From the NCBI GenBank assembly GCA_026016225.1, contig CP061210.1, positions 194,000-257,999 of the forward strand: DNA of 64,000 bases, given 5' to 3'. The notes under the pieces were generated by a model. The model worked only from the letters and a program-made list of their open reading frames with translations, ran no database searches and had not been told where the DNA came from. Shown here piece after piece: positions 1 through 64,000 of the stretch. Position 1 is the first letter of the stretch. Each line of letters starts with the position of its first letter. This stretch comes from Candidatus Nealsonbacteria bacterium (GTDB lineage: Bacteria; Patescibacteriota; Minisyncoccia; Minisyncoccales; JANBVM01). Both the position numbers and the translations under genes were made by a program.

Positions 1-123
1 AAACATATTCGTAGAGAAAAGGCTCGAATTCGGAGAGAGGTTTTTGATTTTAAAAAAAGAGAAAAATTAATTAAAGAACTGTATCAAAAATTTTTAAAAA
101 AAGACAAAAACTATGAAAATTAA
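1..123 (+). CDS. C-terminal fragment of an unknown gene that runs off the left edge
   Basis: Frame 1 is open from base 1 to TAA at 121-123 (KHIRREKARIRREVFDFKKREKLIKELYQKFLKKDKNYEN*). It overlaps the next ATG at 113. No family recognised. Confidence 0.3.
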   Translation, partial: KHIRREKARIRREVFDFKKREKLIKELYQKFLKKDKNYEN

Positions 124-1063
124 AGAAATTTTTAACTTAGCAATAAATAAAGCAATAGATGCTGATTTCAGGGGAAGGGAAGGAGTGAAGAATCTTTTAA
201 AGAGAAGAAATAAAAAGTACGAAAAGTTATCAGAAGAAGAAAAAAGAAATTTCGATAGAGAAGCATTAAAGAATCCTTATTTGGATTCGAGGGTTTTAAA
301 TGTGGCTGAAGATAAAGAAATAAAAAAGGTTTTAGCGGGAATAGATATTCACCCCGCCGAAATTTTATTGGCCAAAGAGGTAGGTCTTATTGATTTGATT
401 ATCTCTCATCATCCCTTGGGAAAGGCATTAGCTAATCTGTCTGAAGTAATGGAACTTCAGTGTGATGTCCTGAATCAATACGGAGTACCGATAAATATTG
501 CCGAGGGTTTAATGAAAGAAAGGATTTCAGAGGTGGCTAGAGGAGTAAGCAAACTAAACCATCAAAGAACCGTGGATGCTGCAAAGATTCTCAAATTTAA
601 CTTAATGTGTCTTCATACTGTTTGTGATAACTTAGCAGCAAGGTTTTTAAAAGAGGAAATTGAAAAGGAAGGGGATAATATAATGAGGATTGAAGACTTA
701 GTAGAATTTTTAGAGAATATTCAAGAATATAAAAAAGCCAGGGAGTTTGGGTCAGGACCTAAGATTTTTGTTGGAAATAAAGAAAACCGCTGCGGTAAGA
801 TAGCTCTTACGGAAATAACAGGTGGTACAGAAGGTTCCCCAAAACTATACGAAAAAATGGCTATAGCCGGTATTGGAACTATTATCGGAATGCATATTTC
901 AGAGGAGCATAAAAAAGAAGCTGAAGCAGCAAATATAAACGTAGTTATTGCAGGACATATGAGCTCTGATTCTTTGGGCGTTAATTTGTTCTTAGATGAG
1001 CTTGAAAAAAGAGGTATAAAAATCATTCCTTGTTCGGGATTGATTAGGGTTTCCCGCCTCTAA
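113..1063 (+). CDS. NIF3 (YbgI / GTP cyclohydrolase I type 2 homolog) family metal-binding protein
   Basis: 316-aa ORF. GIDIHPAEILLAKEVGLIDLIISHHPL and the C-terminal VVIAGHMSSD blocks look like the conserved His clusters of NIF3-family proteins. Confidence 0.7.
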   Translation: MKIKEIFNLAINKAIDADFRGREGVKNLLKRRNKKYEKLSEEEKRNFDREALKNPYLDSRVLNVAEDKEIKKVLAGIDIHPAEILLAKEVGLIDLIISHHPLGKALANLSEVMELQCDVLNQYGVPINIAEGLMKERISEVARGVSKLNHQRTVDAAKILKFNLMCLHTVCDNLAARFLKEEIEKEGDNIMRIEDLVEFLENIQEYKKAREFGSGPKIFVGNKENRCGKIALTEITGGTEGSPKLYEKMAIAGIGTIIGMHISEEHKKEAEAANINVVIAGHMSSDSLGVNLFLDELEKRGIKIIPCSGLIRVSRL

Positions 1064-1218
1064 AAACACCACGAGAACTGTTTTCGTGGTAAGGTAAAGT
1101 CTAATTAATAAAACTGGCTATGGCTGAGAAGTTAGTTTTTGATACTTTAAAATAATGAAAAGTGGAATCCCAAAGCGAGAAAAGGTCAAAATCCAAAAAA
1201 GATTAATGAGAACAAAAT

Positions 1219-1416
1219 ATGAGTAAAATTTCTGTAAAAAGAAGACGGTTTGAGATAAAAATCAAACGAAAAAGAAAAGAAAAACTTAAAAAGCTAAAAG
1301 AGAAATATTTAAAAACTAAAAACAAAGAAGAAAAAAATAAAATTATAGAAAAAATTCAGAGAATAGCCCCTCATTATCCAATAGAAGAGATTTTAAAACA
1401 AGGAAAAGAAAAGTGA
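1219..1416 (+). CDS. small Lys/Arg-rich protein, unknown function
   Basis: 65-aa ORF (MSKISVKRRRFEIKIKRKRKEKLKKLKEKY...). Its stop overlaps the GTG start of the next gene (GTGA at 1413-1416). In AT-rich DNA it could be a chance low-complexity ORF. Confidence 0.4.
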   Translation: MSKISVKRRRFEIKIKRKRKEKLKKLKEKYLKTKNKEEKNKIIEKIQRIAPHYPIEEILKQGKEK

Positions 1417-2270
1417 AAAAGAAAAAAACAATTTTTTTAAAAAAGTTCTGGAAAATTTTTATTGTTGAATTTTTTTTGTTTTCTCTAACCTTAGTATTAG
1501 GAATTACTACTGCTTTTAAATCTAATAAAATACTTACAATTCAAAAAATAGAGATTCCCCAGATTTCTTTCTGGCGCTTCATTTTCCAATTCTTTTTAGC
1601 CAGCATATTTATTTTTCTTATTATTCGTTTGATAAAAACTAAAAAGAAAAAAAGATTAATCTTTAAAATCCTTTTTGTTTTAACTATTTTTTTAGGGGGA
1701 GTACTAATGCTTAGCGTTTGGATTCCGGATATTATTTCTTTAATTTTAATAAGTGTTTTGATTCTTTGGTGGTGGAAGCAACCCTCGATTTTAATTCAAG
1801 ACCTTTGTATTATTTTGGCAATTGCTGGAGTAGGTAGTATTTTGGGTTTAACTCTTGCACCTGAAATAGTTATGGCTCTTTTAATAATTTTTTCAGTTTA
1901 TGATTTTATAGCAGTTTATAAAACAAAACATATGATTGAGATGGCAAAAGAGATGGTTAAGAGCAGGGCTGTTCTGGGGTTGATTATTCCTCCAAATCTC
2001 TCTGCTTTTTTTGAACCATTAAAAGAAATTAAACCGGGTGGAGAATTTTTAATCTTGGGTGGGGGAGATATAGTTTTTCCTTTGCTTTTCTGTTGTTCTT
2101 TGATTCCTTTTGGAGTTTTAAAATCTTTGATTGTCGGTTTTTTTTCTTTAATCGGGCTTTCAGTTAGTTTTTGGTTTTTTCTTTCACAAAAAAAAAGGCA
2201 GCCCATTCCTGCCCTACCTCCTATTGCTCTATTTTCTATTTTAGGTTATTTAATCACAAAACTTATTTAA
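1413..2270 (+). CDS. presenilin / signal-peptide-peptidase-like GxGD intramembrane aspartyl protease (A22 family homolog)
   Basis: Polytopic membrane protein with ordered YD (SVYDFIAVYKTKHM), GxGD (LGGGDIVFP) and PAL (PIPALPP) motifs. Confidence 0.7.
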   Translation: MKKKKTIFLKKFWKIFIVEFFLFSLTLVLGITTAFKSNKILTIQKIEIPQISFWRFIFQFFLASIFIFLIIRLIKTKKKKRLIFKILFVLTIFLGGVLMLSVWIPDIISLILISVLILWWWKQPSILIQDLCIILAIAGVGSILGLTLAPEIVMALLIIFSVYDFIAVYKTKHMIEMAKEMVKSRAVLGLIIPPNLSAFFEPLKEIKPGGEFLILGGGDIVFPLLFCCSLIPFGVLKSLIVGFFSLIGLSVSFWFFLSQKKRQPIPALPPIALFSILGYLITKLI

Positions 2271-2274
2271 AGTG

Positions 2275-2298
2275 AAAAAGGAGCTCAGCTCCTTTTTT
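2275..2298 (+). terminator. rho-independent terminator after the presenilin-like gene
   Basis: AAAAAGGAGC-tca-GCTCCTTTTTT hairpin followed by a T-run. Confidence 0.7.
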
Positions 2299-2307
2299 AT
2301 TTGTAAT

Positions 2308-2336
2308 TTGACAAAGTTTGGAAAATGAGGCAGAAT
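2308..2336 (+). promoter_or_regulatory. sigma70-type promoter for the 2449 orphan gene
   Basis: TTGACA (2308-2313), 17-nt spacer, CAGAAT (2331-2336). Confidence 0.45.
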
Positions 2337-2448
2337 AGAATAGTTAAATTTAAAATTAAAAAGGTGATGTAAAATAACAGAAAAAGAACCAGAAGAATTA
2401 TCTTTTGAAGAGCCAATCTGTCCCTTTTGCGGAGCGGAATTAAGATTA

Positions 2449-3147
2449 ATGGAGTCATTCTGTGCTTATTGTGGAATAGGATTTGAAGAAATGGACGGAG
2501 AGGCGGCCATTATTGCTCGTCAAAGAAGAGTTCAAAAAATAATGGGCAAAAACTTCTTTGGCGTTGAGGAGGTGGCTAAATATTTCGGCATTCAACTTAC
2601 CAAAGAAGAACTATCAAAAATAGCAGAAATTCCCTTTAGCGACAAGACGCTTCAGGAATGTAAAGACACCCATATTCTCTTTTTAGGTATTAACCGTGAC
2701 AAAGAAGGAAAGCCCCTGACTATCCATCGTTTCAAAGAGATGTTCCCTGAAAATGGTCAACCGAAATTCTATTCATATCAAGGTTCTTGGTATGACAAGG
2801 AAGAATTTGCTAACAAAGAAACACCTGAGCTTCGCTGGTATCTCATGAGAAAGTCGATTCTTGAAGAAAGCAGGTCAAAGACCTACGAACAGCAAGAAAA
2901 GCTTCTCAAGGAGAACGAAGAAAGAGAGCGTGCCATTGTCTACGTCTACGAAATGCTCCTGATGTTCAAGGCTACAGGTGAACGGCTATTTAAGGACGAC
3001 GACTGTGTCTGGTGTAAAGATATTGACGTTGCTGGCTTCCATGTCTATATCGGTGAGTTCGGCTTGGAGGATTTCAGCGTCGGCTACTGGTGGGGCGACG
3101 ACGGCTGGGATAATATGGGTCTCGCTCCCGCTCGGAAATTTGACTGA
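2449..3147 (+). CDS. hypothetical protein; probable N-terminal zinc ribbon, so the true start is likely upstream (about 2374)
   Basis: 232-aa ORF from the track. The same frame is open back to 2368 and encodes CPFC-x10-CAYC, which straddles the annotated Met. Visibly higher GC than the flanks. No family recognised. Confidence 0.6.
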   Translation: MESFCAYCGIGFEEMDGEAAIIARQRRVQKIMGKNFFGVEEVAKYFGIQLTKEELSKIAEIPFSDKTLQECKDTHILFLGINRDKEGKPLTIHRFKEMFPENGQPKFYSYQGSWYDKEEFANKETPELRWYLMRKSILEESRSKTYEQQEKLLKENEERERAIVYVYEMLLMFKATGERLFKDDDCVWCKDIDVAGFHVYIGEFGLEDFSVGYWWGDDGWDNMGLAPARKFD

Positions 3148-3185
3148 GCCTCGACAACTTGGCTACTTGTCTCTTTTGAACCTTA

Positions 3186-3226
3186 AGCCTTCGGCAAAAT
3201 TTTTTCACTGAAGGCTCTTTTTATTT
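3186..3226 (+). terminator. rho-independent terminator after the orphan gene
   Basis: AGCCTTC (3186-3192) pairs with GAAGGCT (3210-3216), followed by CTTTTTATTTT. Confidence 0.6.
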
Positions 3227-3256
3227 TGGCAGCGAGGACACCCCCGCCTCGCCGGA

Positions 3257-3289
3257 AAATGAAAAAGGAGCTTAGATCCCTTTTCATTT
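3257..3289 (-). terminator. terminator for elp3 (minus strand)
   Basis: AAATGAAAAAGG / CCTTTTCATTT hairpin with one bulged A, followed by a T-run on the minus strand. It lies 17 nt downstream of the elp3 stop. Confidence 0.55.
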
Positions 3290-3305
3290 AAGAATAGAGC
3301 TATTT

Positions 3306-4871
3306 CTATTTTAGGGATTTTACCACATAGCTATCTCTTAGCTTATATCCAAACTTGCGGTAATATTCACGGGTTCCGACTGCTGAAATTACAGCTATTT
3401 TATTTAACCCAAATTCTTTTTTAGCTATTTCTTCAGCTTTTTTAATTAATTTTTTTCCTAAACCTCTATGTTGAGGAGCCAATTTTCTTTCTGAAATTGG
3501 CACAAGCTGCCCATAAGTATGGATTTCTCTGATAATAGCAGCGTCCTGTAAAACAGGGAGAAAATGCTTCTTTTGGGTTATTCTTAACCTTAATAAACTG
3601 TAGAGTCTTTCTCTTTTTTTATTTTCAAAAGTTAAAAATGTCTCTTTCCCTTCAGAAGCTTCATAATCTTTTCTATATAAATATAATTTTTCCTCTAAAT
3701 TATATTTGTCTTTAATTTCCCTACAGCGAATACATTTGCATTTCCAACCCTCCTTTTTTATCTCTTTTGCAACAACCTGCCTAAGATTTGATATTTTAGC
3801 AGGCCCTGTAATGATTCTTGGTGAAGGAATGTCTCTTATTATTCTTTCTATTCTGACATAATAAGGGATTTTCTTTTTAGCTTGTTTTATAATATCTATT
3901 AAGGTTTTTTCAGAATAAGGTTTGTATTTTCCTTTTAGATACCATTTATAGAGAGGAGCTTCCTTTAAAAGTGCACAAGGATATATTTTTAAAGAATCTG
4001 GTTTAAAATCAGGGTTTTTGAAAAGTTCCTCGAACATTCTTTTATCTTTTTGTGGGTTTGAACCCGGTAGATTAAGCATCATTTGATACGAAATTTTAAA
4101 CCCCGCATCCTTTAAGAGTTTGGTTGCTTTTATAATGGCTTTTACCTTATGTCCTCTCTGGTTTAAATTCAAAACATCATCATAAATACTCTGGATTCCC
4201 ATTTCCACCTTTGTAATTCCTAATCTTCTCATTCTTTTTATTTCTTTTTCATCAATAAAGTCAGGTCTTGTTTCAATGGAAAAACCTATAATTCTATGTT
4301 TTGTTGTTTCGTTTAATTTTTGAGCTTTTTTTAAATTTTTACTTAGTTTCTTATTACAGCCATCAAAACATCTTTTTACAAACCATGTTTGATATTGTTT
4401 AGGATAATAAGACCAGGTTCCTCCAATAATCCTTAAATCTATTTTGTCGGTGGGATGCCCCTGTATTTTTAACATTTCTACTCTTTTTTTTACCTGTAAA
4501 TAAGGATTATAATTTAAATTTTTTGCTCTTTCTACTGCAGGTTCTCCCGACAAATAACTTTTAGGGATACCCTTTTCTTCCGGACAATAAAGACATCTGC
4601 CAGGGCAAGGATAAGGCTTTGTTAGTACTGAAACGTTGATAATTCCAGAAAGAGAACGGACAGGTCTGGTTTTGAGTAAATTTTCAAGGTTATTACTTTT
4701 TTTTATTCTTTTATCTTTTAATAATTCATGATAAGCTTTTAATAACCAGATATTAGTTGGAAAAGGGATTTTATATTTTTTAGAGATATTTCTTTTAAAA
4801 GAAGTTAAATCAGCCCGGGTCCTAATCCGATTCTTTATTATATCTTTAATAATTAATTTTTGGATTTTCAT
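3306..4871 (-). CDS. elp3: Elp3-family radical SAM / GNAT acetyltransferase (tRNA U34 carboxymethylation enzyme homolog)
   Basis: 521 aa. N-terminal radical-SAM cysteine triad CPGRCLYCP. C-terminal GNAT block QHRGLGKKLIKKAEEIA...VISAVGTREYYRKFGY, typical of Elp3 (COG1243). Confidence 0.8.
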   Translation of the reverse strand: MKIQKLIIKDIIKNRIRTRADLTSFKRNISKKYKIPFPTNIWLLKAYHELLKDKRIKKSNNLENLLKTRPVRSLSGIINVSVLTKPYPCPGRCLYCPEEKGIPKSYLSGEPAVERAKNLNYNPYLQVKKRVEMLKIQGHPTDKIDLRIIGGTWSYYPKQYQTWFVKRCFDGCNKKLSKNLKKAQKLNETTKHRIIGFSIETRPDFIDEKEIKRMRRLGITKVEMGIQSIYDDVLNLNQRGHKVKAIIKATKLLKDAGFKISYQMMLNLPGSNPQKDKRMFEELFKNPDFKPDSLKIYPCALLKEAPLYKWYLKGKYKPYSEKTLIDIIKQAKKKIPYYVRIERIIRDIPSPRIITGPAKISNLRQVVAKEIKKEGWKCKCIRCREIKDKYNLEEKLYLYRKDYEASEGKETFLTFENKKRERLYSLLRLRITQKKHFLPVLQDAAIIREIHTYGQLVPISERKLAPQHRGLGKKLIKKAEEIAKKEFGLNKIAVISAVGTREYYRKFGYKLRDSYVVKSLK

Positions 4872-4913
4872 AAAAGCTTTAAATTAAAAGGAGAAAGTTT
4901 CAATCGTTGGATT

Positions 4914-5618
4914 ATGGAAAGAAAATATGCCAAATCCTTGTTAGAAAAAACTAAACAAGATTATAACTTAATCGCTAAGGATTTTTCAAGAACCAGAAGT
5001 TATCCCTGGCAAGAAATTAAGTTTTTGTTTAATGCCTATTTAAGCCAGAACGAGAAAGTTTTGGATTTGGGTTGCGGAAACGGTAGATACTTCCCATTTT
5101 TTAGGGAAAAACAGGCGGAGTATTTTGGAGTCGATAATTCTGCAGAATTGATTAAAATTGCAAAAAATAAATATCCTGAAGCGAGATTTTCAGTGGAAGA
5201 TGCCTTAAATTTGTCTTTTCCAAATAATTTTTTTGACAAAGTTTACAACATTGCTGTTTTACACCAAATACCCTCAGAGGAATTCCGAACCCGCTTATTA
5301 CAAGAGATAAAAAGAACCTTGAAATTTAAAGGATTATTAATTCTGACTGTCTGGAAATTTCACAGATGGGAAGAATTATCTCTATTATTAAAATATATAA
5401 TTCTAAAGATAATTGGGAAATCAAAACTGGATTGGGGAGATGTTTTTATACCCTGGGGCAGAAAAACTGAAAGATACTATCATTGTTTCTCTAAAAAAGA
5501 ATTAGAGGGTTTAATAAAAAAAGTTGGATTTAAACTTGTAGACTCCGGGATAGCAAAAGACAAAAAAGGAAATAGGCAGAACATATATATAGTAGCACAA
5601 AAGTATCTGGGAGAATAA
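4914..5618 (+). CDS. class I SAM-dependent methyltransferase, Trm9/ALKBH8-MTase-like
   Basis: DYNLIAKDFSRTRSYPWQEI followed by VLDLGCGNGRY matches the Trm9 N-terminal FS.TR..PW block plus SAM motif I. The track start at 4860 overlaps the elp3 start, so ATG 4914 (MERKY...) is preferred. Confidence 0.6.
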   Translation: MERKYAKSLLEKTKQDYNLIAKDFSRTRSYPWQEIKFLFNAYLSQNEKVLDLGCGNGRYFPFFREKQAEYFGVDNSAELIKIAKNKYPEARFSVEDALNLSFPNNFFDKVYNIAVLHQIPSEEFRTRLLQEIKRTLKFKGLLILTVWKFHRWEELSLLLKYIILKIIGKSKLDWGDVFIPWGRKTERYYHCFSKKELEGLIKKVGFKLVDSGIAKDKKGNRQNIYIVAQKYLGE

Positions 5619-5635
5619 TTCATCCTTTATTTTTC

Positions 5636-5708
5636 GTCCCCATAGCTCAACAGGATAGAGTATAGGCTTCCGGAGCCCAAGATATAGGTTCAAATCCTAT
5701 TGGGGACA
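5636..5708 (+). tRNA. tRNA-Arg (anticodon CCG)
   Basis: Hand-folded cloverleaf. Acceptor GTCCCCA/TGGGGAC, D arm GCTC..GAGT, anticodon loop TTCCGGA, T arm ATAGG-TTCAAAT-CCTAT, discriminator A. No encoded CCA. Confidence 0.85.
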
Positions 5709-5744
5709 CAAATAAATATATTTTGAGCCATTTTTTAAACAGAC

Positions 5745-5774
5745 TTGACAATAATATCTCTTTTCACTTAAAAT
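5745..5774 (+). promoter_or_regulatory. sigma70-type promoter driving the candidate sRNA
   Basis: TTGACA (5745-5750), 18-nt spacer, TAAAAT (5769-5774). Confidence 0.5.
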
Positions 5775-5780
5775 TAAAGC

Positions 5781-5943
5781 TTGAAGGGGATACGGAATTG
5801 TTTTCGTAGGACAAGCAGTTTTTTAATGAAGGAGGCTGAAAGGAATTCCCTGGTGTTTGTCCAATCGGGTTTGAGCTTAGGCTGATTTCGGAAAAAATTG
5901 TTCTCTCCTTACTAAAAACGGGACGTTTTATCTTCCCGTTTTT
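5781..5943 (+). ncRNA. candidate small structured RNA, unclassified
   Basis: No ORF. Bounded by a near-consensus promoter and the terminator AAAACGGGA-loop-TCCCGTTTTT (5915-5943). Internal helices include ACGGAA-ttgt-TTTCGT, GGACAA...TTGTCC and the GGAATTCC palindrome. Confidence 0.35.
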
Positions 5944-5998
5944 AGTTTATGAAAAATTATTTTTTAAAAGAATATAAATATTTATAAGATTTTGGAAT

Positions 5999-6027
5999 TT
6001 GCTTTTTAAAGACCGGAAGTGTAAAAT
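5999..6027 (+). promoter_or_regulatory. promoter whose -10 box lies 9 nt from the start codon (leaderless-type)
   Basis: TTGCTT (5999-6004), 17-nt spacer, TAAAAT (6022-6027), ATG at 6037, no SD. Confidence 0.4.
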
Positions 6028-6036
6028 ATATTTATT

Positions 6037-6591
6037 ATGCGATATAAAATTGTAGTATCTGGGGCGGCTCAAATAAAGCATTGTTGTAAAGATATCGAAA
6101 ATATAGCCAAAGAAGTTGGTAGAGAGATTGCCCGTCAAGGATGTATCTTGGTTACAGGAGCTACGACAGGCATTCCCTATTTAGCTGCTTTAGGATTTAA
6201 AGAAATAGATGGAATTTCAATTGGTTTTTCTCCCGCAACCTCTGAGGCTGCTCACTTAAAGACCTATAGACTTCCAATAGATGCTTTTGATGTGATAGTT
6301 TATACCGGAGCTGATTATACTGGTAGAGATGTTATAATGACAAAAGCTGCAGACGGAGTAATTGTAATTTGCGGTCGAATGGGAACCTTACACGAGTTTG
6401 TGACTGCTTTTGAAACTCAAAAACCAATAGGTGTTTTAGAAGGAACAGGTGGAACAGCAGATAAAATAAGATATATAACTAAAGGCCCTTTTAGGGGGGT
6501 GAGAAGAATTATTTATGATAGAGAGCCGAAAAAATTAGTGAGAAGATTAATTAAGCAAATAAAAAAAGAAAAATTAAAGGTCGGAAGATAA
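6037..6591 (+). CDS. TIGR00725 / LOG-SLOG-type Rossmann-fold nucleotide-binding protein
   Basis: 184 aa. ILVTGATTGIP ... ADGVIVICGRMGTLHEF blocks are typical of the LOG/DprA-like (lysine-decarboxylase-like) fold. Confidence 0.55.
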   Translation: MRYKIVVSGAAQIKHCCKDIENIAKEVGREIARQGCILVTGATTGIPYLAALGFKEIDGISIGFSPATSEAAHLKTYRLPIDAFDVIVYTGADYTGRDVIMTKAADGVIVICGRMGTLHEFVTAFETQKPIGVLEGTGGTADKIRYITKGPFRGVRRIIYDREPKKLVRRLIKQIKKEKLKVGR

Positions 6592-6607
6592 TAACATCAA
6601 TTTAGAT

Positions 6608-6880
6608 ATGTCAGATAAACCACCCATACATGAGGAAGGAGAATTAATAGGGAAAATCACTCATTATTTCAGCAAGATTGAAGTGGCTATTATTGAACTG
6701 TCAGATAATTTAAAAGTAGGTGATAATATTAGGATAATAGGTGGAGAAACAGATTTTGAACAAACGATTGAATCAATAGAAATTGACCACAAAAAAGTTA
6801 AAGCAGCTAAAAAGGGCGAAACCATTGGTTTAAAAGTTGAGCAAAAAGTCAGAGAAGGCTATAAAGTCTATAAAATATAG
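6608..6880 (+). CDS. small EF-Tu-domain-2-like beta-barrel protein
   Basis: 90 aa. GKITHYFSKIEVAIIEL...VGDNIRI...KGETIGLKV resembles translation-factor domain II barrels. Confidence 0.35.
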   Translation: MSDKPPIHEEGELIGKITHYFSKIEVAIIELSDNLKVGDNIRIIGGETDFEQTIESIEIDHKKVKAAKKGETIGLKVEQKVREGYKVYKI

Positions 6881-6996
6881 AGAGGAGTAAAGCTATAAAT
6901 CAATAATTAAAGAGTAAGTATACTCCTAATAGACCAACAATATGATAGAGGTCCAATCTATCTACCAGTTGTTTTTATCTATTTTTTTAAAAAATA

Positions 6997-8289
6997 ATGA
7001 AGTTCATTGCCGATTTCCATTTACATTCAAAATATTCAAGGGCTACTTCCCCAAAGATGGATTTGGAAAATCTTGAGGAATGGGCAAAGATAAAAGGAAT
7101 TAAAGTTTTGGGAACAGGAGATTTCACCCACCCTTTTTGGTTTAAAAACTTAAAAGAGAAATTAGAACCTGCAGAAAGCGGGCTTTTTAAGATTAAGAAC
7201 CACGCTTCGCGGAACCTTGATTCTCGCTCCGCTCGAATTAAAAACAGTAATACCGGGATCCGTTTTATTTTAAGCGCTGAAATTAGTTGTATTTATTCCA
7301 AAGGAGGGAAGGTCCGTAAAATTCATATTGTAGTTTTAGCTCCCTCTTTTGATATTGTTGAAAAAATTAATACCCGTTTGGAAGGAATTGGGAATTTATC
7401 TGCTGACGGAAGACCAATATTAGGATTAGATGCAAAAGAATTGTTAAAAATTGTTTTAAACATCTCAACAGATTGTTTGTTTGTTCCCGCCCATGTAATG
7501 ACTCCCTGGTTTTCTATTTTCGGTTCAAAATCTGGGTTTGATTCAATTGAGGAATGTTTTGAAGATTATTCTAAATATATTTTTGTTTTAGAGACTGGGC
7601 TATCGGCTAACCCACCAATGCTCTGGCGCATACCAGATGCTCAAAAAGCAATTTTAATATCAAATTCAGATGCTCACTCACCAGCTAATATTGGTAGAGA
7701 GGCAAATGTTTTTAATACGGAGATTAGTTATCCTGCTATTGTTGAAGCTATAAAATCAAGAGATTCCGAAAAGTTTCTTTATACCATTGAGTTTTTTCCT
7801 CAGGAAGGAAAGTATCATTACGACGGTCATAGAATGTGCGGTATCAGATTAGCTCCCGAGGAATCGAAAAAATATAACAATATTTGTCCTAACTGCGGCA
7901 GACCCTTAACAATCGGAGTTTTAAATAGGATAGAACAATTATCAGTTGAGCCGAAAGGTTTTAAACTAAAAGGAGCTATTCCTTTTAAAAGCTTAGTTCC
8001 TTTGAGAGAAATAATTGCCGAAGTCTTGGGAATGGGTGTTACTACCAAAGGTGTTGAAAAAGAGTATAAGTCTTTAATTGAGAATTTTGGTAATGAGCTT
8101 GAAATTTTGCTTAATACTTCTCATGATGAGTTAGAGAAAGTTACCTTGCCTGAGACTGCAGAAGGAATAATTAGGGTTAGAGAAGGAAAAGTTTTTGTAG
8201 AACCCGGTTATGATGGGGTTTATGGAAAAGTAAGAATTTTTTCTAAAGGAGAACAAGAGTCTTTATCTAAACAAGGAGTCCTTTTTTAA
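6997..8289 (+). CDS. endoQ: PHP-domain endonuclease Q (EndoQ / TIGR00375)-like protein
   Basis: 430 aa. N-terminal PHP motif DFHLHSKYSRATS, GKYHYDGHRMCG, and zinc finger CPNCGRPLTIGVLNRI. Size and layout match the EndoQ family. Confidence 0.55.
   Translation: MKFIADFHLHSKYSRATSPKMDLENLEEWAKIKGIKVLGTGDFTHPFWFKNLKEKLEPAESGLFKIKNHASRNLDSRSARIKNSNTGIRFILSAEISCIYSKGGKVRKIHIVVLAPSFDIVEKINTRLEGIGNLSADGRPILGLDAKELLKIVLNISTDCLFVPAHVMTPWFSIFGSKSGFDSIEECFEDYSKYIFVLETGLSANPPMLWRIPDAQKAILISNSDAHSPANIGREANVFNTEISYPAIVEAIKSRDSEKFLYTIEFFPQEGKYHYDGHRMCGIRLAPEESKKYNNICPNCGRPLTIGVLNRIEQLSVEPKGFKLKGAIPFKSLVPLREIIAEVLGMGVTTKGVEKEYKSLIENFGNELEILLNTSHDELEKVTLPETAEGIIRVREGKVFVEPGYDGVYGKVRIFSKGEQESLSKQGVLF
7191..7244. 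repeat. GC-rich repeat element inserted in frame in the EndoQ-like gene
   Basis: ATTAAGAACCACGCTTCGCGGAACCTTGATTCTCGCTCCGCTCGAATTAAAAAC. It shares ATTAAGAACCA, GAACCTTGATTC and CTCGCTCCGCTCG with the reverse complement of the 14473-14558 tandem units. Flanked by ATTAAGAAC / ATTAAAAAC. Confidence 0.7.
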
Positions 8290-8290
8290 A

Positions 8291-9208
8291 ATGACCATTG
8301 GTATTCCTCGAGCTTTAATACACTGGAAAAGACCCCATTTTTGGGAAGTTTTTTTTCATAATCTCGGTTTTAAGGTTTTACTCTCTCCTTTAACCAATAA
8401 AGAAATCGTGGAGGCAGGAGTAAAAATAGCTGACCCTGAAACTTGTTTTTCTACCAAGGTTTATTGGGGACACTTAGTGTGGTTAGATAATAAATGTGAT
8501 TTAATTTTTGTTCCCAGGTTAAAAACAAACGAAGAAAAACTTGAATACTGTCCTAAACTTTTTGCTTTACCTGATTTAGCAAAACTCTTAGTTAAAACTT
8601 CAATTTTAACTGAGACCTTTGACGAAAGAAAAGAAGAATTTAAAAAAAGCCTTGAGAAGTTGGGAAGAAAAATAAATAAAAAGAAAGGAGAAATAAAGAA
8701 AGCTGCGAAAATTGCTTTTTCAGAGGAGAAAAAATTAAAAGAGAAAGAAAAGCAAGATTTTTTTAAAAAAATAAAATCTAAAAAACCAAAAATTGTTTTA
8801 ATTTCTCATCCCTACAATTTATATGATGAATATGTTAATTTGAGGATAAAGGAGAAATTAGAAAAATTAGGGGTAGAATCAATATTTATTGAAGAAGTTA
8901 CTCTTAGTTCAAAGCTTCAGGCTACTTGTTCTCAACCTATTTTAGGAGTAAGGTTTCACTGGGAGTTTGGAAAAGAAATAATTGAAAAAATCCAAGAAAT
9001 ATTGAAATATGATATTACCGGAGCAATTGAACTCTCTTCTTTTGCTTGCGGCTGCGATGCGGTTTTAAAGGAATTTGTTGAAAAAGAATTTAAAGAAGCA
9101 AAAATCCCCTTTTTGTATTTAATAATTGATGAACATACCGGAGAAGCAGGCTTTCAAACAAGATTAGAAGCTTTTATAGATACCCTTCAGTTAATCATAA
9201 AAACATAA
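8291..9208 (+). CDS. acyl-CoA dehydratase activase-related protein (DUF2229-like)
   Basis: 305 aa. The N-terminal IGIPRAL...W..FF..LGF...S block and conserved Cys residues (ETCFSTK, EYCPK, SFACGCD) resemble the uncharacterised domain fused to BcrAD/BadFG activases. Confidence 0.5.
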   Translation: MTIGIPRALIHWKRPHFWEVFFHNLGFKVLLSPLTNKEIVEAGVKIADPETCFSTKVYWGHLVWLDNKCDLIFVPRLKTNEEKLEYCPKLFALPDLAKLLVKTSILTETFDERKEEFKKSLEKLGRKINKKKGEIKKAAKIAFSEEKKLKEKEKQDFFKKIKSKKPKIVLISHPYNLYDEYVNLRIKEKLEKLGVESIFIEEVTLSSKLQATCSQPILGVRFHWEFGKEIIEKIQEILKYDITGAIELSSFACGCDAVLKEFVEKEFKEAKIPFLYLIIDEHTGEAGFQTRLEAFIDTLQLIIKT

Positions 9209-9269
9209 AAGAATACAAACATAAAACATAGGAGTCTTAATTTATTTATACCCATTCTTAAATGTTTAT

Positions 9270-10349
9270 ATGAAAATACAAAAACCGAAAATAACTTTTG
9301 CTAGATGGGGGAATTATACTATTGCTTTTAAAACTCTCTTTAAGCAACTTGGCTTAGAGGTTATTTCTCCCGAGAAAACAAATTCCCAGACAATTGCTGA
9401 GGGAGCAAAATTAGCTCCCGAGATGTATTGCCTTCCTTTGAAGGTGAACATTGGGAATTATTTAGAGACAATAAGAAGGGGGGCTAACACAATTTTTATG
9501 GTTACTGCTCTTGGTGGTTCTTGTCGCTTGAGATATTATGGTGCAGTTCAAGATAAGGTTTTAAAAGAAGCAGGTTATAAAGTAGATTTCGTTATTTTTG
9601 ACCAGGATCCCAGAAATATTTATTCCAAAATAAAAGAAATTTCCGCAGCTTCTCCCTGGCAAATTTTTAAAGCAGCTAGATTTTTTTTCAAAAAATTGAG
9701 ATTTATTGAAAAACTGGAAAAGATGGTTCAATATTCCAGACCAAGGGAGATAGAAAAGGGAATGACCGATAAGTTATTAATTGAGACTTTTATGGAACTC
9801 GACAGGATAGAAAAAGAGAAAGATTATCCAAAATTTAAGAGAGAAGCTTTAAGAAAATTTTCAGAGATTAAAATTGAAAAAAATAAAGATATCCCAAAGG
9901 TTGGTTTGATTGGGGAAATCTATACGGTTTCTGACCCAATAATTAATTTTGAAGCAGAAAGAAAATTAGGAGAAGAAGGAATAGAAGTTCATCGGGAAAT
10001 GGATTTGACTTATCATTTAAAGAAAAAAATTTTTCCCTGGAAAGATTGGATAATACAAAAGAAAATAAACCCTTATTTAAAATCAACTGTTGGCGGACAC
10101 GGAAGAGATGCAATTTATGAGATGTTAGATTATGTGAAAAAGGGTTTTGATGGAGTAATTCATCTACTCCCGGCATTCTGCATGCCAGAGATAACAGTAA
10201 GGCCAATTTTGGAGAAGATTCACCAAGAAAGCGGTATTCCATTTTTATCATTATCATTAGATGAACAGGTGGCTGAGGCCGGAATAAATACCCGGCTTGA
10301 GGCCTTTGTAGATGTAGTGACAAATCATCACAAAAGCAAAAAATTATGA
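9270..10349 (+). CDS. 2-hydroxyacyl-CoA dehydratase (HgdB / D-component)-like protein
   Basis: 359 aa. EMYCLPLK, GGSCRLRYYG, PAFCMPE and the C-terminal DEQVAEAGINTRLEAF block, paralogous to the end of ORF 8291 (DEHTGEAGFQTRLEAF). Confidence 0.5.
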   Translation: MKIQKPKITFARWGNYTIAFKTLFKQLGLEVISPEKTNSQTIAEGAKLAPEMYCLPLKVNIGNYLETIRRGANTIFMVTALGGSCRLRYYGAVQDKVLKEAGYKVDFVIFDQDPRNIYSKIKEISAASPWQIFKAARFFFKKLRFIEKLEKMVQYSRPREIEKGMTDKLLIETFMELDRIEKEKDYPKFKREALRKFSEIKIEKNKDIPKVGLIGEIYTVSDPIINFEAERKLGEEGIEVHREMDLTYHLKKKIFPWKDWIIQKKINPYLKSTVGGHGRDAIYEMLDYVKKGFDGVIHLLPAFCMPEITVRPILEKIHQESGIPFLSLSLDEQVAEAGINTRLEAFVDVVTNHHKSKKL

Positions 10350-11317
10350 GAACATATTTAGGCATTGATGTAGGTTCCATTTCCACTAAATTGGTTTTAA
10401 TTAATGAAAAAAACCAGATTTTATATCACCTTTATATAAGAACTGAAGGAAACCCGATTTTAGCTGTTCAGAGAGGATTAAAGAACCTGAAAGAATATAT
10501 TAAAGATAATAGTTTAGAAATTGAAATAGCAGGAGTAGGAACTACGGGGTCAGCCCGCTATTTAGCAGGAGTAATTACTGGTGCTGATTTAATTAAGAAT
10601 GAAATTACTGCCCATGCTATGGGGACTTCTTTTTTAACTCCTGATGTTAGAACAATAATTGAAATTGGTGGTCAGGACTCAAAAATTATTATTTTAGAAA
10701 ACGGTGTAGCAGTTGATTTTGCCATGAACTTAATTTGTGCGGCAGGTACCGGGTCTTTTCTTGACGCCCAGGCTTTCCGCTTAAAGATTCCTATTGAGAA
10801 ATTTGGTGACTTAGCTTTGAAGTCAAAAAAGCCGACCAGCATCGGCTCGCGATGCACGGTATTTTGCGAGTCAGATATGATTCACAAACAGCAGATAGGT
10901 CATAAAATAGAAGATATTGTAGCTGGTCTTTGTCAGGGTCTGGCAAGAAACTTTTTAGCTAACGTAGCTAAGGGAAAGAATATTCAGCCCCCAATTATTT
11001 TTCTTGGGGGTGTTTCTGAAAATATGGGAATGAGAAAGGCTTTTGAAGATGCCTTACAACAAAAAATTACTGTTCCGCCATATAATACCGTAATGGGTGC
11101 TTTTGGGGTAGCTCTTTTAATAAAACAAAACCCGTCTCAAAAAACAAAATTTTTAGGTTTTGGAATTTCAAATAAAGATATTAAATGTACCTCATTTCAA
11201 TGCAAGGGTTGTCCTAATCATTGTGAGGTAATTGAGGCAAGAATAGATGGAAAAATCGTTGCTCGTTGGGGAGATAGATGCGGAAAGTGGTCGAATCTAA
11301 GCGTTACAGACTTATAA
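10346..11317 (+). CDS. BcrAD/BadFG-family ATPase (dehydratase activase, HgdC-like) with a C-terminal Cys-rich extension
   Basis: LGIDVGSISTK phosphate-1 motif, EIGGQDSK, CAAGTGSF and SRCTVFCESD cluster-ligand blocks. Extra CTSFQCKGCPNHCEV motif. Start overlaps the previous stop (ATGA). Confidence 0.75.
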   Translation: MRTYLGIDVGSISTKLVLINEKNQILYHLYIRTEGNPILAVQRGLKNLKEYIKDNSLEIEIAGVGTTGSARYLAGVITGADLIKNEITAHAMGTSFLTPDVRTIIEIGGQDSKIIILENGVAVDFAMNLICAAGTGSFLDAQAFRLKIPIEKFGDLALKSKKPTSIGSRCTVFCESDMIHKQQIGHKIEDIVAGLCQGLARNFLANVAKGKNIQPPIIFLGGVSENMGMRKAFEDALQQKITVPPYNTVMGAFGVALLIKQNPSQKTKFLGFGISNKDIKCTSFQCKGCPNHCEVIEARIDGKIVARWGDRCGKWSNLSVTDL

Positions 11318-11365
11318 TGAATCATTTAACTTGTTAAGGACCAAATTCAAAATTTTTCAAACTGA

Positions 11366-11387
11366 AAGCCGCAAAAAAGCGGTTTTT
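11366..11387 (+). terminator. terminator after the activase gene
   Basis: AAGCCGC-aaaaaa-GCGGTTT hairpin with a T-run, immediately followed by TATAAT (11392-11397). Confidence 0.5.
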
Positions 11388-11409
11388 GTTATATAATAGA
11401 AATAGAAAA

Positions 11410-12339
11410 ATGTATCCAAGCTACTTAAATTTATCTAAAGAGGATTTAAATCAGAGGATAGAAAAACTTTTTAAAGTTTTAGAAAATTGTGAGATTTGTC
11501 CAAGGAAATGTTATGTAAATAGGATAAAAGGAGAAAAAGGATATTGTCAATTAGATTTTCTACCAGTAGTTTCTGCTTTTCACCCCCATTTTGGTGAAGA
11601 AAGTCCTTTGGTTGGAAGGTTTGGTCCCGACTCATGGGCGAGTCGAGGCGGGTCTGGAACAATTTTTTTCACTTCTTGTAATCTATCTTGTGTTTACTGC
11701 CAAAATTATGAAATTTCTCAATTAAGAAGAGGAGAAGAAGTTTCTTTTGAAAGATTAGCAAAAATGATGTTAGAACTTCAAAATCGGGGCTGCCACAATA
11801 TTAATTTAGTTACCCCAACTCCTCAGGTTCCCCAGATTTTAAAATCGCTTTCAATAGCAATTAAGCACGGTCTTAAAATTCCTCTTGTTTATAATACCAA
11901 TTCTTATGATTCAATTGAGGTTTTAAAATTATTGGATGGAATTGTCGATATTTATATGCCAGATGTTAAATATTCTGATGATAAGATTGCTTTGAAATAT
12001 TCTAATGCTCCAAAATATTTCGAAATAATGAAAGAGGCTGTTAAAGAGATGCACCGGCAAGTTGGAGATTTGGTTTTAGACGAAGAGGGAATAGCTATAC
12101 GAGGTTTATTAGTCAGGCATTTGGTTTTACCCAATGATTTGGCAGGTTCTGAAAAGATTTTCAATTTTATATCCAAAGAAATTTCAGAAAACACTTTTTT
12201 GAACATTATGGATCAATATAACCCCAATTTTAAAGCGTATCAGTATCCTGAGCTTTCTTGGAGGATTACAGATAAAGAATATCAAATGGCAATAAAATTA
12301 GCCAAAGAAGCAGGCCTTAAAAGGCTTTATAGAAATTAA
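11410..12339 (+). CDS. radical SAM protein, PflX-like (COG1313) activating-enzyme homolog
   Basis: CEICPRKCYVNRIKGEKGYC N-terminal motif and CNLSCVYCQN (CxxxCxxC). ATG 11410 is preferred over the track start at 11386, which lies in the promoter. Confidence 0.7.
   Translation: MYPSYLNLSKEDLNQRIEKLFKVLENCEICPRKCYVNRIKGEKGYCQLDFLPVVSAFHPHFGEESPLVGRFGPDSWASRGGSGTIFFTSCNLSCVYCQNYEISQLRRGEEVSFERLAKMMLELQNRGCHNINLVTPTPQVPQILKSLSIAIKHGLKIPLVYNTNSYDSIEVLKLLDGIVDIYMPDVKYSDDKIALKYSNAPKYFEIMKEAVKEMHRQVGDLVLDEEGIAIRGLLVRHLVLPNDLAGSEKIFNFISKEISENTFLNIMDQYNPNFKAYQYPELSWRITDKEYQMAIKLAKEAGLKRLYRN
11623..11652. repeat. GC-rich hairpin element in frame in the radical SAM gene
   Basis: GGTCCCGACTCATGGGCGAGTCGAGGCGGG. 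Stem CGACTC (11628-11633) / GAGTCG (11640-11645) with a 6-nt loop. Encodes GPDSWASRGG inside the otherwise conserved G-x-GSGTIFF region. Confidence 0.55.
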
Positions 12340-12340
12340 A

Positions 12341-13387
12341 ATGAAAAATTCAAAGGTTAAAAATCAGTACTCCCTCTTTTTATTATTTGTATTATTATTT
12401 TTCTTTTCTATTTATTTTTTTGATTTTAATGCTGAAATAGATAGTCTTTATTTTAGAGTTATCTCTAGCCAATTAATAATACCAAAAAAGCCCTTAAAAA
12501 AACCTATAACTTTAATTTTTGTCGGCGATATAATGTTTGACAGAGGAATAGAACATATAATTTTAAAAGAGGGAAAGGGTGATTACAAATTTCCTTTTTT
12601 GAAAATCGCTGATTATCTAAAGGAGGCAGAAATCTTATTTGGAAATTTTGAAGGACCAATCTCAGACAAAGGAAGAAAAGTGGGCAGTATTTATTCTTTT
12701 AGGTCAAATCCTGAAACTATTAATGGATTAGTTTTTGCCGGCTTTGATGTTTTATCGATGGCTAATAATCATATTTTTGATTATGGAAGAGAAGCAATGG
12801 AAGATACATTTTTAAGATTGAAGAAAGCTGGAATAGATTATGTTGGGGCTGGATTTAATGAAAAAGAGGCTTATTCCCCAATAATAAAAGAAATAAATGG
12901 TTCGACAAACTTACCACAAGATAACACTAAGATTGCTTTTTTAGCCTATACTAATTTAGGTTCAGAATATTGGAAAGCAACAGATGAGAGGTCGGGAATT
13001 TCATGGTTAGAGAAAGAAAGAATGATAGAAGAAATAAAAAAAGCTAAAAATTTAGCTGATATAGTAATTGTTTCTTTTCATTACGGTGAGGAATATTTCT
13101 TAGAACCAACTTCTTTCCAAATCTCTATTAGCCAAACAGCAATTGATGCTGGAGTTGATTTGGTAGTTGGTCATCACCCCCATGTAATTCAGCCAATAAA
13201 GAAATACAAAAGTAGATACATAGCTTACTCTTTAGGAAATTTTATTTTTGACCAGGGATTTTCTGAAAAAACAATGAAAAGTCTCTTATTGAGAGTTATA
13301 ATCGAAGATAATGAAATAAAGGAGGTAACTCCAATTGAAATTAAAATTAACAAATTCTTCCAACCAGAGATTGCAAAAAAGCTTTGA
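12341..13387 (+). CDS. CapA-family (PGA_cap) metallophosphoesterase-like protein with an N-terminal membrane anchor
   Basis: 348 aa. VGDIMFDRG, MANNHIFDYG, VSFHYGEEY and VGHHPHV blocks are typical of the CapA/YwtB family. Confidence 0.7.
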   Translation: MKNSKVKNQYSLFLLFVLLFFFSIYFFDFNAEIDSLYFRVISSQLIIPKKPLKKPITLIFVGDIMFDRGIEHIILKEGKGDYKFPFLKIADYLKEAEILFGNFEGPISDKGRKVGSIYSFRSNPETINGLVFAGFDVLSMANNHIFDYGREAMEDTFLRLKKAGIDYVGAGFNEKEAYSPIIKEINGSTNLPQDNTKIAFLAYTNLGSEYWKATDERSGISWLEKERMIEEIKKAKNLADIVIVSFHYGEEYFLEPTSFQISISQTAIDAGVDLVVGHHPHVIQPIKKYKSRYIAYSLGNFIFDQGFSEKTMKSLLLRVIIEDNEIKEVTPIEIKINKFFQPEIAKKL

Positions 13388-13401
13388 TAGAGAAAAAAGA
13401 A

Positions 13402-14448
13402 TTATTTTGCTGGTAGCCAAACAATCAAATTTTCCTTTGTTTCAAACTTCCCATTAATAAATTTTTCAATTACCCAGATATTAGTTTTACAGTGACTTGT
13501 GATTTCTGAAACTGTAATCTGGGATTTTTTAGGAGATAAGGCTAAGTAGGCTAAAATTTGGTCACCTAAATGTTTATCCAGACAAGCTTTGCTTTTTTCT
13601 TCTTTTAATAATTCCAAAGCTGCTTCTTTACCAACATCTTCTGCTCTTTTTCCCAATTTCCCAAAATTATCAGTTCCAATAATCGTGTTTTCAAATTCGG
13701 CTATTAGAGAAATCTGACTGCCAGGACATTGGGGTTGATAATATTCTACTTTTTCCTCAATAGGCAATTTTAATTTCCCAAAAATTTCTCTTACCCCGGC
13801 AACTTGACGCTCTGCCACTTTTTTATTCCTTAATAATTCTGAAGCCCCGGAAATTACTGAAATTTTTTGAAGTTGACCTCTTTTAATTAAATGGAGTGGT
13901 TTTAATTTCGAAGGATAAATTTTCACCTCAACTTTTGCTCCACCTTCTGGATAGTAGCCTCTTTTTAAAATATTAATTTCTACTTTAACTCCCATTCTTT
14001 CTAATAATTTTAAAAAAACATATTGAAAATAATCAATAGTTGGTGAGAAAAAGGTATCGGTAGCACCACCATTGAAAGTAATTTTTATATATTTGGGAGT
14101 TTGCCCTGGGACTGTCGAATGGGCAAAAATAGAAGGAGGAATTAATGTTTGTAAAAGTAAAGTAATACTTCCTGCTGTTGGAATGTTAATTGAGATATGT
14201 TCTTGATAATTTGAGCCGGGATAGAATTTTATTTCAGTTGACCCTAAATAGTTGCCTTCCAATTTTCCATTACAAAAGTGGGCTAAAGCTTGAAGTCCTA
14301 AAAGATGCTGGTATCTCAAACCGGGCTTTGGTCTTTTTTTTCGAATATTAAAAACACGGCAATTTCTTTTAGTAATTGCTGCTAAAGCAGTTGCCACTCT
14401 CAATATAGCTCCACCGCCTTCATATTTTGAACCATCAAGTTCTAACAT
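13402..14448 (-). CDS. rtcA: RNA 3'-terminal phosphate cyclase
   Basis: 348 aa. MLELDGSKYEGGGAILRVATALAAIT..., RPKPGLRYQHL, and LLQTLIPP...GGATD are characteristic RtcA blocks. Confidence 0.8.
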   Translation of the reverse strand: MLELDGSKYEGGGAILRVATALAAITKRNCRVFNIRKKRPKPGLRYQHLLGLQALAHFCNGKLEGNYLGSTEIKFYPGSNYQEHISINIPTAGSITLLLQTLIPPSIFAHSTVPGQTPKYIKITFNGGATDTFFSPTIDYFQYVFLKLLERMGVKVEINILKRGYYPEGGAKVEVKIYPSKLKPLHLIKRGQLQKISVISGASELLRNKKVAERQVAGVREIFGKLKLPIEEKVEYYQPQCPGSQISLIAEFENTIIGTDNFGKLGKRAEDVGKEAALELLKEEKSKACLDKHLGDQILAYLALSPKKSQITVSEITSHCKTNIWVIEKFINGKFETKENLIVWLPAK

Positions 14449-14472
14449 ATTTCTAATATCTAATTTCCGGAG

Positions 14473-14558
14473 GAATCAAGGTTCTGCCGAGCGGAGCGAG
14501 GCATGGTTCTTAATTCGCAGAATCAAGGTTCTGCCGAGCAGAGCGAGGCAGGTTCTTA
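14473..14558. repeat. two tandem copies of a 47-nt GC-rich unit upstream of rtcA
   Basis: Unit GAATCAAGGTTCTGCCGAGC(G/A)GAGCGAGGCA(T)GGTTCTTA(attcgca). Unit 1 is 14473-14519 and unit 2 is 14520-14558. Each has a CTGCC...GGCAG hairpin flanked by GGTTCT direct repeats. Confidence 0.85.
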
Positions 14559-14612
14559 TATACTATTAGTTAATTTTAAATTAATTTTAAAAAAATAAAA
14601 AGAGAATTTTCT

Positions 14613-14653
14613 TAATTGTAGAACAATTACAAGGAGCGAAGCGACTGGTTTCC
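14613..14653. repeat. partial copy (right half) of the 59192-59261 palindromic element
   Basis: Hairpin TAATTGT-aga-ACAATTA followed by GGAGCGAAGCGACTGGTTTCC. This matches 59242-59261 over 20 nt with one extra T. Confidence 0.7.
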
Positions 14654-14686
14654 TAAAAAGATAATATCTATCGTTAATTGAAAACC

Positions 14687-14714
14687 TTGACAAGAATTCT
14701 CCTTTGGCTATAAT
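14687..14714 (+). promoter_or_regulatory. near-consensus sigma70 promoter
   Basis: TTGACA (14687-14692), 16-nt spacer, TATAAT (14709-14714). Confidence 0.6.
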
Positions 14715-14747
14715 GGAAAAATCCAAAATAGAGAACAAAATTAAAGT

Positions 14748-14900
14748 ATGCAGAAAAATACTAATATTATTGTAATTATAGGAATTGATTTTTTGATACT
14801 AACCGAGGACACTAAAAAGTGTTTGGATTATGGTATTTCCCCTGTTAATTCTAAGGGAGTAAATGAGAGGCTTAGTACGCTAAAGAGAAAACAAAAATAA
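14748..14900 (+). CDS. possible 50-aa small protein (alternatively part of a non-coding transcript)
   Basis: ATG 14748 to TAA 14898-14900. Sequence MQKNTNIIVIIGIDFLILTEDTKKCLDYGISPVNSKGVNERLSTLKRKQK. It lies between a strong promoter and a terminator. No obvious SD. Confidence 0.25.
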   Translation: MQKNTNIIVIIGIDFLILTEDTKKCLDYGISPVNSKGVNERLSTLKRKQK

Positions 14901-14930
14901 TAAATAATAAATAATAATATAGACTACTAG

Positions 14931-14957
14931 ACCTCTCTATAAAAGAGGTTATTTTTA
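14931..14957 (+). terminator. rho-independent terminator
   Basis: ACCTCT-ctataaa-AGAGGT followed by TATTTTTA. Confidence 0.6.
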
Positions 14958-14978
14958 TCTAATATTTCGATATTTAAT

Positions 14979-15452
14979 ATGACAGATAAATTCTATTTAA
15001 CTAAAAAAGGTTTAGAAAAAATAAAAAAAGAATATCAGGATTTAAAAAGAATTAAGACAGCTAAAACAAAAGGAGAATCACCTAAGGTTTTACATTCCGA
15101 AGATTTAAACCCGGAATATCTTTCTTTTAGAGAAGACCTCAGTTTTTTGGAAACAAGAATAGCTGAACTTGACTATATTTTAAAAAACGTTGAGTTAATC
15201 AGACTTCCTCAGAAAAGAAAAAGAAATATTGTAAGTTTAGGAGCTACTGTTACTCTGGAAGAGGCAGGTGGTCGAATAAATGAGTTTATGATTGTCGGTA
15301 CCTTAGAAGCTAATCCGAGTGAAGGAAAGATATCTTCAGAATCCCCGATAGGTAAGACTCTTTTGGGGCATAAAATAGGTGATGAAATAGTGACTGTTTC
15401 TCCAATTAAAGTAGTTTATAATATCAAAAAGATTAAATATAAATTATCTTGA
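14979..15452 (+). CDS. greA: transcription elongation factor GreA
   Basis: 157 aa. N-terminal coiled coil (LTKKGLEKIKKEYQDL...) and C-terminal domain (SLGATVTL...ISSESPIGKTLLGHKIGDEI) typical of GreA. Confidence 0.8.
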   Translation: MTDKFYLTKKGLEKIKKEYQDLKRIKTAKTKGESPKVLHSEDLNPEYLSFREDLSFLETRIAELDYILKNVELIRLPQKRKRNIVSLGATVTLEEAGGRINEFMIVGTLEANPSEGKISSESPIGKTLLGHKIGDEIVTVSPIKVVYNIKKIKYKLS

Positions 15453-15468
15453 TAGTTACATTAAAGAT

Positions 15469-16230
15469 GTGAATATAAAGAAATTAATTTGTATTTCTTT
15501 TTCAGTGGCATTTTTGGTTCTTCTTTTTTTCCCGGGGGACTTCCCTGATAACTCTAAATTTAGAGAGCTCTTAGATTCTGCTTCTCCTGATAAAGTTATC
15601 ATCGTTTTTAACTCTGGCGGTTGGGGAAATACTCCGTTAGAGAAAGCAAAAGATTTTTATCCTATTATAGAAGGTATTGAAAAAACCCTAAATGATTTAG
15701 GTTATAAATCAATAATTGTGCCTTACAGGAGGACAGAAGATAGTTTCTTGGGTAAGGTTGAAGGCATAAGAGAATTTTTGACTTCTTTTAAAAATCAATC
15801 TACAAAATTAACTCATGAGATTGAGTATTTTCAGGAATGCAATCCCGATAGTAAAATAGTTATAGCAGGATTATCTAGTGGGGCAGCATTCGTTGATAAA
15901 GTAATGGAAAAGATATCAGAAAAAGAAATAAAAAATGTTTTTGCCATTGAGGCAGGCATTCCTTTTTGGGAAAAAGCTTTAAATTCTGAAAATGTTCTTC
16001 TATTAGATAATGAAGGTAGAGATTCGCTTTCCAAAAAAGAAATAAAGACCTTGTTTTTTTCTTTATTTGAAGCTCCTTTTAAATTAGTTTTAGCTAAAAT
16101 CTCCGGCGGAAATCTTCCTTTTTCACATGCCTTTCGTGTTCCCGGTCATGACTATTTTTGGAATTCATCCTCTACCGGTTCTAAAATTGCAACTTTTCTT
16201 GAAGATAAATTTGCTCTTCAAGATTTTTAA
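15469..16230 (+). CDS. membrane-anchored hypothetical protein, possible alpha/beta-hydrolase fold
   Basis: 253 aa with a GTG start. N-terminal hydrophobic anchor. IAGLSSGAAF resembles a GxSxG nucleophile elbow. Confidence 0.4.
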   Translation: MNIKKLICISFSVAFLVLLFFPGDFPDNSKFRELLDSASPDKVIIVFNSGGWGNTPLEKAKDFYPIIEGIEKTLNDLGYKSIIVPYRRTEDSFLGKVEGIREFLTSFKNQSTKLTHEIEYFQECNPDSKIVIAGLSSGAAFVDKVMEKISEKEIKNVFAIEAGIPFWEKALNSENVLLLDNEGRDSLSKKEIKTLFFSLFEAPFKLVLAKISGGNLPFSHAFRVPGHDYFWNSSSTGSKIATFLEDKFALQDF

Positions 16231-16238
16231 TTCTAAAG

Positions 16239-17252
16239 ATGATAATTACATCTGCTCCAGGTAAGGTTATTTTATTTGGGGAACATGCTGTTGTCTATGA
16301 TAAATTAGGGATTGTTTGCAGTATTGATAAAAGATGTAATGTTAAGATTTTATCTACTAAAGAAAACAGGATTTTTATTAGGTCTGAAAAACTTGGTTTA
16401 GCAAAAGTTTTAAATAAAAAAGAACTATTTAGCTTTTTTAATACAATTAATAATTTAAGAAGTAAAGATAAATTTGATGGGACAAAAGAGGTTTTTGAAA
16501 AAGATAAGTTAGCTCCTATCTTTTTTGTTATTGCTAATATTTTTAAAAAATACGACTTTAAGGGTTTGAGGGTAGAGATTGACTCAGAGATTCCCAAGGG
16601 CCTGGGTTCAAGTTCTGCTGTTTTTTCAGCCATTGCACTTGGGGTTCTGAAGTTTTTGGGAAAAATTCCTTCTAAAAAAGAAATCTCTGATTTTGCCTAT
16701 CAAGGAGACTTAATAGCTCATGGCGGAACTCCATCAGGTATAGATAATGCAGCTGTTACTTACGGAGGTTATTTAAAATACAGAAAATCAATAGGGATTG
16801 AGCCTTTAGAAATTGATTTTGAAATTCCCCTATTAGTTGTTGAGAGCGGCGAAGAAGCAAAAACAGCAGAAACTGTTTCTTATGTAAGAAAAAATAAAAA
16901 AGAGAATCCCGAATTTGTAAACCCTATTTTAAATTCCCTAAATAGTATTTCTGAGAAAGCGTTAGAAGCTTTAATTTTTCAAAAATTAGATGATTTAGGA
17001 AGGTTGATGTTTAAATACTATCAAGAATTAAAAAGACTTAATATTTCAACTGAGAAATTAGACAAAATTATTGAAATTGCTTTACAGAATAGTGTCTTGG
17101 GAGCAAAACCCACCGGCGGCTGGGGTGGAGGTTGTTGTTTAATTTTGGCAAAAAATGAAAAAAGAATAGATAATTTAATGAAAGTTTTTAAAAAAAATGG
17201 TTTTAAATCTTTTCGAGTTAAGATTGGAGTAGAAGGAGTAAAATTAATTTAG
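16239..17252 (+). CDS. mvk: mevalonate kinase (GHMP kinase family)
   Basis: SAPGKVILFGEHAVVY N-terminus, GHMP motif PKGLGSSSAV, and KPTGGWGGGC near the C-terminus. Confidence 0.8.
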   Translation: MIITSAPGKVILFGEHAVVYDKLGIVCSIDKRCNVKILSTKENRIFIRSEKLGLAKVLNKKELFSFFNTINNLRSKDKFDGTKEVFEKDKLAPIFFVIANIFKKYDFKGLRVEIDSEIPKGLGSSSAVFSAIALGVLKFLGKIPSKKEISDFAYQGDLIAHGGTPSGIDNAAVTYGGYLKYRKSIGIEPLEIDFEIPLLVVESGEEAKTAETVSYVRKNKKENPEFVNPILNSLNSISEKALEALIFQKLDDLGRLMFKYYQELKRLNISTEKLDKIIEIALQNSVLGAKPTGGWGGGCCLILAKNEKRIDNLMKVFKKNGFKSFRVKIGVEGVKLI

Positions 17253-17275
17253 TAAAAGTAATCTTTCTTATACTC

Positions 17276-17311
17276 AATCCTCACCAAAAAATCTGGTGCG
17301 GATTTTATTTT
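17276..17311 (+). terminator. terminator after mvk
   Basis: AATCCTCACCA-aaaaatc-TGGTGCGGATT hairpin (one mismatch) followed by TTTATTTT. Confidence 0.6.
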
Positions 17312-17344
17312 GAGAACTAAAAAAGCTATAATTAAGCTAACAAT

Positions 17345-18361
17345 ATGATAAAGAAGATTTTACTTTTTCTTTTTTCTCTTTTTTTAGGTATAGGACTTTT
17401 TATCTGGATTATTAATTTTGTTGGTTGGCAGGAAATTAAGAATGCTTTTTTAGTTTTTACCGGTTGGCAGGGGGGAGTAATTTTTATTCTGACGCTATTG
17501 ATGATGATAATTGGAAATTGGAAATGGAAAGAAATCCTAAAAGGAGAAGGAACAGAAGTTTCTTTTTGGAAGCTGTTTAAGCCTTATTTGGCTGGTTTTG
17601 GTATAATGTTTTTGGCGCCAATTCTCCTTGGATTAGGAGAGATTTTCCGGAGTTATGAGATAAGAAGAAAAACTCATATTTCCTGGCCAAAAGCCACGGC
17701 TTCAGTAATAATAGATAGGATTTTAGAGTGGACTGTTAATTTAATAATCATTTTTATAGGGGTATTAATTTTTCTTTATAAAATTGGTCTCCCACCCAAA
17801 AATCTAATAATAGTTTTTGGCGGAGTATTTTTACTTTTTGTTATTGGAATTTTTATTTTTTATTTCAAAACCTTTAAAAGAGAAAGTATAGCAAAAACAT
17901 TTGGAAGAATTTTTAATGGAAAATTAGATAAAGAACCTTTCGATACTGAAAAAGAAATATTTAATTTTTTTAAATTCCAAAATAAATCAATGTGGACAAG
18001 TTTTACTTTTTCTTTCCTTAGAGTGGGTGTAATGTATTTAAGAACTTGGTTTTTAATAAATTTTTTAGGAAAAGAAATTTCTGCTTTATCTACTTTATCT
18101 ATTCTTGGCTTTACTTATTTAGCAGCAATAATACCTATTCCAACCTCTTTAGGTTCCCATGAAGCAATTCAAACCTTTGCTTTTAAATCTTTGGGTTTGG
18201 GGATTTCTTCAGCTACCGCTTTTACTATGATTATTAGAGCGGCTGAGCTTTTATTTGCTTTAGCGGGAGTTATAATTTTGCTTAGACTGGGAGTGATATT
18301 TTTGAAAAGCCTCCTTTTTAAAAGCATCGAGAAATTAACCAATGTTAAAAATAATTTATAA
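17345..18361 (+). CDS. flippase-like / lysylphosphatidylglycerol-synthase-TM-region (TIGR00374, UPF0104) membrane protein
   Basis: 338 aa with about 8 predicted TM segments. The layout is typical of the UPF0104 family. The call rests on general resemblance only. Confidence 0.45.
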   Translation: MIKKILLFLFSLFLGIGLFIWIINFVGWQEIKNAFLVFTGWQGGVIFILTLLMMIIGNWKWKEILKGEGTEVSFWKLFKPYLAGFGIMFLAPILLGLGEIFRSYEIRRKTHISWPKATASVIIDRILEWTVNLIIIFIGVLIFLYKIGLPPKNLIIVFGGVFLLFVIGIFIFYFKTFKRESIAKTFGRIFNGKLDKEPFDTEKEIFNFFKFQNKSMWTSFTFSFLRVGVMYLRTWFLINFLGKEISALSTLSILGFTYLAAIIPIPTSLGSHEAIQTFAFKSLGLGISSATAFTMIIRAAELLFALAGVIILLRLGVIFLKSLLFKSIEKLTNVKNNL

Positions 18362-18363
18362 TT

Positions 18364-18768
18364 ATGAGATTTTCAATTAGTACAAAAGGGTTTACTGATA
18401 TTATTGATATAACCTCAAAGGTTTCTGAGTTTGTGAAAAAATCTGGTGTAAAAGAAGGAATTTGTTTGATATCCTGTCCCGGTTCAACCTGCGGAATAAC
18501 AACTATTGAGTACGAATCAGGGTTGATTGAGGATTTGAAAAGAGTTTTAGAAAAAATTGCGCCAATGTCAAAGGATTACGAACACTGTAAAAAATGGGGA
18601 GATTGCAATGGTTATGCTCATATTCGTTCAGCCTTAATGAAGCCATTTTTAGCTGTCTCTATTGAGGAAGGGAAATTAGTTTTGGGTACGTGGCAAAACC
18701 TCGTTTTTATTGACTTCGATAACAGACCTAGAGAGCGGAAGGTGATAATTAAAATTATTGCGGGATAA
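18364..18768 (+). CDS. yjbQ: YjbQ-family (UPF0047, secondary thiamine-phosphate synthase) protein
   Basis: 134 aa. DITSKV..., CPGSTCGITTIEYE and GYAHIRSALM...GTWQ blocks are characteristic of YjbQ. Confidence 0.7.
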   Translation: MRFSISTKGFTDIIDITSKVSEFVKKSGVKEGICLISCPGSTCGITTIEYESGLIEDLKRVLEKIAPMSKDYEHCKKWGDCNGYAHIRSALMKPFLAVSIEEGKLVLGTWQNLVFIDFDNRPRERKVIIKIIAG

Positions 18769-19897
18769 GTTGATATTTAAATCGCGAACCTTTCTTATAC
18801 TTTTTAACTTTATTTTGTTTCATTAACATTTGTAAATGATGGTAAACTGTCCATAAATTTATATTAGCTATTTCCCGTAACTCAAAAGCAGTTTTAGATT
18901 CCGCTTTTAAAGCGTTTAATATTATTCTTTTGGTTTCAAATTTCTTCCTTTGTTTCCAACTCCTGTGTTTGAATTTTATTATATTACCAATCTCGTTTAA
19001 TTTTCTTCCGATGCCTAAGTTAGGATATTTAAAAATTAATTCATTGCAGCCTTGAAAGAATTTTTCTACAGATTCATAACTTAATAATAATGAGTAATGT
19101 TCTCTTGTCATTTTACCTCTCCATTTGAAAGTAGAAATACTACATTTATATCCCAGCGATTCAACTATATTTCTCAAATCCATAATGAATTTTTTATTAG
19201 AAGATAGAAACCTTACACTCCCAGAGACATTTCCATCATCGTGCAAAAACGCTAGCAAAGTTGCAATTTTATTTTCTTTATCTCCTTTTAGTACCTTGGG
19301 AGGAATTCTACATTTAGCACTTAGATAGGTGGGAATATTGAAATAGTTTGTTACGATAACTGAAAATATAGCTGGAAAATAATGCGCTCTTTTATATTTT
19401 TTAATTCTATATTTCCCGAAAACATTAGAAGTTATTTTTTCAAATCTTTTCAAGCCACTTTCTTCTTTTTGGTAATATATAAAATTATTTCTATTAATAC
19501 ATCCATCGCACATCATATGAATTGCAATAGACGTGAACTCGGGTGTAATCTTTATCGGTAACTGTGGTCTGAAAATATAAAGTCTTCCATAAGTAGAAAC
19601 ATAACCCTGTATGTTTCTTTCAACTTCTAATAGTGTGACCTTTATCTTCTTTGAAATCTCATATATAGCCCATGCTGGGATATACTTTGCTTTTTTATGG
19701 TATTGCCATACAATTCTATAGTCAGTGGTAATATTTTTGTTATATAATTTTGATTTCCTCTGTAAAAATAAAGCTAATTTCTTCACGGATTTGAAATCTT
19801 TCTTGGTTTTTTCAAAAAACTTTTCTTTAAAATCTGAATTTAACTTAATAGACATTAAATAAAGCGGAAATTGCCACCAATGAATACTTTTCTGCAT
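18755..19897 (-). CDS. free-standing double-motif LAGLIDADG homing-endonuclease-like protein with a C-terminal winged-helix domain
   Basis: 380 aa. Motif 1 is SIAIHMMCDGCI (Asp131) and motif 2 is LLAFLHDDGNVSG (Asp220/221), about 90 aa apart. The C-terminal ELREIANINLWTVYHHLQMLMKQNKV is HTH-like. The 3' end overlaps yjbQ by 14 nt. Confidence 0.6.
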   Translation of the reverse strand: MQKSIHWWQFPLYLMSIKLNSDFKEKFFEKTKKDFKSVKKLALFLQRKSKLYNKNITTDYRIVWQYHKKAKYIPAWAIYEISKKIKVTLLEVERNIQGYVSTYGRLYIFRPQLPIKITPEFTSIAIHMMCDGCINRNNFIYYQKEESGLKRFEKITSNVFGKYRIKKYKRAHYFPAIFSVIVTNYFNIPTYLSAKCRIPPKVLKGDKENKIATLLAFLHDDGNVSGSVRFLSSNKKFIMDLRNIVESLGYKCSISTFKWRGKMTREHYSLLLSYESVEKFFQGCNELIFKYPNLGIGRKLNEIGNIIKFKHRSWKQRKKFETKRIILNALKAESKTAFELREIANINLWTVYHHLQMLMKQNKVKKYKKGSRFKYQLIPQ

Positions 19898-19946
19898 ATT
19901 ATATAATTATAATTTATTTGCACGATTTTGATAATAGATCAAAACC

Positions 19947-19974
19947 TTGCTAAAAACGAAGCTTATTCTAAAAT
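19947..19974 (+). promoter_or_regulatory. promoter whose -10 box lies 9 nt from the ATG (leaderless-type)
   Basis: TTGCTA (19947-19952), 16-nt spacer, TAAAAT (19969-19974), ATG at 19984. Confidence 0.45.
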
Positions 19975-19983
19975 AAAGTAACA

Positions 19984-20613
19984 ATGTCAAAAGCTATTAA
20001 TAAAGTTATTAAGACTTTGATATTTAGCGATTTTGTTTTGAACAGCGCTTGGGGTTTTCTCGCTCCCATTTTCGCTATCTTTATAGTTAAGAACATTACG
20101 TTTGGAAATTTGGCAGAAGGAGCTAAGATAGCAGGCTTTGCCACTTTAGTGTATTGGATTGTTAAATCTATACTTCAGATTCCAATAGGTAGACGTCTTG
20201 ATAGAGACCATGGAGAAAAAGACGACTTCCGATTTATGGTATTAGGCATATTCTTAACCGGTCTGGTTCCTTTTGGGTTTATGATTTCCTTTTTGGCTTG
20301 GCATATTTATGTTTTTCAAATTTTACATGCCGTTGGTATGGCAATGGCAGTACCTTCCTGGTTAGCTATTTTCACCAGACATATTGATAGGGGGAAAGAG
20401 GCTTATGAGTGGAGTTTAGAAAGTACTTCTTTGGGATTTGGGGCTGGAATTGCAGGAGCTATAGGAGGATTTATGGTTGCACTCTATGGATTTAATATTA
20501 TATTTATTTTAGTAGGATTTTTTACTATTGTTTCTGCTCTTTTACTTTTATTAATTCATGAAGAAATTGTTTCTAAAAATCATATTTTTCCTAAACTCCC
20601 TTATTCTTTTTAG
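19984..20613 (+). CDS. half-size (6-TM) MFS-like membrane protein
   Basis: 209 aa with six hydrophobic segments. MFS motif-A-like GRRLDRDHGEKDD lies between TM2 and TM3. The C-terminal six-helix half is absent. Confidence 0.5.
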   Translation: MSKAINKVIKTLIFSDFVLNSAWGFLAPIFAIFIVKNITFGNLAEGAKIAGFATLVYWIVKSILQIPIGRRLDRDHGEKDDFRFMVLGIFLTGLVPFGFMISFLAWHIYVFQILHAVGMAMAVPSWLAIFTRHIDRGKEAYEWSLESTSLGFGAGIAGAIGGFMVALYGFNIIFILVGFFTIVSALLLLLIHEEIVSKNHIFPKLPYSF

Positions 20614-20616
20614 ATT

Positions 20617-22398
20617 ATGAACAATCTCAAAATTGCCAAAATATTTTATATGATTGCAGAATATTTGGAAATGGAAGAAGACCCTTTTAGACCCCAAGCT
20701 TATAAAAAAGCAGCTTTTACTTTAGAGAACATGGAAGAAGATGTTGGAGAGATTTACAAAAGAGAGGGGACAAAGGGACTGAAAAAAATCCCCGGAGTAG
20801 GAGAAGGAATTGCTTCAAAAATTGTAGAATACTTAAAAGTTGGAAAAGTAAAATACTATGAAAAACTGAAGAAAAAAGCCCCGGTTGATGTGGAAGAACT
20901 TACTGCTGTTGAGGGAATGGGACCAAAGAGAATTAAGATATTGTATAAAGAGTTAGGAATCAGAAACATCAAAGATTTAGAGAAAGCAGTCAAATTACAT
21001 AAAATTGCTCCATTATTTGGCTTTGGTGAGAAAACCGAGAGAAATATTTTAGAAGGAATTGAGTTTTTAAAAAAAAGTAAAGGTAGATTTTTATTGGGAG
21101 AGATTTTACCTGCAGCAAAAGAGATTTACGAGAAATTGAAAAATTTAAAAGAGGTTGAAAAAATTACTATTGTAGGTTCTTTAAGAAGAATGAAAGAAAC
21201 TATTGGTGATATTGATTTTTTAATCACTGTTAAAGGATCTAAAAAATCCGCCTTAGCTAAAGCTTCAGCAAATAAGATAATGGATTTTTTTGTTTCTCTG
21301 CCAGATATTGTCAAGCTCTGGGGGAAAGGACCTACAAAATCATCTGTAAGAATGAGGCAAGGTTTTGATGTGGATATCAGGGTTATTCCGGCTGAAAGCT
21401 ATGGAGCAGCTCTTCAGTATTTTACAGGCTCAAAAGAACATAATATTATTACAAGAAAAATTGCTATTGCTAAGGGTTTAAAATTGAATGAATATGGGTT
21501 GTTTCGGGGTTCTAAAATGCTCGCTGGAAAAAATGAAGAAAAGATATATGAAATCTTGGGTATGCAATGGATTCCACCTGAATTGAGGGAAGACCGGGGA
21601 GAAATTGAAGCAGCTCTTAAAGGAAAATTACCTGTATTAATTGAAAAAAAAGATATCAGAGGTGATTTGCATTGTCATTCAAATTGGGATGGAGGAGAAC
21701 ATTCAATTTTAGAAATGGCAAAAAAAGCAATGGAAATGCATTATGACTATTTAGGGATTTCAGACCATACAAAATTTTTAAGGATAGAAAATGGTTTGAA
21801 TGAAAAACAGTTATCCCAGCAAAGAAAAGAAATTGATGAATTAAATTCAAAATTCAAAATCAACCCTACGGGGAGTCGTAGGCGACAACAAAATTCAAAA
21901 TTTAGAATATTACAGGGAGCAGAAACAAATATTTTAAACGATGGCTCAATTGATATTAATGATACTGCTTTAAAGAAATTGGATTATGCTATTGCTGGAA
22001 TTCACTCCAATTTTAAGATGACAAAAGCAAAAATGACAGAGAGAATAATTCGGGCAATGAAAAACCCAAATATTAATATTATTTCTCATCCTACGGGAAG
22101 ATTGTTAAAGAGAAGAGAAGAATACCAGATTGATTTTGATAAAATCTTGAGGGCAGCTAAGGAATTTAGTGTTGTCTTAGAAATCAATTCTTTTCCTTTA
22201 AGATTAGATTTAAATGACCAGCATATTAGGCGATGCAAGGAGGCGGGAGTAAAAATGGTAATTAATACTGATTCCCATCATAAAAACCAGATGAGATATA
22301 TAGAATTAGGAGTAGCTCAAGCGCGCCGGGGCTGGGCTGAGAAAAAAGATATTATTAATACTCAATCTATAGATAAATTATTAAAATATTTTAAATAG
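20617..22398 (+). CDS. polX: family X DNA polymerase with a C-terminal PHP domain (PolX)
   Basis: 593 aa. HhH motifs (IPGVGEGIASKI, VEGMGPKRI), the Pol-beta-like core GSLRRMKETIGDIDFL, and a PHP domain (DLHCHSNWDGGEH ... NTDSHH). Confidence 0.8.
   Translation: MNNLKIAKIFYMIAEYLEMEEDPFRPQAYKKAAFTLENMEEDVGEIYKREGTKGLKKIPGVGEGIASKIVEYLKVGKVKYYEKLKKKAPVDVEELTAVEGMGPKRIKILYKELGIRNIKDLEKAVKLHKIAPLFGFGEKTERNILEGIEFLKKSKGRFLLGEILPAAKEIYEKLKNLKEVEKITIVGSLRRMKETIGDIDFLITVKGSKKSALAKASANKIMDFFVSLPDIVKLWGKGPTKSSVRMRQGFDVDIRVIPAESYGAALQYFTGSKEHNIITRKIAIAKGLKLNEYGLFRGSKMLAGKNEEKIYEILGMQWIPPELREDRGEIEAALKGKLPVLIEKKDIRGDLHCHSNWDGGEHSILEMAKKAMEMHYDYLGISDHTKFLRIENGLNEKQLSQQRKEIDELNSKFKINPTGSRRRQQNSKFRILQGAETNILNDGSIDINDTALKKLDYAIAGIHSNFKMTKAKMTERIIRAMKNPNINIISHPTGRLLKRREEYQIDFDKILRAAKEFSVVLEINSFPLRLDLNDQHIRRCKEAGVKMVINTDSHHKNQMRYIELGVAQARRGWAEKKDIINTQSIDKLLKYFK
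21848..21901. repeat. GC-rich hairpin insert flanked by 13-bp direct repeats, in frame in polX
   Basis: CAAAATTCAAAAT (21848-21860) and an identical copy (21889-21901) flank caaCCCTACGgggagtCGTAGGcgacaa. Stem CCTACG (21865-21870) / CGTAGG (21877-21882). Confidence 0.65.
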
Positions 22399-22399
22399 T

Positions 22400-22453
22400 A
22401 TGTTTTTGGAAAGATCGGCAGGAGCTGTAGTTTTTAGAAAAGAAAAAAAGGTA
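22400..22453 (+). pseudogene. possible N-terminal remnant of a Nudix hydrolase gene
   Basis: ATG at 22400, right after the polX stop, encodes MFLERSAGAVVFRKEKKV. E.SAGAVVFR is a common Nudix N-terminus. The frame then runs through a terminator and antisense into rplT without a Nudix box. Confidence 0.2.
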
Positions 22454-22461
22454 AAAAACCC

Positions 22462-22496
22462 CAAAAAGCCATCTTTTAAATGGCTATTTTTTTTAA
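22462..22496. terminator. bidirectional terminator between polX and rplT
   Basis: AGCCAT-cttttaa-ATGGCT hairpin with an A-run upstream and a T-run downstream. Confidence 0.65.
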
Positions 22497-22507
22497 GAAA
22501 AAGTCTT

Positions 22508-22855
22508 TTAACTTTTTACCTTCTCGAGAATTTTTTCAAAGATTTTAGGATGTTTCCTTGCCAATTCTGACAAAACCTTTCTATCAAGCTCAATTTTATT
22601 TTTCTTTAAACTATTAATAAACCTACTATAAGAGATTCCTTTTTCCCGGCAGGCGGCATTAATCTGTATTTGCCAGAGAGCTCTAAAATTTCTTTTTTTC
22701 TTTTTTCTATCTACATAAGCGTGAGCCCAGGCATGAAACAAAGCATCTTTTGCCAAGCGATACTTTGATTTTCTTCCCCACATGAATCCTTTTGTTAGCT
22801 TCAGAATCCTTTTTCTTTTTTTATGAGAGGTTGTGCCTCGCTTTACTCTAACCAT
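22508..22855 (-). CDS. rplT: 50S ribosomal protein L20
   Basis: MVRVKRGTTSHKKRKRILKLTKGF...YVDRKKKKRNFRALWQIQINAA is a canonical L20 sequence. Confidence 0.95.
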   Translation of the reverse strand: MVRVKRGTTSHKKRKRILKLTKGFMWGRKSKYRLAKDALFHAWAHAYVDRKKKKRNFRALWQIQINAACREKGISYSRFINSLKKNKIELDRKVLSELARKHPKIFEKILEKVKS

Positions 22856-22871
22856 AAATTTCTATGAGTTT

Positions 22872-23057
22872 CTAAGAACGTAGTAACTTTTTTATTTTTT
22901 TTGCTTCAGGTTTTGATAATTCAACCAATTTTCGTTTTTTTCTTTTCGTTTTCCCTGATTTTTTTGCCAAGTAATGGTCAATACCGGTCTGTCGTCTTAA
23001 GACCTTGCCTGTCCTGGTTATTTTGAAACGTTTTTGAATAGATTTTCTTATTCCCAT
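22872..23057 (-). CDS. rpmI: 50S ribosomal protein L35
   Basis: 61 aa. KRFKITRTGKVLRRQTG..H.L.KKS is the L35 pattern. It sits in the conserved infC-rpmI-rplT order. Confidence 0.9.
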   Translation of the reverse strand: MGIRKSIQKRFKITRTGKVLRRQTGIDHYLAKKSGKTKRKKRKLVELSKPEAKKIKKLLRS

Positions 23058-23065
23058 ATTTTCCT

Positions 23066-23584
23066 TTATTTGTTTTCTTCTTTACTGATGGAAATAATTA
23101 CTATGAATCCATTTACTTTTCTCTTTATTTCACTTTCAGTTTTTATTGAAATTCTTTTTCCTAAATCCTCAATGAACTTTTTTAATTTTTCTTTTGCAAA
23201 TCCAGAGAGTCTTTTTTCTCTACCCCTTAAAATCATTTCTATTTTTACCTTATTTCCTTTCTTTAAAAATTTCTCTGCCTGAAGAATTCTTGTTTCCAAA
23301 TCGTGTGGGGATATATTAAATCTTAACCTTATTCCTTTTATTTCGATAGTTTTTTTAACCCCCTTTTCCTTTTTCTGCAAGCGGTAGAGATATTTTCCAT
23401 AATTCAATATTTTACAAACAGGTGGATCTATTTTTTCTGTAACCTGGATTAAATCTAAATTACGCTCCCTTGCCATCTGGAGCGCTTTTTCTAAATCAAT
23501 AATCCCTATCTGCTTCCCGGCATCATCAATCAATCTGACTTTTTGAGCTCTTATTCGATTGTTGATTAATGGTTTTTTTATCAA
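23066..23584 (-). CDS. infC: translation initiation factor IF-3 (non-AUG start)
   Basis: INNRIRAQKVRLIDDAGKQIGIIDLEKALQMARERNLDLIQV is a canonical IF3 N-domain. The only available start codons are TTG (23582-23584) or ATA (23579-23581). Confidence 0.9.
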   Translation of the reverse strand: MIKKPLINNRIRAQKVRLIDDAGKQIGIIDLEKALQMARERNLDLIQVTEKIDPPVCKILNYGKYLYRLQKKEKGVKKTIEIKGIRLRFNISPHDLETRILQAEKFLKKGNKVKIEMILRGREKRLSGFAKEKLKKFIEDLGKRISIKTESEIKRKVNGFIVIISISKEENK

Positions 23585-23591
23585 GTTTTTG

Positions 23592-23929
23592 TGGAGGTGG
23601 CGAGCGCGAACTCGCGTCCAAAAATTGTTTCTAAGATAATTCTACAAGCTTATTCCAATTAAAGAATAACAGAAAATTCAAATTGGACAAAACTTTTCTG
23701 TGTTTGGTCTGTTTTTTTTCGATAGTTTCTTTAGACCTTAAAAACTATCTATCTCGATATATGACACCTACCTTATTTATCGAGAATCAGTAAAGCAGAT
23801 GGCATTAAGCGTAAGCTAATGCAGGTTCTTGAAATAAGTTGGCACTTATTTTTCTCTCAAAGTTTACGAGATTTGAGAATACTCGACTTGCCTATCTTAG
23901 TTAAATTTCTGTCGAAACTTTTCACCCCC
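23592..23929 (-). ncRNA. ssrA: tmRNA (SsrA)
   Basis: 5' end GGGGGTGAAAAGTTTCGACAG. 3' end GGACGCGAGTTCGCGCTCGCCACCTCCA. The 7-bp acceptor stem includes G3:U. Tag ORF is GCC AAC TTA TTT CAA GAA CCT GCA TTA GCT TAC GCT TAA, giving ANLFQEPALAYA (plus-strand 23805-23843). CCA is not encoded. Confidence 0.85.
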
Positions 23930-24365
23930 GCAGAGTTCTCCTTATTTCTCTTTCAACTTCTCTTTTTTTAATTAACTCTCTTTTATCAAACTTTTTCTTT
24001 CCTTTAGCGATAGCAATCTCCAATTTTATTTTTCCCCTTATACTATAAACCCTTAGAGGCACAATTGTCAAACCCTTTTGTTTTGTTTTTCCAATTAAAT
24101 ACTTAATTTCAGACTTTTTAAGTAAAAGCTTTCTTGTTCTTTCAGGATTATAATCTTTAGGCGCATTTTTTGGTTGATAAGGAGGAATATTAGCTCCAAT
24201 TAAAAAAACCTCTTCATCTTTCAATACCACATAGGTCCCCTGAAGACTTATTCTTCCTGATTTTATTGATTTTACTTCCTGTCCAATCAAAGAAATGCCA
24301 GCTCTAAACCTTTCTAAGATTTCATAGTTAAAGTAAGCCTTTTTGTTTTTAGTAATCTCTTTCAT
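23922..24365 (-). CDS. smpB: SsrA-binding protein SmpB
   Basis: 147 aa. NKKAYFNYEILERFRAGISLIGQEVKSI... and the C-terminal basic tail are canonical SmpB. Confidence 0.9.
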   Translation of the reverse strand: MKEITKNKKAYFNYEILERFRAGISLIGQEVKSIKSGRISLQGTYVVLKDEEVFLIGANIPPYQPKNAPKDYNPERTRKLLLKKSEIKYLIGKTKQKGLTIVPLRVYSIRGKIKLEIAIAKGKKKFDKRELIKKREVEREIRRTLRG

Positions 24366-24404
24366 TCTTTGATTTTAGCAGAAAAATTAGATAAGCTAAA
24401 ACTA

Positions 24405-25685
24405 ATGAGAAAAAATAGCAGAATTCCAGAATTTTTCAAGTTAAAGAGAAAAGGAAAAATCAAAATTGTAAAAAATTTCGCTAATTTAACTGATAAAGAA
24501 ATTAAAATAATTGAGAAAGGATTTTTAGAGCCAGAAATAAGAGATAAAATAATAGAAAACGTTATTGGGACATTTCCTCTTCCATACGCTATTGCTGTAA
24601 ACTTTTTAATTAACCAGAAAGATTATCTTGTGCCAATGGTTATTGAAGAACCTTCTGTAGTAGCTGCCGCTTGTTATGGAGCAAGATTAACAAGAGAAAG
24701 CGGGGGAATATTTGCCAAAAGTTTAGGAAATTTGATGATAGGTCAAATTTATATAATTGATCTAAAAAATCCTCAAAGAGCTAAAAAAAAGATATTAAAA
24801 GAAAAAAAAGAAATTTTAAAAATTGCCAATAGACAAAACCCCATTTTGACAGAATTGGGAGGAGGGGCAAAGGATTTAGAAACAAAAATATTTAAAAAAA
24901 CAAAAATCGGTCCAATTCTAAGAATTCATCTATTAATTGATACTAAAGATGCCATGGGAGCTAATACGGTGGATACGATGGTTGAACAAACAGCTCCCTT
25001 TATTGAAAAAATTATAGGCGAGAAAGTTCTTTTGAAAATAGTTTCCAATTTAGCTGAAAAAAGATTGGTGGAGGTAAAGACAATAGTAACAAAAAAAGCT
25101 TTAAAAAAAGAAGGTTTTCCTCCTGAAGAAACAATTCAAAAAATTGTCAAAGCTCAAGTTTTAGCCGAAACTGATATTTACCGGGCAGTGACTAATAATA
25201 AAGGAATTTTAAACGGGATGGGAGCAGTAGCTTTGGCTACTGGAAATGACTGGCGAGCGCTTGAAGCCGGAGCTCACGGTTTTGCAGCAAAATCAGGAAA
25301 ATATAAACCTCTGGCTGTCTGGAGAAAAAATAAAGAAGGAAATTTAACTGGCAAAATGACAGTTCCCATAGCAGTTGGTATAGTAGGAGGTATAACCCAG
25401 GTTCATCCAACAGCCAGAATTTCCTTAAAGATTTTAAAAGTAAAATCAGCTCAAGAATTAGCCCAGGTAATAGCTTCTGTAGGTTTGGTTCAAAATTTGG
25501 CAGCTTTAAGAGCTTTGGTTTCAGAAGGAATTCAGTCAGGCCATATGAAATTGCATGTCAGGAACATAGCCATGGCAGTGGGAGCTAAAGGGAAAACAGT
25601 TGATAAAATAGCTAAACAGATGGTTAAAGAGAAAAAAATCAACATTGAAAGAGCTAAGGAGATTTTTGAGCAATTTAAGAAATAA
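24405..25685 (+). CDS. mvaA: hydroxymethylglutaryl-CoA reductase, class II
   Basis: EEPSVVAAACYGARL, DAMGANTVDTM and GHMKLHVRN blocks fit a class II HMGR of about 426 aa. ATG 24405 (MRKNSRIPEFFKL) is preferred. The track start TTG 24369 is only 4 nt from the smpB start. Confidence 0.8.
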   Translation: MRKNSRIPEFFKLKRKGKIKIVKNFANLTDKEIKIIEKGFLEPEIRDKIIENVIGTFPLPYAIAVNFLINQKDYLVPMVIEEPSVVAAACYGARLTRESGGIFAKSLGNLMIGQIYIIDLKNPQRAKKKILKEKKEILKIANRQNPILTELGGGAKDLETKIFKKTKIGPILRIHLLIDTKDAMGANTVDTMVEQTAPFIEKIIGEKVLLKIVSNLAEKRLVEVKTIVTKKALKKEGFPPEETIQKIVKAQVLAETDIYRAVTNNKGILNGMGAVALATGNDWRALEAGAHGFAAKSGKYKPLAVWRKNKEGNLTGKMTVPIAVGIVGGITQVHPTARISLKILKVKSAQELAQVIASVGLVQNLAALRALVSEGIQSGHMKLHVRNIAMAVGAKGKTVDKIAKQMVKEKKINIERAKEIFEQFKK

Positions 25686-25689
25686 ATTT

Positions 25690-27291
25690 ATGGTGAGAAA
25701 AAAACTAATAAATTTAATTAAGAAATCAATAAAGAATCTTCAAAAAGAGGGAGTTTTTCCAAAATTTGATATTCTTGAAATTCAAATTGAACATCCGGAA
25801 AAGAGAATTTATGGTGATTATGCAACAAGTGTTGCTTTAAAAATTGGAAAAATTTTGAAAAAAAAGCCAATGGAAACAGCAGAAAATCTTAAATCTCAAA
25901 TTCTAAATCTCAAACCTGATTTATTAAAAAAGATTGAAGCAGTTAGACCAGGATTTATTAATTTTTTTCTTTCTGATAAATATCTACAAGAACAAGTCGG
26001 TAAAATTTTAAAAGAAAAAGAAAAGTTTGGGGAATTAAAAATAGGTAGAAATAAAAAAGTTCAGGTAGAATTTATTTCTGCTAATCCAACAGGACCTTTA
26101 ACTTTAGGAAATGGTCGAGGGGGATTTTGTGGAGATGTTTTAGCAAATGTTTTGACCAAAACAGGATACAAAGTAGAACGGGAATATTATATCAATGATA
26201 TTGGAGAACAAATAAAAAAATTAGGACACTCAGTTATCGGCGACCCCGAAGGAGTATATAAAGGTAAATATATTGATAATTTAAGAGGAAAGATAAAAGG
26301 AAATAATCCGTATGAGGTTGGACAGAAAGCAGCGAAAATTATTTTAAAAGAGATGATAAAACCTTCGGTTAAAAAAATGGGAATAAAATTTGATGTCTGG
26401 TTTTCGGAGAAAAGTTTAGAGAAGAATAAAGAGATAGATAAAGCCTTAAAATTGCTAAAAAAGAAGAAATTCACTTATGAAAAAGATGGGGCTTTATGGT
26501 TTAAATCAAGTAAATTTGGCGATGATAAAGATAGGGTTTTAGTAAGGTCAAACAATGAAAAAACCTATTTTGCTTCTGATATATCTTATTTAAAAAATAA
26601 ATTTAAGAGAAAATTTAATTATATTATTTATTTTTGGGGAGCTGACCATTATGGTTATGTTAACAGAATAAAAGCAGCAGCTGAAGCTTTAGGTTATAAA
26701 AAAGAGCAGGTGAAAATTATTATCATGCAGATGGTAAAACTTTTTAAGGGAGGCAAAGAGATTAGAATGTCTAAGAGAACAGGTACTTATGTTGTTTTAG
26801 ATGAATTAATTGATGAGGTAGGATTAGATGCAGCCAGGTTTTTCTTCTTAGAGAGAAATCCAGAAAGTCATTTGAATTTTGATTTGAGTTTAGCAAAAGA
26901 ACAATCAGAGAAAAACCCGGTTTATTATATTCAATATGCTCACGCCAGAATATGTAGCATTATGAGAAAGTTAAAAGTTAAAAGTTTAAAATTAAAAATT
27001 AAAAATCAGGATTTAAAACTATTAAGTCATCCAAGCGAATTAGCTTTAATTAAGCAACTCATTCGTTTTCCAGAAATTATTGAAGACACTGCAAAAGATT
27101 ATCAAGTACAAAGGATACCCCAATATGCTGTTGAGTTAGCTTCAGTCTTTCATCGATTTTATCGAGATTGTAAGGTAATAGTGGAAGATGATGATTTAAA
27201 GAAAGCAAGAATTTCTTTGATTACAGCCACTAAGATTGTCTTGAAAAATACTTTAGATTTAATGGGAATTTCAGCGCCAGAAAAGATGTAA
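25690..27291 (+). CDS. argS: arginyl-tRNA synthetase
   Basis: Class I signatures SANPTGPLTLGNGRG (HIGH-equivalent) and MSKRTG (KMSK), plus a C-terminal DALR-type anticodon-binding domain. ATG 25690 is preferred over the overlapping track start at 25645. Confidence 0.9.
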   Translation: MVRKKLINLIKKSIKNLQKEGVFPKFDILEIQIEHPEKRIYGDYATSVALKIGKILKKKPMETAENLKSQILNLKPDLLKKIEAVRPGFINFFLSDKYLQEQVGKILKEKEKFGELKIGRNKKVQVEFISANPTGPLTLGNGRGGFCGDVLANVLTKTGYKVEREYYINDIGEQIKKLGHSVIGDPEGVYKGKYIDNLRGKIKGNNPYEVGQKAAKIILKEMIKPSVKKMGIKFDVWFSEKSLEKNKEIDKALKLLKKKKFTYEKDGALWFKSSKFGDDKDRVLVRSNNEKTYFASDISYLKNKFKRKFNYIIYFWGADHYGYVNRIKAAAEALGYKKEQVKIIIMQMVKLFKGGKEIRMSKRTGTYVVLDELIDEVGLDAARFFFLERNPESHLNFDLSLAKEQSEKNPVYYIQYAHARICSIMRKLKVKSLKLKIKNQDLKLLSHPSELALIKQLIRFPEIIEDTAKDYQVQRIPQYAVELASVFHRFYRDCKVIVEDDDLKKARISLITATKIVLKNTLDLMGISAPEKM

Positions 27292-27292
27292 C

Positions 27293-27368
27293 CCAGTAGA
27301 AGAATTTTGACAAAGTTTTCTGAAAGAAAACTTAATTTCCGCAAAGCGAGTCAAAATTTCTCTACTGG
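27293..27368 (+). terminator. long imperfect palindrome; probable argS terminator or structured element
   Basis: CCAGTAGAAGAATTTTGAC ... GTCAAAATTTCTACTGG encloses an inner hairpin AAGTTTTC-tgaaa-GAAAACTT and is followed by ATTTTATTT. Confidence 0.45.
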
Positions 27369-27413
27369 ATTTTATTTGAAAGAACTGAATTAAAATGATA
27401 TTTTAAATATATT

Positions 27414-30400
27414 ATGAAAATTAATTTTCCAAAAACAGAAAAAAGAGTTCTGAAGTTTTGGAAAAAAAACAAAATATTTGGGAAAAGTTTAAAAAAGAGA
27501 AAAAATAGGCCAAGATTTGTTTTTTATGAAGGCCCACCTTATGCCAACGGTAGACCTGGTATTCATCATCTTTTAGCTCGTGCTTTTAAAGACATTATCT
27601 GTCGTTATAAAACCATGCAGGGATTTTTTGTTGCAAGAAAGGCTGGTTGGGATACTCATGGTTTACCTACTGAAATAGAAGCTGAGAAAAAATTAGGAAT
27701 TAAGAGTAAAAAAGAAATTAAGAAATTAGGTATTGAGAAGTTTATTAAAGAATGTAAAAGAAACGTTTTTACTTATAAAAAAGAATGGGAAGAATTTACT
27801 GAAAGAATTGGATATTGGCTTGATTTAAAAAATGCCTATATTACCTGTAGTAATAATTATATTGAATCAATCTGGTGGATTTTAAAAGAAGTTTATAAAA
27901 AAGGACTTTTATACCAAGACTTTAAAGTTGTTCATTATTGTCCAAGATGTGGAACTTCTCTTTCCACTCATGAGGTAGCTCAGGGCTACAAAAAAATAAA
28001 AGAACCTTCAATTTTCATAAAACTGAGGATAAAAAATTTAGAATTTAAGGGTTCTTACCTGTTGGTCTGGACAACAACACCCTGGACATTGCCGGGTAAT
28101 GTAGCTGTTGCTGTAAATCCTAATTTTACTTATGCAAAAGTAAAGATTGGTAATGAGTACTTAATATTAGCCAAAGACAGAATTTCAGCTTCTGGCATAA
28201 AAGGGGAGATTGTAGAAGAATTTAAAGGAAAGGATTTGATTGATTTAAGATATGAGGGTCTATATCCGATAGATTATGAGACTTCAAAGAATGCCTACAG
28301 AGTAATTTTAGGAGATTTCGTTTCTTTAGAAGAAGGGACAGGATTAGTTCATTTAGCTCCTGCTTTTGGAGAAGAAGACATGGAAGTGATTAGAACTCAG
28401 AATAAAAAACATAAAACTAAAAATATTCCTGAAATTCCGATTTTGTTAACAATTAACGAAGAAGGGAGATTTAATCTTAACGTTAAAAAATGGGCCGGAA
28501 TGTATTTTAAGGATGCCGACCCTTTAATAATTGAAGACTTAAAACAAAAAAACCTTTTATTCAAAGAGGAATTATGTGAACATGATTATCCTTTTTGTTG
28601 GAGATGCAAAAACCCTTTACTTTATTATGCAAAAAAGAGCTGGTTCATTAAGATGAAGAGAGTTAAGCAGGATTTAATTAAAAACAATAAAAAAATTAAT
28701 TGGGTTCCAGCTTATTTAAAAGAAGGCAGATTCGGAGAGTGGTTGAGAGAAGTTAAAGATTGGGCACTTTCTCGGGAAAGATATTGGGGGACTCCTTTAC
28801 CTGTTTGGAAATGCAAAACCTGTCTAAATTCAGAAGTTATAGGCGGTAAACAAGACCTTTTGAAACAAAAATTTAGTACCAATAAATATCTTATTTTACG
28901 GCATGGAGAAACAATTTATGTAGAAGGACTTAAAGAAATAATTTATTCTAAATCAGATAATTCTTCGCTTGGTTTAACGAAAAAAGGAAAAAAACAAATA
29001 AACACTTTAGCTAAAAAACTCAAAAAATCCAAGATTGATTTAATTTTTTCTTCAGATTATTTAAGGACAAGAAAAACTGCAGATATTATTGCTAAAGAAC
29101 TCGGTCTTAAAGTAAATTTTGATAGAAGATTGAGAGATATAAATTTAGGGATTTATAAAGGAAAAAGAAAAGAAGAACTTTATAAAGCTTTTTTAAACAT
29201 AAAAGAAAGGTTTTACAAAAAACCAAAAAACGGAGAAGATTGGTTGAGTTGCAGGAGAAGGATGATTAGTTTCATAAAAGAAATTGATAGAAAATATCAA
29301 AATCAAACCATTTTAATTATTAGCCATGGAGACCCCTTATGGATTTTGGAAGGAACTCTTAGGGGATTATCTCAGGAAGAATTTGTTAAACAAAAAATTC
29401 AGAAAAAAACAATAAAACCAGGAGAGCTAAGAAGAATCAGATTTAATTTATTGCCTCTTAACAAAAAAGGAGAATTTGATTTTCACAGGCCTTATATTGA
29501 TGAAGTGAAGTTTTCCTGCCAAAGATGTGGGGGTTTGATGGAAAGAGTTCCTGAACTAATTGATTGTTGGTTTGATTCAGGCTCAATGCCTTTTGCCCAA
29601 TACCACTATCCTTTTGAAAATAAAAAGATTATTGACCAAAGAAAGCAGTTTCCGGCAGATTTTATTTCAGAAGGAGTGGACCAGACCAGGGGTTGGTTTT
29701 ATACTCTACTTGCAATTTCTACTTTAGTTGGGAAAGGTCCAAGTTATAAAAATGTTGTTTCTTTAGGACATATTTTAGATGAAAAGGGTGAAAAAATGTC
29801 GAAATCAAAAGGAAATGTGGTTAACCCCTGGTATATTGCTGAAAAATATGGCGTAGATGCTGTCCGTTGGTACTTTTATACTGTCAATCAGCCAGGTGAT
29901 TCAAAATTATTTTCAGAAAAAGATGTACAAGAGCGTCTAAAAAAATTTATTATGAATTTCTGGAATTGTTTTTGTTTTTTCACAACATATATTCCTGTAA
30001 ACTATTCCCCGTTCTCTAATAGAAAAAGAAGCTTACCAAAAAGCAAAAACATTTTAGATAAGTGGATTATATCTAAGTTAAACAAACTAATTTTAGATAC
30101 AACAAAATTATTAGATAAATACGATATTACAGCTGCTGCTCGTTTACTTGAAAACTTTGTCGTTAATAATCTGTCTTTATGGTACATAAGAAGGTCAAGA
30201 AAAAGATTTCAAAGACCGGAAACAAAGAGAGAGTTAAAAGAAGCTTCCCAAACTTTGGGTTTTGTGCTTTTAACTTTAACTAAATTAACAGCTCCCTTTA
30301 TTCCTTTTTTGAGTGAAGCAATTTATCAAAAGGTTCAAGATTCAAGATTCAAGATTCAAGGTTTTAAAAGTGTTCATTTAGAAGACTGGCCGAAGATAGA

Positions 30401-30923
30401 AAAGAAAAAGATTAATAAAAAATTGAATAAAAAAATGGAAGAAGTTAGAAAGATAGTAGGTTTAGCTTTAGCTGAAAGAGTAAAGGCTGGTTTGAAAGTG
30501 AAACAACCTTTACAAGAATTAAAAATTAAGAATCAAGATTTAAGGAAAGAAAAAGAATTATTAGAACTGATTAAAGAAGAAGTTAATGTTAAGAAAATCA
30601 CCTTTGGTAAAACTTTAAAATTAGATACAAAAATTAGTCCTGAGTTAAAAAAAGAAGGTATCTTAAGAGAAGTTATTAGAAATTTGCAGCAAATGAGAAA
30701 AGAAGCCAGCTGTACTCCAAAAGATATTATCCTAATTCAGTTTAAGGGAGAAGAAAAGATTACTCGATTTTTATTAAAAAATAGAGAAGAAATTATTAGA
30801 AAAACAAAAGCAAAAGATTTGATAGAAAGTAAAAAAAGAAAATTTAAAATGGAAAAAGAGCTTGATATTGAGGGAGAAAAGTTAAAGTTATCTATTAAGA
30901 AAATTAGAAGGGCAAAAGTTTAA
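27414..30923 (+). CDS. ileS: isoleucyl-tRNA synthetase (type 2) with an inserted histidine-phosphatase domain
   Basis: 1169-aa uninterrupted ORF. PPYANGRPGIHHLLAR, the editing domain (WTTTPWTLPGN), KMSKSKGN, and zinc knuckles CKTC / CQRCGG. Residues ~491-685 carry His_Phos_1-type motifs (LRHGET, SSDYLRTRKTA, ISHGD). Confidence 0.9.
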   Translation: MKINFPKTEKRVLKFWKKNKIFGKSLKKRKNRPRFVFYEGPPYANGRPGIHHLLARAFKDIICRYKTMQGFFVARKAGWDTHGLPTEIEAEKKLGIKSKKEIKKLGIEKFIKECKRNVFTYKKEWEEFTERIGYWLDLKNAYITCSNNYIESIWWILKEVYKKGLLYQDFKVVHYCPRCGTSLSTHEVAQGYKKIKEPSIFIKLRIKNLEFKGSYLLVWTTTPWTLPGNVAVAVNPNFTYAKVKIGNEYLILAKDRISASGIKGEIVEEFKGKDLIDLRYEGLYPIDYETSKNAYRVILGDFVSLEEGTGLVHLAPAFGEEDMEVIRTQNKKHKTKNIPEIPILLTINEEGRFNLNVKKWAGMYFKDADPLIIEDLKQKNLLFKEELCEHDYPFCWRCKNPLLYYAKKSWFIKMKRVKQDLIKNNKKINWVPAYLKEGRFGEWLREVKDWALSRERYWGTPLPVWKCKTCLNSEVIGGKQDLLKQKFSTNKYLILRHGETIYVEGLKEIIYSKSDNSSLGLTKKGKKQINTLAKKLKKSKIDLIFSSDYLRTRKTADIIAKELGLKVNFDRRLRDINLGIYKGKRKEELYKAFLNIKERFYKKPKNGEDWLSCRRRMISFIKEIDRKYQNQTILIISHGDPLWILEGTLRGLSQEEFVKQKIQKKTIKPGELRRIRFNLLPLNKKGEFDFHRPYIDEVKFSCQRCGGLMERVPELIDCWFDSGSMPFAQYHYPFENKKIIDQRKQFPADFISEGVDQTRGWFYTLLAISTLVGKGPSYKNVVSLGHILDEKGEKMSKSKGNVVNPWYIAEKYGVDAVRWYFYTVNQPGDSKLFSEKDVQERLKKFIMNFWNCFCFFTTYIPVNYSPFSNRKRSLPKSKNILDKWIISKLNKLILDTTKLLDKYDITAAARLLENFVVNNLSLWYIRRSRKRFQRPETKRELKEASQTLGFVLLTLTKLTAPFIPFLSEAIYQKVQDSRFKIQGFKSVHLEDWPKIEKKKINKKLNKKMEEVRKIVGLALAERVKAGLKVKQPLQELKIKNQDLRKEKELLELIKEEVNVKKITFGKTLKLDTKISPELKKEGILREVIRNLQQMRKEASCTPKDIILIQFKGEEKITRFLLKNREEIIRKTKAKDLIESKKRKFKMEKELDIEGEKLKLSIKKIRRAKV
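30334..30361. repeat. heptanucleotide microsatellite inside ileS
   Basis: TTCAAGA x3 followed by TTCAAGG, preceded by AAGGTTC. Encodes VQDSRFKIQGFK. Confidence 0.8.
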
Positions 30924-31017
30924 ACCTGAAATCTTAAAGAAGAAGAGGTAACTACTGGAGTTAGATTGCTAAAACATCGTAGAGTTAAAAAAGCAAAGAA
31001 GATAAATAGAAATTTAG

Positions 31018-31734
31018 ATGTTTGTTCATTATCGAACAAAAGGAATAATTTTAAAAAAAGTTGATCGCAAAGAAGCAGATCAATTATTTACTCTTTATAC
31101 AAAGGATTTTGGAAAATTAAAGATTTTAGGAAAAGCTATACGTAAGATTTCTTCAAAATTAAGGTCAGGGATGGAAATTTTTTATTTATCTGAGATTGAA
31201 TTTATCCAGGGTAAAGCTTATAAAACCTTAACAGACGCAATAGTGATTGAAAAATTCGAGAATTTAAGAAAAGATTTAGGAAAACTGACCGTAGCTGTTA
31301 AAATCTCAGAAGCTTTAGATAATTTGATTCTGGGCCAAGAACCGGATAAGAGAATTTGGAATTTATTATTAAGAGTTTTTAAAGAATTAGATAGGGTTGA
31401 TTTTAAAATTAAAAACTTAGAACTCATTTATTACTATTTTTTCTGGAAACTTCTTTCAATATTAGGTTATCAGCCCGAACTCTATCAATGTTCTATCTGT
31501 CAAAAAAAATTAAAACCTGAAAAACTCTATTTTAGTAAAAAAGAAGGAGGAATTATCTGCCAAAACTGTTTTTTGAAAGAAAAATCAGGCAGAGAGATTA
31601 CCCCCGATGCAGTTAAGATACTAAGAATTATACTTGATAAAAACAATCAAATTATATTTAGATTAAAGGTCAAAAGGGAACAACTTAGGTTACTCGAAAA
31701 CATCTCAAAAGAGTATTTCAGAGAAGAGAACTAA
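31018..31734 (+). CDS. recO: DNA repair protein RecO
   Basis: 238 aa. N-terminal OB-fold block (TKGIILKKVDRKEADQLFTLYTKDFGKL) and zinc motif CSICQKK...CQNC. Confidence 0.8.
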   Translation: MFVHYRTKGIILKKVDRKEADQLFTLYTKDFGKLKILGKAIRKISSKLRSGMEIFYLSEIEFIQGKAYKTLTDAIVIEKFENLRKDLGKLTVAVKISEALDNLILGQEPDKRIWNLLLRVFKELDRVDFKIKNLELIYYYFFWKLLSILGYQPELYQCSICQKKLKPEKLYFSKKEGGIICQNCFLKEKSGREITPDAVKILRIILDKNNQIIFRLKVKREQLRLLENISKEYFREEN

Positions 31735-31751
31735 TTTGATATACTAAATAT

Positions 31752-33419
31752 ATGAATAAGACTTTTACTTTTTTAATTATTTTAACAGTTATTGTCGGGA
31801 TAGCTGGTTTTTATTGGAACTGGAGGGAAAATATTTACTCAAAAGAAATTTTGAGATTGGAGATTTTAGGACCTTCTGAGATTACCCTTGGTCAGGAAGT
31901 GGAGTACATTGTTAAATATAAAAACAATGGCAACTTTCGTTTGGATAATCCGGTGCTTGTGTTTGAACCGCCTGAACATTCTTTAAAAGATGAAGAAATT
32001 TTTACAAGACAGATTTTGGATTCAGAAAAATTAGGAGGGGCAATTTACCCCGGAGAAGAAAGAAGTTTTCCTTTTAAGATGAGATTATTAGGAAAAGAAG
32101 GAGAGGTAAAAATAGCCAGAGCTTTTTTAACTTATAAACTAAAAGATTTGAAAGCTCAATATGAATCGTCTTCAAGCTTTACTACACAAATAAAATCAGT
32201 ACATTTAACTTTTGATTTTGATTTACCTTCAAGGGTTGGGGCTGATAAAGAATTTACTTTCAGACTTAATTACTTTTCTAATATAGATTACCCTTTAACC
32301 GATTTAAGATGTCAGATAGATTACCCTTTTGGTTTTGAGTTTAATAAATCTAACCCAAAATCTATTGAAAAAACAGAGTGGGAAATACCAGTTTTAAATA
32401 AATCAAAAGGAGGAAGGATTGAAATTACCGGTAAAATTTCAGGAGAGATTGGAACAGCTAAGATTTTTAAAGCCAGATTAGGGATGTGGAAAAAGGGCGA
32501 ATTTATTTTATTAAAAGAGGTAACAAAGGGAGTAGAAATTATAGAGCCCTCTCTTTATCTCAGGCAGGAAATTAACAGCAACCCTCAATATGTGGCTTTG
32601 CCTGGCGATTGGTTGCATTACGAAATCTATTTTAAAAACATAGGTAATGATGATTTAAATAATCTATTTATGGTTAGTAAGCTTGATGGGGAAGCTTTTG
32701 ACTTTCAAACCATAAAGTCAGATTACGGCAACTATCAAACAGGTGATAATTCTATAGTTTTTGATTGGAGAAGGGTTCCAAAACTACAATATTTAGCCCC
32801 CTTGGAAGAAGGAAGGGTTGATTTTTGGATAAAACTAAAAGATGATTTAGGAAGTATTAAAAATCCAATTCTAAAAAATAAAATCTTTATTGGTCAAGTA
32901 AAAGAAGAATTTGTTACCAAGATAAGCTCAAAGATAGAATTAGTTCAAAAAGGATATTTTCAAGACGAGGTTTTTGGCAATTCTGGCCCCCTTCCGCCAG
33001 AAGTTGGAAAAACTACTACCTATACCATAATGTGGCAGGTTAAGAATTATTATTCTGATGTTAAGAATGTAAAAGTAAAAGCTGTTTTGCCCGAGGGCGT
33101 AGAATTAACCGGAGAGATTTTTCCCGAAGAAGAACTTTCAAGATTTACCTTTGATTCTCAATCAAGAGAAATTGTTTGGTCAGTAGGAGATTTAGAAAGG
33201 GGTATTGGTGTCACAAAACAGGGATTGACTTTAGCTTTTCAGATTGCTTTTACCCCAAGCGAATCTCAGCGCTTTCAAATTCCAGAGATTATTAACCAGG
33301 CTAATATAATGGGCGAAGATAGCTGGACAGAAATGACTATACAATCTTCAGCATCTGGTATTAACACTTTTTTGCCGGATGACCCAACCGTAACAGATGA
33401 GATGGGACTTGTTAAATAA
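31752..33419 (+). CDS. membrane-anchored surface protein with repeated DUF11/CARDB-like beta-sandwich modules
   Basis: 555 aa. N-terminal TM helix. Recurrent pattern P..I..G..V.Y...YKN.GN..L.N (for example EITLGQEVEYIVKYKNNGNFRLDN and GDWLHYEIYFKNIGNDDLNN). Confidence 0.45.
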   Translation: MNKTFTFLIILTVIVGIAGFYWNWRENIYSKEILRLEILGPSEITLGQEVEYIVKYKNNGNFRLDNPVLVFEPPEHSLKDEEIFTRQILDSEKLGGAIYPGEERSFPFKMRLLGKEGEVKIARAFLTYKLKDLKAQYESSSSFTTQIKSVHLTFDFDLPSRVGADKEFTFRLNYFSNIDYPLTDLRCQIDYPFGFEFNKSNPKSIEKTEWEIPVLNKSKGGRIEITGKISGEIGTAKIFKARLGMWKKGEFILLKEVTKGVEIIEPSLYLRQEINSNPQYVALPGDWLHYEIYFKNIGNDDLNNLFMVSKLDGEAFDFQTIKSDYGNYQTGDNSIVFDWRRVPKLQYLAPLEEGRVDFWIKLKDDLGSIKNPILKNKIFIGQVKEEFVTKISSKIELVQKGYFQDEVFGNSGPLPPEVGKTTTYTIMWQVKNYYSDVKNVKVKAVLPEGVELTGEIFPEEELSRFTFDSQSREIVWSVGDLERGIGVTKQGLTLAFQIAFTPSESQRFQIPEIINQANIMGEDSWTEMTIQSSASGINTFLPDDPTVTDEMGLVK

Positions 33420-33424
33420 TTAAG

Positions 33425-34789
33425 ATGAAAGATTTTACTTCAAAAATTATATCTTTAGCTAAAAGGCGGGGATTTATTTTTCAGTCCTCGGAAATTTATG
33501 GTGGCTTTGCTTCAAGCTATGATTTTGGACCCCTGGGCGTTTTAATGAAAAATAATATTAAAAGGGTTTGGTGGGATGAGATGATTAAAAATCATGAAAA
33601 TATTGTTGGTCTAGATACAGCAATTTTAATGAATCCCAAAGTTTGGCAGGCTTCAGGTCATTTAACTGCTGGTTTTGCTGATTCATTACTAGAATGTAAA
33701 TCTTGTCATAAAAGGTTTAAAGAAGAAGAAATAAAAGAAAATCGTTGCCCAGAATGTGGAGGAGAATTAACTAATCCTAAAAAATTTAATTTAATGATGA
33801 AAACTTTTGTTGGTTCTGTAGAAGAGGAAGCTTCCACTACTTATTTGAGAGCAGAGACCTGCCAGGGGATTTATATGAATTTTGAAAACGTCTTAAAATC
33901 AATGAGGATGAAAATACCCTTTGGTATTGTCCAAATTGGGAAATCTTTCCGTAATGAAATCAATCCCAAAAATTTTATTTTTAGAACCCGGGAGTTTGAA
34001 CAAATGGAAATGCAATGGTTTTGTCACCCTAAAGAAGCTAATAAATGGTTTGAATTTTGGAAAAAGGAACGCATAGATTGGTATTCTAATTTAGGAATTA
34101 AAAAAGAAAGTTTGAGAGCTAAAGAAATTCCAGCTAAAGAAAGGGCTCATTACGCAAAAAGACAAGTGGACATTGAATATCGTTTTCCTTTTGGTTGGGG
34201 GGAAATTGAGGGAGTTCATAATCGGGGGGATTGGGACCTTTCCAATCATTCAAAATATAGCGGAAAAGACTTAAGGTATTTTGATGAAGAAACCAAGGAG
34301 AAATATTTTCCCCATATCATTGAAACCTCAATTGGGGTAGAAAGATATCTTTTTGCTTTTTTATGCAATGCTTATCAAGAAATAAAAGGAGGGAGAACAA
34401 AAACCACAAAAGCTACAAAAGAAGTTGAGATTTTACTGAAACTAAACAAAAAAATTGCTCCAATTAAAGTGGCGGTTTTGCCTTTAGTAAGAAATAAACC
34501 AGATTTAGTCAAGAAGGCAAAGCAAATTTACAAATTACTGAAAAATCATTTTGTTTGTCAGTATGATGAAACAGGTTCAATTGGGAGGAGATATCGGAGG
34601 ACAGACGAGATTGGAGTCGTTCTATCAGCAACGGTGGATTTCCAAACCTTAGGCGATAACACCGTAACTTTAAGAGATAGAGATACTATGATGCAAATAA
34701 GAGTTAAAACATCAGAATTAAAAGAGGTTATTAAAAAGATACTTTCAGGTGAAGAATTCTTAAAATTAGGAAAAATTATTAAAGGATAA
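33425..34789 (+). CDS. glyQS: glycyl-tRNA synthetase (dimeric GlyQS type)
   Basis: RRGFIFQSSEIYGGFASSYDFGPLG, class II motifs (FRNEINP..., GVERY) and a C-terminal anticodon-binding domain. Confidence 0.9.
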   Translation: MKDFTSKIISLAKRRGFIFQSSEIYGGFASSYDFGPLGVLMKNNIKRVWWDEMIKNHENIVGLDTAILMNPKVWQASGHLTAGFADSLLECKSCHKRFKEEEIKENRCPECGGELTNPKKFNLMMKTFVGSVEEEASTTYLRAETCQGIYMNFENVLKSMRMKIPFGIVQIGKSFRNEINPKNFIFRTREFEQMEMQWFCHPKEANKWFEFWKKERIDWYSNLGIKKESLRAKEIPAKERAHYAKRQVDIEYRFPFGWGEIEGVHNRGDWDLSNHSKYSGKDLRYFDEETKEKYFPHIIETSIGVERYLFAFLCNAYQEIKGGRTKTTKATKEVEILLKLNKKIAPIKVAVLPLVRNKPDLVKKAKQIYKLLKNHFVCQYDETGSIGRRYRRTDEIGVVLSATVDFQTLGDNTVTLRDRDTMMQIRVKTSELKEVIKKILSGEEFLKLGKIIKG

Positions 34790-36054
34790 TGTATAAAAAA
34801 ACTATCTTTAAAAACGGACTAAGATTAATAACCATTCCTCAGAAAAACACTCAAGCTGTAACGATTTTGATATTAGTCGGGACCGGTTCAAAATATGAGA
34901 CAAAAGAGCTCAATGGGATTTCTCATTTTTTAGAACATATGTACTTTAAAGGAACAAAAAAAAGACCTTCATCTATAGAGGTTAGCGAGACCTTAGATAG
35001 AATAGGCGGAATTTATAATGCTTTTACTTCAGAAGAATATACGGGATATTTTGCCAAGGTAGCCTTTACTCATCTTGAAATTGCTTTAGACTGGGCTTCT
35101 GATATTTTTTTAAACTCTACTTTACCTGAAAAAGAGATAGAAAAAGAAAAAGGAGTAATTATTGAGGAGATTAATATGAGGTATGACCATCCTATGTCTT
35201 ATATTCAGATTTTATGGCAAAAGCTTTTATACGGGGACCAACCAGCTGGTTGGGATATTGCAGGAACAAAAGAAAGCGTAAATAATATTAACAGAAAAAA
35301 GCTAATTGATTATATGAAAAGACAATATGTAGCTTCAAATACAATTGTTTGTGTGGCAGGTAGAATAAACGCTTCTTTAGTAGTTAAAAAGATAAAGAAA
35401 TATTTTTCTAAAATAAAAAAATTTCAATCTTTAAAAAAATCTCCTGTAATTGAAAAACAATCGGAGCCTAATTTGCTTCTACATACAAAGGAAACCGACC
35501 AAGCTCATTTATATTTAGGAACAAGAGCATATAATCTTTTTCATCCCCAAAAATATAGCCAGAAATTATTAGCAGTAATTTTAGGAGGAATGATGAGCTC
35601 GAGATTATTCGTAAAAATAAGAGAGGAAATGGGAGCTGCTTATTATATCAGTACAGAATCTGTTTCATATCCTGATAGTGGATATTTTACTACCGGGGCT
35701 GGAGTGGATAATAAAAAAATAGAAAAGGTGATTTTAGCCATATTGAAAGAATATAAAAACATTTCTCGAAAAAAAGTTCCTCAAAAAGAATTAAAAAAAG
35801 CTAAAGATTGTATAAAAGGAAAAACAGCTCTTTTGTTAGAGTCTTCTAATGTTCAAGCTTCTTTTTATGCTAACCAGGAGCTTTTGGAAAAAAAGATTTT
35901 AACCCCGGAGCAAATATTTAAAAAAATTGACAAAGTTACCACAACAGATATTTTAAAAGTAGCGAAAGATATTTTTCAACCCCAAAAGTTAAATTTGGCT
36001 ATAATTGGGCCATTTAAGAATAAAAAAAGGTTCAGGAAATTGTTAAAAATTTAA
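34789..36054 (+). CDS. M16-family (pitrilysin/insulinase-like) zinc peptidase
   Basis: Inverted zinc motif HFLEHMYFKGT. About 420 aa with a two-domain layout. Confidence 0.8.
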   Translation: MYKKTIFKNGLRLITIPQKNTQAVTILILVGTGSKYETKELNGISHFLEHMYFKGTKKRPSSIEVSETLDRIGGIYNAFTSEEYTGYFAKVAFTHLEIALDWASDIFLNSTLPEKEIEKEKGVIIEEINMRYDHPMSYIQILWQKLLYGDQPAGWDIAGTKESVNNINRKKLIDYMKRQYVASNTIVCVAGRINASLVVKKIKKYFSKIKKFQSLKKSPVIEKQSEPNLLLHTKETDQAHLYLGTRAYNLFHPQKYSQKLLAVILGGMMSSRLFVKIREEMGAAYYISTESVSYPDSGYFTTGAGVDNKKIEKVILAILKEYKNISRKKVPQKELKKAKDCIKGKTALLLESSNVQASFYANQELLEKKILTPEQIFKKIDKVTTTDILKVAKDIFQPQKLNLAIIGPFKNKKRFRKLLKI

Positions 36055-36064
36055 TTTTCAAACT

Positions 36065-37093
36065 ATGGATGAAGAAAGAGTTTTAGATATATCTTGGGGA
36101 ACATTCCTTAAAATTGCTATTGTTTTTCTCGGTTTTTATATTCTTTACTCAATAAAAGATATTTTACTCTGGATTTTATTTGGCTTTATTATCTCAATTT
36201 TATTCAACCCGGCAATTAATTTTTTACAAAGAAGAAGAGTCCCTCGTACAATAGCTACAATTTTTGTTTATGTTACTGTTTTTGCAATTTTAACCGCTAT
36301 TTTCTATTGGACCATTCCGATATTTATTTTTGAAATCCAACAATTCACCCAGCTCTTTCCTCAATATTTTGAGAAATTAGCTCCACCTTTAAGAGGTTTA
36401 AATATTGAGGAATTTGAAAGCTTTGAGACCTTTACCCAAGCACTTCAAGATTGGTTGATTAGAGCTTCTTCCAGTATCTTTGGAGCTGTTATTTCTATTT
36501 TTGGAGGAATTTTTTCTACCGTAACAATCTTTGCTATAGCCATCTTTTTTTCAATAGAAGAGAAAGAGGTAAAACGGGTAATGGAACTTTTAGCTCCTAA
36601 AAGAAACGAAGCTTTCTTTTTAGATTTATGGGAAAGGTGTCAAACTAAAACAGCTTCCTGGTTTGGAGCCAGAGCTTTAAGCAGTCTTTTTGTGGGTTTG
36701 ATTACTTATATTACTCTCAGAATTTTTGGTATAGAGTATGCTTTTGTTTTAGGTTTGTTTGCTGGTATTATGGATATTATTCCGGTTTTAGGACCTATTT
36801 TTTCAGGATTGATAATTATTATTTTAGTCGCCTTAAATTATCCGCCAAAAGCATTTCTTATTTTAATTGCTCTTGTTTTAATTCAGCAGATAGAAGGAAA
36901 TGTTATAACTCCTGTGTTGACAAAAAAAATGGTAGGGTTGCCGGCAATTTTGGTTTTAATAGCTTTATTGATTGGGGGTAAATTATGGGGATTTTTAGGA
37001 GCAATTTTGACTATCCCCTTAACAGGAGTAATTTACGAATTTTTAAGAGACTTTTTAAAGAAAAGGAAAGAGGAGCAGGCAACGATGCTTTAA
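36065..37093 (+). CDS. AI-2E family transporter (PerM / UPF0118)
   Basis: 342 aa, about 8 TM segments. Conserved C-terminal blocks IIPVLGP ... IQQIEGNVITP. Confidence 0.7.
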   Translation: MDEERVLDISWGTFLKIAIVFLGFYILYSIKDILLWILFGFIISILFNPAINFLQRRRVPRTIATIFVYVTVFAILTAIFYWTIPIFIFEIQQFTQLFPQYFEKLAPPLRGLNIEEFESFETFTQALQDWLIRASSSIFGAVISIFGGIFSTVTIFAIAIFFSIEEKEVKRVMELLAPKRNEAFFLDLWERCQTKTASWFGARALSSLFVGLITYITLRIFGIEYAFVLGLFAGIMDIIPVLGPIFSGLIIIILVALNYPPKAFLILIALVLIQQIEGNVITPVLTKKMVGLPAILVLIALLIGGKLWGFLGAILTIPLTGVIYEFLRDFLKKRKEEQATML

Positions 37094-37096
37094 AAT

Positions 37097-38581
37097 ATGG
37101 CAAAAAAGAAATTTTATATTACAACCAGTATAGCTTATACTAATGCTCCTCCACATATAGGTTTTGCTTTGGAAGTTATTCAGGCTGATGTTTTAGCACG
37201 TTATCACCGGTTTTTAGGTGAGGATGTTTTTTTTCTGACGGGAACTGATGAACATGGTACAAAAATTGCAAAGGCAGCTTGTGAAGCAGGAAAGAAACCA
37301 AGAGAATTTGTTGATGATATTTCAAAAAAATTTCAGAACCTAAAAACAGTTTTAAATTTATCCAATGATGATTTTATTCGAACCACTGATGAAAAGCGAC
37401 ATCGACCGGCAGTAGAAAAAGTTTGGCGAAAGTTAAAAGAAAATAACGATATTTATAAAAAGAAATATCGAGGATTGTATTGTGTGGGTTGTGAGTCTTT
37501 TATTTCCAAAAAAGATTTGGTAGACGGAAAATGTCCCTATCATCAAAAGAAACCCGAAGTAATTAAAGAAGAAAATTACTTTTTTAAACTTTCAAAATAT
37601 TCAAAAAAGATTGGAAAGATTATAGAAAGAGATGAGATAAAGATTATTTCCAAAGCAAGAAAAAATGAAATTTTAAGCTTAATTAAACAGGGAATAGAAG
37701 ATATAAGTTGCTCCAGATTAAAAGAAAGATTACTATGGGGAATACCGGTCCCCGATGATAATACCCAGACAATTTATGTCTGGGTAGAGGCTTTAATTAA
37801 TTATATTTCGGCTTTAGGATATGCCAAAGAAGGTAATAAATTTAAAAAATTTTGGCCGGCTGATATTCACTGTATAGGAAAAGATATAATCAAATTTCAT
37901 TCTCTATTATGGCCAGCCATATTAATTTCCCTTGATTTAGAATTACCGAAAACAATATTTATTCATGGTTTTATTACGGTTGGTGGCCAGAAAATGTCAA
38001 AAAGTTTAGGAACTTTTATTGATCCCTTTGAACTTGTCAAACAATATGGAGCAGATGCTATTAGGTATTTCCTTTTAAGAGAGATTCTTCCCACCGAAGA
38101 CGGTGATTTTACTTATGAGAAACTGGAAGATAGGTATAATGCAGATTTGGCAAAAGGAATTGGGAATTTGGTGTCCAGAGTACTTACTTTGGCAGAGAAA
38201 TCTGGATTTAAATTAGAAAGTCTAAAGATTAAGCAAATTCAAGATAGTGAATTCCAAACAGAAATAGATAAAACCTGGCAAAAACATAATAAAGCTTTGA
38301 ATGAATTTAAATTTAATACAGCCTTAATTTCCATTTGGGAACTGATTGCTTTTTGTGACCAATACATTGAAAAAGAGAAACTCTGGGAGAAGAAAGGACA
38401 AAAAGAAGATATCTTATATTTACTGTATACCCTGGAAAATATTGCCCGGATGCTGAAACCTTTTATACCAGAGACATCAGAAAAAATATTATGTCAACTT
38501 GGAATAAAATCTAATGACAAAGAATATGTTTTTAATGTAGAAAAAAAAGAACCCCTTTTTCCAAAATTAAATTCTAAATAA
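37097..38581 (+). CDS. metG: methionyl-tRNA synthetase
   Basis: TSIAYTNAPPHIGFA (HIGH-type), zinc knuckles CVGCESF / CPYH, and KMSKSLGT. Confidence 0.9.
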   Translation: MAKKKFYITTSIAYTNAPPHIGFALEVIQADVLARYHRFLGEDVFFLTGTDEHGTKIAKAACEAGKKPREFVDDISKKFQNLKTVLNLSNDDFIRTTDEKRHRPAVEKVWRKLKENNDIYKKKYRGLYCVGCESFISKKDLVDGKCPYHQKKPEVIKEENYFFKLSKYSKKIGKIIERDEIKIISKARKNEILSLIKQGIEDISCSRLKERLLWGIPVPDDNTQTIYVWVEALINYISALGYAKEGNKFKKFWPADIHCIGKDIIKFHSLLWPAILISLDLELPKTIFIHGFITVGGQKMSKSLGTFIDPFELVKQYGADAIRYFLLREILPTEDGDFTYEKLEDRYNADLAKGIGNLVSRVLTLAEKSGFKLESLKIKQIQDSEFQTEIDKTWQKHNKALNEFKFNTALISIWELIAFCDQYIEKEKLWEKKGQKEDILYLLYTLENIARMLKPFIPETSEKILCQLGIKSNDKEYVFNVEKKEPLFPKLNSK

Positions 38582-38728
38582 CTTTTTTTAAAAAAAAATG
38601 GTAAAGGATTAATATATTAAAGTAGTTTTATACTGTTCTTGACTTTTTAAAAGGATGTGATACTGTAAAAATATTATTAAATATAGTAGATTAAAAAAAA
38701 CAAAAAATGGAATGAAGTGATATAGAAA

Positions 38729-39307
38729 ATGAGAATATTGACAGGAAGGTTTCATCTCACGTTTTATAAACCCGAAAGATTTGTTAATGCATTAGGGATT
38801 TGTTACTTAGGTGATAAAGTGAAGAGGTGTCGGGCATTTATTCCCGACGAGGATAGTTTGTATGTCATCCAGCCCTCAAAATCTACCGAGAGACTCAATA
38901 TTTTGGTTCTAGAAAATATCGATGAAGTAGATAAAAAGGTTAGAGAAGACATAAAAGCGATCCTAAGGCAGGAGAAGATAGAAATAATATGGTGTGCTTA
39001 TATCAGGCGACCACCGCAAGCAAAGGGATTTATAGTGGGATTTCGTAAACCCGGAAGATTTGTTAATGCACTGACAATATTATATCTCGGTGAGAAAACG
39101 AAGAGATGTCGAGTAATTACTCCTGATGGAGGCGATTTGCTGATTATACAGCCGAAGCCATCAACCCCAGAACTTAATACACTGATCTTAGAAGATTTTG
39201 ATAAAATAGGAGAAGAAGAAAAAGAAAAAATAGAAACGGCGATTAAAGGGCTTGAAATAATAGAATGCGCTTATGTCGGGGGAGCAGAGAAAACTAGTAA
39301 TTACTAA
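38729..39307 (+). CDS. orphan protein made of two tandem ~93-aa repeats
   Basis: 192 aa. The halves align (F.KPERFVNAL.I.YLG.K.KRCR...PD...L.IQP..ST..LN.L.LE..D...IE..CAY.). A 24-nt near-identical stretch occurs at 38768-38791 and 39047-39070. GC is higher than the flanks. Confidence 0.55.
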   Translation: MRILTGRFHLTFYKPERFVNALGICYLGDKVKRCRAFIPDEDSLYVIQPSKSTERLNILVLENIDEVDKKVREDIKAILRQEKIEIIWCAYIRRPPQAKGFIVGFRKPGRFVNALTILYLGEKTKRCRVITPDGGDLLIIQPKPSTPELNTLILEDFDKIGEEEKEKIETAIKGLEIIECAYVGGAEKTSNY

Positions 39308-39331
39308 TCTCAAGGGAAAAAGATGTTCAAA

Positions 39332-39370
39332 CCTCAACTCTATCTTTTATAGATGTTGAGGCTTTTTTTT
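39332..39370 (+). terminator. terminator after the orphan repeat protein
   Basis: CCTCAAC ... GTTGAGG hairpin followed by CTTTTTTTT. Confidence 0.65.
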
Positions 39371-39399
39371 ATCTTTTTAAAAAGATAGAATGAAATATT

Positions 39400-40236
39400 A
39401 TGTTAATTGATACCCACGCCCATTTGAATTTTAAAGCTTTTGAAAAAGACAGAAAAAAAGTAATCAAACGATGTTTAAAAAATGATGTTTGGGTGATAAA
39501 TGTCGGAACTAATTTTGAAACTTCAAAAAAAGCAGTAGAAATTGCCAAAAGTTCTGAAAAAGGAATTTTTGCTGCAATTGGTCTTCATCCTATAAACTTA
39601 GATACAGGATTGGTAAAGAGAAAGATTGATAAATTAGAGGGAGAAAGCTTTGAAAAAGAGTTTGATTACGAAAGCTACAAACGGTTAGCTGGTTTTGAAA
39701 AAGTGATAGCTATTGGTGAAGTTGGCTTAGATTATTATTGGAAACCAAAAACTACCAGAAAAAAAGAATTGTTTAAGCAAAAACAAAAAGAGCTTCTTTT
39801 AAAAGAATTGAGTCTGGCAAAAGAATTAAATCTACCTGTAATCTTTCACTGCCGGATGGCTCATCAGGATTTGATTGAATTTTTATTAGAAAATCCAATG
39901 GTAAGGCCTAAAAAAGCTGTAGCTCACAGCTTTGTTGGAGGTTTAAATGAGCTTGAAAACTTTTTGAATTTCGGCTTTTATATTGGATTTACTGGGATAA
40001 TCTTCAAAAAGATAGAGGGAATAAATTTTGAAAAAAATATTAAAAATACTCCTTTAGATAAGCTCTTGATTGAGACAGATTGTCCTTATTTGGTACCGGC
40101 TGGGCTGGAAGCTGAACGTAACGAACCAATTTTTGTAAAATATATTGCAAAAGCTATAGCTGATATAAAAAAAGTGAGTCTTGATAGGCTCGCTGAAATT
40201 ACAACAGAAAACGCAAGAAAACTTTTTAATATATAA
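39400..40236 (+). CDS. tatD: TatD-family metal-dependent hydrolase/DNase
   Basis: MLIDTHAHLNF, GEVGLDYY, IFHCR and ETDCPYL motifs. Confidence 0.85.
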   Translation: MLIDTHAHLNFKAFEKDRKKVIKRCLKNDVWVINVGTNFETSKKAVEIAKSSEKGIFAAIGLHPINLDTGLVKRKIDKLEGESFEKEFDYESYKRLAGFEKVIAIGEVGLDYYWKPKTTRKKELFKQKQKELLLKELSLAKELNLPVIFHCRMAHQDLIEFLLENPMVRPKKAVAHSFVGGLNELENFLNFGFYIGFTGIIFKKIEGINFEKNIKNTPLDKLLIETDCPYLVPAGLEAERNEPIFVKYIAKAIADIKKVSLDRLAEITTENARKLFNI

Positions 40237-41334
40237 TTACTTAAAACACTTCCAGTAGTCTTTTAGATAATTTTTAATCTCTTTTACTGTTTCTTTTATT
40301 TCTCTTGACTTAAAATCTTTAGGAAAGATTGGTTTTTGAGGTTCTTTCAATTTCATTTTTAAATCTAAAAGGCCTGAAATTAAAGAAAGCCAGGCAGAAG
40401 GCAGAATCTTTTGATTATAACCTGAGGCAATAAGGTCAATTTCTTTTCCTCCACAAATTTTTGCAGCCAACATTCTTACTTTTTCCCCGATTATTCTAAA
40501 TCCATCTAAGGTTAAACCTAAATTAGTCAAGCCGTCAGCAAAATAAGGGTCAGAACCACCATTCCTGATAATTATTTCTGGTTTAAATTCTTCAGCTATT
40601 GGAAAGATAATTTTTTCAAATACATATTGATAAGATTTATCACTAGCTCCCGGAGAAAGAGGAATATTAATTGTAAAACCTTGTCCTTTTCCTGTGCCAA
40701 TTTCATTTATAAAGCCTGTCCCAGGATATAAAGTCGCTGGGTTTTGATGAATGTCAATAAATAAGACCTGATTTTCGTCATAAAAAGCTTCAGATGTTCC
40801 ATTTCCTGCATGGGCATCTGTGTCTAAAATCAAAATTCTTTTCAAACCTTTTTTGAGTAGTGTTTTAGCACAAATGGCAACATCATTATATATGCAAAAA
40901 CCTTCTCCTTTTTCTCTTTTTGCATGATGAAGCCCGCCACCCAAAGAAATTGCCTTTTTGAATTTACCTTTAAAAACCAACTCAGCAGCTTTTAAAGAAG
41001 TACCTACAGCCATTCTTGCAGCTTTGTCAATTCCTTTTGGTAGATAACCTGTTGAAGGGTCAAAATTATCTGTCGTAGTATATCTTAATATATCAGGTAA
41101 AATAATTCCTTCAGATGCCCTTGATATTACATCAATATATTTTTGGCTATGAATTAATTTTAAATCTTTTGCTGAAGCAAGTTCAGGAATAATTTGTTCA
41201 AAAATATCTTTGAAATTTGGTAATTTCTCTTTTGCAAAATTAATAAAGTTTTCAAACCTTTCACTTGTAAAAGGATGCCCTTTTCCAAAACTATAATTTT
41301 TAATCTCTGGATTATAAACCAAAGCAGTTTTCAT
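40237..41334 (-). CDS. histone deacetylase-family amidohydrolase (AcuC / acetylpolyamine amidohydrolase-like)
   Basis: GGLHHAKREKGEGFCIYNDVA, LDTDAHAGNGT and GGSDPYFADGL are classical HDAC-fold metal/catalytic blocks. Confidence 0.8.
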   Translation of the reverse strand: MKTALVYNPEIKNYSFGKGHPFTSERFENFINFAKEKLPNFKDIFEQIIPELASAKDLKLIHSQKYIDVISRASEGIILPDILRYTTTDNFDPSTGYLPKGIDKAARMAVGTSLKAAELVFKGKFKKAISLGGGLHHAKREKGEGFCIYNDVAICAKTLLKKGLKRILILDTDAHAGNGTSEAFYDENQVLFIDIHQNPATLYPGTGFINEIGTGKGQGFTINIPLSPGASDKSYQYVFEKIIFPIAEEFKPEIIIRNGGSDPYFADGLTNLGLTLDGFRIIGEKVRMLAAKICGGKEIDLIASGYNQKILPSAWLSLISGLLDLKMKLKEPQKPIFPKDFKSREIKETVKEIKNYLKDYWKCFK

Positions 41335-41425
41335 AGGTTAATTATGGCGCACACAGTGAGATATATCAAACATAGCTCAATATAACAGGTTTACAAATCA
41401 AAATTTAAAAGATAATATTAAAAAT

Positions 41426-43822
41426 ATGAAATATGGACCCCAAAAAATAGAGCCAAAATGGCAGAAGTTTTGGGAGGGAAATGGTTTTTATCAAGCTAAG
41501 GACTTCTCAAAAAAACCAAAAAAATATATTCTCATTGAGTTTCCCTATCCTTCAGGTCAAGGGCTTCATGTAGGTCATTGTAGAAGCTATTCTGCAATGG
41601 ATGCAATAGCCAGAAAAAAAAGAATGGAAGGTTTTAATGTTTTATTCCCAATAGGTTGGGATGCTTTTGGTTTACCAACAGAAAATTATGCTATTAAAAC
41701 AGGAATTCATCCTGAAATAGCTACTGAGAAAAACGTAAATAACTATAAAAGGCAATCAAAAAGCTTGGGTTTTTCTTTTGATTGGAATAGAGAAATTAAT
41801 ACTACTGACCCAAAATACTATAAATGGACTCAGTGGATTTTTTTAAAGCTTTTTGAAAATGGATTAGCATATCAGGCTAAAATTCCTATTAACTGGTGTC
41901 CTTCTTGTAAGATTGGACTAGCGAACGAAGAAGTAGTTGATGGAAAATGTGAAAGATGTAAGGCAAAAGTAACTCAAAAAGAACTCAAACAATGGATGTT
42001 AAAAATTACAGAATATGCTGACAGATTAATTGAGGATTTAGACAAGGTTGATTATTTAGAAAAAATAAAAGTTCAACAGATTGATTGGATTGGTAGAAGT
42101 TACGGCGTAGATATAGATTTTAGAGTAGAGAATTTAGATAAAGTGATTAAAGTTTTTACTACTAGGGCTGATACTATTTTTGGAGTAACAGCAATTGTTA
42201 TAGCCCCCGAGCATTCTCTGGTTGAAAAATTGGTTGCCAAAGAGCACTTAATTGAAGTTAAAAAGTATATTAAGGAATCACGAGAGAAATCAGAGTTTGA
42301 GAGGACAAAATTAGAAAAAGAAAAAACAGGAGTATTTACAGGAGGTTTTTGTATAAACCCCGTTAATAACGAGAAGATTCCTATTTGGATTGGAGATTAT
42401 GTGGTAGCAACTTATGGAGGAGGAGCTGTGATGGTTGTTCCTGCTCATGATAAAAGAGATTATGATTTTGCAAAACGTTATGGATTAGAAATTAGAGAAG
42501 TTATTAAAGGCGGAGATATTTCAAAAGAAGCCTTTATTGAATACGGAACTTTAGTTAATTCAGGTCCATTTAATGGTTTATCTTCAAAAGAAGCAATTGA
42601 GAGAATTACAGAATGGTTAGAAAAAAATAATCTTGGTAAAAAAAGAGTTCAGTATAAACTAAGAGATTGGGTCTTTTCACGCCAGCATTATTGGGGAGAA
42701 CCAATACCAATTATTCACTGTAAAAAGTGCGGTGTAGTGCCAGTACCTGAGAAAGATTTGCCGGTTGAACTCCCTTATGTTGAAAGATATCAACCAACTG
42801 AGACAGGTGAATCACCTTTGGCTGCTGTTGCTGATTGGGTGAATGTAAAATGTCCTAAATGCGGGAGTAAAGCCAAAAGAGAAACAGATACCATGCCAAA
42901 CTGGGCAGGCTCAAATTGGTATTATTTAAGATATTGCGACCCAAAGAATGAAAAAGAGATAGTTGATAGAAAGAAGGCAGAATACTGGATGCCGGTTGAC
43001 TGGTACAATGGTGGCATGGAACACACAACCTTGCATTTATTGTATTCTCGCTTTATTTACAAATTTCTTTTTGATATTGGAATAGTTCCCCAGCCAGAGC
43101 CCTATCAAAAAAGAACCTCTCATGGGATGGTTTTGGCTGAAGATGGTCGTAAGATGTCAAAGTCTTTTGGTAATGTGATAAACCCTGATGATATTGTAGC
43201 AAATTATGGTGCTGATACTCTCAGGGTTTACGAAATGTTTATGGGTCCTTTTGACCAGACTATTAGCTGGAGCAGTAAAGGAGTAAAAGGAGTTCACAGA
43301 TTTTTAAACAGGGTCTGGAAGCTGGTTTTAGAATGTTCTGAGAATAAAAAGAGTGGCAAAGAAGCTGTAAAAGAAGTTCATAAATTAAATAGAAAAGTAG
43401 AAGAGGATTTAGAAGCTACAAAATTTAATACGGCCGTTGCAGCTTTTATGGAATTTATTAACTATTGTTATAAAAACAAAAAAGATGTTGGAAAAGATGT
43501 AATACAAAGAATGTTAATTTTATTAGCTCCTTTTGCTCCTCATATTAGTGAAGAACTTTGGCAGTACTTAGGAAACAAAGGTTCAGTTCATGAGCAATCT
43601 TGGCCTAAATACGACTCAAAATTAGTCAAAGAAAAAACTATTACTCTTATTATTCAAATAAATGGCAAGGTTCGGGATAAGGTTGAGGTTAAAGCAGACA
43701 TTTCTGAAGAGGAAGCTAAAGAATTGACATTAAATAGAGAGAAGATTAAAAAAAGAATATATAACAAAAAGATTAAAAAGATTATTTTTGTTCCGGGAAA
43801 ATTAATTAATATAGTTATATAA
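41426..43822 (+). CDS. leuS: leucyl-tRNA synthetase
   Basis: FPYPSGQGLHVGHCRSY (HIGH), the CP1 editing domain (TTRADTIFGVTA), and KMSKSFGN. Confidence 0.95.
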   Translation: MKYGPQKIEPKWQKFWEGNGFYQAKDFSKKPKKYILIEFPYPSGQGLHVGHCRSYSAMDAIARKKRMEGFNVLFPIGWDAFGLPTENYAIKTGIHPEIATEKNVNNYKRQSKSLGFSFDWNREINTTDPKYYKWTQWIFLKLFENGLAYQAKIPINWCPSCKIGLANEEVVDGKCERCKAKVTQKELKQWMLKITEYADRLIEDLDKVDYLEKIKVQQIDWIGRSYGVDIDFRVENLDKVIKVFTTRADTIFGVTAIVIAPEHSLVEKLVAKEHLIEVKKYIKESREKSEFERTKLEKEKTGVFTGGFCINPVNNEKIPIWIGDYVVATYGGGAVMVVPAHDKRDYDFAKRYGLEIREVIKGGDISKEAFIEYGTLVNSGPFNGLSSKEAIERITEWLEKNNLGKKRVQYKLRDWVFSRQHYWGEPIPIIHCKKCGVVPVPEKDLPVELPYVERYQPTETGESPLAAVADWVNVKCPKCGSKAKRETDTMPNWAGSNWYYLRYCDPKNEKEIVDRKKAEYWMPVDWYNGGMEHTTLHLLYSRFIYKFLFDIGIVPQPEPYQKRTSHGMVLAEDGRKMSKSFGNVINPDDIVANYGADTLRVYEMFMGPFDQTISWSSKGVKGVHRFLNRVWKLVLECSENKKSGKEAVKEVHKLNRKVEEDLEATKFNTAVAAFMEFINYCYKNKKDVGKDVIQRMLILLAPFAPHISEELWQYLGNKGSVHEQSWPKYDSKLVKEKTITLIIQINGKVRDKVEVKADISEEEAKELTLNREKIKKRIYNKKIKKIIFVPGKLINIVI

Positions 43823-43844
43823 TTTTTAATTTGGTGAAACGCTT

Positions 43845-45653
43845 ATGTGTAGAGTTTCAGGTTACATTGGTAAAAAAGATGCCCTCCCAATTATAATGGA
43901 TGGATTAAGACGTCAAAGTTACGGCGGCTATGATTCGAGTGGTGTTTTAATAGGAAAAGAAACAGAAATATCTTTGGTAAAAGCTGTAGGAAAATTAGAG
44001 AATTTAGAAAAAAAGTTAGAGAATCAAAAGTTAGAAGGAGACTGGGGAATAGGACATATAAGGTGGGCAACTCATGGAGCAGTGACAGAAATTAATACCC
44101 ACCCTCATTCTGACTGCACTAAAAATATCTGGGTAGTTCATAACGGCATCATTGAAAACTACCGGGAATTAAAAGAAGAGTTAATAAGAGAAGGTCATAA
44201 ATTTACTTCTGAAACTGATACAGAAGTAATAGCTCACTTAATTGAGAAATTTTTCAAAGAGAACTTAGAAGAAGCAACAAGAAGGGCTCTAAAATTGATT
44301 AAAGGAACTTATGGTTTATTAATTATTAGTAAACAAAACCCTCAAAAGATTGTTGCTGCCCGTCTTTCTAGCCCTCTTTTAATTGGAATAAACGAAGATG
44401 AATATATTTTAGCTTCTGATCCAATCGCTATTGCTCCTTATGCCAGGAAAATCATTCAACTTGATGATTATGAAATAGCGACAGTGACTCCTAAAGACAT
44501 TTTTATTATAAAAGAAAAAATTCCCCAGATTCTGGAATTAGATATTGAGGAGACAGAAAAGGGTAAATACCCCCATTTTATGCTAAAAGAGATAATAGAA
44601 GAACCAACAGCTGTTGAAAATGCAATCAGAGGGAGATTAATACCAGAAGAGGGAACAGTAAAATTAGGAGGTTTGGATAATGTATCTGAAAAGTTGAAAA
44701 AAGTAAATCAATTGGCTTTGGTTGCCTGCGGAACTGCAAATTATGCAGCCAGAGTGGGAAAATATATGTTAGAAGAGTATGCTGGTATTCCAACAGATGT
44801 AGATATAGGTTCTGAGTTCCGCTACAGGAAGCCAATAGTTGATAAAAATAATGCTGCTGTTTTTGTTTCCCAATCTGGAGAGACAGCTGATACTTTAGCC
44901 GGTCTCAGAGAAATGAAAAAGAAAGGTATTTTAACTATAGGAATTACAAACGTTGTAGGTTCTACCCAGGCAAGAGAAACAACAGCAGGTGTTTACATAA
45001 GAGCAGGACCTGAGATTGCCGTAGCTTCTACCAAAGCATTTTTGGGACAATTAGCCATATTAACGATGCTTACTGTGCATTTAGGCAGGCAAAGAAATAT
45101 GTCTTTGGTAATGGGAAGGAGGATTGTTACAGAGCTTTCAAAACTTCCTCAATTAGCCAGAGAGATTTTAAAGAAAGCTCCGGAAGTAAAAAAATTGGCA
45201 GAAAAATACAAGGATTTTAAAAACTTTTGGTTTATAGGAAGAAAATATAATTTTCCTGTGGCTTTAGAGGGAGCTCTAAAATTAAAAGAGATTTCTTATT
45301 TACATGCTGAGGGAGGTGCAGGAGGAGAATTAAAACATGGTCCTTTAGCTCTGATTGATAAAAACTTTCCCACAATAGCTATTTGTCCTTCAGATTCGGT
45401 TTATAATAAAATGATTTCGAATGTGGAAGAAGTAAAAGCAAGACGCGGTCCTGTTATTGCTATTACCACAGAAGGAAATGAAAGAATAAAAGAATTGGTA
45501 GATGATATAATTTATATTCCAAAAACTCTAGAGATGTTAACTCCAATGCTTTCAATCATTCCTCTCCATCTTTTTGCCTATTATATGGCAGTTTTACTTG
45601 GGCATGATGTGGATAAACCAAGAAACCTGGCAAAATCAGTAACAGTAGAGTAA
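43845..45653 (+). CDS. glmS: glutamine--fructose-6-phosphate aminotransferase
   Basis: N-terminal nucleophile Cys2 (MCRVSGYIG), two SIS domains, and the canonical C-terminus PRNLAKSVTVE. Confidence 0.9.
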   Translation: MCRVSGYIGKKDALPIIMDGLRRQSYGGYDSSGVLIGKETEISLVKAVGKLENLEKKLENQKLEGDWGIGHIRWATHGAVTEINTHPHSDCTKNIWVVHNGIIENYRELKEELIREGHKFTSETDTEVIAHLIEKFFKENLEEATRRALKLIKGTYGLLIISKQNPQKIVAARLSSPLLIGINEDEYILASDPIAIAPYARKIIQLDDYEIATVTPKDIFIIKEKIPQILELDIEETEKGKYPHFMLKEIIEEPTAVENAIRGRLIPEEGTVKLGGLDNVSEKLKKVNQLALVACGTANYAARVGKYMLEEYAGIPTDVDIGSEFRYRKPIVDKNNAAVFVSQSGETADTLAGLREMKKKGILTIGITNVVGSTQARETTAGVYIRAGPEIAVASTKAFLGQLAILTMLTVHLGRQRNMSLVMGRRIVTELSKLPQLAREILKKAPEVKKLAEKYKDFKNFWFIGRKYNFPVALEGALKLKEISYLHAEGGAGGELKHGPLALIDKNFPTIAICPSDSVYNKMISNVEEVKARRGPVIAITTEGNERIKELVDDIIYIPKTLEMLTPMLSIIPLHLFAYYMAVLLGHDVDKPRNLAKSVTVE

Positions 45654-45665
45654 AGTTTTAAAAAA

Positions 45666-47309
45666 ATGGAAAAAACAATTTTAATCGGAGGAAAAGCAGG
45701 TCAGGGCACAGCCGTGACTTCACATTTTATAGGAAAAGTATTTTGTGCTCTGGGCTATTATGTTTTTAACTATCGTGATTATCCTTCTCTTATAAGAGGA
45801 GGTCATAATTTTAATGTTTTGAGAATTTCTGACAAACCTGTTTATTCTCATAAAGATAAATACGATATAATTTTAGCTTTTGACCAAAAAACAATAAATT
45901 TACATCAAAAAAATTTAAAAAGAGAAGGTTTTATTTTAGGAGATAAAACTTTAAAAACAAAGAGGTTGCAAAAAATTGATATTCAGCCTATTTTAAGTAA
46001 ATTAAAAGCCCCCAAAATTATAGAAAATGATATTTTAATAGGGTGGCTTTTTAAATATTTTGGAGTTGATAAAAACTTCTTATTAAAAGAGGCAGAAAAA
46101 GTTTTTAAAGGAAAAAAAACAGGATTAATAAAAAAAGCTATAGAAAAAGGATATAGTTTAGCCCCAAAAAAAGAAAGATTAAAGAGGGTAGGTTCGAAGA
46201 AATATTTCATTTCAGGAAGTCAAGGAATAGGAATTGGGGCTTTAAATTCAGGAATTGATATTTATATTGCTTATCCAATGACACCAGCTACTCCTGTTTT
46301 GCACTTTTTAGCAGGAAAACAATTAAAAGATAATATTTTAGTCTTACAATTAGAAAATGAGATTTCAGTAATAAATTCAGCTTTAGGAGCTTCTTTTGCC
46401 GGAGCTAAAACAATGGTGGGAACTTCTGGAGGAGGCTTTGCCTTAATGACAGAAGCTATGAGTTTAGCAAGTATCTCAGAACTGCCTTTGGTGGTTTATT
46501 TAGCTCAAAGAACAGGGCCTGCTACGGGTGTTCCAACTTATACAGCTCAAAGTGATTTAAAATTTGCAGTTAATGCCGGGCACGGAGAATTTCCAAGAAT
46601 TGTTGTAGCTCCCGGAGATTCACAAGAAGCAATATTAAGAACCCAGGAAGCTTTTTATCTCTCTTTGAAATACCGAACCTTAGCGATAATTATAGGGGAT
46701 AAACATGTAGCAGAATCAGATTATAGTTTTGATACGTTGAAAGTATCTCCTTTAACCAATCAAAAATTTATTTTAAAGAATCCTCCTAAAAATTACAAAA
46801 GCTATAAAATAACAAAAAATGGAGTTTCTCCACGAGCTGTACCCGGTCAAGAGCCCGTGATTCGAGCTACCAGTTATGGACACAACGAATACGGAAATAC
46901 AATCGAAGATGCAAAATGGACAATTAAAATGAACGATAAAAGATTTAAAAAAGTAAGATATTTAGAAAAAGAAATAAGTAAACTAAATCCTGTCTCTATT
47001 TATGGTAAGGGGAAAAACCTAATAATTGCTTGGGGTTCAACCAAAGGAGCCATATTAGATTCATTACCAGAACTTAAAAGTTTTAGATTTTTGCAAGTTT
47101 CCTACATCAGTCCCTTTCCCAAAAAAGTTATAGAAAACGAAATTAAAAAATCTAAAAGAGTGGTTTTAGTTGAGAATAATGCTACAGGTTTATTAGGAGA
47201 TATAATTGCTGAAAAAACAGGATTTATTATTAAAGAGAAAATTTTAAAATACGATGCCAGACCGTTTGTTTCTGACTATATAATTAATAAAGTAAAGAAA
47301 AAAAAGTGA
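45666..47309 (+). CDS. korA: 2-oxoacid:ferredoxin oxidoreductase, fused gamma-alpha subunit
   Basis: N-terminal gamma-type block (GGKAGQGTAVTSHFIGK...YPSLIRGGHN) followed by the alpha domain (AYPMTPATP...). Confidence 0.75.
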   Translation: MEKTILIGGKAGQGTAVTSHFIGKVFCALGYYVFNYRDYPSLIRGGHNFNVLRISDKPVYSHKDKYDIILAFDQKTINLHQKNLKREGFILGDKTLKTKRLQKIDIQPILSKLKAPKIIENDILIGWLFKYFGVDKNFLLKEAEKVFKGKKTGLIKKAIEKGYSLAPKKERLKRVGSKKYFISGSQGIGIGALNSGIDIYIAYPMTPATPVLHFLAGKQLKDNILVLQLENEISVINSALGASFAGAKTMVGTSGGGFALMTEAMSLASISELPLVVYLAQRTGPATGVPTYTAQSDLKFAVNAGHGEFPRIVVAPGDSQEAILRTQEAFYLSLKYRTLAIIIGDKHVAESDYSFDTLKVSPLTNQKFILKNPPKNYKSYKITKNGVSPRAVPGQEPVIRATSYGHNEYGNTIEDAKWTIKMNDKRFKKVRYLEKEISKLNPVSIYGKGKNLIIAWGSTKGAILDSLPELKSFRFLQVSYISPFPKKVIENEIKKSKRVVLVENNATGLLGDIIAEKTGFIIKEKILKYDARPFVSDYIINKVKKKK

Positions 47310-47313
47310 AACT

Positions 47314-48183
47314 ATGAAATCTCAATATTTTGGTACAAAAGAAGAAAATACATGGTGTCCTGGTTGTCCAAACTTTGGAATTTTACAGGCTTTTAAAAAT
47401 GCCTTAGCTGATTTGGTTAATGAAAAGAAGATTAAAGCTAAAAATATTGTCATCGCCAGCGGTATTGGTTGTCACGCCAAGATATTTGATTATTTAAACG
47501 TAAATGGTTTTTATGGGCTTCATGGCAGGGTTTTGCCACTTTGTTTTGGAATGAAGGTTTCAAATCCAGAATTAACAGTAATTGGATTTGGCGGAGATGG
47601 TGATACTTATGCAGAGGGTATTTCCCATTTTGTTCACAATTGCCGCTATAATGCTGATATAACAATGCTCGTTCATAATAATAAGGTTTTTGCCCTGACA
47701 ACCGGGCAGGCCACCCCTACATCAGAAAAAGGATTTGTGGGACGTTCTACGCCTTTGGGAGTAAAAGATAAACCATTAAATCCGATAGCTTCAGCTATTG
47801 TTAATGGAGCTACTTTTGTAGCCAGGGGTTCTGCTTTGAATACAAATCATCTTAAAGAGCTTATAAGAGAAGCAATAAAGCATAAAGGTTTTTCTTTTAT
47901 CGATATTTTGCAGCCTTGTTTAACATTTAATAATTTTAGTCCCTATCTCCAAAAACATATTTATAAATTAGACAAAAATCACAAAGTTACAGATTTTAGA
48001 CAAGCTTTTAGGAAGAGTATGGAGTGGGATTATTCTTTTAAAGAAAAAGATAAGATTCCAATTGGTATTTTCTATAAAATAAAAAAGCCCACTTTCGGAG
48101 AACAGTGGCCTCAATTAAAGAAATCCTGGTATAAAGTAAAAAGAAAAATTAATTTTAAGAAAACCGTTGAAGAGTTTAAATAA
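47314..48183 (+). CDS. korB: 2-oxoacid:ferredoxin oxidoreductase, beta (TPP-binding) subunit
   Basis: WCPGCPNFGIL, and GFGGDGDTYAEG (TPP motif GDG). Confidence 0.8.
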   Translation: MKSQYFGTKEENTWCPGCPNFGILQAFKNALADLVNEKKIKAKNIVIASGIGCHAKIFDYLNVNGFYGLHGRVLPLCFGMKVSNPELTVIGFGGDGDTYAEGISHFVHNCRYNADITMLVHNNKVFALTTGQATPTSEKGFVGRSTPLGVKDKPLNPIASAIVNGATFVARGSALNTNHLKELIREAIKHKGFSFIDILQPCLTFNNFSPYLQKHIYKLDKNHKVTDFRQAFRKSMEWDYSFKEKDKIPIGIFYKIKKPTFGEQWPQLKKSWYKVKRKINFKKTVEEFK

Positions 48184-48185
48184 GG

Positions 48186-49448
48186 TCAAACCCTTTTAAT
48201 TTCAGCTCCTAATTTTCGTAGTTTTTCATCAAGTTTTTCATAACCCCTGTCAATCTGATAAACATTCTCAATAAGACTTTGTCCTTTTGCGATTAAGCTC
48301 GCCAATATCAATGCCGCACCCGCCCTGATATCCGGGGCGTTTATTTTATTTCCAATTAGTTTTGTTTTCCCGAATACTAAAGCTCTATGAGGATCCGTAA
48401 TTTCAATGTCAGCCCCCATTTTTCTTAATTCGTGAAGGTGGTTGAAACGACTCTCATATAAGGGGTCATGAATTAAAGATTTTCCTTTAGCTTGTGTTAA
48501 TAATACCGAAGTTTCAGGTTGTAAATCAGTAGGAAAGCCAGGATAAGGAAGAATTTGAATTTTACTTGGTGATATTTTTTTTGATTTTTTGACCAAAATT
48601 TTGTTTTTCTTAATTTCGAGATTTACTCCAATTTCTTTCATTTTTTCTAAAAAGAAAGATAAATGCTCTGGATTTACATTTTTTATTTTTCCTTCTCCAC
48701 CTGTTATTGCAAAAGCAATAACAAAAGTTCCAGCTTCTGTAGGGTCAGGAGAGATTGAAAATTCAGCTCCCTGTAATTTATTTTTCCCTTCAACTTCAAT
48801 TGTATGGGTTCCAATCCCTTTAATGCCCACCCCCATTTTTTCTAAAAATTTTCCTAAGTCTTGAATCTGTGGTTCACAGGCAGCAATTTCAATCTTGGTT
48901 TTTCCCTTGGCTTTGGCAGCTAACATCAGGATATTTTCTGTAGCAGTAACTGAAAACTCTTTTAAGACGATATTCTTACCCTTTATTTCTTTTGGGGCTT
49001 TAAAATAATAAAATTCATTTCCTTGCTTAACTTTTACTCCGAAACTTTTTAAAGCTTCCAGGTGGGCAGAAATTGGTCTTAATCCAATTTTGTCTCCGCT
49101 TGGATGGGGAACCTTGAATTTTTTAAATCTTGTCAAAAGGGGACCAATTAACAAAACCGAAACTCTCATTTTCTCAAAAAGCCCAGATGGGATTTTATTT
49201 GGGTTGATATTTTTAGGATTTATTTTAACCTTTTTTGGACCCATCCATTCAACCTTAGCCCCCATTTCTTTTAAAATTTCAATTAAGTTTAGAACATCCA
49301 AACAATGTGGTAAATTGTCTATTACTGAAGCTTTTTCAGAAAGCAAAGAAGCTGCCAATACAGCACCGGCTGAATTTTTATATCCAGAAATTTTAACTTC
49401 ACCTCTTAATGGCTTTCCGCCTTTAATTAAGAAGAAATTTTTAGCCAT
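48186..49448 (-). CDS. murA: UDP-N-acetylglucosamine 1-carboxyvinyltransferase (Asp in place of the fosfomycin-target Cys)
   Basis: 420 aa. GGKPLRGEVKISGYKNSA start. The active-site loop reads PSGDKIGLRPI rather than the usual GGC.IG.RP. YPGFPTDLQ is also present. Confidence 0.9.
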   Translation of the reverse strand: MAKNFFLIKGGKPLRGEVKISGYKNSAGAVLAASLLSEKASVIDNLPHCLDVLNLIEILKEMGAKVEWMGPKKVKINPKNINPNKIPSGLFEKMRVSVLLIGPLLTRFKKFKVPHPSGDKIGLRPISAHLEALKSFGVKVKQGNEFYYFKAPKEIKGKNIVLKEFSVTATENILMLAAKAKGKTKIEIAACEPQIQDLGKFLEKMGVGIKGIGTHTIEVEGKNKLQGAEFSISPDPTEAGTFVIAFAITGGEGKIKNVNPEHLSFFLEKMKEIGVNLEIKKNKILVKKSKKISPSKIQILPYPGFPTDLQPETSVLLTQAKGKSLIHDPLYESRFNHLHELRKMGADIEITDPHRALVFGKTKLIGNKINAPDIRAGAALILASLIAKGQSLIENVYQIDRGYEKLDEKLRKLGAEIKRV

Positions 49449-49573
49449 AATTAGTTATTATAGATTAAATTTTATTTTTTGGCAAATTTTTAAAGATTAT
49501 TGAAATAAAAAAAATACGCTTCGATTTTGTAAAATATAAAAAAAATAAAAAATGAAGCGTTTTAATTTAGAAT

Positions 49574-50239
49574 TTAAAGGTTGGAGATTTTTTCTTCAAC
49601 CTTATCTATGTGAAATTTAGCACTTTCGCCACTTTCTTTCTCGTATTTTTTATAAAGTTTCAGAGCTTCTTGATAGTCTTTCTTTGCTTCACCTAATTTA
49701 CCAAGTTCTTTCAGCGCATCGGCCCTATTGTGCTTGCCGTGACCGGCTGTTCGGAAATCTTTTTTCTTTATGGCCGTCTCATAAACTTTCTCGCAGATCT
49801 TTACACTTTCTTCGAAATCTTTTGCCCACCGATAGAGAATGGCTCTTATATTCCAGATAGAAGGTTCTTGGGGAAATTTTTCCGTAGCTTTAAGACTTTC
49901 TATTTTTGCTTCTTCTTTCTTTCCTAGAATCCACAAAGATAATGCCAGCCCGTTTTTTGCTGAGACTTCTGTATCTTTTGCTTTTTCTTTCTCTGAAAGT
50001 AACAACTTTCTCAGAAGTGACAATGCTATCTTAAAACTATTTACTGCATTTTGTATATTTATGTTTTTCTCTTCTTCTGGCCCCTTTATTCCTTTATAAT
50101 AGTAACTCCATCCTTTTATTCTGTTGGCTTCTGCGATATCATTATCCTCAAAACTTACAAAAAATGTATCAATGATATTAATTACTTCATTCCATTTTCC
50201 CTTATTATATAATTCTTTTGCTGATTTCAATATTTCCAT
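49574..50239 (-). CDS. TPR-repeat protein
   Basis: 221 aa with recurrent W..A...Y..AL/G.Y..A 34-residue patterns. Visibly higher GC than neighbouring genes. Confidence 0.6.
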   Translation of the reverse strand: MEILKSAKELYNKGKWNEVINIIDTFFVSFEDNDIAEANRIKGWSYYYKGIKGPEEEKNINIQNAVNSFKIALSLLRKLLLSEKEKAKDTEVSAKNGLALSLWILGKKEEAKIESLKATEKFPQEPSIWNIRAILYRWAKDFEESVKICEKVYETAIKKKDFRTAGHGKHNRADALKELGKLGEAKKDYQEALKLYKKYEKESGESAKFHIDKVEEKISNL

Positions 50240-50308
50240 TTTTATAACCTATTTAATTTTTAAAGATCATCGAATTAGCTTTTTAGCCAACCCTCACTTT
50301 GTGCTAAA

Positions 50309-50337
50309 AATATAACAGAATTTTCAATTTTCGTCAA
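50309..50337 (-). promoter_or_regulatory. promoter of the TPR gene
   Basis: Minus strand: TTGACG (plus 50332-50337), 17-nt spacer, TATATT (plus 50309-50314). 23/29 identity to the promoter block at 50952-50980. Confidence 0.5.
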
Positions 50338-50348
50338 ATTTTTGAATA

Positions 50349-50379
50349 AAAAATTCCCGAGAATTATTTTTGCTCGGGA
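50349..50379 (-). terminator. terminator after the phosphatase-fold gene
   Basis: TCCCGAG (50355-50361) / CTCGGGA (50373-50379) hairpin followed by a T-run on the minus strand. Confidence 0.65.
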
Positions 50380-50892
50380 CTAAATACTTTTGAATTCTTT
50401 TATCTTAAGTTCCCCTTCCTCCGTCAGCCATATACGATATATACAAGCTGACTTTGCTTCTTGGCGTGGAACTCCAGCAGCAATCACCACAATACGTCCT
50501 CCTATTATGAGGATATTTCCTAGTTCTGATTGGCTCAAAATTTTTTTAAGCCAATTCAATGTTTCTTTCAAAGCATCTTTGTATTGAGAAAGTAGTTTAG
50601 TAAAAGGAACTTTCGTCCCGTCAGGAAAAATTATTTTTCCATCTGGTGCCATAACTTCTTTCTTTCCTGCAAAATCAGACATAATATCAGGTTTCCTACC
50701 GGCGAACTCAAGACACGCATCTAAATGCCTGTTTCCTGTTCCCGAAATCAAAAAGCATTCTTCTAAGTTAAATTGAGCAGAGAGTTGATATTTTGATTCT
50801 TTCATTTGTTGTTTTCCATTTGGGGTTAACCCGGGATCAGCTAAGTTCTTCTCGTAATCTCCATGAGTTATTACTAAATATATCCTTTCCAA
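50380..50892 (-). CDS. histidine-phosphatase-fold-like protein with degenerate catalytic motifs
   Basis: 170 aa. TTG start preceded by an AGGTGA SD. LVITHGD..GLTPNGKQQ resembles the RHG...LT..G..Q block but has Thr for Arg. ILIIGGR replaces the usual SHG. Confidence 0.4.
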   Translation of the reverse strand: MERIYLVITHGDYEKNLADPGLTPNGKQQMKESKYQLSAQFNLEECFLISGTGNRHLDACLEFAGRKPDIMSDFAGKKEVMAPDGKIIFPDGTKVPFTKLLSQYKDALKETLNWLKKILSQSELGNILIIGGRIVVIAAGVPRQEAKSACIYRIWLTEEGELKIKEFKSI

Positions 50893-50949
50893 ACTTTTTC
50901 ACCTATTCAATTTTTAAAGAGAATATTTTTAATTAAATTTTGTGTTTAA

Positions 50950-50978
50950 ATCGTAACAGACTTTTTAATTTTTGTCAA
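50950..50978 (-). promoter_or_regulatory. promoter of the phosphatase-fold gene
   Basis: Minus strand: TTGACA (plus 50973-50978), 17-nt spacer, TACGAT (plus 50950-50955). Confidence 0.45.
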
Positions 50979-51047
50979 ATCCTTAGTATATTTAATATAG
51001 TATTCTGATATTGATTTAGTTTAATTTTATGATATAAAAATGAGAGT

Positions 51048-51677
51048 ATGGAAATTCTAAAAGCCAAAACTAAAAATTTGGTTGTAGCCATAAACATTAT
51101 TAAAAAAGGAGGAGTTGTGGTTTGTCCCACAGATACTGTTTATGGTTTAATAGCAGATGCTAAAAACAAAAATGCTGTTAAAAAGATTTTTAAAATTAAA
51201 AAAAGAGTTTTGAAAAAACCGCTCCCTGTTTTCGTTAAAGATTTAAAAATGGCAAGAAGTTTGGCAGATATCAATAAAACTCAAGAAAAGATTCTAAAAA
51301 AAGTTTGGCCTGGAAAAGTAACAGCGGTTTTAAAGGCAAAATCTACAAATCTTCCAATTGGCATCTTGAGTAAAGACAAAAAAATTGGGTTGAGAATGCC
51401 AAGATACAAACTATTGAATTTGTTATTAGAAAAACTAAATTATCCTCTTGCGCAAACCTCAGCTAATATTTCAAGGAAAAAGGCGTCGACAAAAATAAGA
51501 GAGATTGTGAAACAATTTAAAAAAGAAAAATATCAACCCGATTTGATTTTAGATGCAGGGAATCTTAAACCTTCTTTATCTTCAACTGTAATTGATTTGA
51601 CAAACTTTAAAATCTTAAGGAAAGGACAAATTCAAAAAGAAGAAATTTCCCAGATTTTTAATAATTTGATAAAATAA
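51048..51677 (+). CDS. tsaC: L-threonylcarbamoyladenylate synthase (TsaC/YrdC/Sua5 N-domain type)
   Basis: GGVVVCPTDTVYGLIADA, RKKPLPV and LAQTSANIS blocks. Confidence 0.8.
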   Translation: MEILKAKTKNLVVAINIIKKGGVVVCPTDTVYGLIADAKNKNAVKKIFKIKKRVLKKPLPVFVKDLKMARSLADINKTQEKILKKVWPGKVTAVLKAKSTNLPIGILSKDKKIGLRMPRYKLLNLLLEKLNYPLAQTSANISRKKASTKIREIVKQFKKEKYQPDLILDAGNLKPSLSSTVIDLTNFKILRKGQIQKEEISQIFNNLIK

Positions 51678-51687
51678 GATTAATAAT

Positions 51688-52683
51688 ATGAAGAAAAATT
51701 CTCAAAAGAAAAGGATTGTTTGCTTGGGCGGAGGAACAGGAAACTTTATTGTTCTGTCTGGCTTGAAGAAATATCCGGTCAAGCTTTCAGCTGTTGTCGC
51801 GATGACTGACGACGGTGGTTCAAGTGGAATTTTAAGGGACGAGTTAGGTATTTTGCCTCCGGGCGATATCAGACAATGCCTGGTTGCTCTTTCTGGTGAA
51901 GATTTGACCTTGAGAAAACTTTTTAATTATCGCTTTGCTAACGGAACCTTTAAAGGCCACAATTTTGGCAACCTTTTTATGGTGGCTTTGGAAAAGATTA
52001 CCGGTTCTTTCAACAAATCAGTAGAAAAGGCAAGTAAAGTTCTAAATGTCCATGGAAAAGTTATTCCCGTAACCTTAGATAAGGGTTGGCTGATGGCTAG
52101 ACTAAAAAACAACCGTCTCTTAAAAGGCGAACATACAATTAGTGAATCTAAGATTCTCTCTAAATGCAAGGTTAAGAAGTTATTTATAAAGCCAAAAGCT
52201 AGGGCTAATCCAGAAGCAATTTCGGCTATCAAAAAAGCCGATTTAATCGTTATTGGACCGGGAGATCTTTACTGTAGTATTTTACCTGTTTTTTTGGTTG
52301 AAGGGATTTCTGAAGCAATTAGAAAAGCGAGGGCAAAAAAAGTTTATAACTGTAATTTAATGACCGAACGCGGCCATACAGATGGTTTTAAGGTAGAAGA
52401 TTTTGTTGATGTAATTGAAAGTTATCTTGGTAAGGGGGTAATAGATTATGTTACCTTCAATACTAAAAAACCCTCGCCTTACTTTCTTAAGAAATATTCA
52501 GAAGAAGGAGCAAAACTGGTTAAGTTTAGTAAAAAAACTTTGAAGGAAAAAGGATACATCGGAGCCAATTTTATTAATCCTAAAATTTATAAAAAAGATC
52601 CAGCCGACATATTTTTACAAAGAACTCCTATTCGTCATCGTCCAAATAAAATTGCCAAGGTTTTAATGAGTCTTTTAAAATAA
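51688..52683 (+). CDS. yvcK: YvcK / CofD-family (UPF0052, gluconeogenesis factor) protein
   Basis: IVCLGGGTGNFIVLSGLK, VVAMTDDGGSSG, PPGDIRQCLVAL and IGPGDLYCSILP. Confidence 0.8.
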   Translation: MKKNSQKKRIVCLGGGTGNFIVLSGLKKYPVKLSAVVAMTDDGGSSGILRDELGILPPGDIRQCLVALSGEDLTLRKLFNYRFANGTFKGHNFGNLFMVALEKITGSFNKSVEKASKVLNVHGKVIPVTLDKGWLMARLKNNRLLKGEHTISESKILSKCKVKKLFIKPKARANPEAISAIKKADLIVIGPGDLYCSILPVFLVEGISEAIRKARAKKVYNCNLMTERGHTDGFKVEDFVDVIESYLGKGVIDYVTFNTKKPSPYFLKKYSEEGAKLVKFSKKTLKEKGYIGANFINPKIYKKDPADIFLQRTPIRHRPNKIAKVLMSLLK

Positions 52684-52684
52684 T

Positions 52685-53926
52685 ATGCAAGCCGTAATTT
52701 TAGCTGCGGGCGAGTCTTCTCGTTTTTGGCCCTTCAATTACCAACACAAATCTCTTTTCAAAATCATGGGCCGTTCTTTGATTTGGTATACTATAGAAAA
52801 CCTACGAAAAAATGGGATAAAGGATGTTATTGTTGTCCAGGGGGTTAAAAGGGATGTTGAAAGAGAGCTCAAAAAATATCAGACTAAAGCCAAGATAAGA
52901 TATGTTATTCAGTCAAAACCAAAAGGCACTGGTAATGCCATTTACCAGGCCAAAAAATTGATAAAAGAGAATTTTATTGTTTTGGGCCCCCATAAAATTG
53001 ATTTAGACAGCTATCTTCCCCTTCTCTTAAAAAAGTTTAAAAAAAATCCTCATAAAGTAATTCTTCTGGGGGTAAAAACTACTCAACCTTGGGACTTTGG
53101 AATTTTAAAATTTAAAAAAAGGAAAGTTTTAAAAATTGAGGAAAATCCTTCAAAAGGAAGGGAGCCTTCAGATATTAAGGCTACCGAAACATATATTTTT
53201 CCTCGCATTTTTTTTGATTACTACCAAAGAGTGCAAAAGAGGGAAGAAAGTCTTATAGACGTCATAAATCTTTTAATTAAAGAAAAGGGAATAGAATTAG
53301 TTTTATTAAAAGAAGAAGCAACTTCTCTAAAATACCCCTGGGAACTTTTAAACGCTAATGAGTATTTGTTAAAAAAGATTAAAACAGAATTGAAGGGAAA
53401 AATTGAGAAAAATTGTAAGATTTCAAGGCCTTCAATAATTAGAAAAGAAAGTTTATTAAAAAGCGGAACTTATATTAAAGGCCCTGTCTATATTGGGAAA
53501 AATTGTCAGATTGGACCCAATTGTTATATAAGAGGTTTCACTAGTATTGGAGATAATTGCCAAATTGGGAATGGAGTTGAAATTAAAAATTCAATTATTG
53601 GAAATAATACAGATGTTTCCCATTTAAGCTATATTGGAGATTCAGTTATAGGCCAGAATTGTAATTTGGGAGCAGGAACCATTACAGCCAATTTTCGTTT
53701 TGATAAAAAATCAATTGCTTCTACAGTTAAGAAAAAATTAATTGACACCAAAAAAAGAAAATTTGGTTGCGTTTTAGGAAATAATACTAAAACAGGAATT
53801 AATGTTTCTTTGATGCCGGGAATATTAATTGGTTCTAATTGTATTATTGGACCCGGTTCTTTGGTAATGGAAAACGTTGAAGATAATACAATTTTTTATA
53901 CGAAGTTTAAAGGAATTAAAAAATGA
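52685..53926 (+). CDS. bifunctional sugar-1-phosphate nucleotidyltransferase / left-handed beta-helix acetyltransferase (GlmU-like)
   Basis: MQAVILAAGESSRFWP nucleotidyltransferase start. C-terminal hexapeptide repeats (IGDNCQIGNGVEIKNSIIGNNTDV...). Confidence 0.7.
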   Translation: MQAVILAAGESSRFWPFNYQHKSLFKIMGRSLIWYTIENLRKNGIKDVIVVQGVKRDVERELKKYQTKAKIRYVIQSKPKGTGNAIYQAKKLIKENFIVLGPHKIDLDSYLPLLLKKFKKNPHKVILLGVKTTQPWDFGILKFKKRKVLKIEENPSKGREPSDIKATETYIFPRIFFDYYQRVQKREESLIDVINLLIKEKGIELVLLKEEATSLKYPWELLNANEYLLKKIKTELKGKIEKNCKISRPSIIRKESLLKSGTYIKGPVYIGKNCQIGPNCYIRGFTSIGDNCQIGNGVEIKNSIIGNNTDVSHLSYIGDSVIGQNCNLGAGTITANFRFDKKSIASTVKKKLIDTKKRKFGCVLGNNTKTGINVSLMPGILIGSNCIIGPGSLVMENVEDNTIFYTKFKGIKK

Positions 53927-54918
53927 AGACCAAAAAACAAAAATCTAGTCCTGAGAAAGAGAAACAAATCAAAGGAGCTTGTTTTGAGCGAGTAAAGCGA
54001 GTCGAAGGATATGTAATTGGAGTCGATGGAGGAGGAACAAAAACAATTGCTGTTTTAGCTAATTTAGAGGGAAGGATTTTAAAAATTGCAAGAGCAGGTT
54101 CTTCAAGCCCGAGAAATGTGGGAATTAAAAAAGCAACAGACAACGTTGCTAAAGCAATAAATAAACTTTTAAAACAAAAAAAAGATGCAAAAATTATTTC
54201 TACTTTTATTGGATTACCTGCTGTAGCCGAGGAATTTAAATCTAAAAAGAAAGAAATAAAAAAAGAAATTTCAAAGAAAGTTCCAGAAATTTTTAAAGGA
54301 AAAGTAGAAATTGGTTCTGACCAGGAAGTAGCTTTCAGATCGGGTAGCGACCAAAAAGATGGGGTTTTGGTAATTGCAGGTACTGGTTGCGTTGCTCGAG
54401 GTTGGAGAGGAAAAAAGCAAGCCCATTCAAGCGCATGGGGATGGTTGGCAGATGAGGGTTCAGCTTTTTTTGTGGGACAGAAGACATTTCAGGTAATTTT
54501 TAAAGACCTGGATGGTAGGGGGCCTAAAACATTATTGACAAAATTAACTTTTAAAGAGTTAAAACTAAGAAAAAAAGAAGATTTAGTGGATTTTATTTAT
54601 TCTAAAAACCCAACTGTGACTGTTCCCCTTTTATCCATTATTTGTGATAAAGCTAGCAAAAGAGGAGATAAAATTGCCAAAAAAATAATGGTTGAGGCAG
54701 GACAAGAACTGGTTTTAGCTGCAGAGCCGGTTATTAAAAAATTAAAATTAGAATCTTTGAAATTTCCTTTGGTTTTAGTGGGAGGAATATTTAAATCAAA
54801 GATTGTATTAAATAGAGTTAAAAAAGAAATTAAAAAAATAGCCCCTAAAGTTAAATTTATTAGGCCAAAAGAAGAACCCGTAGTGGGCGCAGTAAAATTA
54901 GCCATTGAGAGAATGTAA
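53923..54918 (+). CDS. BadF/BadG/BcrA/BcrD-type ATPase, N-acetylglucosamine-kinase-like
   Basis: IGVDGGGTKT phosphate-1 motif, VIAGTGCVA, and DEGSAFFVG. Confidence 0.7.
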   Translation: MKTKKQKSSPEKEKQIKGACFERVKRVEGYVIGVDGGGTKTIAVLANLEGRILKIARAGSSSPRNVGIKKATDNVAKAINKLLKQKKDAKIISTFIGLPAVAEEFKSKKKEIKKEISKKVPEIFKGKVEIGSDQEVAFRSGSDQKDGVLVIAGTGCVARGWRGKKQAHSSAWGWLADEGSAFFVGQKTFQVIFKDLDGRGPKTLLTKLTFKELKLRKKEDLVDFIYSKNPTVTVPLLSIICDKASKRGDKIAKKIMVEAGQELVLAAEPVIKKLKLESLKFPLVLVGGIFKSKIVLNRVKKEIKKIAPKVKFIRPKEEPVVGAVKLAIERM

Positions 54919-54936
54919 TAAGAGACATTAAGAAAA

Positions 54937-54966
54937 ACAAAAAATCGCTTCAAAAGGCGGTTTTTT
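54937..54966. terminator. bidirectional terminator
   Basis: AAAAATCGC-ttcaaaag-GCGGTTTTTT hairpin flanked by A and T runs. Confidence 0.55.
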
Positions 54967-55004
54967 GTCGTCTACGCGACTTGAATCTTAGCCGAAATTA
55001 AAAG

Positions 55005-55088
55005 TGCCGAAGGTGGGACTCGAACCCACAAGCCCTTGCGGGCAGTAGATTTTGAATCTACCGCGTATACCAGCTCCGCCACTTCGGC
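55005..55088 (-). tRNA. tRNA-Leu (anticodon CAA), long variable arm
   Basis: Minus strand: GCCGAAG acceptor, anticodon arm GTAGA-TTCAAAA-TCTAC, variable arm GCCC-gcaa-GGGC, T arm GTGGG-TTCGAGT-CCCAC, discriminator A. Confidence 0.9.
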
Positions 55089-55133
55089 AATTCCTTTTTA
55101 AATTATCAACTTTTAAGCTAATCGTCAATCTGA

Positions 55134-57203
55134 TTATTCTCTGTAATCGCAGTCTTTATTTGAGCATTTTATTTGTTTTCTTTTTGTTTCAATTAAAGGA
55201 AAATTACATTTTGGGCAAATCTTTCCTGTTGGTTTATACCATGTAGCAAAATCACAATTTGGCCAATTTGAACAACCGTAAAATATTTTCCCTTTCTTAG
55301 TTCTTTTTTCAACGATTTCTCCTTTTTTACATTTAGGGCATTTTATTCCCAAAGTATTTTTTTTCAAAGGCTCTGTATATTTACATTTTGGGAAATTGGA
55401 ACAAGCATAAAACTTTCCATATCTACCAAGCTTTATAATAATAGAACCCCCGCACTTTGGACATTTTTTACTGGTTTTTTCATAAGTTAATTTTTTATCA
55501 GGGATTTCTTTTTCTTTTTTCTTTAAGTTTTCTTCAAAAGGTATGTAAAATTCTCTTATTACTGGAACCCATTTTTTTTCACCTTTGGCAATTTCGTCTA
55601 AATCTTCTTCCATCTTTGCTGTAAAATTAACATCAACAATTTTTGGAAAGTGATTTACCAAAAGGTTATTAACCACTATTCCAATTTCTGTAGGACAAAA
55701 CCGTTTTTTCTCGTCTTTTTCAATATAATTTCTTTCTTGAATTGTAGATATTATTGGGGCATAAGTTGATGGACGGCCGATTCCATTTTCTTCCAACACT
55801 TTAATCAGGGTGGCTTCAGTATATCTCGGAGGAGCTTGGGTAAAATGTTGGGATGGAATTAATTTTATCAACTCCAAAATTTCATTTTTTGTTAAGAAAG
55901 GTAATTTATTTTCTTCAAACTTTATAAGGTAAACTTTTAGAAATCCGTCAAATTTTAAGGTTTGTCCGTTAGCTCTGAAAGTGTACTTTTTAGCTCCAAT
56001 ATTTACTTTAACTGAATCAAAAACAGCAGGAGCCATTTGACAAGCAATAAATCTTTTCCAGATTAATTCATACAGTTTTAAAACGTTACGATTTAATTTT
56101 GCTTCCTTTTCCAACTTCTCAGGCGTTTTACTTAAATACGTTGGTCTTATTGCTTCATGGGCCTCTTGGGCGGTTTTGCTTTTTGTTTTGTATTTTCTTA
56201 AAAATCCTGCCCAATAATTTTTCCCGTAATTTTCAATAATAAATCTTTTAGCACCAAATAAAGCTAAATTAGAAAGATTCAAAGAATCACTTCTGTGATA
56301 GGTGATTAAACCCCTTTCGTAGAGATTTTGAGCTATCCGCATTGTTAGTTTTGCAGGAAAGCGGAATCTCCCCCATGACTCTTGTTGAAGAGTAGAAGTC
56401 ATAAAAGGAGGTAAGGGGTTTTTTTTGGTTTCTTTTTTTTCAATATCAACAACCCTGTATTCAGTCCCTTTTAAATCCTTTATTATTTCTGTTGCTTGTT
56501 TTTTTGTTTTAATTTCTAATTTTGGAATTGTTTTTCCATCTTTTTTAACTAAAAGAGCTTTAAACTCTTTTTGTTCTTTGTTCTCTGTTTTTTGTTTATC
56601 CTGAGCGAAGCCGAAGGATTTTTTAAGTAATGCTTCAATACTCCAGTATTCTTGAGGGACAAAACTTTCGATTTCTTTTTCTCTTTCTACCACCAATCTT
56701 ACCGTTACTGATTGTACTCTCCCTGCTGATAATCTTCTCACTACTTTTTTCCATAAAAAAGGGGATAACTTATAACCAACGATTCTATCTAAGATTCTCC
56801 TTGTTTGCTGGGCGTCAACCAATTGCATATCAATATCCCTCGGGTTTTTAAGAGCTTCTTTAATGGCTGATTTCGTAATTTCATGAAAAACAATTCTTTT
56901 AAGTCCTTTTTTCTTTAGTATTTCACTAAGATGCCAGGCAATAGCTTCTCCCTCTCTATCAAAATCCATGCCTAAATAAATCCTTTCAGCTTCTGCGGCC
57001 AATTTTTTGAGTTGGGTAATTGTAGCTTTTCTCTTGGGAATAACTATATATTTTGGGGTAAAATCTTTATCTATATCAATACCAAAACTTTTCTCCGGTA
57101 AATCACGAATGTGTCCCATGGTAGCGGCAACTTGATAATCTTTACCTAAAAACCTTTTAAGAGTTCTCGATTTTGTTGGACTTTCTACTACTATTAATTT
57201 CAT
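55134..57203 (-). CDS. topA: DNA topoisomerase I with C-terminal zinc ribbons
   Basis: Toprim start MKLIVVESPTKSRT, active-site region ITYHRSDS, and three C4 ribbons (CPKCGG...CSNFPKC and others). ATG 57201-57203 is preferred over the track start at 57239. Confidence 0.9.
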   Translation of the reverse strand: MKLIVVESPTKSRTLKRFLGKDYQVAATMGHIRDLPEKSFGIDIDKDFTPKYIVIPKRKATITQLKKLAAEAERIYLGMDFDREGEAIAWHLSEILKKKGLKRIVFHEITKSAIKEALKNPRDIDMQLVDAQQTRRILDRIVGYKLSPFLWKKVVRRLSAGRVQSVTVRLVVEREKEIESFVPQEYWSIEALLKKSFGFAQDKQKTENKEQKEFKALLVKKDGKTIPKLEIKTKKQATEIIKDLKGTEYRVVDIEKKETKKNPLPPFMTSTLQQESWGRFRFPAKLTMRIAQNLYERGLITYHRSDSLNLSNLALFGAKRFIIENYGKNYWAGFLRKYKTKSKTAQEAHEAIRPTYLSKTPEKLEKEAKLNRNVLKLYELIWKRFIACQMAPAVFDSVKVNIGAKKYTFRANGQTLKFDGFLKVYLIKFEENKLPFLTKNEILELIKLIPSQHFTQAPPRYTEATLIKVLEENGIGRPSTYAPIISTIQERNYIEKDEKKRFCPTEIGIVVNNLLVNHFPKIVDVNFTAKMEEDLDEIAKGEKKWVPVIREFYIPFEENLKKKEKEIPDKKLTYEKTSKKCPKCGGSIIIKLGRYGKFYACSNFPKCKYTEPLKKNTLGIKCPKCKKGEIVEKRTKKGKIFYGCSNWPNCDFATWYKPTGKICPKCNFPLIETKRKQIKCSNKDCDYRE
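56598..56619. repeat. GC-rich hairpin in frame in topA
   Basis: ATCCT-GAGCGAAGCCGA-AGGAT. The loop carries the GAGCGAAGC core also seen at 14634 and 59243. It encodes part of SFGFAQDKQ on the minus strand. Confidence 0.5.
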
Positions 57204-57248
57204 AGAACATAGAACATGAAATTTATTTAAAAATTTCAAGTTTCAAGA

Positions 57249-58115
57249 TTAGCGAATAAGTGCGAAGGTATTGCCTCCAAGATTTCTTACTTTATTTTTT
57301 ATTTCCAATACAGAAACAGTACTGGCTGTTGAGGAAGCGGAAAGTTTTGTCTTTTCAATGATTTTATCAATGTATAGGGGTCCCTCTTTTAAAACCTCTA
57401 AAATTAAAGTTTCCTCTTCATTTTCTCCCTCAACGAGAACAGTTCTCGTTGATTTTTGGGGAAGTTTTAATTCTTTTAAGATATCATTAGCATTTTCAGT
57501 CAATTTTGCTCCTTTTTTGATTAAATAATGGCATCCCTTTGAATTTGATGAATGGACAGGACCTGGTATGGCAAAAACTTTTTTCCCTTGTTTTTTTGTC
57601 CACATAGCTGTAATTAAAGCGCCTGATTTTTGTTTAGCTTCAATGACTAAAACTCCCAAGGACATTCCGGCTATAATTCTATTCCTTTCAGGAAAAGTAA
57701 ATTTTGTACCATGAGTTCCCGGAGGATATTCAGAAATTAAGCAACCCCCTATTTCTAAAATCTTTTTAATTAATTTTAGGTTTGATTGAGGATAAGTTGA
57801 TTTTTCATCAAGTCCTGTTCCTAAAACAGCGATTGTTCTTCTTCCTCTTTCCACAGCTGCTAAATGAGAAAAGGTATCTATACCTGTAGCTAAGCCAGAA
57901 ACAATGGTTAAACCAGCTGTTGCTAAATCTCCTCCGATTTCTAAAGCTATCTGCTTTCCATAATTAGAGCAAAGCCTTGTTCCAACAATAGCAAAACAAT
58001 TTTCCTTTGGCAAAAGTTTTCCCTTAAAATAAAGTTTTTCTGGCGGTTCTGAAATTTTCTTTAAGAGTTCTGGATATTCTTTATCTTGTATAGTAATTTT
58101 TTCAATTCTGTACAT
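57249..58115 (-). CDS. dprA: DNA-processing protein DprA (Smf)
   Basis: 288 aa. IVGTRLCSNYG, IVSGLATGIDT.SH and RNRIIAGMS blocks, plus a C-terminal winged-helix-like tail. Confidence 0.85.
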   Translation of the reverse strand: MYRIEKITIQDKEYPELLKKISEPPEKLYFKGKLLPKENCFAIVGTRLCSNYGKQIALEIGGDLATAGLTIVSGLATGIDTFSHLAAVERGRRTIAVLGTGLDEKSTYPQSNLKLIKKILEIGGCLISEYPPGTHGTKFTFPERNRIIAGMSLGVLVIEAKQKSGALITAMWTKKQGKKVFAIPGPVHSSNSKGCHYLIKKGAKLTENANDILKELKLPQKSTRTVLVEGENEEETLILEVLKEGPLYIDKIIEKTKLSASSTASTVSVLEIKNKVRNLGGNTFALIR

Positions 58116-58252
58116 AATAGATAATTATTAAACTATAACAACAATCTTAAAAATTTTAAAATATTTGACTTTTTTTACAAGGTGTTTTATTCTATAAAAG
58201 TGAGTTAATTTTAAAATTAAATAAAATAGAAATGAAAAAATAGTTGGTTGAA

Positions 58253-58423
58253 ATGTTAGGAAAATTGCTTACAGGTATTTTAATGACAGGTTTTGTTTTA
58301 TTTACAGCAGGGGTTTATACAGCTGTTGAAACTGTAAAGACTATCAGTGGGCCAGCCATAGTAATTGGAACTTATGGATTGATAGAATTTCTAGACGCTT
58401 GGGACGCTATTCACGATCCTTAA
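58253..58423 (+). CDS. possible 56-aa small membrane protein
   Basis: MLGKLLTGILMTGFVLFTAGVYTAVETVKTISGPAIVIGTYGLIEFLDAWDAIHDP has two hydrophobic segments. It is followed by its own terminator and has TTGACT upstream (58164-58169). Below the ORF-track cutoff. Confidence 0.3.
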   Translation: MLGKLLTGILMTGFVLFTAGVYTAVETVKTISGPAIVIGTYGLIEFLDAWDAIHDP

Positions 58424-58445
58424 ATATTTTATATTAATCCCTAAT

Positions 58446-58470
58446 AAGGTCCTTTGCGGCCTTTTTTTTA
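58446..58470 (+). terminator. terminator after the small ORF
   Basis: AAGG(T)CC-tttgc-GGCCTT hairpin followed by a T-run. Confidence 0.6.
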
Positions 58471-58480
58471 TTTTTTCAAA

Positions 58481-58512
58481 CCAAAAATTACCCCTTTTTA
58501 GGAAATAGGGGG
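58481..58512 (-). terminator. terminator for pth
   Basis: CCCCT / AGGGG hairpin, followed on the minus strand by TAATTTTTGG. Confidence 0.45.
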
Positions 58513-58584
58513 TGATGCCTGCAATAACAATTCTGTTTAAACCTATTTTTCGTTCCATTTTAAACCATAATCTATAAAAATTAT

Positions 58585-59166
58585 TTAATTAAATTCATTC
58601 ATTGCTTTTTCTATTCCTTGTTTTAAACTAATTTCAATTGCTTTAAGGCAGTTTTTAATAACTTTATTTATAAGCTTTTTTTCTGTTTTTGTAAATTTCT
58701 GAAGAACAAAAGCTTCCATAGATAAATGGCTAAATGGTTTTATTGATTTATAGTCAGGATTTATTCCGATGCGAAAACGAATAAAGTTTTTTGTCCTTAT
58801 TCCATCAATTATAGACTGAACTCCTTTATGTCCCGCTGCTCTTTTATTTTTTACAATTTTGATTTTTCCCAACTCAAGATCAATATCGTCATGAATTACC
58901 CAAAGACTTGCAGCTGGTATTTTGTAGTTTGTAACCAGTATTCTGGCTGCTTTCCCGGAATTATTCATAAAAGTTTGAGGTTTTGCCAAAATAACCCTTT
59001 TTCTATTCAAAGAGCCCTTTGAGATTAAAGATTTGAATTTTTTTGAAGACTTAAATTCAGGGAAGTAATTCTTCTCAGAAAATCTATCTAAAACCCTGAA
59101 ACCAAGGTTGTGTCGCGTAAATTTATATTTTTTATCCGGGTTTCCTAAACCAATAATTAATATCAT
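58585..59166 (-). CDS. pth: peptidyl-tRNA hydrolase
   Basis: MILIIGLGNPDKKYKFTRHNLGF, NNSG and VIHDDIDL..G..K are canonical bacterial Pth. Confidence 0.9.
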   Translation of the reverse strand: MILIIGLGNPDKKYKFTRHNLGFRVLDRFSEKNYFPEFKSSKKFKSLISKGSLNRKRVILAKPQTFMNNSGKAARILVTNYKIPAASLWVIHDDIDLELGKIKIVKNKRAAGHKGVQSIIDGIRTKNFIRFRIGINPDYKSIKPFSHLSMEAFVLQKFTKTEKKLINKVIKNCLKAIEISLKQGIEKAMNEFN

Positions 59167-59191
59167 ACTTTTTTAATTGAGAAACAATTAC

Positions 59192-59261
59192 GGAACCAGT
59201 CGGGGCTATGCCCCTCCTTGTCATTGCTTCGCAATGAATGAGGAGCGAAGCGACTGGTTCC
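59192..59261. repeat. 70-nt GC-rich palindromic (three-way-junction) element
   Basis: Perfect 11-bp terminal inverted repeats GGAACCAGTCG / CGACTGGTTCC enclose the hairpins GGGC-tat-GCCC and CTCCT..CATTGC-ttc-GCAATG..AGGAG. Confidence 0.8.
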
Positions 59262-59298
59262 TTTATTATATCATTAAACATTCTGAGAGAAGAAGGGC

Positions 59299-59326
59299 TT
59301 GCCAAAAAGAAAAAAACTGGTAAAAT
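59299..59326 (+). promoter_or_regulatory. promoter whose -10 box lies 8 nt from the lepB ATG (leaderless-type)
   Basis: TTGCCA (59299-59304), 16-nt spacer, TAAAAT (59321-59326), ATG at 59335. Confidence 0.4.
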
Positions 59327-59334
59327 AAGAAGAT

Positions 59335-59919
59335 ATGAAAAAGTTTTTTTCTTTTAATTCTATAACTAAATTTCTTGCTGAAGGTAAAAGTCTTTTGTTT
59401 GAAGTGATAAAGATAGCGATATTGGTTGCTGTAATTGTACTTCCTGTTCGTTATTTTCTTTTTCAGCCTTTTTTTGTTCAAGGCATTTCAATGGAGCCCA
59501 ATTTTGAAAATGGAGATTATTTAATTATTGATGAAATTTCTTACAGATTTACAGAGCCGGAGAGAGGAGAGATAATTGTTTTTAAATATCCTAAAAACCC
59601 TTCTCAACGTTATATCAAAAGAATCATTGGACTTCCAGGGGAAACAGTAGAGATTAAAGATGGTAAAATTATAATTATCAATGGAAAAGAGAGTCAAATA
59701 TTAAATGAATCAAAATATTTACCTCAAAACATAGAAACTTCAGGAAATATAAGAGTTTCTCTTTCAGAAAATGAATATTTTGTTTTAGGAGACAATAGAG
59801 ATTTTTCTTTGGACTCAAGACGCTGGGGAGTTTTGCCAAAACAATATATTATTGGGAAGGTATATTTTAGAGCCTGGCCATTTACAACTTTAGCTAAATT
59901 TGAAGCTCCGGCTTATTAG
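59335..59919 (+). CDS. lepB: signal peptidase I
   Basis: N-terminal TM helix. Catalytic Ser box GISMEPNF, Lys box YIKRIIGLPGE, and GDNRDFSLDSR. Confidence 0.9.
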   Translation: MKKFFSFNSITKFLAEGKSLLFEVIKIAILVAVIVLPVRYFLFQPFFVQGISMEPNFENGDYLIIDEISYRFTEPERGEIIVFKYPKNPSQRYIKRIIGLPGETVEIKDGKIIIINGKESQILNESKYLPQNIETSGNIRVSLSENEYFVLGDNRDFSLDSRRWGVLPKQYIIGKVYFRAWPFTTLAKFEAPAY

Positions 59920-59930
59920 CAACAATTATT

Positions 59931-61259
59931 ATGAAGCTTAAATTTCAATCGCCAACCGGAATGCATGATATTTTGGAGGAAGACCAGAAATATTTTAAAA
60001 AGATTTACGATGTAGTTAATGAAATTGTCAGTTTTTATAATTTTCAAAAAATAGAAACCCCGATTTTAGAAGAAACAGAACTTTTTTCAAAAGGGATTGG
60101 CTTGGCTACAGAGGTGGTTCAAAAGCAAATGTTTTCTTTCAGAACGAGAGGAGGTGACCACTTATCCTTAAGACCTGAAGGAACAGCCTCTATAGTAAGG
60201 GCATATATTCAAAATGGGATGCAGAGTTTTCCAAAGCCAGTAAAACTTTGGTATTTCGGACCTTTCTTTCGATATGAAAAACCTCAGCTGGGAAGATTTC
60301 GTCAGTTTTGGCAATTTGGTGCAGAAACTATAGGAGAGGAAAGTCCGATAAGAGATGCGGAAATTGTTCAGATTTTTTACAACATTTTAAAGAAGCTTAG
60401 ACTAAAAAATTTACTTGTAGAAGTAAATAGTATTGGGGCTAAATGTTGTCGGCCTTATTATAAGAAACTCTTAACGAGCTATTTTAAATCAAGAGTTAAT
60501 AGTTTATGTATCAATTGTAGGCGGAGATTGAAAGCAAGTCCCTTAGGAATCTTGGATTGCAAAGAAGAAAAGTGCCAAAGAATAATTTCTCAAGCCCCAC
60601 AGGCAATAGACCATCTTTGTCAGAAATGTCATCAGCATTTCAAAGGGTTCCTTGAATTCTTAGATGAGCTTGAAGTGCCTTATCATTTAAACCCTTATTT
60701 GGTAAGAGGATTAGATTATTACACAAGGACTGTTTTTGAAATTTTTCCTACTGGAGAGCAGCAAAAACAGAACAAAGAAGAAAAGGAAGCAAAGAAAGAA
60801 AAAGATTCTGCAGAAATGCCAAAGAGCGCTTTAGCAGGTGGAGGTAGATATGATAATTTAGTTAAGATTTTAGGAGGGAAGGATACTCCGGCCGTAGGAG
60901 CAGCAGCAGGTATTGATAGAATTGTGTGGCTGATGAAAAAAGAATCAGTAAAGCTCCCGCAAGAAGCAGAAACTCAAATTTTTTTAGCTCAGTTGGGTAA
61001 TTTAGCAAAGAGGAAGTCCTTAAAATTAATAGAAGAATTTAGAAAAGCGAAAATTCCAATTTTAGAATCTCTTGGTCGAGATTCTTTAAGAGCTCAGTTA
61101 GCAATAGCAGATAAAGAAGGTGTAAAATATACTTTGATTTTAGGTCAAAAAGAAGCTTTACAGGAAACGATAATAATTAGACGTATGACAAGCGGAGAAC
61201 AAAAGGAGGTAAAATTAGAAAAGCTGATAAAAGAGGTGAAAAAAATTTTAAAGAGATAG
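59931..61259 (+). CDS. hisS: histidyl-tRNA synthetase
   Basis: PTGMHDILEED, class II motifs (LRPEGT, FRYEKPQLGRFRQFWQ, GGGRYD) and a C-terminal anticodon-binding domain. Confidence 0.9.
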   Translation: MKLKFQSPTGMHDILEEDQKYFKKIYDVVNEIVSFYNFQKIETPILEETELFSKGIGLATEVVQKQMFSFRTRGGDHLSLRPEGTASIVRAYIQNGMQSFPKPVKLWYFGPFFRYEKPQLGRFRQFWQFGAETIGEESPIRDAEIVQIFYNILKKLRLKNLLVEVNSIGAKCCRPYYKKLLTSYFKSRVNSLCINCRRRLKASPLGILDCKEEKCQRIISQAPQAIDHLCQKCHQHFKGFLEFLDELEVPYHLNPYLVRGLDYYTRTVFEIFPTGEQQKQNKEEKEAKKEKDSAEMPKSALAGGGRYDNLVKILGGKDTPAVGAAAGIDRIVWLMKKESVKLPQEAETQIFLAQLGNLAKRKSLKLIEEFRKAKIPILESLGRDSLRAQLAIADKEGVKYTLILGQKEALQETIIIRRMTSGEQKEVKLEKLIKEVKKILKR

Positions 61260-61260
61260 A

Positions 61261-61620
61261 ATGAAACAATGTATATTTTGTAAAATTATAAAAGGAGAGA
61301 TTCCAGCTGAAGTGATTTATAGCGATAGGAATTTTATTGTTTTTAAAGACATTAAACCTAAAGCCCCCATTCACATTTTAATTGTTCCCAAAAAACATAT
61401 AATTTCAATTAACCATTTAGAAGATGGAGACAAAGAACTAATTGGAGAATTATTTTTGATGGCAGGAAAAATGGCAGAAGAGGTAGGATTAAAAGAAAAA
61501 GGTTATAAATTGGTATTTAATGTTGGTAAAGGAGGAGGTCAAATAATAGACCATTTGCATTTACACCTTTTAGGAGGATGGAAAAGTGGAGAAAAAAGAG
61601 ACATCCCGGGAATGCCATAA
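61261..61620 (+). CDS. HIT-family (HinT-like) nucleotide hydrolase
   Basis: CIFCKII.GEIPA start and the histidine triad HLHLHLLGG. Confidence 0.85.
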   Translation: MKQCIFCKIIKGEIPAEVIYSDRNFIVFKDIKPKAPIHILIVPKKHIISINHLEDGDKELIGELFLMAGKMAEEVGLKEKGYKLVFNVGKGGGQIIDHLHLHLLGGWKSGEKRDIPGMP

Positions 61621-61652
61621 AATAAATAAATACCTGATTAGGTATTACCACT

Positions 61653-61886
61653 ATGGTTTTAGAAGTAAAAAAGAAAGAAAAAGAGACTTCACAGAGTTTA
61701 GTTCGTCGCTTTAACAAAAGACTTAAACAAAGCGGGCTTTTGCTTAGGGCAAGGAAAAGATCCTTTAAAAAAAGAAAAAAATCAAGACAATTAAAAAAGA
61801 GAGCTGCTTTAAGAAGAGAAGAAAAAAGAAAAGAATATAAAAGAAGGGAAAAACTCAGTCAAGTTATTAAGCGATATAGGCGATAA
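61653..61886 (+). CDS. rpsU: 30S ribosomal protein S21
   Basis: 77 aa, basic. SLVRRFNKRLKQSGLLLRARKRSFKKRKKSRQLKKRAA fits the S21 pattern. Confidence 0.8.
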   Translation: MVLEVKKKEKETSQSLVRRFNKRLKQSGLLLRARKRSFKKRKKSRQLKKRAALRREEKRKEYKRREKLSQVIKRYRR

Positions 61887-61906
61887 CCTTAATTCTTCTA
61901 CGTGAT

Positions 61907-62401
61907 ATGTTAAAAAAGAAAATTGAAACAGATTTTAAGCAAGCTTTAAAAAAAAAGAGAGAAATTGAGCTTTCTGTTTTAAGGATGTTGAAAGCTGAAA
62001 TTTTAAATAGAGAAAAAGAAAAAAGATATAGTTTAAGTAAAGAAAAACCAGACTTAAGCTGTGAAGAATTAGAGAAACAAAGCGTTTTAGCTGACGAGGA
62101 GATTTTAAAAGTTATCCTTTCAAAGATCAAAAAGAGTAGAGAAGCAATTTCTGAGTTTGAAAAAGGCGAGAGGGAAGATTTAGTGAAAAAAGAGAAAGAG
62201 GAAATTAAAATTTTTAAAAATTATCTCCCCGGCCAGCTTTCTGAAAAAGAGCTAAAGAGGATGGGAAAAAAGATTATTGAAAAAACTGGAGCAAAAGATA
62301 TCAAAGACATGGGAAGAGTGATGTCTGAATTAATGCCGAAAATAAAAGGAAGAGCAGAAGGAGTTTTAGTTTCAAGAATTATTAAGGAGTTATTAAGTTG
62401 A
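61907..62401 (+). CDS. yqeY: GatB/YqeY-domain protein
   Basis: 164 aa. LSVLRMLKAEILNREKE ... DMGRVMSELMPKIKGRAEG is typical of YqeY. Confidence 0.75.
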   Translation: MLKKKIETDFKQALKKKREIELSVLRMLKAEILNREKEKRYSLSKEKPDLSCEELEKQSVLADEEILKVILSKIKKSREAISEFEKGEREDLVKKEKEEIKIFKNYLPGQLSEKELKRMGKKIIEKTGAKDIKDMGRVMSELMPKIKGRAEGVLVSRIIKELLS

Positions 62402-62402
62402 T

Positions 62403-62822
62403 ATGATTGAAGTTAAGAATTTAACTTTTACTCCGGTTGATGAAATTTTTTTAAAAAAAGCAGCCGAGAATGTTTTAAAAGGAGAGAGAAAGAAGAAATT
62501 TTATTTATCTATTGCGTTAATTGGGCGTTCGAGAATGAAAGAATTAAATAAAAAGTATTTGAAGAGAAATTATGCAACAGATGTCCTGGCTTTTCCAGAG
62601 ACAGAAAAACACCCTAAAATTAATATCTTAGGAGAGGTTATAATTTGCCCCCAAGTAATTAAGAATAATGCTAAAAAATTTAATTTTGTTTTTAAAAAAG
62701 AACTGTGCAAAGTTTTGATTCATGGGATTTTACATCTTTTAGGATATGGCCATAAAAAATCAGCCAAAGAGGCTGAAAAAATGGAAAGAAAAGAAAATTA
62801 TTATTTAAAAAAGATGTTTTGA
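62403..62822 (+). CDS. ybeY: rRNA maturation endoribonuclease YbeY
   Basis: TDVLAFP, and the zinc motif HGILHLLGYGH. Confidence 0.85.
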   Translation: MIEVKNLTFTPVDEIFLKKAAENVLKGERKKKFYLSIALIGRSRMKELNKKYLKRNYATDVLAFPETEKHPKINILGEVIICPQVIKNNAKKFNFVFKKELCKVLIHGILHLLGYGHKKSAKEAEKMERKENYYLKKMF

Positions 62823-62873
62823 TATTTTTGATTTCTGACTTAAAATAAAACAAATCTTCGAAAAGCATATAAA

Positions 62874-64000
62874 ATGGCAAAAGAAAGATTCATAACAGGT
62901 TTAGATATTGGAACATCGAATATAAGAACTCTAACAGTTAAACAAAAGCCAAAAGAGGAAAATTTAGAGTTAGTTTTAAAAACTTCAGAAACTTCAGAAG
63001 GAATCAGAAAAGGGATAGTAGTTAATGTCGAAAAGGTTTCTTCCATTTTCAAAGACATTTTTTTGAAAAATTCACAGGATTCAGGCCAAAATATTAATTC
63101 AGTATACATTAACCTTAGTGGAAGCCATCTTTTTTCTATTCCCTCTCGCGGTTTAATTTCTGTTTCTCGAGCAGACCAAAAAATTTCTGAAGAAGATATC
63201 CAAAGGGTCTTACAGGAAGCTCGGACGATAAATCTTTCTTCTAATAAAGAAATATTTGATGTTTTTGCCAGAGAATATATTGTTGATGGTGTAAAGGGAA
63301 TAAAAGAGCCCCTTGGACTTCAAGGGGTGAAGTTAGAGGTAGAAGTCTTGGCTTTGGGAGGTTTTTCTCCCTATTTGCAGAACATTAAACAGGCAGTTTT
63401 AAATTCAGATTTGGAAATTTTAGATATGATTCCTTCTCCAATAGCGGCAGCCCGTGCAGTTCTGACAGAAAAACAAAAAGAGTTAGGAGTTGGTCTTTTA
63501 GATATAGGGGCTGGCATTACAAGTTTAGCTGTTTTTGAAGAAGGAAGCTTAATACATTTGGTAATCTTACCTATGGGGTCTGCTAATATCACCAATGATA
63601 TTGCTATTGGTTTAAAAATAGACATCGATATAGCAGAGAGAATAAAGATTGAATATGGCTCTTGCTTTTTAAGAGGAAGGGATGTCAAAAGAAAAATAAA
63701 TATTGGTGGAGATGAACCCTTAGTTTTTTCCCAGAAATTTTTAGTAAAAATTATTTCAGATAGAATTTCAGAAATTTTCGAAGAAGTTAATAAGGAGTTA
63801 AAAAAGATTTCCAAAGAAAAACTTTTACCAGCCGGTATAATTTTAACTGGTGGCGGAGCAAAAATGCACAAAATCGTAGAATTAGCCAAGAATAAACTTC
63901 ATTTACCCGTTCGTTTAGGAATACCTGAAGGGATTTTGGGAATAGATGGAGATTTAAGTATGGCTACTGCTTGCGGTTTAGTTTTAATGGGTGCTGATGC
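62874..64000 (+). CDS. ftsA: cell division protein FtsA (3' end beyond the window)
   Basis: The frame opens at ATG 62874 and stays open to the window edge. GLDIGTSNIRTL, LLDIGAGITSLAVF, GSANITNDIAIGL and ILTGGGAK are actin-fold FtsA blocks. It is missing from the ORF track because there is no stop in the window. Confidence 0.85.
   Translation, partial: MAKERFITGLDIGTSNIRTLTVKQKPKEENLELVLKTSETSEGIRKGIVVNVEKVSSIFKDIFLKNSQDSGQNINSVYINLSGSHLFSIPSRGLISVSRADQKISEEDIQRVLQEARTINLSSNKEIFDVFAREYIVDGVKGIKEPLGLQGVKLEVEVLALGGFSPYLQNIKQAVLNSDLEILDMIPSPIAAARAVLTEKQKELGVGLLDIGAGITSLAVFEEGSLIHLVILPMGSANITNDIAIGLKIDIDIAERIKIEYGSCFLRGRDVKRKINIGGDEPLVFSQKFLVKIISDRISEIFEEVNKELKKISKEKLLPAGIILTGGGAKMHKIVELAKNKLHLPVRLGIPEGILGIDGDLSMATACGLVLMGAD

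Follow-up and report, generated by a model that had tools for sequence, protein, structure and literature searches.

A GC-rich segment in the PolX gene of a Nealsonbacteria genome as a probable copy of a short dispersed repeat element of Patescibacteria

Yeast mitochondrial DNA contains mobile G+C-rich clusters, including optional ones in the var1 coding region, and the ribosome skips both the bypass (byp) elements found in mitochondria of Magnusiomyces and the gap of phage T4 gene 60. Rickettsia palindromic elements (RPEs), which Ogata et al. are said to have described, are small non-autonomous repeats of reduced, AT-rich genomes that lack coding capacity of their own, lie in frame in housekeeping ORFs as well as between genes, and are translated as extra surface segments. 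RPEs measure ~105 to 146 nt (PMC3184786). MITEs are non-autonomous dispersed repeats able to fuse in frame with ORFs (PMC3184786).

Here we describe a segment at positions 21844 to 21903 of a 64-kb stretch of Candidatus Nealsonbacteria DNA (the whole stretch analyzed, hereafter the window) that is probably a single copy of a mini repeat element of the Patescibacteria (CPR bacteria), dispersed, non-autonomous, and ~60 to 70 nt long. By analogy, RPEs appear to be its closest counterpart: the CPR element likewise occurs in frame in housekeeping ORFs and in intergenic copies. However, RPEs are long palindromes confined to Rickettsia, and the CPR element is set apart from them by length and description, with direct-repeat heptamer arms around a 30- to 37-nt GC-rich core, in which there are one or two mini-hairpins and the middle is variable; at ~60 nt, it lies outside the RPE range of 105 to 146 nt. 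The yeast mitochondrial clusters resemble it as short GC-rich hairpin units of an AT-rich genome, with short AT-rich flanking repeats, optional between strains, sometimes tandem, and occasionally in frame in a protein gene, but they are organellar and mostly intergenic, have another consensus, and lack a heptamer array, their flanking duplication spanning a few bases. The byp elements, too, are short hairpin inserts, rich in GC, that lie between matching codons of an AT-rich coding region; they are not bound to triplet length or to freedom from stops, whereas the CPR genic copies are in frame and stop-free, and those at the PolX site, as read from their sequences, comprise whole codons without stops.

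REP/REPIN sequences, mobilized by the Y1/HUH transposase RAYT, are also short, GC-rich, imperfect palindromes with many dispersed non-autonomous copies. REPs, however, are extragenic, with a conserved 5′ tetranucleotide and a RAYT gene alongside, whereas the CPR element is mostly intragenic and its heptamer arms have no REP counterpart. The copy in the window is intragenic, the window holds no RAYT gene, and a tblastn search of it with a Y1_Tnp protein returned no Y1/HUH transposase. A RAYT/Y1 transposase was considered as the mobilizer and set aside, as it adjoins PolX in loci L005 and L105 only, not in the window or at other loci, and the association is anecdotal. Among MITEs, Correia, ERIC, and RUP are similarly dispersed and non-autonomous, and the BOX repeats of the pneumococcal BOX/SPRITE group are similarly modular with a variable middle. 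MITEs differ in having terminal inverted repeats and site-specific target-site duplications, which are single at empty sites, and the CPR element is much shorter; its arms are direct, its ends are not complementary, and the same arms are found at all loci.

Within the window, the 13-mer CAAAATTCAAAAT occurs at 21848 to 21860 and at 21889 to 21901, with no further exact copy in 64 kb, and brackets the 28-nt GC-rich segment caaCCCTACGgggagtCGTAGGcgacaa (Table 1). The preliminary description had reported this arrangement within the PHP domain of PolX, and its sequence and coordinates are correct. The core is 61% GC in a genome of 32% GC and, compared with empty PolX alleles, replaces one T with 28 nt, a net gain of 27 nt, or 9 codons. 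A duplicated protein flank had been claimed as well; the NSKFKI/NSKFRI repeat is indeed present, but it does not derive from the 13-mers, which are spaced 41 nt apart (no multiple of 3) and translated in different frames. Its source is instead another register, spaced by 48 nt, which exists because both flanks consist of tandem AAAATTC heptamers. Even with 3 mismatches allowed, the 19-mer CCCTACGGGGAGTCGTAGG has no second match in the window (0 in 100 shuffles), and no further copies of the PolX-insert hairpin or its k-mers were found in the 64 kb, where a whole-window repeat search was dominated by AT-rich noise. The 16S 341F primer region resembles CCTACGGG...AGGC, but over only an 8-mer and a 4-mer, and this was put down to chance.

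Table 1. Features of the PolX locus (window positions).
Feature	Position	Strand	Remarks
Bacterial PolX (Pol beta-like polymerase and PHP domain)	20617..22398	+	593 aa, intact ORF; from ORF list and Pfam domains
Left arm AATTCAAAATTCAAAAT	21844..21860	+	~2.4 AAAATTC heptamers; encodes NSKFKI; holds first 13-bp repeat
GC-rich core CAACCCTACGGGGAGTCGTAGGCGACAA	21861..21888	+	Encodes (I)NPTGSRRRQ
Right arm CAAAATTCAAAATTT	21889..21903	+	Heptamer repeats; encodes QNSKF; holds second 13-bp repeat
Hairpin P1, CCC-UACG-GGG	21864..21873	+	UNCG-type loop; most conserved part of family
Hairpin P2, GUCG-UAGG-CGAC	21875..21886	+	Variable module; GUCG-CGGG-CGAC in sibling strain L001
Alternative hairpin, CCTACG-gggagt-CGTAGG	21865..21882	+	From the preliminary description; minimum-free-energy fold in this strain only
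R1 covariance model match	21853..21899	+	57.4 bits, E 2.4e-8; only significant match in window

The host protein matches Thermus PolX (3AU2) over its full length (E 1e-130) and is 99% identical to a Ca. Nealsonbacteria PolX. Only a few of 120 PolX homologues have extra residues at the insert site, and the usual length is 574 aa, versus 593 in this genome. Since most orthologues are without the GC-rich segment, the core is an insertion, and the insertion that had been proposed was borne out by this comparison. Inserts at the PolX site comprise 8, 9, 10, 11, or 12 codons, all without stops, and filled alleles are scattered across the PolX tree. Alleles of different lineages hold different core subtypes, each of which also occurs at non-PolX loci: that of L004 resembles L036, L068, and L074; that of L003, L095; that of L005, L130 and L113; that of L016, a Mur ligase copy in L030; and that of the window, L028. 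In the AlphaFold model of PolX (mean pLDDT, 89.5), the sole stretch below 50 is residues 416 to 426, between a helix (396 to 415) and a strand (430 to 433), which agrees with the earlier placement of the insert between a helix and the RIL.G.E strand. The model thus supports NPTGSRRRQ as a disordered surface loop connecting helix and strand in the PHP barrel. In sibling strain L001 (~97% nucleotide identity), the copy differs from that of the window at two positions, both in the P2 loop. The PolX copy of this genome is old, given that it also occurs in a strain with 92% DNA identity in PolX, and, as a single copy in 64 kb, it is probably inert.

A scan of metagenomes with a sequence pattern returned at least 120 loci; among the matches listed, 4 were PolX and at least 30 showed a PolX-type core with arms at non-PolX loci. 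The loci were also scanned with blastn-short, and a covariance model, R1, found 29 sites in 25 fetched loci (E 6e-11 to 2e-3). With filters off, its second-best match in the window scored 17.6 bits (E 0.5). Family members consist of an AAAATTS heptamer arm, (R)AACCCTNCGGGGAGTC, a variable module that is short and often palindromic, in most cases GTCCAG+S, and a second heptamer arm, and the core start AACCCTNCGGGGAGTC with its CCC-UNCG-GGG hairpin is common to at least 25 loci outside PolX. The window copy matches this start exactly at 21862 to 21877. It lacks the GTCCAG+S end and terminates instead in GGCGACAAC; its nearest subtype is that of L028 (GGCGACAGG), and this difference of subtype does not exclude it from the family. 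Among the hosts, eleven unrelated families were identified: PolX and a Pfam set of ten (Mur ligase, MPG glycosylase, LigA, UvrC, TIM, ArgRS, CCA/poly(A) polymerase, KsgA, FemAB, and IF-2).

Members are read as NPxGS in phase 0, QPxGES in phase 1, and TLRGxS in phase 2, and as TPRRV in reverse orientation; some copies lie outside long ORFs or between genes, and all genic copies are free of stops and keep the host frame. A 6-kb contig, L074, contains three copies (two in UvrA, the third in UvrC) whose cores are identical, and L124 contains two copies, so there is recent activity or homogenization in some genomes. Given the use of all three frames and both orientations, the intergenic copies, and the three identical cores in one contig, the family is a DNA-level dispersed element tolerated by ORFs and not a peptide module. 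At the KsgA site, close orthologues have a short loop, a solo heptamer run, or a run with the core, read in phase 0 or 2. The element is present in independent assemblies from NCBI, JGI, ENA, and Logan. In ~330 kb of relatives' DNA fetched via the PolX or radical-SAM gene, no copies were found besides those at the PolX site, and together with the single copy in 64 kb, this makes copy number very uneven; the family may no longer be active in this genome. A search of genome contigs for PolX gave 17 loci, the source species not among them, which served for empty-site DNA and not for dispersal. No relevant description of such a CPR element was found in the literature, coverage of which was incomplete, so novelty is not proven.

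The preliminary description had likened the PolX insert to a second one, in a radical-SAM gene. That segment (11626 to 11652) is a real insert, a 27-nt, in-frame, GC-rich hairpin missing from orthologues, and both inserts hold GGG(C)GAGTCG(T)AGGCG (p ~0.003 by shuffling). However, the R1 model does not detect it, and its relatives (GPASPDSLARRG and a fourfold tandem of GPASPDSGASQG) have another consensus and no heptamer arms. A single family for both inserts was rejected on these grounds; the radical-SAM insert is the same kind of phenomenon in a different family.

Folded with ViennaRNA, the PolX insert forms a 7-bp stem at −9.0 to −9.9 kcal/mol, with a z of only −1.7 against core shuffles. 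The stem of 6 bp with a 6-nt loop claimed for it is the best fold in this strain, but it is broken in L001 (CGTAGG to CGCGGG) and missing from other family members. Both smaller hairpins, P1 and P2, are intact in L001. P1 is folded in most copies, with 98.8% of cells paired across 28 distinct copies and zero compensatory changes, and for want of such changes its pairing is uninformative on structural selection. At the P2 position, other copies have unrelated stems (GUCGCC/GGCGAC, CCGCAC/GUGCGG, CGCC/GGCG, GCCGC/GCGGC, and UUUGCC/GGCAAA); the palindrome differs from shuffles at p=0.036 in the window copy and at p=0.008 for all copies jointly, and it is missing in about half of the copies. Searched with Rfam 15, the window yielded a tmRNA and two tRNAs only, with nothing above noise at 21780 to 21960 or in L074. 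A conserved RNA structure was accordingly rejected, as P1 lacks covariation, P2 is not universal, and Rfam is negative.

The 13-bp repeats had been taken for a target-site duplication, and a classical transposon or MITE-like insertion that duplicated CAAAATTCAAAAT on integration would fit the perfect direct repeats around the core. The types of the left and right arms are also always equal (C-C or G-G), a few intergenic copies included, which is still compatible with a heptamer target being duplicated during insertion, and an insertion of this kind might likewise be read from the unrelated GC-rich segment of the sibling strain. Yet insert-free PolX orthologues already read NSKFKIQNSKFRIL, from a run of (AATTCAA)x4.6 (L007), and so hold both repeat copies, and the same arms flank the same core in unrelated genes, where a target-site duplication should vary by site. 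The repeats are mutually out of frame, and terminal inverted repeats are missing. We consider such an insertion unlikely, and the duplication claim does not hold: the arms are not a per-site duplication but are invariably part of the family or of the sequence in which it prefers to land. In the window copy they are C-type on both sides. The left arm is partly ascertained because the search pattern contained TTSAAAA (7 nt of that arm); the right arm, outside the pattern, is still at least 90% conserved in the family alignment, and a copy found by the model (L074, 3668 to 3717) has almost no left arm. Arms have no stops on the coding strand: G-type arms occur in 5/5 reverse-oriented genic copies and are not found in 17/21 forward copies (Fisher p=0.002). 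Insert-free PolX alleles are 574 aa long both with and without the heptamer run, so that insertion into a run and loss of the core from an element are both compatible with the data. Also in the sibling strain, another GC-rich segment, 45 nt long and unrelated, is located precisely at a boundary between heptamers, with an ambiguity of 3 nt (TCA).

Alternatively, the loop could have arisen de novo by purely local slippage or template switching in the PolX heptamer microsatellite, unrelated to other loci. The PolX site is a hot spot for indels, and many of the inserts there are unrelated (P0053, P0043, P0067, P0003, and P0080), heptamer runs differ in length between close strains (as in IleRS, 30330 to 30362), and small palindromes are frequent in the variable module, an outcome expected of hairpin-templated synthesis. 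Nevertheless, at least 25 loci in unrelated genes share the 16-nt start of the core as well as its 3′ end (E down to 6e-11), which independent de novo origin cannot account for, and we regard a local event as extremely unlikely. Maintenance as a functional structure in mRNA or DNA, be it a regulatory hairpin, a ribozyme, a byp-like bypass, or a protein-binding site, is very unlikely. The near-universal UNCG-type hairpin P1, stems of P2 that vary in sequence yet stay palindromic in a subset, and a GC-rich core in AT-rich mRNA reminiscent of mitochondrial byp elements are in its favor. It is opposed by the structural results above (P1 without compensatory change, P2 missing from about half of the copies, no Rfam match), by the stop-free, in-frame state of all genic copies, which removal or bypass would not need, and by copies in both orientations relative to transcription. 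The least probable reading is a selected peptide module with a PolX function, either a short linear motif or an Arg/Gln-rich, disordered loop. N-P-[TS]-G-S does recur in several PolX alleles, and Aquifex PolX has NPKG at the equivalent loop, but in other hosts the same DNA is read in three frames and from the opposite strand, giving unrelated peptides, most PolX orthologues do without the segment, and the PolX model shows a loop without defined structure.

Mobile- or selfish-DNA-like behavior of the PolX segment is the supported reading, and we infer that the dispersed element spreads at the DNA level. Its copies sit in many unrelated housekeeping ORFs, which stay intact, and are predicted to be translated as extra loop residues. 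The arms matter here because the 7-nt repeat is stop-free in three coding-strand frames and each unit shifts the frame by one; slippage that gains or loses arm units could restore an ORF. Arm-like, AT-rich coding sequence for Lys, Phe, and Asn may provide homology for insertion or gene conversion, and recombination between the direct-repeat arms would remove the core and leave a solo heptamer run. Solo runs of the type NSKFKIQNSKF are present in many PolX orthologues. It is possible, though doubtful, that the element is adapted to life in genes in this way, with arm slippage fixing the frame, arm recombination shedding the core, and solo runs remaining. Reads and peptides across KINPTGSRRRQQNSK would mark read-through of the PolX insert.

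Genomes of CPR bacteria are among the smallest and most streamlined and are usually described as repeat-poor. The family described here colonizes essential genes for DNA repair, translation, and the cell wall without destroying them, and its inserts account for many odd, low-complexity, Arg/Gly/Ser/Pro-rich loops in CPR proteins. Such inserts inflate apparent protein divergence and give rise to indel hot spots, by which alignments and trees can be misled. We offer the heptamer arms as a candidate frame-restoring device. If the element is indeed adapted to life in genes, it would form a class of its own among the mobile DNA of CPR bacteria, one tolerated in coding regions, and would repeatedly generate loop insertions at hot spots in such essential enzymes as PolX, KsgA, UvrC, UvrA, and TIM.

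The PolX encoded in the window carries the Pfam domains expected of the enzyme, matches Thermus PolX 3AU2 end to end (E 1e-130), and is 99% identical to PolX of a Candidatus Nealsonbacteria MAG. As the preliminary description had reported, the window contains just two copies of CAAAATTCAAAAT (21848-21860 and 21889-21901), and the GC-rich 28-nt segment between the copies is among the local GC peaks of a window with 32% GC; its 19-nt palindromic part is single in the window even when three mismatches are allowed. On these three counts the original observation was correct. The 13-mers are spaced 41 nt apart in different codon phases, and since both flanks consist of short tandems of AAAATTC heptamers, several repeat registers exist at the site. 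The duplicated protein flank described there (NSKFKI/NSKFRI) is real but comes from a 48-nt register, not from the 41-nt spacing of the 13-mers.

Among 120 aligned PolX homologues, mostly 570 to 575 aa long, a typical sequence runs from ...EIDKLN through a connector of 7 to 9 residues into F[KR]ILQG, and only a few have extra residues at this position, in agreement with the proposed insertion. A simple target-site duplication is ruled out as the origin of the 13-mers, because both copies are present in core-free alleles. Many PolX orthologues without the GC insert encode LNSKFKIQNSKFRILQG, for which the DNA at locus L007 of a relative reads AAT TCA AAA TTC AAA ATT CAA AAT TCA AAA TTC, or (AATTCAA)x4.6, so the GC segment is not needed for either flanking repeat. 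The core is a net gain of 27 nt, one T being replaced by 28 nt, and alleles with a solo run are equal in length to alleles without one, so that either order of events may hold at this site. Homologous inserts occupy the same site in several lineages (NPTGSPSLRSVQ, NLSGSSLRVQ, NPSGSPPAGVQ, and DPPEILRK in a Wolfebacteria genome) that are scattered across a neighbor-joining tree, and all start AAYCCTNCGGGGAG and end CAR/CAG CAA AAT. The orthologue alignment also shows, ahead of the RILQG strand, a pair of 7-residue units with concerted evolution across lineages (NTKYKIL-NTKFKIL, NEKLKIK-NEKFRIL, NFQFPIS-NFQFRIL, and NLKFKIA-NLKFRIL), a pattern that fits repeated homogenization or turnover of a 21-nt tandem.

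The insert belongs to a dispersed family that is tolerated inside genes and whose arms are direct repeats. A metagenome scan with a pattern spanning the left junction and the start of the core (TTSAAAANNRAYCCTNCGGRGA) returned at least 120 loci; among the matches listed, 4 are PolX and at least 30 non-PolX loci have the same architecture, for example AAAAATTCAAAATTCAAAAGC AACCCTTCGGGGAGTCCGCTTCGCGTCCAGC AAAATTCAAAATTC at L068. The left arm is partly ascertained, being contained in the scan pattern, while the right arm, absent from it, is still at least 90% conserved. A covariance model of the family, R1, built from 23 copies, gave 57.4 bits (E 2e-8) for the window copy, had no other match in the window, and found 29 sites in 25 retrieved loci, including one copy nearly without a left arm and two copies in one intergenic region (L124). 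Identical cores occur in one genome: a 6-kb stretch of contig L074 carries three, of which two are in UvrA and the third is in UvrC. Most copies lie within long ORFs, with ten host families assigned by Pfam (Mur ligase, methylpurine glycosylase, NAD-ligase, UvrC, triosephosphate isomerase, ArgRS, CCA/polyA polymerase, KsgA, FemAB, and IF-2) and further putative hosts recognized by eye (UvrA, prepilin peptidase, transketolase, TsaE, and a class I tRNA synthetase).

This element has insertion hot spots, and at those sites solo heptamer runs are also found. One loop of KsgA orthologues has three states, namely, a short connector, a solo run (FQIQNSKLQINSKFKIQNYK), and a run that also has the core, read in phase 0 or 2. 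At PolX, core subtypes differ between alleles of different lineages and each subtype is also found at non-PolX loci, which indicates a hot spot of repeated insertion or conversion and not one ancient event. Copies of the element use each of the three forward phases (NPxGS, QPxGES, TLRGxS) as well as the reverse strand (TPRRV), which makes the element a DNA-level repeat and not a protein module. Every genic copy preserves the host frame and lacks a stop codon, so the simplest reading is read-through translation. Forward copies mostly have AAAATTC arms, and reverse-oriented genic copies have AAAATTG arms in 5/5 cases, the complement CAATTTT being stop-free (arm type versus orientation, Fisher P = 0.002). 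Left and right arm types match in every copy, intergenic ones included, and a heptamer target may therefore be duplicated on insertion.

The 6- to 7-bp hairpin initially drawn is the minimum-free-energy fold in the window strain but is confined to that strain. Family-wide features are a first hairpin, P1 (CCC-UNCG-GGG), and a variable second one, P2. P1 is 98.8% paired, with no pair changed on both sides, and is thus neutral on selection for structure. About half of the copies form a clear P2 hairpin, with stems unrelated to one another, and the others lack it (versus shuffles, P = 0.008 overall and 0.036 for the window copy). No Rfam family matched. On an AlphaFold model of the window PolX (mean pLDDT 89.5, pTM 0.83), the insert maps to a loop between helix 396-415 and strand 430-433, with the arms forming the end of that helix and helix 421-428 plus the strand; pLDDT drops below 50 solely in the core peptide (residues 416 to 426), predicted on this basis to be a floppy surface loop.

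We propose that the element would spread as DNA, its arms acting as a stop-free, frame-shifting buffer: since the arms are stop-free and 7 = 1 mod 3, slippage could restore the host frame. Their likeness to common AT-rich Lys/Phe/Asn/Ile coding sequence would offer microhomology for insertion or conversion, and arm-to-arm recombination would delete the core and leave a solo run. No mobilizing enzyme was identified in the window or the relatives' loci; a Y1 transposase gene adjoins PolX in one contig, an anecdotal link.

Coordinates of inserts, repeats, and neighboring features (window positions unless a relative's locus is named)
Feature	Position	Context
PolX ORF (ORF list)	20617-22398	
Radical-SAM insert CCCGACTCATGGGCGAGTCGAGGCGGG, 27 nt, in frame, GC-rich hairpin, encodes PDSWASRGG	11626-11652	ORF 11386-12339
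Radical-SAM-site relatives	L025 10214-10255; L026 10253-10399; L027 10410-10448	
Third GC-rich insert HASRNLDSRSARIKN, 45 nt, in frame	7201-7245	ORF 6997-8289, 430 aa, weak PHP_C match
Tandem GC-rich element	14469-14557	Intergenic, upstream of RtcA-like gene
Sibling insert TCATCCTTCGACAAGCTCAGGATGATGCTGAACAAGGCCGAAGCA (ILRQAQDDAEQGRSI), 45 nt, strain-specific	L001 4632-4676 / L002 2520-2564	
20/21-nt relative of sibling insert, perfect long palindrome	L123 5550-5595	Just upstream of putative 23S rRNA gene 5' end (by eye)
Second PolX variable site, SKKSALAKAS	21235-21276	Residues ~207-220
Heptamer microsatellite (AAGRTTC)x4.5, encodes KVQDSRFKIQGF	30330-30362	IleRS gene
Hairpin, 11-bp stem, GGAACCAGTCG...CGACTGGTTCC	59189-59262	Intergenic, pth/lepB-like genes
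Second occurrence of its 3' 21-mer CAAGGAGCGAAGCGACTGGTT	14620-14652	RtcA/GreA intergenic region
Extra 24-nt segment, minus strand, STVPGQTP, 62% GC	14095-14118	RtcA-like ORF 13402-14448
380-aa ORF, minus strand, weak LAGLIDADG_3 and HTH matches	18755-19897	Window only
LAGLIDADG-domain intein (annotated)	L003 2568-5487	Ribonucleotide reductase adjoining PolX, related CPR contig
LAGLIDADG-domain intein (annotated)	L027 3423-5639	BcrAD/BadFG-type ATPase, related CPR contig

The radical-SAM insert had been likened to the PolX core, and a 16-nt stretch is indeed in common (P ~0.003), but R1 gave no match and heptamer arms are lacking; we therefore reject membership in the PolX element family and treat it as a second family. 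Orthologues with 78% and 70% identity lack the radical-SAM insert. Related 33- to 36-nt versions occur in other lineages (GPASPDSLARRG and GPVSTGRLRQG), one genome having four tandem, strongly palindromic 36-nt units (GPASPDSGASQG x4), and the site is another insertion hot spot. The third insert, flanked by ATTAAGAAC/ATTAAAAAC, is missing in three orthologues, and its reverse complement has two ordered 13-mers in common with the tandem intergenic element (P ~5e-4). With the PolX, radical-SAM, and third inserts, the genome holds several kinds of short GC-rich genic inserts. The IleRS heptamer run is missing in the L014 orthologue, and differs by 9 nt in length from the 97%-identical L001, and 10 shuffles yielded no counterpart; the run may be related to the element as a solo arm. 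At the second PolX variable site, most orthologues have no insert and scattered ones have related (SKKPAFAKAS, SASAKAS) or unrelated (PRRGPASPAKRGERGSPGRA, VGRGSPNKA) sequences. AACAATTAC precedes CAAGGAGCGAAGCGACTGGTT at both of its locations, and the 24-nt RtcA segment, which the L017 orthologue lacks, may be a further small insert.

The sibling strain (L001/L002) is ~97% identical to the window over 13 kb and 92.4% in PolX alone, where it retains the insert with two substitutions. Exactly one heptamer upstream lies its extra 45-nt GC-rich segment, which is unrelated to the element and is the sole large indel in the whole comparison; together with its L123 relative, it suggests a candidate further dispersed palindromic family. 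Gene content beside PolX differs in two places (window 18735-20564 versus L001 3320-3342; window 22453/22454 versus L001 5277-7132), the window alone having an MFS gene besides the 380-aa ORF, and L001 having NUDIX and GATase_7 genes after PolX that the window is missing.

REP/RAYT, MITE, and translational-bypass identities were each rejected on a tested feature of their definitions. The GC clusters of yeast mitochondria offer a second analogue, after the Rickettsia palindromic elements, reportedly treated by Ogata in 2000, which come closest in behavior among known systems; for the latter, size, architecture, and host all differ, and nothing suggests homology. The Rickettsia elements are small repeats that sit in frame in housekeeping genes, the host genome being reduced and AT-rich (PMC3184786). 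A full-text literature search found no account of a comparable element from CPR bacteria, which is not conclusive as to the novelty of the CPR family. The window PolX copy, as an insertion, is old and probably inert, and this single copy led to a family that is apparently widespread in Patescibacteria.

Follow-up and report, generated by a model that had tools for sequence, protein, structure and literature searches.

The smpB, ssrA, infC, rpmI and rplT genes of this tiny Parcubacteria (Patescibacteria/CPR) genome follow one another in that order on the minus strand and form a compacted cluster, in which the tmRNA gene (ssrA) begins before smpB has ended and stops just short of infC. The locus raises the question of how a stable RNA and the messages on either side of it are expressed and matured from such an arrangement, and of what becomes of the smpB message when tmRNA is cut out of it. 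The first-pass annotation of the window (the whole stretch of DNA that was analysed, 64,000 nucleotides in length) had proposed a single transcription unit from which tmRNA must be excised, at the cost of the smpB stop codon. Its coordinates proved correct throughout, and we have taken its claims up below where the evidence bears on them.

The smpB reading frame (24365..23922, minus strand; 147 amino acids) ends with the codons CTG CGG GGG TGA. Its product matches the Pfam SmpB family (PF01668, E 9.3e-53), with residues 4-146 aligned to model positions 1-142 of 143, and the C-terminal tail is present. Infernal matched the tmRNA model RF00023 over its full length (model positions 1-374) at 23929..23589 on the minus strand, with a score of 133.5 bits, the gathering score being 47, and an E-value of 4.9e-52. 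This covariance-model match places the 5' end of tmRNA (G1) at 23929, inside smpB and not past its stop codon. The mature tmRNA without CCA occupies 23592..23929 on the minus strand, and its first 8 nt (GGGGGTGA, 23929-23922) are also the last eight of smpB, with the stop TGA (23924-23922) serving as U6-G7-A8 of the tmRNA. The overlap across the final 8 nt of smpB, stop codon included, thus stands as it was first described, and the smpB coding sequence ends inside the mature tmRNA sequence on the same strand, as in the Carsonella type discussed below. The tmRNA 5' end comes to lie 8 nt inside smpB through the loss of smpB's own stop, in place of which the gene uses U6-G7-A8, near-universal in tmRNA; homologues that have kept their own TAA stop terminate at the same position and residue as the SmpB of the window.

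The acceptor stem pairs GGGGGUG (23929-23923) with CACCUCC (23599-23593) at 7/7 positions, including G3:U, and covaries across 77 loci, where six sequence variants occur, each of them 7/7 paired. The discriminator is an A at 23592 and the next bases are CAA, not CCA; a 3' CCA is encoded in just 6/77 loci. The T-arm (23600..23615, minus strand; GCGAG-TTCGCG-CTCGC) has a stem of 5 bp, formed by GCGAG (23615-11) and CTCGC (23604-00), and a loop, TTCGCG (23610-05), of 6 nt where the canonical loop has 7, as had already been noticed. The same loop size is found in 31/77 loci and is a variant within the tmRNA family, with no ground for exclusion. The tag reading frame (23805..23843, minus strand) runs from a GCC resume codon to TAA and gives the tag ANLFQEPALAYA, which has the alanine resume codon, hydrophobic C-terminus and stop that are expected of a tmRNA tag. 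Relatives carry near-identical tags, e.g., ANLFQKPALAYA and ANLFREPALAYA, and since the tag peptide is conserved we take the trans-translation system to be functional.

The two programs that had been recommended for confirming ends and tag behaved differently. Infernal recovered the gene directly, whereas ARAGORN called no tmRNA in the native window, nor when CCA alone was restored, and made the call, with tag ANLFQEPALAYA and an unchanged 5' end, after a single base had been inserted in the T-loop. The ARAGORN miss is therefore explained by the 6-nt T-loop, and absence of the gene is ruled out. Across the clade ARAGORN misses about half of the tmRNA genes (40/77), owing to the 6-nt T-loop and other lineage deviations. 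Annotation pipelines that rely on it will report genomes of this clade as lacking tmRNA and will miss the overlap altogether.

When the junction was compared in related genomes, as the first-pass annotation had advised, the overlap was found to recur. It is present in 36/69 species-level loci of the window's Parcubacteria clade and in 2/75 of the sister clade (Fisher p 1.7e-12), the division of clades by locus number being approximate, as the tree assigns L075 to the window's clade and L054 to the outgroup. An identical geometry of -8 occurs in 25 related loci from independent assemblies, while the remaining overlaps reach 17-30 nt, where positions 6-8 of the tmRNA are without UGA. The smpB-ssrA gap is 14 nt or less in 54/69 loci of the clade, and gap sizes grade continuously between +14 and -30 with no single fixed state, which offers many natural variants for testing the effect of smpB mRNA self-targeting. 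Close relatives also differ from one another (L028 = 0 and L041 = -8; L003 = -21, L005 = +91 and L015 = -8). On an SmpB tree of 77 taxa the overlap state required 20 Fitch changes against 25.8 for shuffled states, a lability that may be overestimated given the poor resolution of a tree based on a protein of 147 aa. Our custom strict tmRNA end-finder overlooks genes whose acceptor stem contains a U-U mismatch; Infernal, run on 9 of the 20 loci that it had missed, recovered a tmRNA in six, among them L125 with a -8 overlap, and a downstream tmRNA was found in 6/6 of the missed loci with at least 660 nt after smpB. The layout is real and conserved and is no accident of one assembly. We found no report of an smpB/ssrA overlap in CPR bacteria in the limited collection of literature searched, in which the only overlap reported so far is that of the insect symbiont Carsonella.

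A predicted sigma70-type promoter lies within smpB codons 99-108 (24042..24071, minus strand), with a -35 hexamer TTGACA (24071-24066), an 18-nt spacer and a -10 hexamer TATAGT (24047-24042). We looked for hexamers near TTGACA and TATAAT separated by 16-18 nt, and this site, at 11/12, scored best in a 4.5-kb scan, measured against the sigma70 consensus as the rules for Patescibacteria are not established experimentally. Transcription is predicted to start near 24035, which would give tmRNA a 5' leader of ~106 nt before G1. Upstream of smpB there is just a weak candidate (9/12).

Comparison gives this site its weight. About 150 loci conserve the motif TTGACN-N18-TATANT. A score of 10/12 or better is reached by the homologous codons in 71/77 loci; in the sister clade 54/80 loci reach 12/12, whereas control regions of the same genes score only 6-10. 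Leu99 is encoded by TTG in 73/75 loci against a background of 25%, the top outlier among 134 codon columns, Tyr107 by TAT in 77/77, and the third base of codon 108 is T in 73/77 (49 ACT, 14 AAT, 5 AGT, 3 ATT) despite a varying amino acid. Apart from the start codon, no third positions in smpB are under tighter constraint. Shared ancestry is not taken into account in the binomial p-values for codon bias, and the neighbouring codons of the same genes, which are saturated, serve as the internal control. Where relatives have smpB-ssrA gaps of 30-370 nt, no consistent promoter motif was found in those gaps, only GC-rich hairpins and weak matches, and the limited literature collection held no report of an ssrA promoter inside smpB. 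By sequence and comparison, a near-consensus sigma70-type promoter sequence is embedded in smpB and is conserved across the class. Because this motif is conserved with strong synonymous-site constraint, ssrA probably has its own promoter, and tmRNA is probably the 5' part of an infC-rpmI-rplT transcript. The site is a clear example, with strong statistical backing, of codons constrained both as protein-coding sequence and as promoter, and it adds to the few comparative clues available on how promoters are built in uncultivated Patescibacteria.

At the other end of ssrA, infC (23066..23584, minus strand) encodes an IF3 of 172 aa with both domains present (IF3_N, PF05198, 2.6e-28; IF3_C, PF00707, 2e-18). 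It starts with TTG at 23584-23582, and the spacer from the tmRNA discriminator is 7 nt (CAAAAAC, 23585..23591), in agreement with the earlier description. That description had also allowed ATA as a start, an option we discard. No other in-frame ATG, GTG, TTG, CTG or ATH was found back to the upstream stop, so that TTG is the first possible start and there is no candidate inside the tmRNA either; the alignment of the N-terminus to homologues begins at codon 1, homologues align from their TTG or CTG, and codon 2 is not conserved. Directly 3' of ssrA, infC is found in 63/67 loci. Since spacers are as short as 2-3 nt in relatives, and the 4.5-kb scan found no promoter-like or terminator-like site within ssrA or between ssrA and infC, the sequence implies that the two genes must be co-transcribed. 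The proposal of a single smpB-ssrA-infC-rpmI-rplT unit is accordingly upheld for the joining of ssrA to infC, but probably not for transcription driven solely from upstream of smpB, given the conserved internal promoter.

The region joining the tmRNA 3' end and the infC start (23660-23560) folded into the T-arm only (z-score -0.4), with no extra regulatory structure. It had been argued that the junction leaves no room for a Shine-Dalgarno (SD) motif; SD-like motifs are also rare upstream of rpmI, rplT and smpB in the clade, so the argument has little weight and the missing SD is not a special trait of infC. The choice of start codon is more distinctive. Among 64 clade loci the first codon of infC is UUG in about 36, CUG in 10, AUH in about 8 and AUG in 3, whereas rplT starts with ATG in 65/66 loci (infC 3/64). 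This clade-wide avoidance of ATG points to an initiation control specific to the gene. In E. coli, UUG belongs to the AUG/GUG/UUG class and is not discriminated against by IF3. For this reason the UUG start of the window does not fit the classical AUU mechanism, and codons outside that class (CUG or AUH) are confined to about 18/64 relatives; the suggestion that a non-AUG infC fits IF3 autoregulation therefore fails for the start codon of the window itself. The infC of E. coli reportedly starts with AUU and is autoregulated in translation (Butler et al. 1987; Sussman et al. 1996). The infC studied here resembles it in avoiding AUG, unlike neighbouring genes, but differs in its UUG start, in having no thrS upstream, and in a very short leader after a tRNA-like domain, a context not described for infC. 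With a spacer of 2-7 nt, no encoded CCA, no SD and a UUG or CUG start, the tmRNA-infC junction poses a concrete question of 3' processing and initiation.

The reading that we favour, and consider probable, is that the cluster has been compacted, that the internal promoter is the main source of tmRNA, and that the overlap is mainly a tolerated by-product of compaction. Most tmRNA would arise from the internal promoter as a precursor, whose 5' leader would be the 3' third of smpB and whose 3' trailer would be the infC-rpmI-rplT mRNA, like a co-transcript of the tRNA-tufB type. RNase P would cut at G1. Because CCA is not encoded, 3' processing would be endonucleolytic, with an RNase Z type enzyme cutting after the discriminator and CCA added afterwards, which would leave the infC mRNA with a 7-nt A-rich leader and no SD motif. 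Ribosomes of this lineage would handle such leaders routinely, given the rarity of SD motifs there. Transcripts from the promoter upstream of smpB would necessarily read into ssrA, and, as a full-length smpB mRNA must extend into ssrA, the RNase P cut at G1 would remove its stop. The cut message would end ...CUG C and, being stop-less, would become a substrate of trans-translation. In neighbours whose gap measures 0-14 nt, the same cut would also leave an unprotected 3' end beside the stop codon. A negative feedback on SmpB resembling that of arfA may still operate. The overlap is better read as a by-product of compaction than as a selected circuit because its state changes often on the tree.

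This last point separates the favoured reading from a possible but distinctly less likely one, in which the whole cluster is a single unit transcribed from upstream of smpB and the overlap is selected autoregulation: excision of tmRNA would make smpB non-stop, and ample trans-translation would lead to the tagging and destruction of SmpB, whereas limiting trans-translation would let it escape. The geometry does force tmRNA G1-A8 into the smpB mRNA, and the frequency of the overlap within the clade and its rarity outside it also speak for this reading; SmpB is complete, its C-terminal tail included, and the loss of two residues (RG) should be harmless. The logic also has precedents. In PMC10107115 arfA is described as regulated by trans-translation, its non-stop mRNA being truncated by RNase III (as cited in PMC4131195 and PMC10107115). 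In both cases an endonuclease strips the stop from the mRNA of a ribosome-rescue gene, so that the product varies inversely with tmRNA-SmpB activity (for smpB, by analogy); the difference is that the product of smpB is a component of the tagging system itself, and that the cut would be made by RNase P at the tmRNA fold. For smpB, however, the conserved internal promoter would make tmRNA supply independent of smpB transcripts, there are ~20 flips of state in 77 taxa with close relatives differing, and gaps form a continuum, so that evolutionary lability argues against strong selection for feedback. The circuit would further require a backup release factor to free untagged SmpB when trans-translation is limiting.

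The non-stop feedback itself is a logical consequence of the predicted geometry and is not new, as it was already proposed for Carsonella. In Candidatus Carsonella ruddii the smpB coding sequence runs into mature tmRNA on the same strand (Mao et al. 2009; Hudson, Lau and Williams 2014, PMC4131195), and RNase P maturation should give a non-stop smpB mRNA, from which feedback was proposed, a prediction there too (PMC4131195). The Carsonella system is degenerate, with an SmpB that lacks the central loop and C-terminal tail and an ssrA that is decaying in one strain (PMC4131195). The Parcubacteria loci share with it the same-strand run of smpB into mature tmRNA and the expected non-stop message. 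They differ in that SmpB and tmRNA are intact and the tag is conserved, that about half of 69 species-level genomes from an environmental clade carry the overlap, that most overlaps use the tmRNA's own UGA (positions 6-8) as stop, and that an embedded promoter and an abutting infC accompany it. An arrangement formerly seen as a one-off of Carsonella is common in a large environmental radiation with intact trans-translation.

A more ambitious version, to which we give somewhat less credence again, would have one processed transcript couple ribosome rescue to initiation. Maturation of tmRNA would make every smpB mRNA non-stop, and SmpB would be set homeostatically by trans-translation according to the logic of arfA; the 3' cut would yield a nearly leaderless UUG or CUG infC mRNA gated by IF3, with overlap and abutment both selected devices. 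In E. coli, IF3 disfavours leaderless and non-canonical starts.

Slightly less credible still is the opposite view, that the overlap has no functional consequence: transcripts from the smpB promoter would rarely be processed, smpB mRNA would normally keep its stop, and nearly all tmRNA would come from the internal promoter. Possible causes would be late formation of the acceptor stem, protection of the junction by ribosomes or slow RNase P kinetics, or great rarity of the transcripts. The strength of the near-consensus internal promoter relative to the weak candidate upstream of smpB speaks for this view, and the acceptor stem can form only after ~340 nt beyond the stop have been transcribed. 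Yet the tmRNA fold in a read-through transcript is exactly that of a transcript started at the internal promoter, and the sequence downstream of 24035 is identical in both kinds of precursor. We know of no reason for RNase P to spare the read-through transcripts.

That the overlap is merely apparent, through wrong gene ends, mis-assembly or a recoded TGA, is effectively refuted: although ARAGORN does not call the gene and UGA recoding is known in some CPR lineages, the full-length Infernal match, the acceptor-stem covariation in 77 loci, the same junction in 25 independent assemblies and the shared end residue of homologues with TAA stops all stand against it, TGA serves as a normal stop in this genome, ending 6/42 long ORFs in the window (few ORFs merge when TGA is no longer read as a stop), and read-through would just lengthen the ORF overlap.

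The co-transcription that is part of the favoured reading has a familiar parallel in the thrU-tyrU-glyT-thrT-tufB operon of E. coli, in which tRNAs and a translation-factor mRNA are transcribed from one strong promoter and split by tRNA-processing nucleases. As proposed here, a stable RNA with tRNA-like ends would likewise be co-transcribed with a downstream translation-factor mRNA. The differences are that the stable RNA is tmRNA, that the spacer is 2-35 nt in most loci and CCA is not encoded, and that the promoter lies inside an upstream protein-coding gene.

Downstream of infC the cluster continues on the minus strand with rpmI (L35; 22872..23057; PF01632, 9.1e-14) and rplT (L20; 22508..22855; PF00453, 3.6e-39). 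The transcription unit likely ends at a hairpin, AGCCAT-TTAAAAG-ATGGCT, followed by TTTTGGGGTTTTTT (22455..22485, minus strand), a site recognised by eye only. The hairpin (22467-22485) was also scored as a terminator for the convergent gene on the plus strand.

The minus strand of the window carries four consecutive genes, smpB, infC, rpmI and rplT, as read from the sequence at 24600-22800 and the ORF listing. smpB (24365..23922) encodes 147 aa (Pfam SmpB, 9.3e-53) and ends in ...CTG CGG GGG TGA, infC (23584..23066) starts with TTG and matches Pfam IF3_N and IF3_C, and the ORFs rpmI (23057..22872) and rplT (22855..22508) match Pfam L35 and L20. The tmRNA gene, ssrA, was matched at full length on the same strand by Infernal/Rfam (23929..23589; 133.5 bits, gathering score 47, E 4.9e-52), with its 5' end at 23929, 8 nt inside the end of smpB, such that the smpB stop codon is U6-G7-A8 of the tmRNA. 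This search upheld the overlap described in the first-pass annotation, whose account of the locus was correct in every element (sequence read, ORFs, Pfam and Infernal). Its interpretation is partly supported; the locus itself is genuine and conserved, and has more structure than that annotation had recognised.

The acceptor stem, GGGGGUG/CACCUCC, is paired at 7/7 positions, G3:U included. A23592 serves as the discriminator, and the next three bases read CAA, not CCA. A T-loop one nucleotide short had also been noted, and the T-arm (GCGAG-TTCGCG-CTCGC) indeed has a 6-nt loop. ARAGORN reported no tmRNA over the window, while a one-base insertion in the T-loop recovered the same gene with an unchanged 5' end and the tag ANLFQEPALAYA; supplying a CCA by itself did not restore detection.

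A scan using one genome per species yielded 80 SmpB-encoding loci (58-81% identity), all from Patescibacteria MAGs labelled Parcubacteria, Nealsonbacteria, Paceibacterota, Staskawiczbacteria, Wildermuthbacteria and similar. In 76/80, smpB is followed by a full-length tmRNA in the same orientation (Infernal), the tmRNA of locus L016 having been added by a custom end-finder, itself validated on Infernal matches; 76 relatives and the window form a 77-locus set. The acceptor stem is 7/7 paired in 77/77 loci across six sequence variants, and this covariation fixes the tmRNA ends. Tags are conserved, mostly ANLF[QKR][EKQ]PALAYA-like, and usually of 12 residues, compared with 20-28 in the relatives L017, L027, L031, L044, L047, L060, L071, L072 and L078 (e.g., ANLFSKAKTALSNAFGGGASGLAPVCA). 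The 6-nt T-loop recurs in 31/77 loci, and ARAGORN misses 40/77 tmRNA genes, detecting 9/31 with a 6-nt loop against 28/45 with a 7-nt loop. Genomes of this clade will therefore seem to lack tmRNA in ARAGORN-based pipelines, an annotation blind spot. CCA is encoded 3' of the discriminator in only 6/77 loci. Even so, nearly all 77 have C as the next base, most often in a CAA triplet, suggesting that position 74 is constrained whether or not CCA is encoded. A U6-U acceptor-stem mismatch (GGGGAUG with CUUCUCC) occurs in a group of sister-clade loci (L087, L104, L107, L113, L125 and L149), whose tmRNAs nonetheless score 73-105 bits with Infernal.

smpB and ssrA overlap in 35/76 relatives, of which 25 have the exact geometry of the window, NGG GGN TGA, and 10 have longer overlaps or other frames (-1, -17, -18, -21, -29, -30), the 17-30 nt extensions occurring where the tmRNA has no UGA at positions 6-8. 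In about 20 further relatives the gap is just 0-14 nt. A sister clade was sampled from metagenomes with the most divergent SmpB, that of L071, as query. Splitting the loci by number, overlap was found in 36/69 of the window's clade versus 2/75 of the sister clade (Fisher p 1.7e-12), with median smpB-ssrA gaps of -8 nt and +65 nt, respectively. Mapped onto a neighbour-joining tree of SmpB, presence or absence of the overlap requires 20 changes among 77 taxa versus 25.8 when shuffled (p ~0.01), and close relatives frequently differ. The overlap is a lineage feature, common but labile. Some gaps hold other sequence: those of L029 (3448-3570) and L034 (3448-3512) have in common a GC-rich palindromic element (CCCTATAC ... 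GGGCTCGACAAAGATTT ... AAATCTTTG), and GC-rich hairpins occur in others, e.g., L004, L054, L046 and L047. Small repeats or mobile elements that have entered between smpB and ssrA may account for them.

At the other end of ssrA, only 7 nt (CAAAAAC) separate the tmRNA body from the infC TTG. In the window's clade, infC adjoins ssrA on the same strand in 63/67 evaluable loci versus only 6/58 in the sister sets, and the discriminator-to-infC spacer is at most 12 nt in about 21 loci, falling to 2-3 nt in six (L042, L048, L064, L065, L069 and L070). A simple promoter scan covering 21500-26000 found no promoter-like or terminator-like site in ssrA or the spacer, and junction folding gave no structure beyond the T-arm. 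Together with the rarity of an encoded CCA, this junction evidence argues that ssrA and infC-rpmI-rplT must be co-transcribed and then split by processing. The unit likely ends at a hairpin and T-rich run on the minus strand 3' of rplT, about 22485-22455. Convergent with rplT is a gene for a 593-aa DNA polymerase of family X that carries a PHP domain (20617-22398, plus strand), and a single bidirectional terminator hairpin (22467-22485) appears common to both.

The same scan gave one outstanding minus-strand promoter match, TTGACA-18-TATAGT (11/12; 24071..24042), inside smpB. When the SmpB alignment was used to locate the corresponding 30 nt in relatives, 71/77 loci scored 10/12 or better. In the sister clade 54/80 scored 12/12 and 76/80 scored 11/12 or better, and there the best match in a control region taken from these genes scored 6-10. 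Codon usage follows the element. Leu99 is TTG in 73/75 loci against a background of 25% of Leu codons, while the adjacent Leu101 and Leu104 freely interchange TTA, TTG, CTT and CTA; Tyr107 is TAT in 77/77; and residue 108 varies (T, N, S, I) with a codon of ACT/AAT/AGT/ATT in 71/77 and a final T in 73/77. When all 134 codon columns were scanned without bias, the top outlier was Leu99 (binomial 7e-42, uncorrected for phylogeny), codons 108 and 107 were within the top ten, and the most invariant third positions after the start codon were exactly codons 107, 108 and 99. This pattern is the signature of a TTGACN-N18-TATANT promoter, the constraint acting on DNA and not on protein. As the -10 element ends at 24042, transcription should start at about 24035, some 106 nt 5' of tmRNA G1. 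Among loci where a strict search had missed tmRNA, Infernal found one downstream in 6/6 of those with 660 nt or more of sequence beyond smpB, so ssrA lies downstream of the promoter-like element in every checkable locus. Synonymous outliers elsewhere in smpB, for which the promoter offers no explanation, include Leu81 (CTT 47/77), Val31 (GTA 48/76) and Leu17 (CTG 31/69), and Ile113 (ATA) and Lys114 (AAG) just 3' of the predicted start.

On this basis, a strong promoter within smpB would drive a precursor in which tmRNA is preceded by a 106-nt leader (smpB codons about 111-147) and followed by the infC-rpmI-rplT mRNA. Cuts would be made by RNase P between C23930 and G23929 and by an RNase Z-type endonuclease after A23592, followed by CCA addition, and the mRNA released downstream would have the leader CAAAAAC and initiate at UUG. 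Transcripts from a weaker candidate promoter 5' of smpB (TTGAAA-16-TATTTT, 24439..24412, minus strand) would necessarily continue into ssrA, and their cleavage by RNase P would leave a ...CUG C end without a stop codon. Ribosomes there would require tmRNA-SmpB, and the SmpB produced, minus its last two residues, would carry the tag ANLFQEPALAYA.

We find that three observations point to the overlap being a tolerated consequence of compaction: gap sizes are continuous from +14 to -30, the overlap state flips often on the tree, and gaps of 0-14 nt would also leave an unprotected RNase P-cut 3' end beside the stop codon. The potential autoregulatory loop suggested in the first-pass annotation parallels the logic of arfA, a ribosome-rescue gene controlled by trans-translation, but we consider it unlikely that the overlap is a selected autoregulatory device. 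Recoding of the TGA was rejected; it is an ordinary stop codon in the window's genome, and homologues with their own TAA stop terminate at the same SmpB residue. Of the proposed single unit with a non-stop loop, the co-transcription of ssrA and infC is supported, and smpB itself contains the conserved promoter-like element. The component genes are all well known and the central regulatory idea is already published, non-stop smpB feedback having been proposed for Carsonella (Hudson et al. 2014, PMC4131195).

The Carsonella overlap is the nearest precedent, and was found solely there among 2031 genome projects, a set predating CPR genomes (Hudson et al. 2014); our finding corrects this claim of rarity. 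Unlike Carsonella, the window's lineage has an intact system and a wide phylogenetic spread, takes the tmRNA's own UGA as the smpB stop, and couples the overlap to an embedded promoter-like element and infC. In the literature searched there was no account of a smpB/ssrA overlap in CPR, nor of an ssrA promoter within smpB. In tRNA-tufB co-transcripts, a tRNA and a translation-factor mRNA are made together, a similar joining of a stable tRNA-like RNA to such an mRNA.

The non-AUG start of infC stood, with no alternative in-frame start between the upstream stop codon and the TTG. The first infC codons of 64 loci include about 36 TTG, 10 CTG, about 8 ATT/ATC/ATA and 3 ATG, whereas ATG starts 65/66 rplT, 67/78 smpB and 38/47 rpmI genes. 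SD-like motifs are rare for all four genes (infC 3/64, rpmI 6/47, rplT 6/66, smpB 3/78), and an SD-less infC is therefore the lineage norm rather than its own peculiarity. The avoidance of AUG recalls E. coli, where IF3 autoregulation works through the AUU start of infC. However, the suggested fit to that mechanism is not established, because UUG is outside the class of start codons that IF3 discriminates against.

Divergent from smpB is an HMG-CoA reductase ORF (24369-25685, plus strand; Pfam 2.6e-106), a mevalonate-pathway enzyme noteworthy for a Parcubacteria genome. The longest-ORF start codons of the two genes are just 3 nt apart, and each promoter must overlap the 5' region of the other gene; Pfam similarity in the reductase, however, starts at residue 30, hence its true start is probably further in.

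What the first reader, a model, noticed from the sequence alone, without database searches (positions are those of the whole stretch)
28884..29480. Apparently intact histidine-phosphatase (PGAM-like) domain nested inside the catalytic core of IleRS
The 1169-aa ileS ORF is uninterrupted. Residues ~491-685 carry the branch-1 histidine-phosphatase signature set: KYLILRHGETIY, SSDYLRTRKTADIIA, LRDINLGIYKG and ILIISHGDPLWIL (RHG, second Arg, distal His). The block sits between the first zinc-knuckle segment (WKCKTC...SEVIGG) and FHRPYIDEVKFSCQRCGG. As I recall, canonical type-2 IleRS (for example Thermus) joins these two segments with only a short linker; this needs an alignment to confirm. A phosphatase domain is therefore nested in the KMSKS-proximal zinc module of an essential synthetase. 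I know of no described IleRS with this architecture. Possible roles are inference only. It might hydrolyse a phosphorylated by-product or dinucleotide polyphosphate made by the synthetase. It might process tRNA 3'-end phosphates coupled to charging (an RtcA cyclase is encoded at 13402-14448). It might protect against an Ile-AMP mimic.
Basis: partly seen in the sequence, partly recalled or inferred. Interest (0 to 1): 0.85.

Follow-up and report, generated by a model that had tools for sequence, protein, structure and literature searches.

The report
Phosphatase domain nested inside isoleucyl-tRNA synthetase
An essential protein-synthesis enzyme of a tiny uncultivated (CPR/Nealsonbacteria) bacterium carries a complete, apparently working phosphatase enzyme spliced into one of its surface loops, an arrangement that is standard in hundreds of related species, has arisen repeatedly, and seems never to have been described or explained.

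Summary
**Observation: confirmed.** ORF 27414-30923 (1169 aa) is a complete IleRS. A whole branch-1 histidine phosphatase (Pfam His_Phos_1, E=2e-34, aa ~485-686) replaces a ~10-residue linker of Thermus IleRS. It sits between the two CxxC halves of the CP3 zinc knuckle.

**Not an artefact.** All 120 best IleRS homologues and the 80 best GTDB species loci have it. R496, H497, R551, H638 and an acidic residue at 575 are conserved throughout. AlphaFold models a confident globule on an intact synthetase.

**New findings:**
- In relatives the same phosphatase is a separate gene directly upstream of an insert-less ileS (7 of 7 examined).
- It is nested in two divergent IleRS subtypes, and at two further IleRS loops.
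- A distinct phosphatase clade sits in the homologous loop of ValRS in Gracilibacteria/Peregrinibacteria, in 1-4 copies.

**Interpretation.** Most likely an active phosphomonoesterase kept in 1:1 association with the synthetase. The substrate is unknown. My leading guess, with low confidence, is a blocking phosphate on the tRNA 3' end. Alternatives are phosphate on the synthetase itself, or a small molecule.

I found no paper describing this. It is a new variant of a known kind (multi-domain synthetases).

The parts
27414..30923 (+). ileS: complete isoleucyl-tRNA synthetase (type 2, 1169 aa) with a nested phosphatase
   Evidence: ORF. TIGR00392 ileS scores 916 bits against a cut-off of 621, in two stretches. 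Best solved relatives are T. thermophilus 1ile and P. megaterium IleRS2 8c8v. AF2 mean pLDDT 87.6, pTM 0.80.
27558..27569 (+). Class I signature motif in its non-canonical form, GIHH (aa 49-52)
   Evidence: Read directly from the sequence. G49, H51 and H52 are nearly invariant in 120 homologues. G/AXHH in IleRS2 is linked experimentally to mupirocin hyper-resistance (PMC10485003).
28752..28790 (+). CP2-CP3 linker VKDWALSRERYWG (aa 447-459)
   Evidence: Equivalent to yeast IleRS 453-ARDWNVSRNRYWG-465, which lines the tRNA CCA-end / reveromycin pocket (PMC7955072). It lies ~25 residues upstream of the insert.
28812..28823 (+). First CxxC half of the CP3 zinc knuckle (C467, C470)
   Evidence: Invariant in 120 fused homologues. 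Aligns to the Tth IleRS segment just before the linker. The Tth CP3 holds a zinc motif (PMC7191050).
28866..29471 (+). Nested histidine phosphatase module (aa 485-686; Pfam core aa 493-664 = 28890-29405)
   Evidence: PF00300 E=2.4e-34. Aligns end to end with free-standing ~190-aa phosphatases. AF2 alone gives pLDDT 90.3, pTM 0.87. Foldseek TM 0.72-0.77 to PspA, GpgP, PhoE and CobC.
28899..28907 (+). RHG motif: R496, H497 (predicted phospho-accepting nucleophile), G498
   Evidence: R and H are invariant in 120/120 fused proteins and kept in 70/70 GTDB species loci.
29064..29066 (+). Second catalytic Arg, R551 (RTxxTA motif)
   Evidence: Invariant 120/120.
29136..29138 (+). Predicted proton donor D575 (Glu in most branch-1 enzymes)
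   Evidence: Aligns to E of PhoE 'LREIHLG'. D 66 / E 54 among 120 fused proteins.
29325..29327 (+). Distal catalytic His, H638 (SHG motif)
   Evidence: Invariant 120/120.
29439..29483 (+). Fusion-specific return linker (aa 676-690; consensus F-K-x-L-P-Y-N-E-K-G-E-L-D-F)
   Evidence: Conserved in fused proteins (P681 in 115/120, D689 in 113/120). Absent from free-standing proteins, which end at GELRKL. pLDDT 92-94.
29517..29528 (+). Second CxxC half of the CP3 zinc knuckle (C702, C705)
   Evidence: Invariant in 120 fused homologues. Aligns to Tth 'LAC-ACGG'.
29793..29807 (+). KMSKS loop (aa 794-798)
   Evidence: All five residues invariant in 120 homologues.

Best explanation
**What it is.** The window encodes the organism's working type-2 IleRS. 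A complete PhoE/CobC/PspA-like branch-1 histidine phosphatase has been inserted into its CP3 subdomain, between the two halves of a zinc knuckle.

**Shown.**
- The synthetase motifs are all intact: GIHH, KMSKS, the editing-site TTTPWT and the four zinc Cys.
- The phosphatase is a separate, confidently folded globule joined by short, conserved, well-ordered linkers.
- Its full catalytic set (R496, H497, R551, D/E575, H638) is maintained in every homologue examined.
- The same phosphatase is either nested in IleRS or encoded as a separate gene abutting the start of an insert-less ileS.
- Nesting has happened repeatedly: in two IleRS subtypes, at three IleRS loops, and independently in ValRS.

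**Inferred.** It is an active phosphomonoesterase selected to stay in 1:1 physical association with a class Ia synthetase, acting as an extra active site on that enzyme.

**Committed mechanism (a guess, about 0.3 on its own).** It removes a blocking phosphate (2'/3'-phosphate, or pyrophosphate) from the terminal A76 of tRNA bound to the synthetase. This frees the acceptor ribose for aminoacylation and stops dead-end tRNA from sequestering the enzyme.

**Sub-confidences.** Architecture real and lineage-wide: 0.97. Phosphatase catalytically active: 0.8. Functionally coupled to the synthetase rather than hitch-hiking: 0.7. The overall 0.5 is for 'an active phosphatase functionally coupled to IleRS, substrate unresolved'.
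For: **Real and intact.**

**Lineage-wide.**
- All 120 best IleRS hits (59-93% identity, 1027-1233 aa) carry PF00133 + PF00300.
- 516 GTDB species genomes hold relatives. The best 80 loci all cover both junctions, and 68 complete ORFs have a median length of 1169 aa.

**Selection on catalysis.** R496, H497, R551 and H638 are invariant and position 575 is always D/E, while the mean pairwise identity of the insert is only ~50%.

**Fold.** Full-length pLDDT is 87.6, with the insert at 93-96 and the linkers at 92-94. The insert alone gives pLDDT 90.3.

**Coupling to the synthetase.**
- 7 of 7 free-standing homologues lie immediately upstream of an insert-less ileS on the same strand. Gaps are -11 to +129 nt, including 4- and 11-nt overlaps, although other neighbours vary.
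- Those IleRS partners belong to at least 3 divergent lineages (43-60% core identity).
- Of the 80 embedded copies among the 149 closest representative clusters with a scored phosphatase domain (150 listed), nearly all could be mapped onto IleRS, and about 70 of them at this same site. Further sites lie at 734|748 and 859|878.
- ValRS of Gracilibacteria/Peregrinibacteria carries an independent clade of the domain, mostly in the homologous loop after WGHRIPVWY, in 1-4 copies.
- In the window, LeuRS, MetRS, ArgRS, HisRS and one further class II synthetase have no such domain.

**For a tRNA-end substrate (weak).**
- The insert follows the CP2-3 linker that lines the CCA-end pocket by ~25 residues (PMC7955072).
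- The module is about twice as basic as its host core: +9 against +4.4 net charge per 100 aa.
- From memory, not verified here: the E. coli CCA-adding enzyme carries an HD-domain phosphatase / 2',3'-cyclic phosphodiesterase, which would be a precedent for phosphate removal by a tRNA-3'-end enzyme.
Against: - No substrate was tested, and none can be inferred from sequence. The nearest solved structures are all small-molecule phosphatases at 21-27% identity. Every NCBIfam equivalog is far below its cut-off.
- A repair enzyme tied to one synthetase would serve only tRNA-Ile (or tRNA-Val), which is hard to rationalise.
- LeuRS, which also translocates the CCA end, lacks the domain in this genome.
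- Insert-less ValRS relatives have no phosphatase nearby, so the function is dispensable in that lineage.
- Gene order around ileS (smpB-argS-ileS-recO) is broadly conserved in this group, so part of the adjacency signal could be inherited synteny.
- The tools gave no coordinates, so the distance and orientation of H497 relative to the synthetic site, editing site or KMSKS loop are unknown.
- The free-standing genes were chosen by similarity to the insert. I did not test whether every insert-less Paceibacteria ileS has such a neighbour.
Confidence: 0.5

Rival explanations
1. Built-in self-protection. The phosphatase removes phosphate from the synthetase itself, for example from the serine of the KMSKS loop. 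This would reverse inactivation by a HipA/HipT-like toxin kinase and make the enzyme immune in cis.
For: - It would explain why the domain is tied to one particular synthetase per lineage: IleRS in Paceibacteria and ValRS in Gracilibacteria/Peregrinibacteria.
- It would explain why the domain is accessory in ValRS, present in 70 of 120 close relatives.
- It would fit the copy-number expansion to 2-4 copies and the several tolerated insertion sites around the catalytic body.
- A degenerate tandem paralogue exists in L013.
- ileS is a mosaic divergence hot spot between two otherwise 98.8%-identical genomes.
- The enzyme carries the antibiotic-associated GXHH motif, so IleRS here has a history of being targeted.
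- From established knowledge: HipA phosphorylates GltX and HipT phosphorylates TrpS in or near the KMSKS-type motif, and the histidine phosphatase superfamily includes protein phosphatases (SixA, PGAM5, Sts-1).
Against: - No kinase that targets IleRS or ValRS is known, and none was looked for here because only 64 kb is available.
- The closest structural relatives are small-molecule enzymes with capped active sites, not protein phosphatases.
- There is no PADLOC match.
- The mosaic pattern rests on one genome pair and shows ordinary purifying selection (omega ~0.23).
Confidence: 0.15
2. Small-molecule role at the synthetase. The phosphatase hydrolyses a soluble phosphorylated compound whose local concentration matters to IleRS/ValRS. 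Candidates are an inhibitory nucleotide (3'-AMP, 2'-AMP or a similar product of RNA scavenging that competes for the A76/adenine pockets), a phosphorylated inhibitor, or a reaction product such as PPi.
For: - Nearest folds and profile matches are small-molecule phosphomonoesterases (PspA, GpgP, PhoE, CobC, riboflavin-pathway HFP) at TM 0.72-0.77.
- The domain keeps the cap segments typical of that group.
- Tethering at several different loops fits a proximity effect better than a precise geometric hand-over.
Against: - No known natural IleRS or ValRS inhibitor carries a phosphomonoester (my own knowledge).
- PPi and AMP are made by all twenty synthetases, yet only IleRS carries the domain among the six synthetase genes seen in the window.
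- The linkers are predicted to be rigid.
Confidence: 0.2
3. Hitch-hiking housekeeping enzyme. The phosphatase does an unrelated cellular job (for example a phosphoglycerate-mutase-like or phosphoserine-phosphatase-like step). It merely shares an operon with ileS and was captured into a permissive loop. The fusion is neutral and hard to undo.
For: - CP3 is the most variable, peripheral part of IleRS (PMC7191050), so insertions there should be tolerated.
- Synteny around ileS is conserved in this group anyway.
- An adjacent upstream gene is a plausible source for a local rearrangement.
- Conservation of the catalytic residues would be expected for any needed enzyme.
- Some sources name the free-standing proteins 'putative phosphoglycerate mutase' or 'PhoE'.
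Against: - Independent nesting in ValRS occurred in another lineage where insert-less relatives have no adjacent phosphatase.
- Nesting occurred in two IleRS subtypes and at three IleRS loops.
- The embedded close relatives that could be mapped are in IleRS or ValRS, not in random proteins.
- Insertions of other genes occur on either side of the phosphatase-ileS pair but never between them.
- dPGM, CobC and PspA equivalog scores are 2-4 fold below their cut-offs.
Confidence: 0.13
4. Artefact or dead relic. The insert is an assembly chimera, or a decayed domain that now serves only as a structural spacer.
For: None beyond the prior unusualness of the architecture.
Against: - The same junctions occur in more than 100 independent assemblies from NCBI, JGI, ENA and Logan, including complete genomes.
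- GC content shows no clear break at the junctions: it is slightly lower in the insert (0.25-0.30 against 0.30-0.36 in the flanks), within the range seen elsewhere in this window.
- All catalytic residues are invariant despite ~50% sequence divergence.
- The one paralogue that has lost the nucleophile His (L013 ileS-2) has also lost the synthetase motifs. That shows what decay looks like, and the window's gene does not look like that.
Confidence: 0.02

Closest known systems
Type-2 isoleucyl-tRNA synthetase (IleRS2), e.g. T. thermophilus 1ILE and P. megaterium 8C8U/8C8V, including the G/AXHH 'hyper-resistant' subgroup
   Same: - Full-length homology: 901 and 825 bits; TM 0.83-0.91 normalised to the target.
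- CP3 zinc knuckle as in Thermus.
- Type-2 C-terminal domains (PF19302).
- GIHH signature as in D. radiodurans and S. griseus IleRS2.
   Different: About 200 extra residues forming an independent enzyme domain inside CP3. None of the solved IleRS has this, and none of the IleRS papers I read mentions it.
Small branch-1 histidine phosphatases: PhoE (1H2E), phosphoserine phosphatase PspA (4IJ5), alpha-ribazole phosphatase CobC (6NRU), glucosyl-3-phosphoglycerate phosphatase Rv2419c (4PZ9)
   Same: - Same fold (TM 0.70-0.77), same size (~190-210 aa) and same catalytic residues.
- PhoE-like 'LRE/D-x-x-x-G-x-[WYF]-x-G' cap motif.
   Different: - Only 21-27% identity, and below every curated family cut-off.
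- Asp instead of Glu as proton donor in about half the members.
- Strongly basic.
- Nested in, or translationally coupled to, a tRNA synthetase instead of a metabolic operon.
Bifunctional RNase H / acid phosphatase of actinobacteria (Rv2228c type; NCBIfam NF005567)
   Same: A CobC/PhoE-like histidine phosphatase covalently joined to an enzyme that acts on nucleic acid. The insert scores 72-76 bits against this family's model. As I recall, the reason for that fusion is also unexplained.
   Different: That one is an end-to-end fusion, not a nested insertion. The partner enzyme is different. The score is far below the cut-off (326).
Other synthetases with extra catalytic or accessory modules: the CP1 editing domain, the LeuRS leucine-specific domain, and NCBIfam NF040702 'isoleucine--tRNA ligase, N-acetyltransferase domain-containing'
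   Same: The principle that class Ia synthetases grow by inserting whole domains into connective-peptide loops. An IleRS with a second enzymatic domain (GNAT) is already curated.
   Different: - The domain family is different (phosphatase).
- NF040702 scores 313 against a cut-off of 1999, so this protein is not a member.
- No curated model or paper covers the phosphatase form.
E. coli CCA-adding enzyme HD domain (phosphatase / 2',3'-cyclic phosphodiesterase) - from memory, not verified here
   Same: An enzyme that handles the tRNA 3' end and carries its own phosphate-removing domain. This is the functional analogy behind my leading mechanism.
   Different: Unrelated fold (HD metal-dependent rather than histidine phosphatase), a terminal rather than nested domain, and it acts on all tRNAs.

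Membership tests
Histidine phosphatase superfamily, branch 1 (Pfam PF00300) | Profile match above the curated threshold | tested here: met
   119-124 bits against a cut-off of 21.7, covering profile positions 2-173 of 194.
Histidine phosphatase superfamily, branch 1 (Pfam PF00300) | RHG motif with the nucleophilic His, a second Arg and a distal His forming the phosphate pocket | tested here: met
   R496, H497, R551 and H638 are present and invariant in 120/120 fused homologues and kept in 70/70 species loci.
Histidine phosphatase superfamily, branch 1 (Pfam PF00300) | Acidic proton donor (normally Glu) | tested here: met
   D575 aligns with the Glu of PhoE and PspA. The position is D (66) or E (54) and never anything else. 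Asp is a conservative variant; whether it is competent was not tested.
Histidine phosphatase superfamily, branch 1 (Pfam PF00300) | Alpha/beta fold of the family | tested here: met
   AF2 pLDDT 90.3. Foldseek E down to 2e-14 and TM 0.70-0.77 to PspA, GpgP, PhoE, CobC and dPGM.
Histidine phosphatase superfamily, branch 1 (Pfam PF00300) | Phosphatase (or mutase) activity via a phospho-histidine intermediate | not testable with these tools
   Requires biochemistry.
Cofactor-dependent phosphoglycerate mutase (NCBIfam NF038349, TIGR01258 and other dPGM equivalogs) | Score above the equivalog cut-off | tested here: not met
   Best is 93.5 bits against 225 (NF038349); TIGR01258 scores 24 against 81.7. 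The cap motif is PhoE-like (LRDINLGIYKG), not the dPGM 'ERHYG' type.
Alpha-ribazole phosphatase CobC (TIGR03162) / phosphoserine phosphatase PspA (NF045917) | Score above the equivalog cut-off | tested here: not met
   83.5 against 162.9, and 78 against 350.
Isoleucyl-tRNA synthetase (TIGR00392) | Equivalog score over the whole protein | tested here: met
   916 bits against 621, in two stretches that flank the insert.
Isoleucyl-tRNA synthetase (TIGR00392) | Class I signature motifs and the editing site | tested here: met
   GIHH (a functional G/AXHH variant, PMC10485003), KMSKS 794-798 and TTTPWT 220-225 are conserved or invariant in 120 homologues.
Isoleucyl-tRNA synthetase (TIGR00392) | It is the cell's only / functional IleRS and charges tRNA-Ile | not testable with these tools
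   Only 64 kb is available and there is no second ileS in it. A near-identical gene sits at the same place in a 694,748-bp Nealsonbacteria contig (accession CP179891.1), but I could not scan that whole genome.
Acquired mupirocin-resistance IleRS MupA / MupB (NF000257 / NF000258) | Score above the 'exception' cut-off | tested here: not met
   870 and 834 bits against 1900.
IleRS with GNAT domain (NF040702) | Score above the cut-off / presence of an acetyltransferase domain | tested here: not met
   313 bits against 1999. No acetyltransferase Pfam hit.
Intein or other self-splicing / homing in-frame element | Hint/intein splicing blocks or a homing endonuclease domain | tested here: not met
   Pfam finds only His_Phos_1 in aa 481-700. 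The insert aligns end to end with ordinary free-standing phosphatases.
Known anti-phage defence components (PADLOC-DB) | Match to any defence-system protein model | tested here: not met
   No meaningful hit for the insert, a free-standing homologue or the L013 paralogue.

The most novel reading that the evidence does not exclude
The nested phosphatase is a third catalytic centre of class Ia synthetases that serves as built-in immunity or repair against phosphate-based attack on translation. The attack would be either a toxin-installed phosphate or pyrophosphate on the tRNA 3' end, or kinase phosphorylation of the synthetase's own KMSKS loop.

On this reading, several observations are footprints of an arms race centred on IleRS/ValRS in CPR bacteria:
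- recurrent independent nestings (two IleRS subtypes, three IleRS loops, ValRS);
- tandem expansion to 2-4 copies;
- repeated switching between nested and free-standing forms;
- a decayed tandem paralogue;
- the GXHH antibiotic-resistance motif;
- the mosaic ileS.
Probability: 0.25. Interest if true: 0.9.

Novelty: new variant of a known kind. Interest (0 to 1): 0.7.

Why it matters
Aminoacyl-tRNA synthetases are among the best-studied enzymes. Each extra domain they carry has in the past revealed a new function, such as editing, tRNA binding or signalling.

Here a second, apparently active enzyme of a completely different chemistry is built into the essential IleRS of hundreds of CPR species, and independently into ValRS of another CPR branch. 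Evolution has re-created the link many times: as a nested domain, in tandem arrays, or as a translationally coupled neighbour gene. That implies a phosphate-removal step needed right at the synthetase, which current models of tRNA charging do not include.

Identifying the substrate could uncover one of the following:
- a new kind of tRNA or synthetase damage and its repair;
- a new toxin-immunity axis in these symbiotic bacteria;
- a new mode of regulating translation.

It is directly testable with recombinant protein. Practically, it also explains why annotation pipelines label these genes only as 'class I tRNA ligase family protein'.

Tried and rejected
1. **Assembly chimera.** Rejected. The same junctions occur in more than 100 independent assemblies and in complete genomes.
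2. **'Short' architectures** with the phosphatase at ~aa 260 (P0258, P0329, P0274, P0376). I first thought these lacked the editing domain. Reading the sequences shows they are N-terminally truncated gene calls.
3. **Relic of an IleRS N-terminal fragment** upstream of the free-standing phosphatase genes, which would have supported a fission-by-replacement scenario. No tblastn hit better than E=0.4.
4. **dN/dS of the insert** using the closest genome. Uninformative, because the insert differs at only 4 nucleotides. Species-level pairs are 82% identical or less, so dS is saturated. I rely on invariance of the catalytic residues instead.
5. **A free-standing phosphatase next to insert-less valS.** Not found in 3 of 3 loci.
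6. **Link to known defence systems.** None. The PHROG hit is to a family of unknown function.
7. **A second phosphatase copy in the window.** None.
8. **RtcA linkage.** The gene is real, but it is 13 kb away on the opposite strand and absent from the conserved neighbourhood in related loci.
9. **AFDB fold search** to see the UniProt annotation. The library was unavailable.
10. **Model coordinates.** The tools return none, so I could not measure where the phosphatase pocket points.
11. **Literature.** Ten searches found no description of the architecture.


Full report
The + strand ORF 27414..30923 is uninterrupted and encodes 1169 aa. It is an isoleucyl-tRNA synthetase: NCBIfam TIGR00392 gives 916 bits against a cut-off of 621, but in two stretches. 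Between them, Pfam His_Phos_1 (PF00300) matches aa 493-664 at E=2.4e-34. Against T. thermophilus IleRS (1ile), query 4-483 aligns to Tth 9-477 and query 687-1026 to Tth 487-820. About 203 residues therefore stand where Thermus has a ~10-residue linker, between the CxxC halves C467/C470 and C702/C705. GC content shows no clear break at the junctions, though it is slightly lower in the insert (0.25-0.30 against 0.30-0.36 in the flanks), within the range seen elsewhere in this window.

**2. Where exactly it sits.** Published IleRS structures place the Thermus zinc motif in the CP3 subdomain. CP3 is a peripheral connective-peptide element whose topology differs in each solved IleRS (PMC7191050). 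The CP2-CP3 linker just upstream (yeast 453-ARDWNVSRNRYWG-465; here VKDWALSRERYWG, aa 447-459) lines the pocket that holds the tRNA CCA end (PMC7955072). 'Nested in the catalytic core, KMSKS-proximal' is thus only loosely right. The insert is in a variable surface module of the catalytic domain, ~25 residues after a CCA-pocket element and ~110 residues before KMSKS.

**3. It is a folded, conserved enzyme domain on an intact synthetase.**
- AlphaFold2 on a 120-sequence alignment gives mean pLDDT 87.6 and pTM 0.80. The insert scores 93-96 except for a lid at ~500-520 (71-75), and the two linkers score 92-94.
- The model superposes on P. megaterium IleRS2 and Thermus IleRS (TM 0.83-0.91 on the target).
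- The insert alone models at pLDDT 90.3. It resembles PspA, GpgP (Rv2419c), PhoE and CobC at TM 0.70-0.77 and 21-27% identity.
- In 120 fused homologues R496, H497, R551, H638, E608 and R616 are invariant, and position 575 is D (66) or E (54). The four zinc Cys, KMSKS and the editing-site TTTPWT are also invariant.
- The same holds in 70 species-level genome loci, although the inserts average only ~50% pairwise identity.
- No curated phosphatase subfamily (dPGM, CobC, PspA, GpmB, SixA) is reached.

**4. It is the norm in a large lineage, not a curiosity or a chimera.**
- All 120 best IleRS homologues (59-93% identity, 1027-1233 aa; Nealsonbacteria, Paceibacterales/-ota, Parcubacteria, Patescibacteria) carry PF00133 + PF00300.
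- A scan of one genome per GTDB species found 516 loci with a relative. The best 80 all span both junctions, and 68 complete ORFs have a median length of 1169 aa.
- The closest relative (93%) lies in the same gene order on a 694,748-bp Nealsonbacteria contig.
- An exhaustive search with the insert alone listed the 150 closest representative clusters. A phosphatase domain could be scored in 149 of them: 80 embedded in larger proteins and 69 free-standing.

**5. The same phosphatase also exists as a separate gene glued to ileS.**
- The free-standing ~190-aa proteins align with the insert from their first to their last residue.
- All seven I looked up lie immediately upstream of an insert-less ileS (931-1020 aa) on the same strand. 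The gaps are 129, 4, -11, 11, 12, -4 and 37 nt. Genes elsewhere in the neighbourhood differ (a DGR cassette, a transposase, Pterin_4a, CYTH/Metallophos), but nothing ever separates the pair.
- Locus L001 has the window's exact synteny (smpB-argS-[phosphatase]-ileS-recO-DUF11-class II aaRS-M16), with the phosphatase outside ileS instead of inside it.
- These insert-less enzymes have only a 20-30-residue linker at the site.

**6. Phosphatase and synthetase histories disagree.**
- Fused IleRS cores are on average 69% identical to each other. The unfused partners are 60% (L001, L091) or only 43-47% identical to them. Yet their phosphatases are up to 53-68% identical to nested ones, inside the range of nested copies (mean 50%, minimum 32%).
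- A neighbour-joining tree needs about 6 fused/free changes, against ~79 for shuffled labels.
- Among fused proteins, two deeply different IleRS subtypes (PPTANGxPGIHH like the window; PPFATGLPHYGH with 47-53% core identity) both carry the domain at the same CP3 site.
- Either ileS has been replaced around a retained phosphatase, or the domain has moved in and out several times. No relic IleRS fragment lies upstream of the free genes.

**7. Nesting has recurred at other places and in another synthetase.**
- Mapping flanks onto the window protein puts about 70 embedded copies at site A (477-484 | 685-688).
- P0355 and P0367 have a copy at 734|748, between HYPFEN and FPADFISEG. P0309 has a second copy at 859|878, before the anticodon-binding domain. 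These multi-copy IleRS forms are singletons on short contigs and need confirmation.
- P0278 proved to be a ValRS. A follow-up search showed that 70 of its 120 closest ValRS relatives carry the domain (Gracilibacteria, Peregrinibacteria; contigs up to 1.37 Mb). Copy numbers are 57 single, 11 double, one triple and one quadruple.
- The ValRS copies lie mostly right after WGHRIPVWY, the loop homologous to IleRS site A. Nine lie at a second site after PQWFVMVNKEF.
- The ValRS inserts are a separate clade: 27% identical to IleRS inserts, and 82 of 82 have another ValRS insert as nearest neighbour.
- Three insert-less ValRS relatives have no phosphatase within 5 kb.
- In the window itself, LeuRS, MetRS, ArgRS, HisRS and another class II synthetase lack the domain.

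**8. What it most likely does.**
- *Shown:* an intact synthetase; an intact, conserved, separately folded phosphatase; repeated, host-specific physical or genetic coupling.
- *Inferred:* the phosphatase is active, and selection favours keeping it at the synthetase in 1:1 stoichiometry.
- *The substrate is not determinable from sequence.* The nearest structures are small-molecule phosphomonoesterases.
- *Leading guess (~0.3):* removal of a blocking phosphate from the acceptor end of synthetase-bound tRNA. Three weak points favour it. The insert is close in sequence to the CCA-pocket linker. The module is about twice as basic as its host core. And, from memory, the CCA-adding enzyme carries its own phosphatase domain. 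The main objections are that this would serve only one tRNA species and that LeuRS lacks the domain.
- *Rival, self-dephosphorylation* (~0.15): reversal of KMSKS phosphorylation by a Hip-like kinase. It would explain the host specificity, the patchiness, the copy expansions, the decayed paralogue and the signs that IleRS is under attack. No such kinase is known.
- *Rival, small-molecule role at the active site* (~0.2).
- *Rival, neutral hitch-hiking of a housekeeping enzyme* (~0.13). The independent ValRS events argue against it.
- *Rival, artefact or dead relic* (~0.02).

**9. Comparison with what is known.** The host is an IleRS2 of the G/AXHH group (PMC10485003). The guest is a member of the histidine phosphatase superfamily branch 1, but of no curated subfamily. 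Synthetases are known to grow by domain insertion (CP1 editing, the LeuRS-specific domain), and NCBI curates an IleRS with a GNAT domain. An RNase H-CobC fusion exists in actinobacteria. None of these is the same thing. Ten full-text searches found no description, and a 2026 preprint on IleRS domain evolution does not mention a phosphatase or CPR. I therefore rate it a new variant of a known kind: present in databases, apparently unrecognised.

**10. Limits.**
- No model coordinates were available, so the orientation of the phosphatase pocket is unknown.
- Trees are neighbour-joining on ~185 columns.
- The free-standing genes were picked by similarity to the insert, so '7 of 7 adjacent' is not an unbiased estimate for all Paceibacteria.
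- The mosaic-gene observation rests on one genome pair.
- Several precedents are cited from memory and marked as such.

Noticed in passing
window 27558-27569 (aa 49-52 of IleRS): The class I 'HIGH' signature reads GIHH, with the first and third positions swapped. This non-canonical G/AXHH motif of IleRS2 was shown experimentally to raise the mupirocin Ki up to ~1000-fold (PMC10485003). It is nearly invariant in the 120 fused homologues.
   Followed up: partly
window 17413-40923 compared with L094 (CP179891.1, 694,748-bp Nealsonbacteria contig): The two genomes are 98.8% identical over 23.5 kb, yet 216 of the 283 differences fall inside ileS (61.5 per kb against 3.3 per kb outside). They are concentrated in aa 1-150 (68-76% nucleotide identity) and aa 801-900. 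The phosphatase insert differs at only 4 bases. Omega is ~0.23, so this looks like recombination with a divergent allele, i.e. a mosaic gene. This rests on one pair only.
   Followed up: partly
L013 4639-8181 and 8200-11229: Two tandem ileS genes. The first (1180 aa) is intact with an intact nested phosphatase. The second (1009 aa) has no editing domain, a degenerate HIGH region and no KMSKS, and its nested phosphatase has lost the nucleophile His (LRPGQ). It looks like a pseudo-synthetase/pseudo-phosphatase paralogue.
   Followed up: partly
proteins P0278 and P0390-P0507 (ValRS of Gracilibacteria/Peregrinibacteria): 70 of 120 related ValRS carry 1-4 nested His_Phos_1 domains. Most lie in the loop homologous to the IleRS site, right after WGHRIPVWY. 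A second site follows PQWFVMVNKEF. These inserts form their own clade.
   Followed up: partly
proteins P0355, P0367, P0309 (IleRS from metagenomes): Phosphatase copies occur at two other IleRS loops, equivalent to window aa 734|748 and 859|878. P0355 has up to three copies in one protein. The multi-copy forms are singletons on 5-8 kb contigs.
   Followed up: partly
window 13402-14448 (-): RNA 3'-terminal phosphate cyclase RtcA is confirmed (PF01137, 246 bits). It is 13 kb from ileS on the other strand and is not part of the conserved ileS neighbourhood.
   Followed up: partly
window 25645-27291, 27414-30923, 33425-34789, 37097-38581, 41426-43822, 59931-61259: Six aminoacyl-tRNA synthetase genes lie in 64 kb: ArgRS, IleRS, a class II enzyme of the G/H/P/S/T group, MetRS, LeuRS and HisRS. 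Only IleRS carries an extra domain.
   Followed up: no
window 24369-25685 (+): An HMG-CoA reductase (PF00368, 356 bits) lies between smpB and argS, overlapping the listed argS ORF by ~40 nt. It suggests a mevalonate-pathway step in a genome-reduced CPR bacterium.
   Followed up: no
L086 4597-5959: A diversity-generating-retroelement-like pair (bAvd + reverse transcriptase RVT_1) sits directly upstream of the free-standing phosphatase-ileS pair in one relative.
   Followed up: no
L084 9564-10067; L087 9552-10612: In two relatives with the free-standing phosphatase, ileS is followed by a small calcineurin-type metallophosphoesterase. In L087 a CYTH (triphosphate tunnel) protein is there as well. 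So further phosphoesterases cluster at this locus.
   Followed up: no
window 28866-29471, and the free-standing homologues: The phosphatase module is unusually basic. The median is +9 net charge per 100 aa (pI 9.85) when nested and +12 when free-standing, against +4.4 for the host synthetase core.
   Followed up: partly
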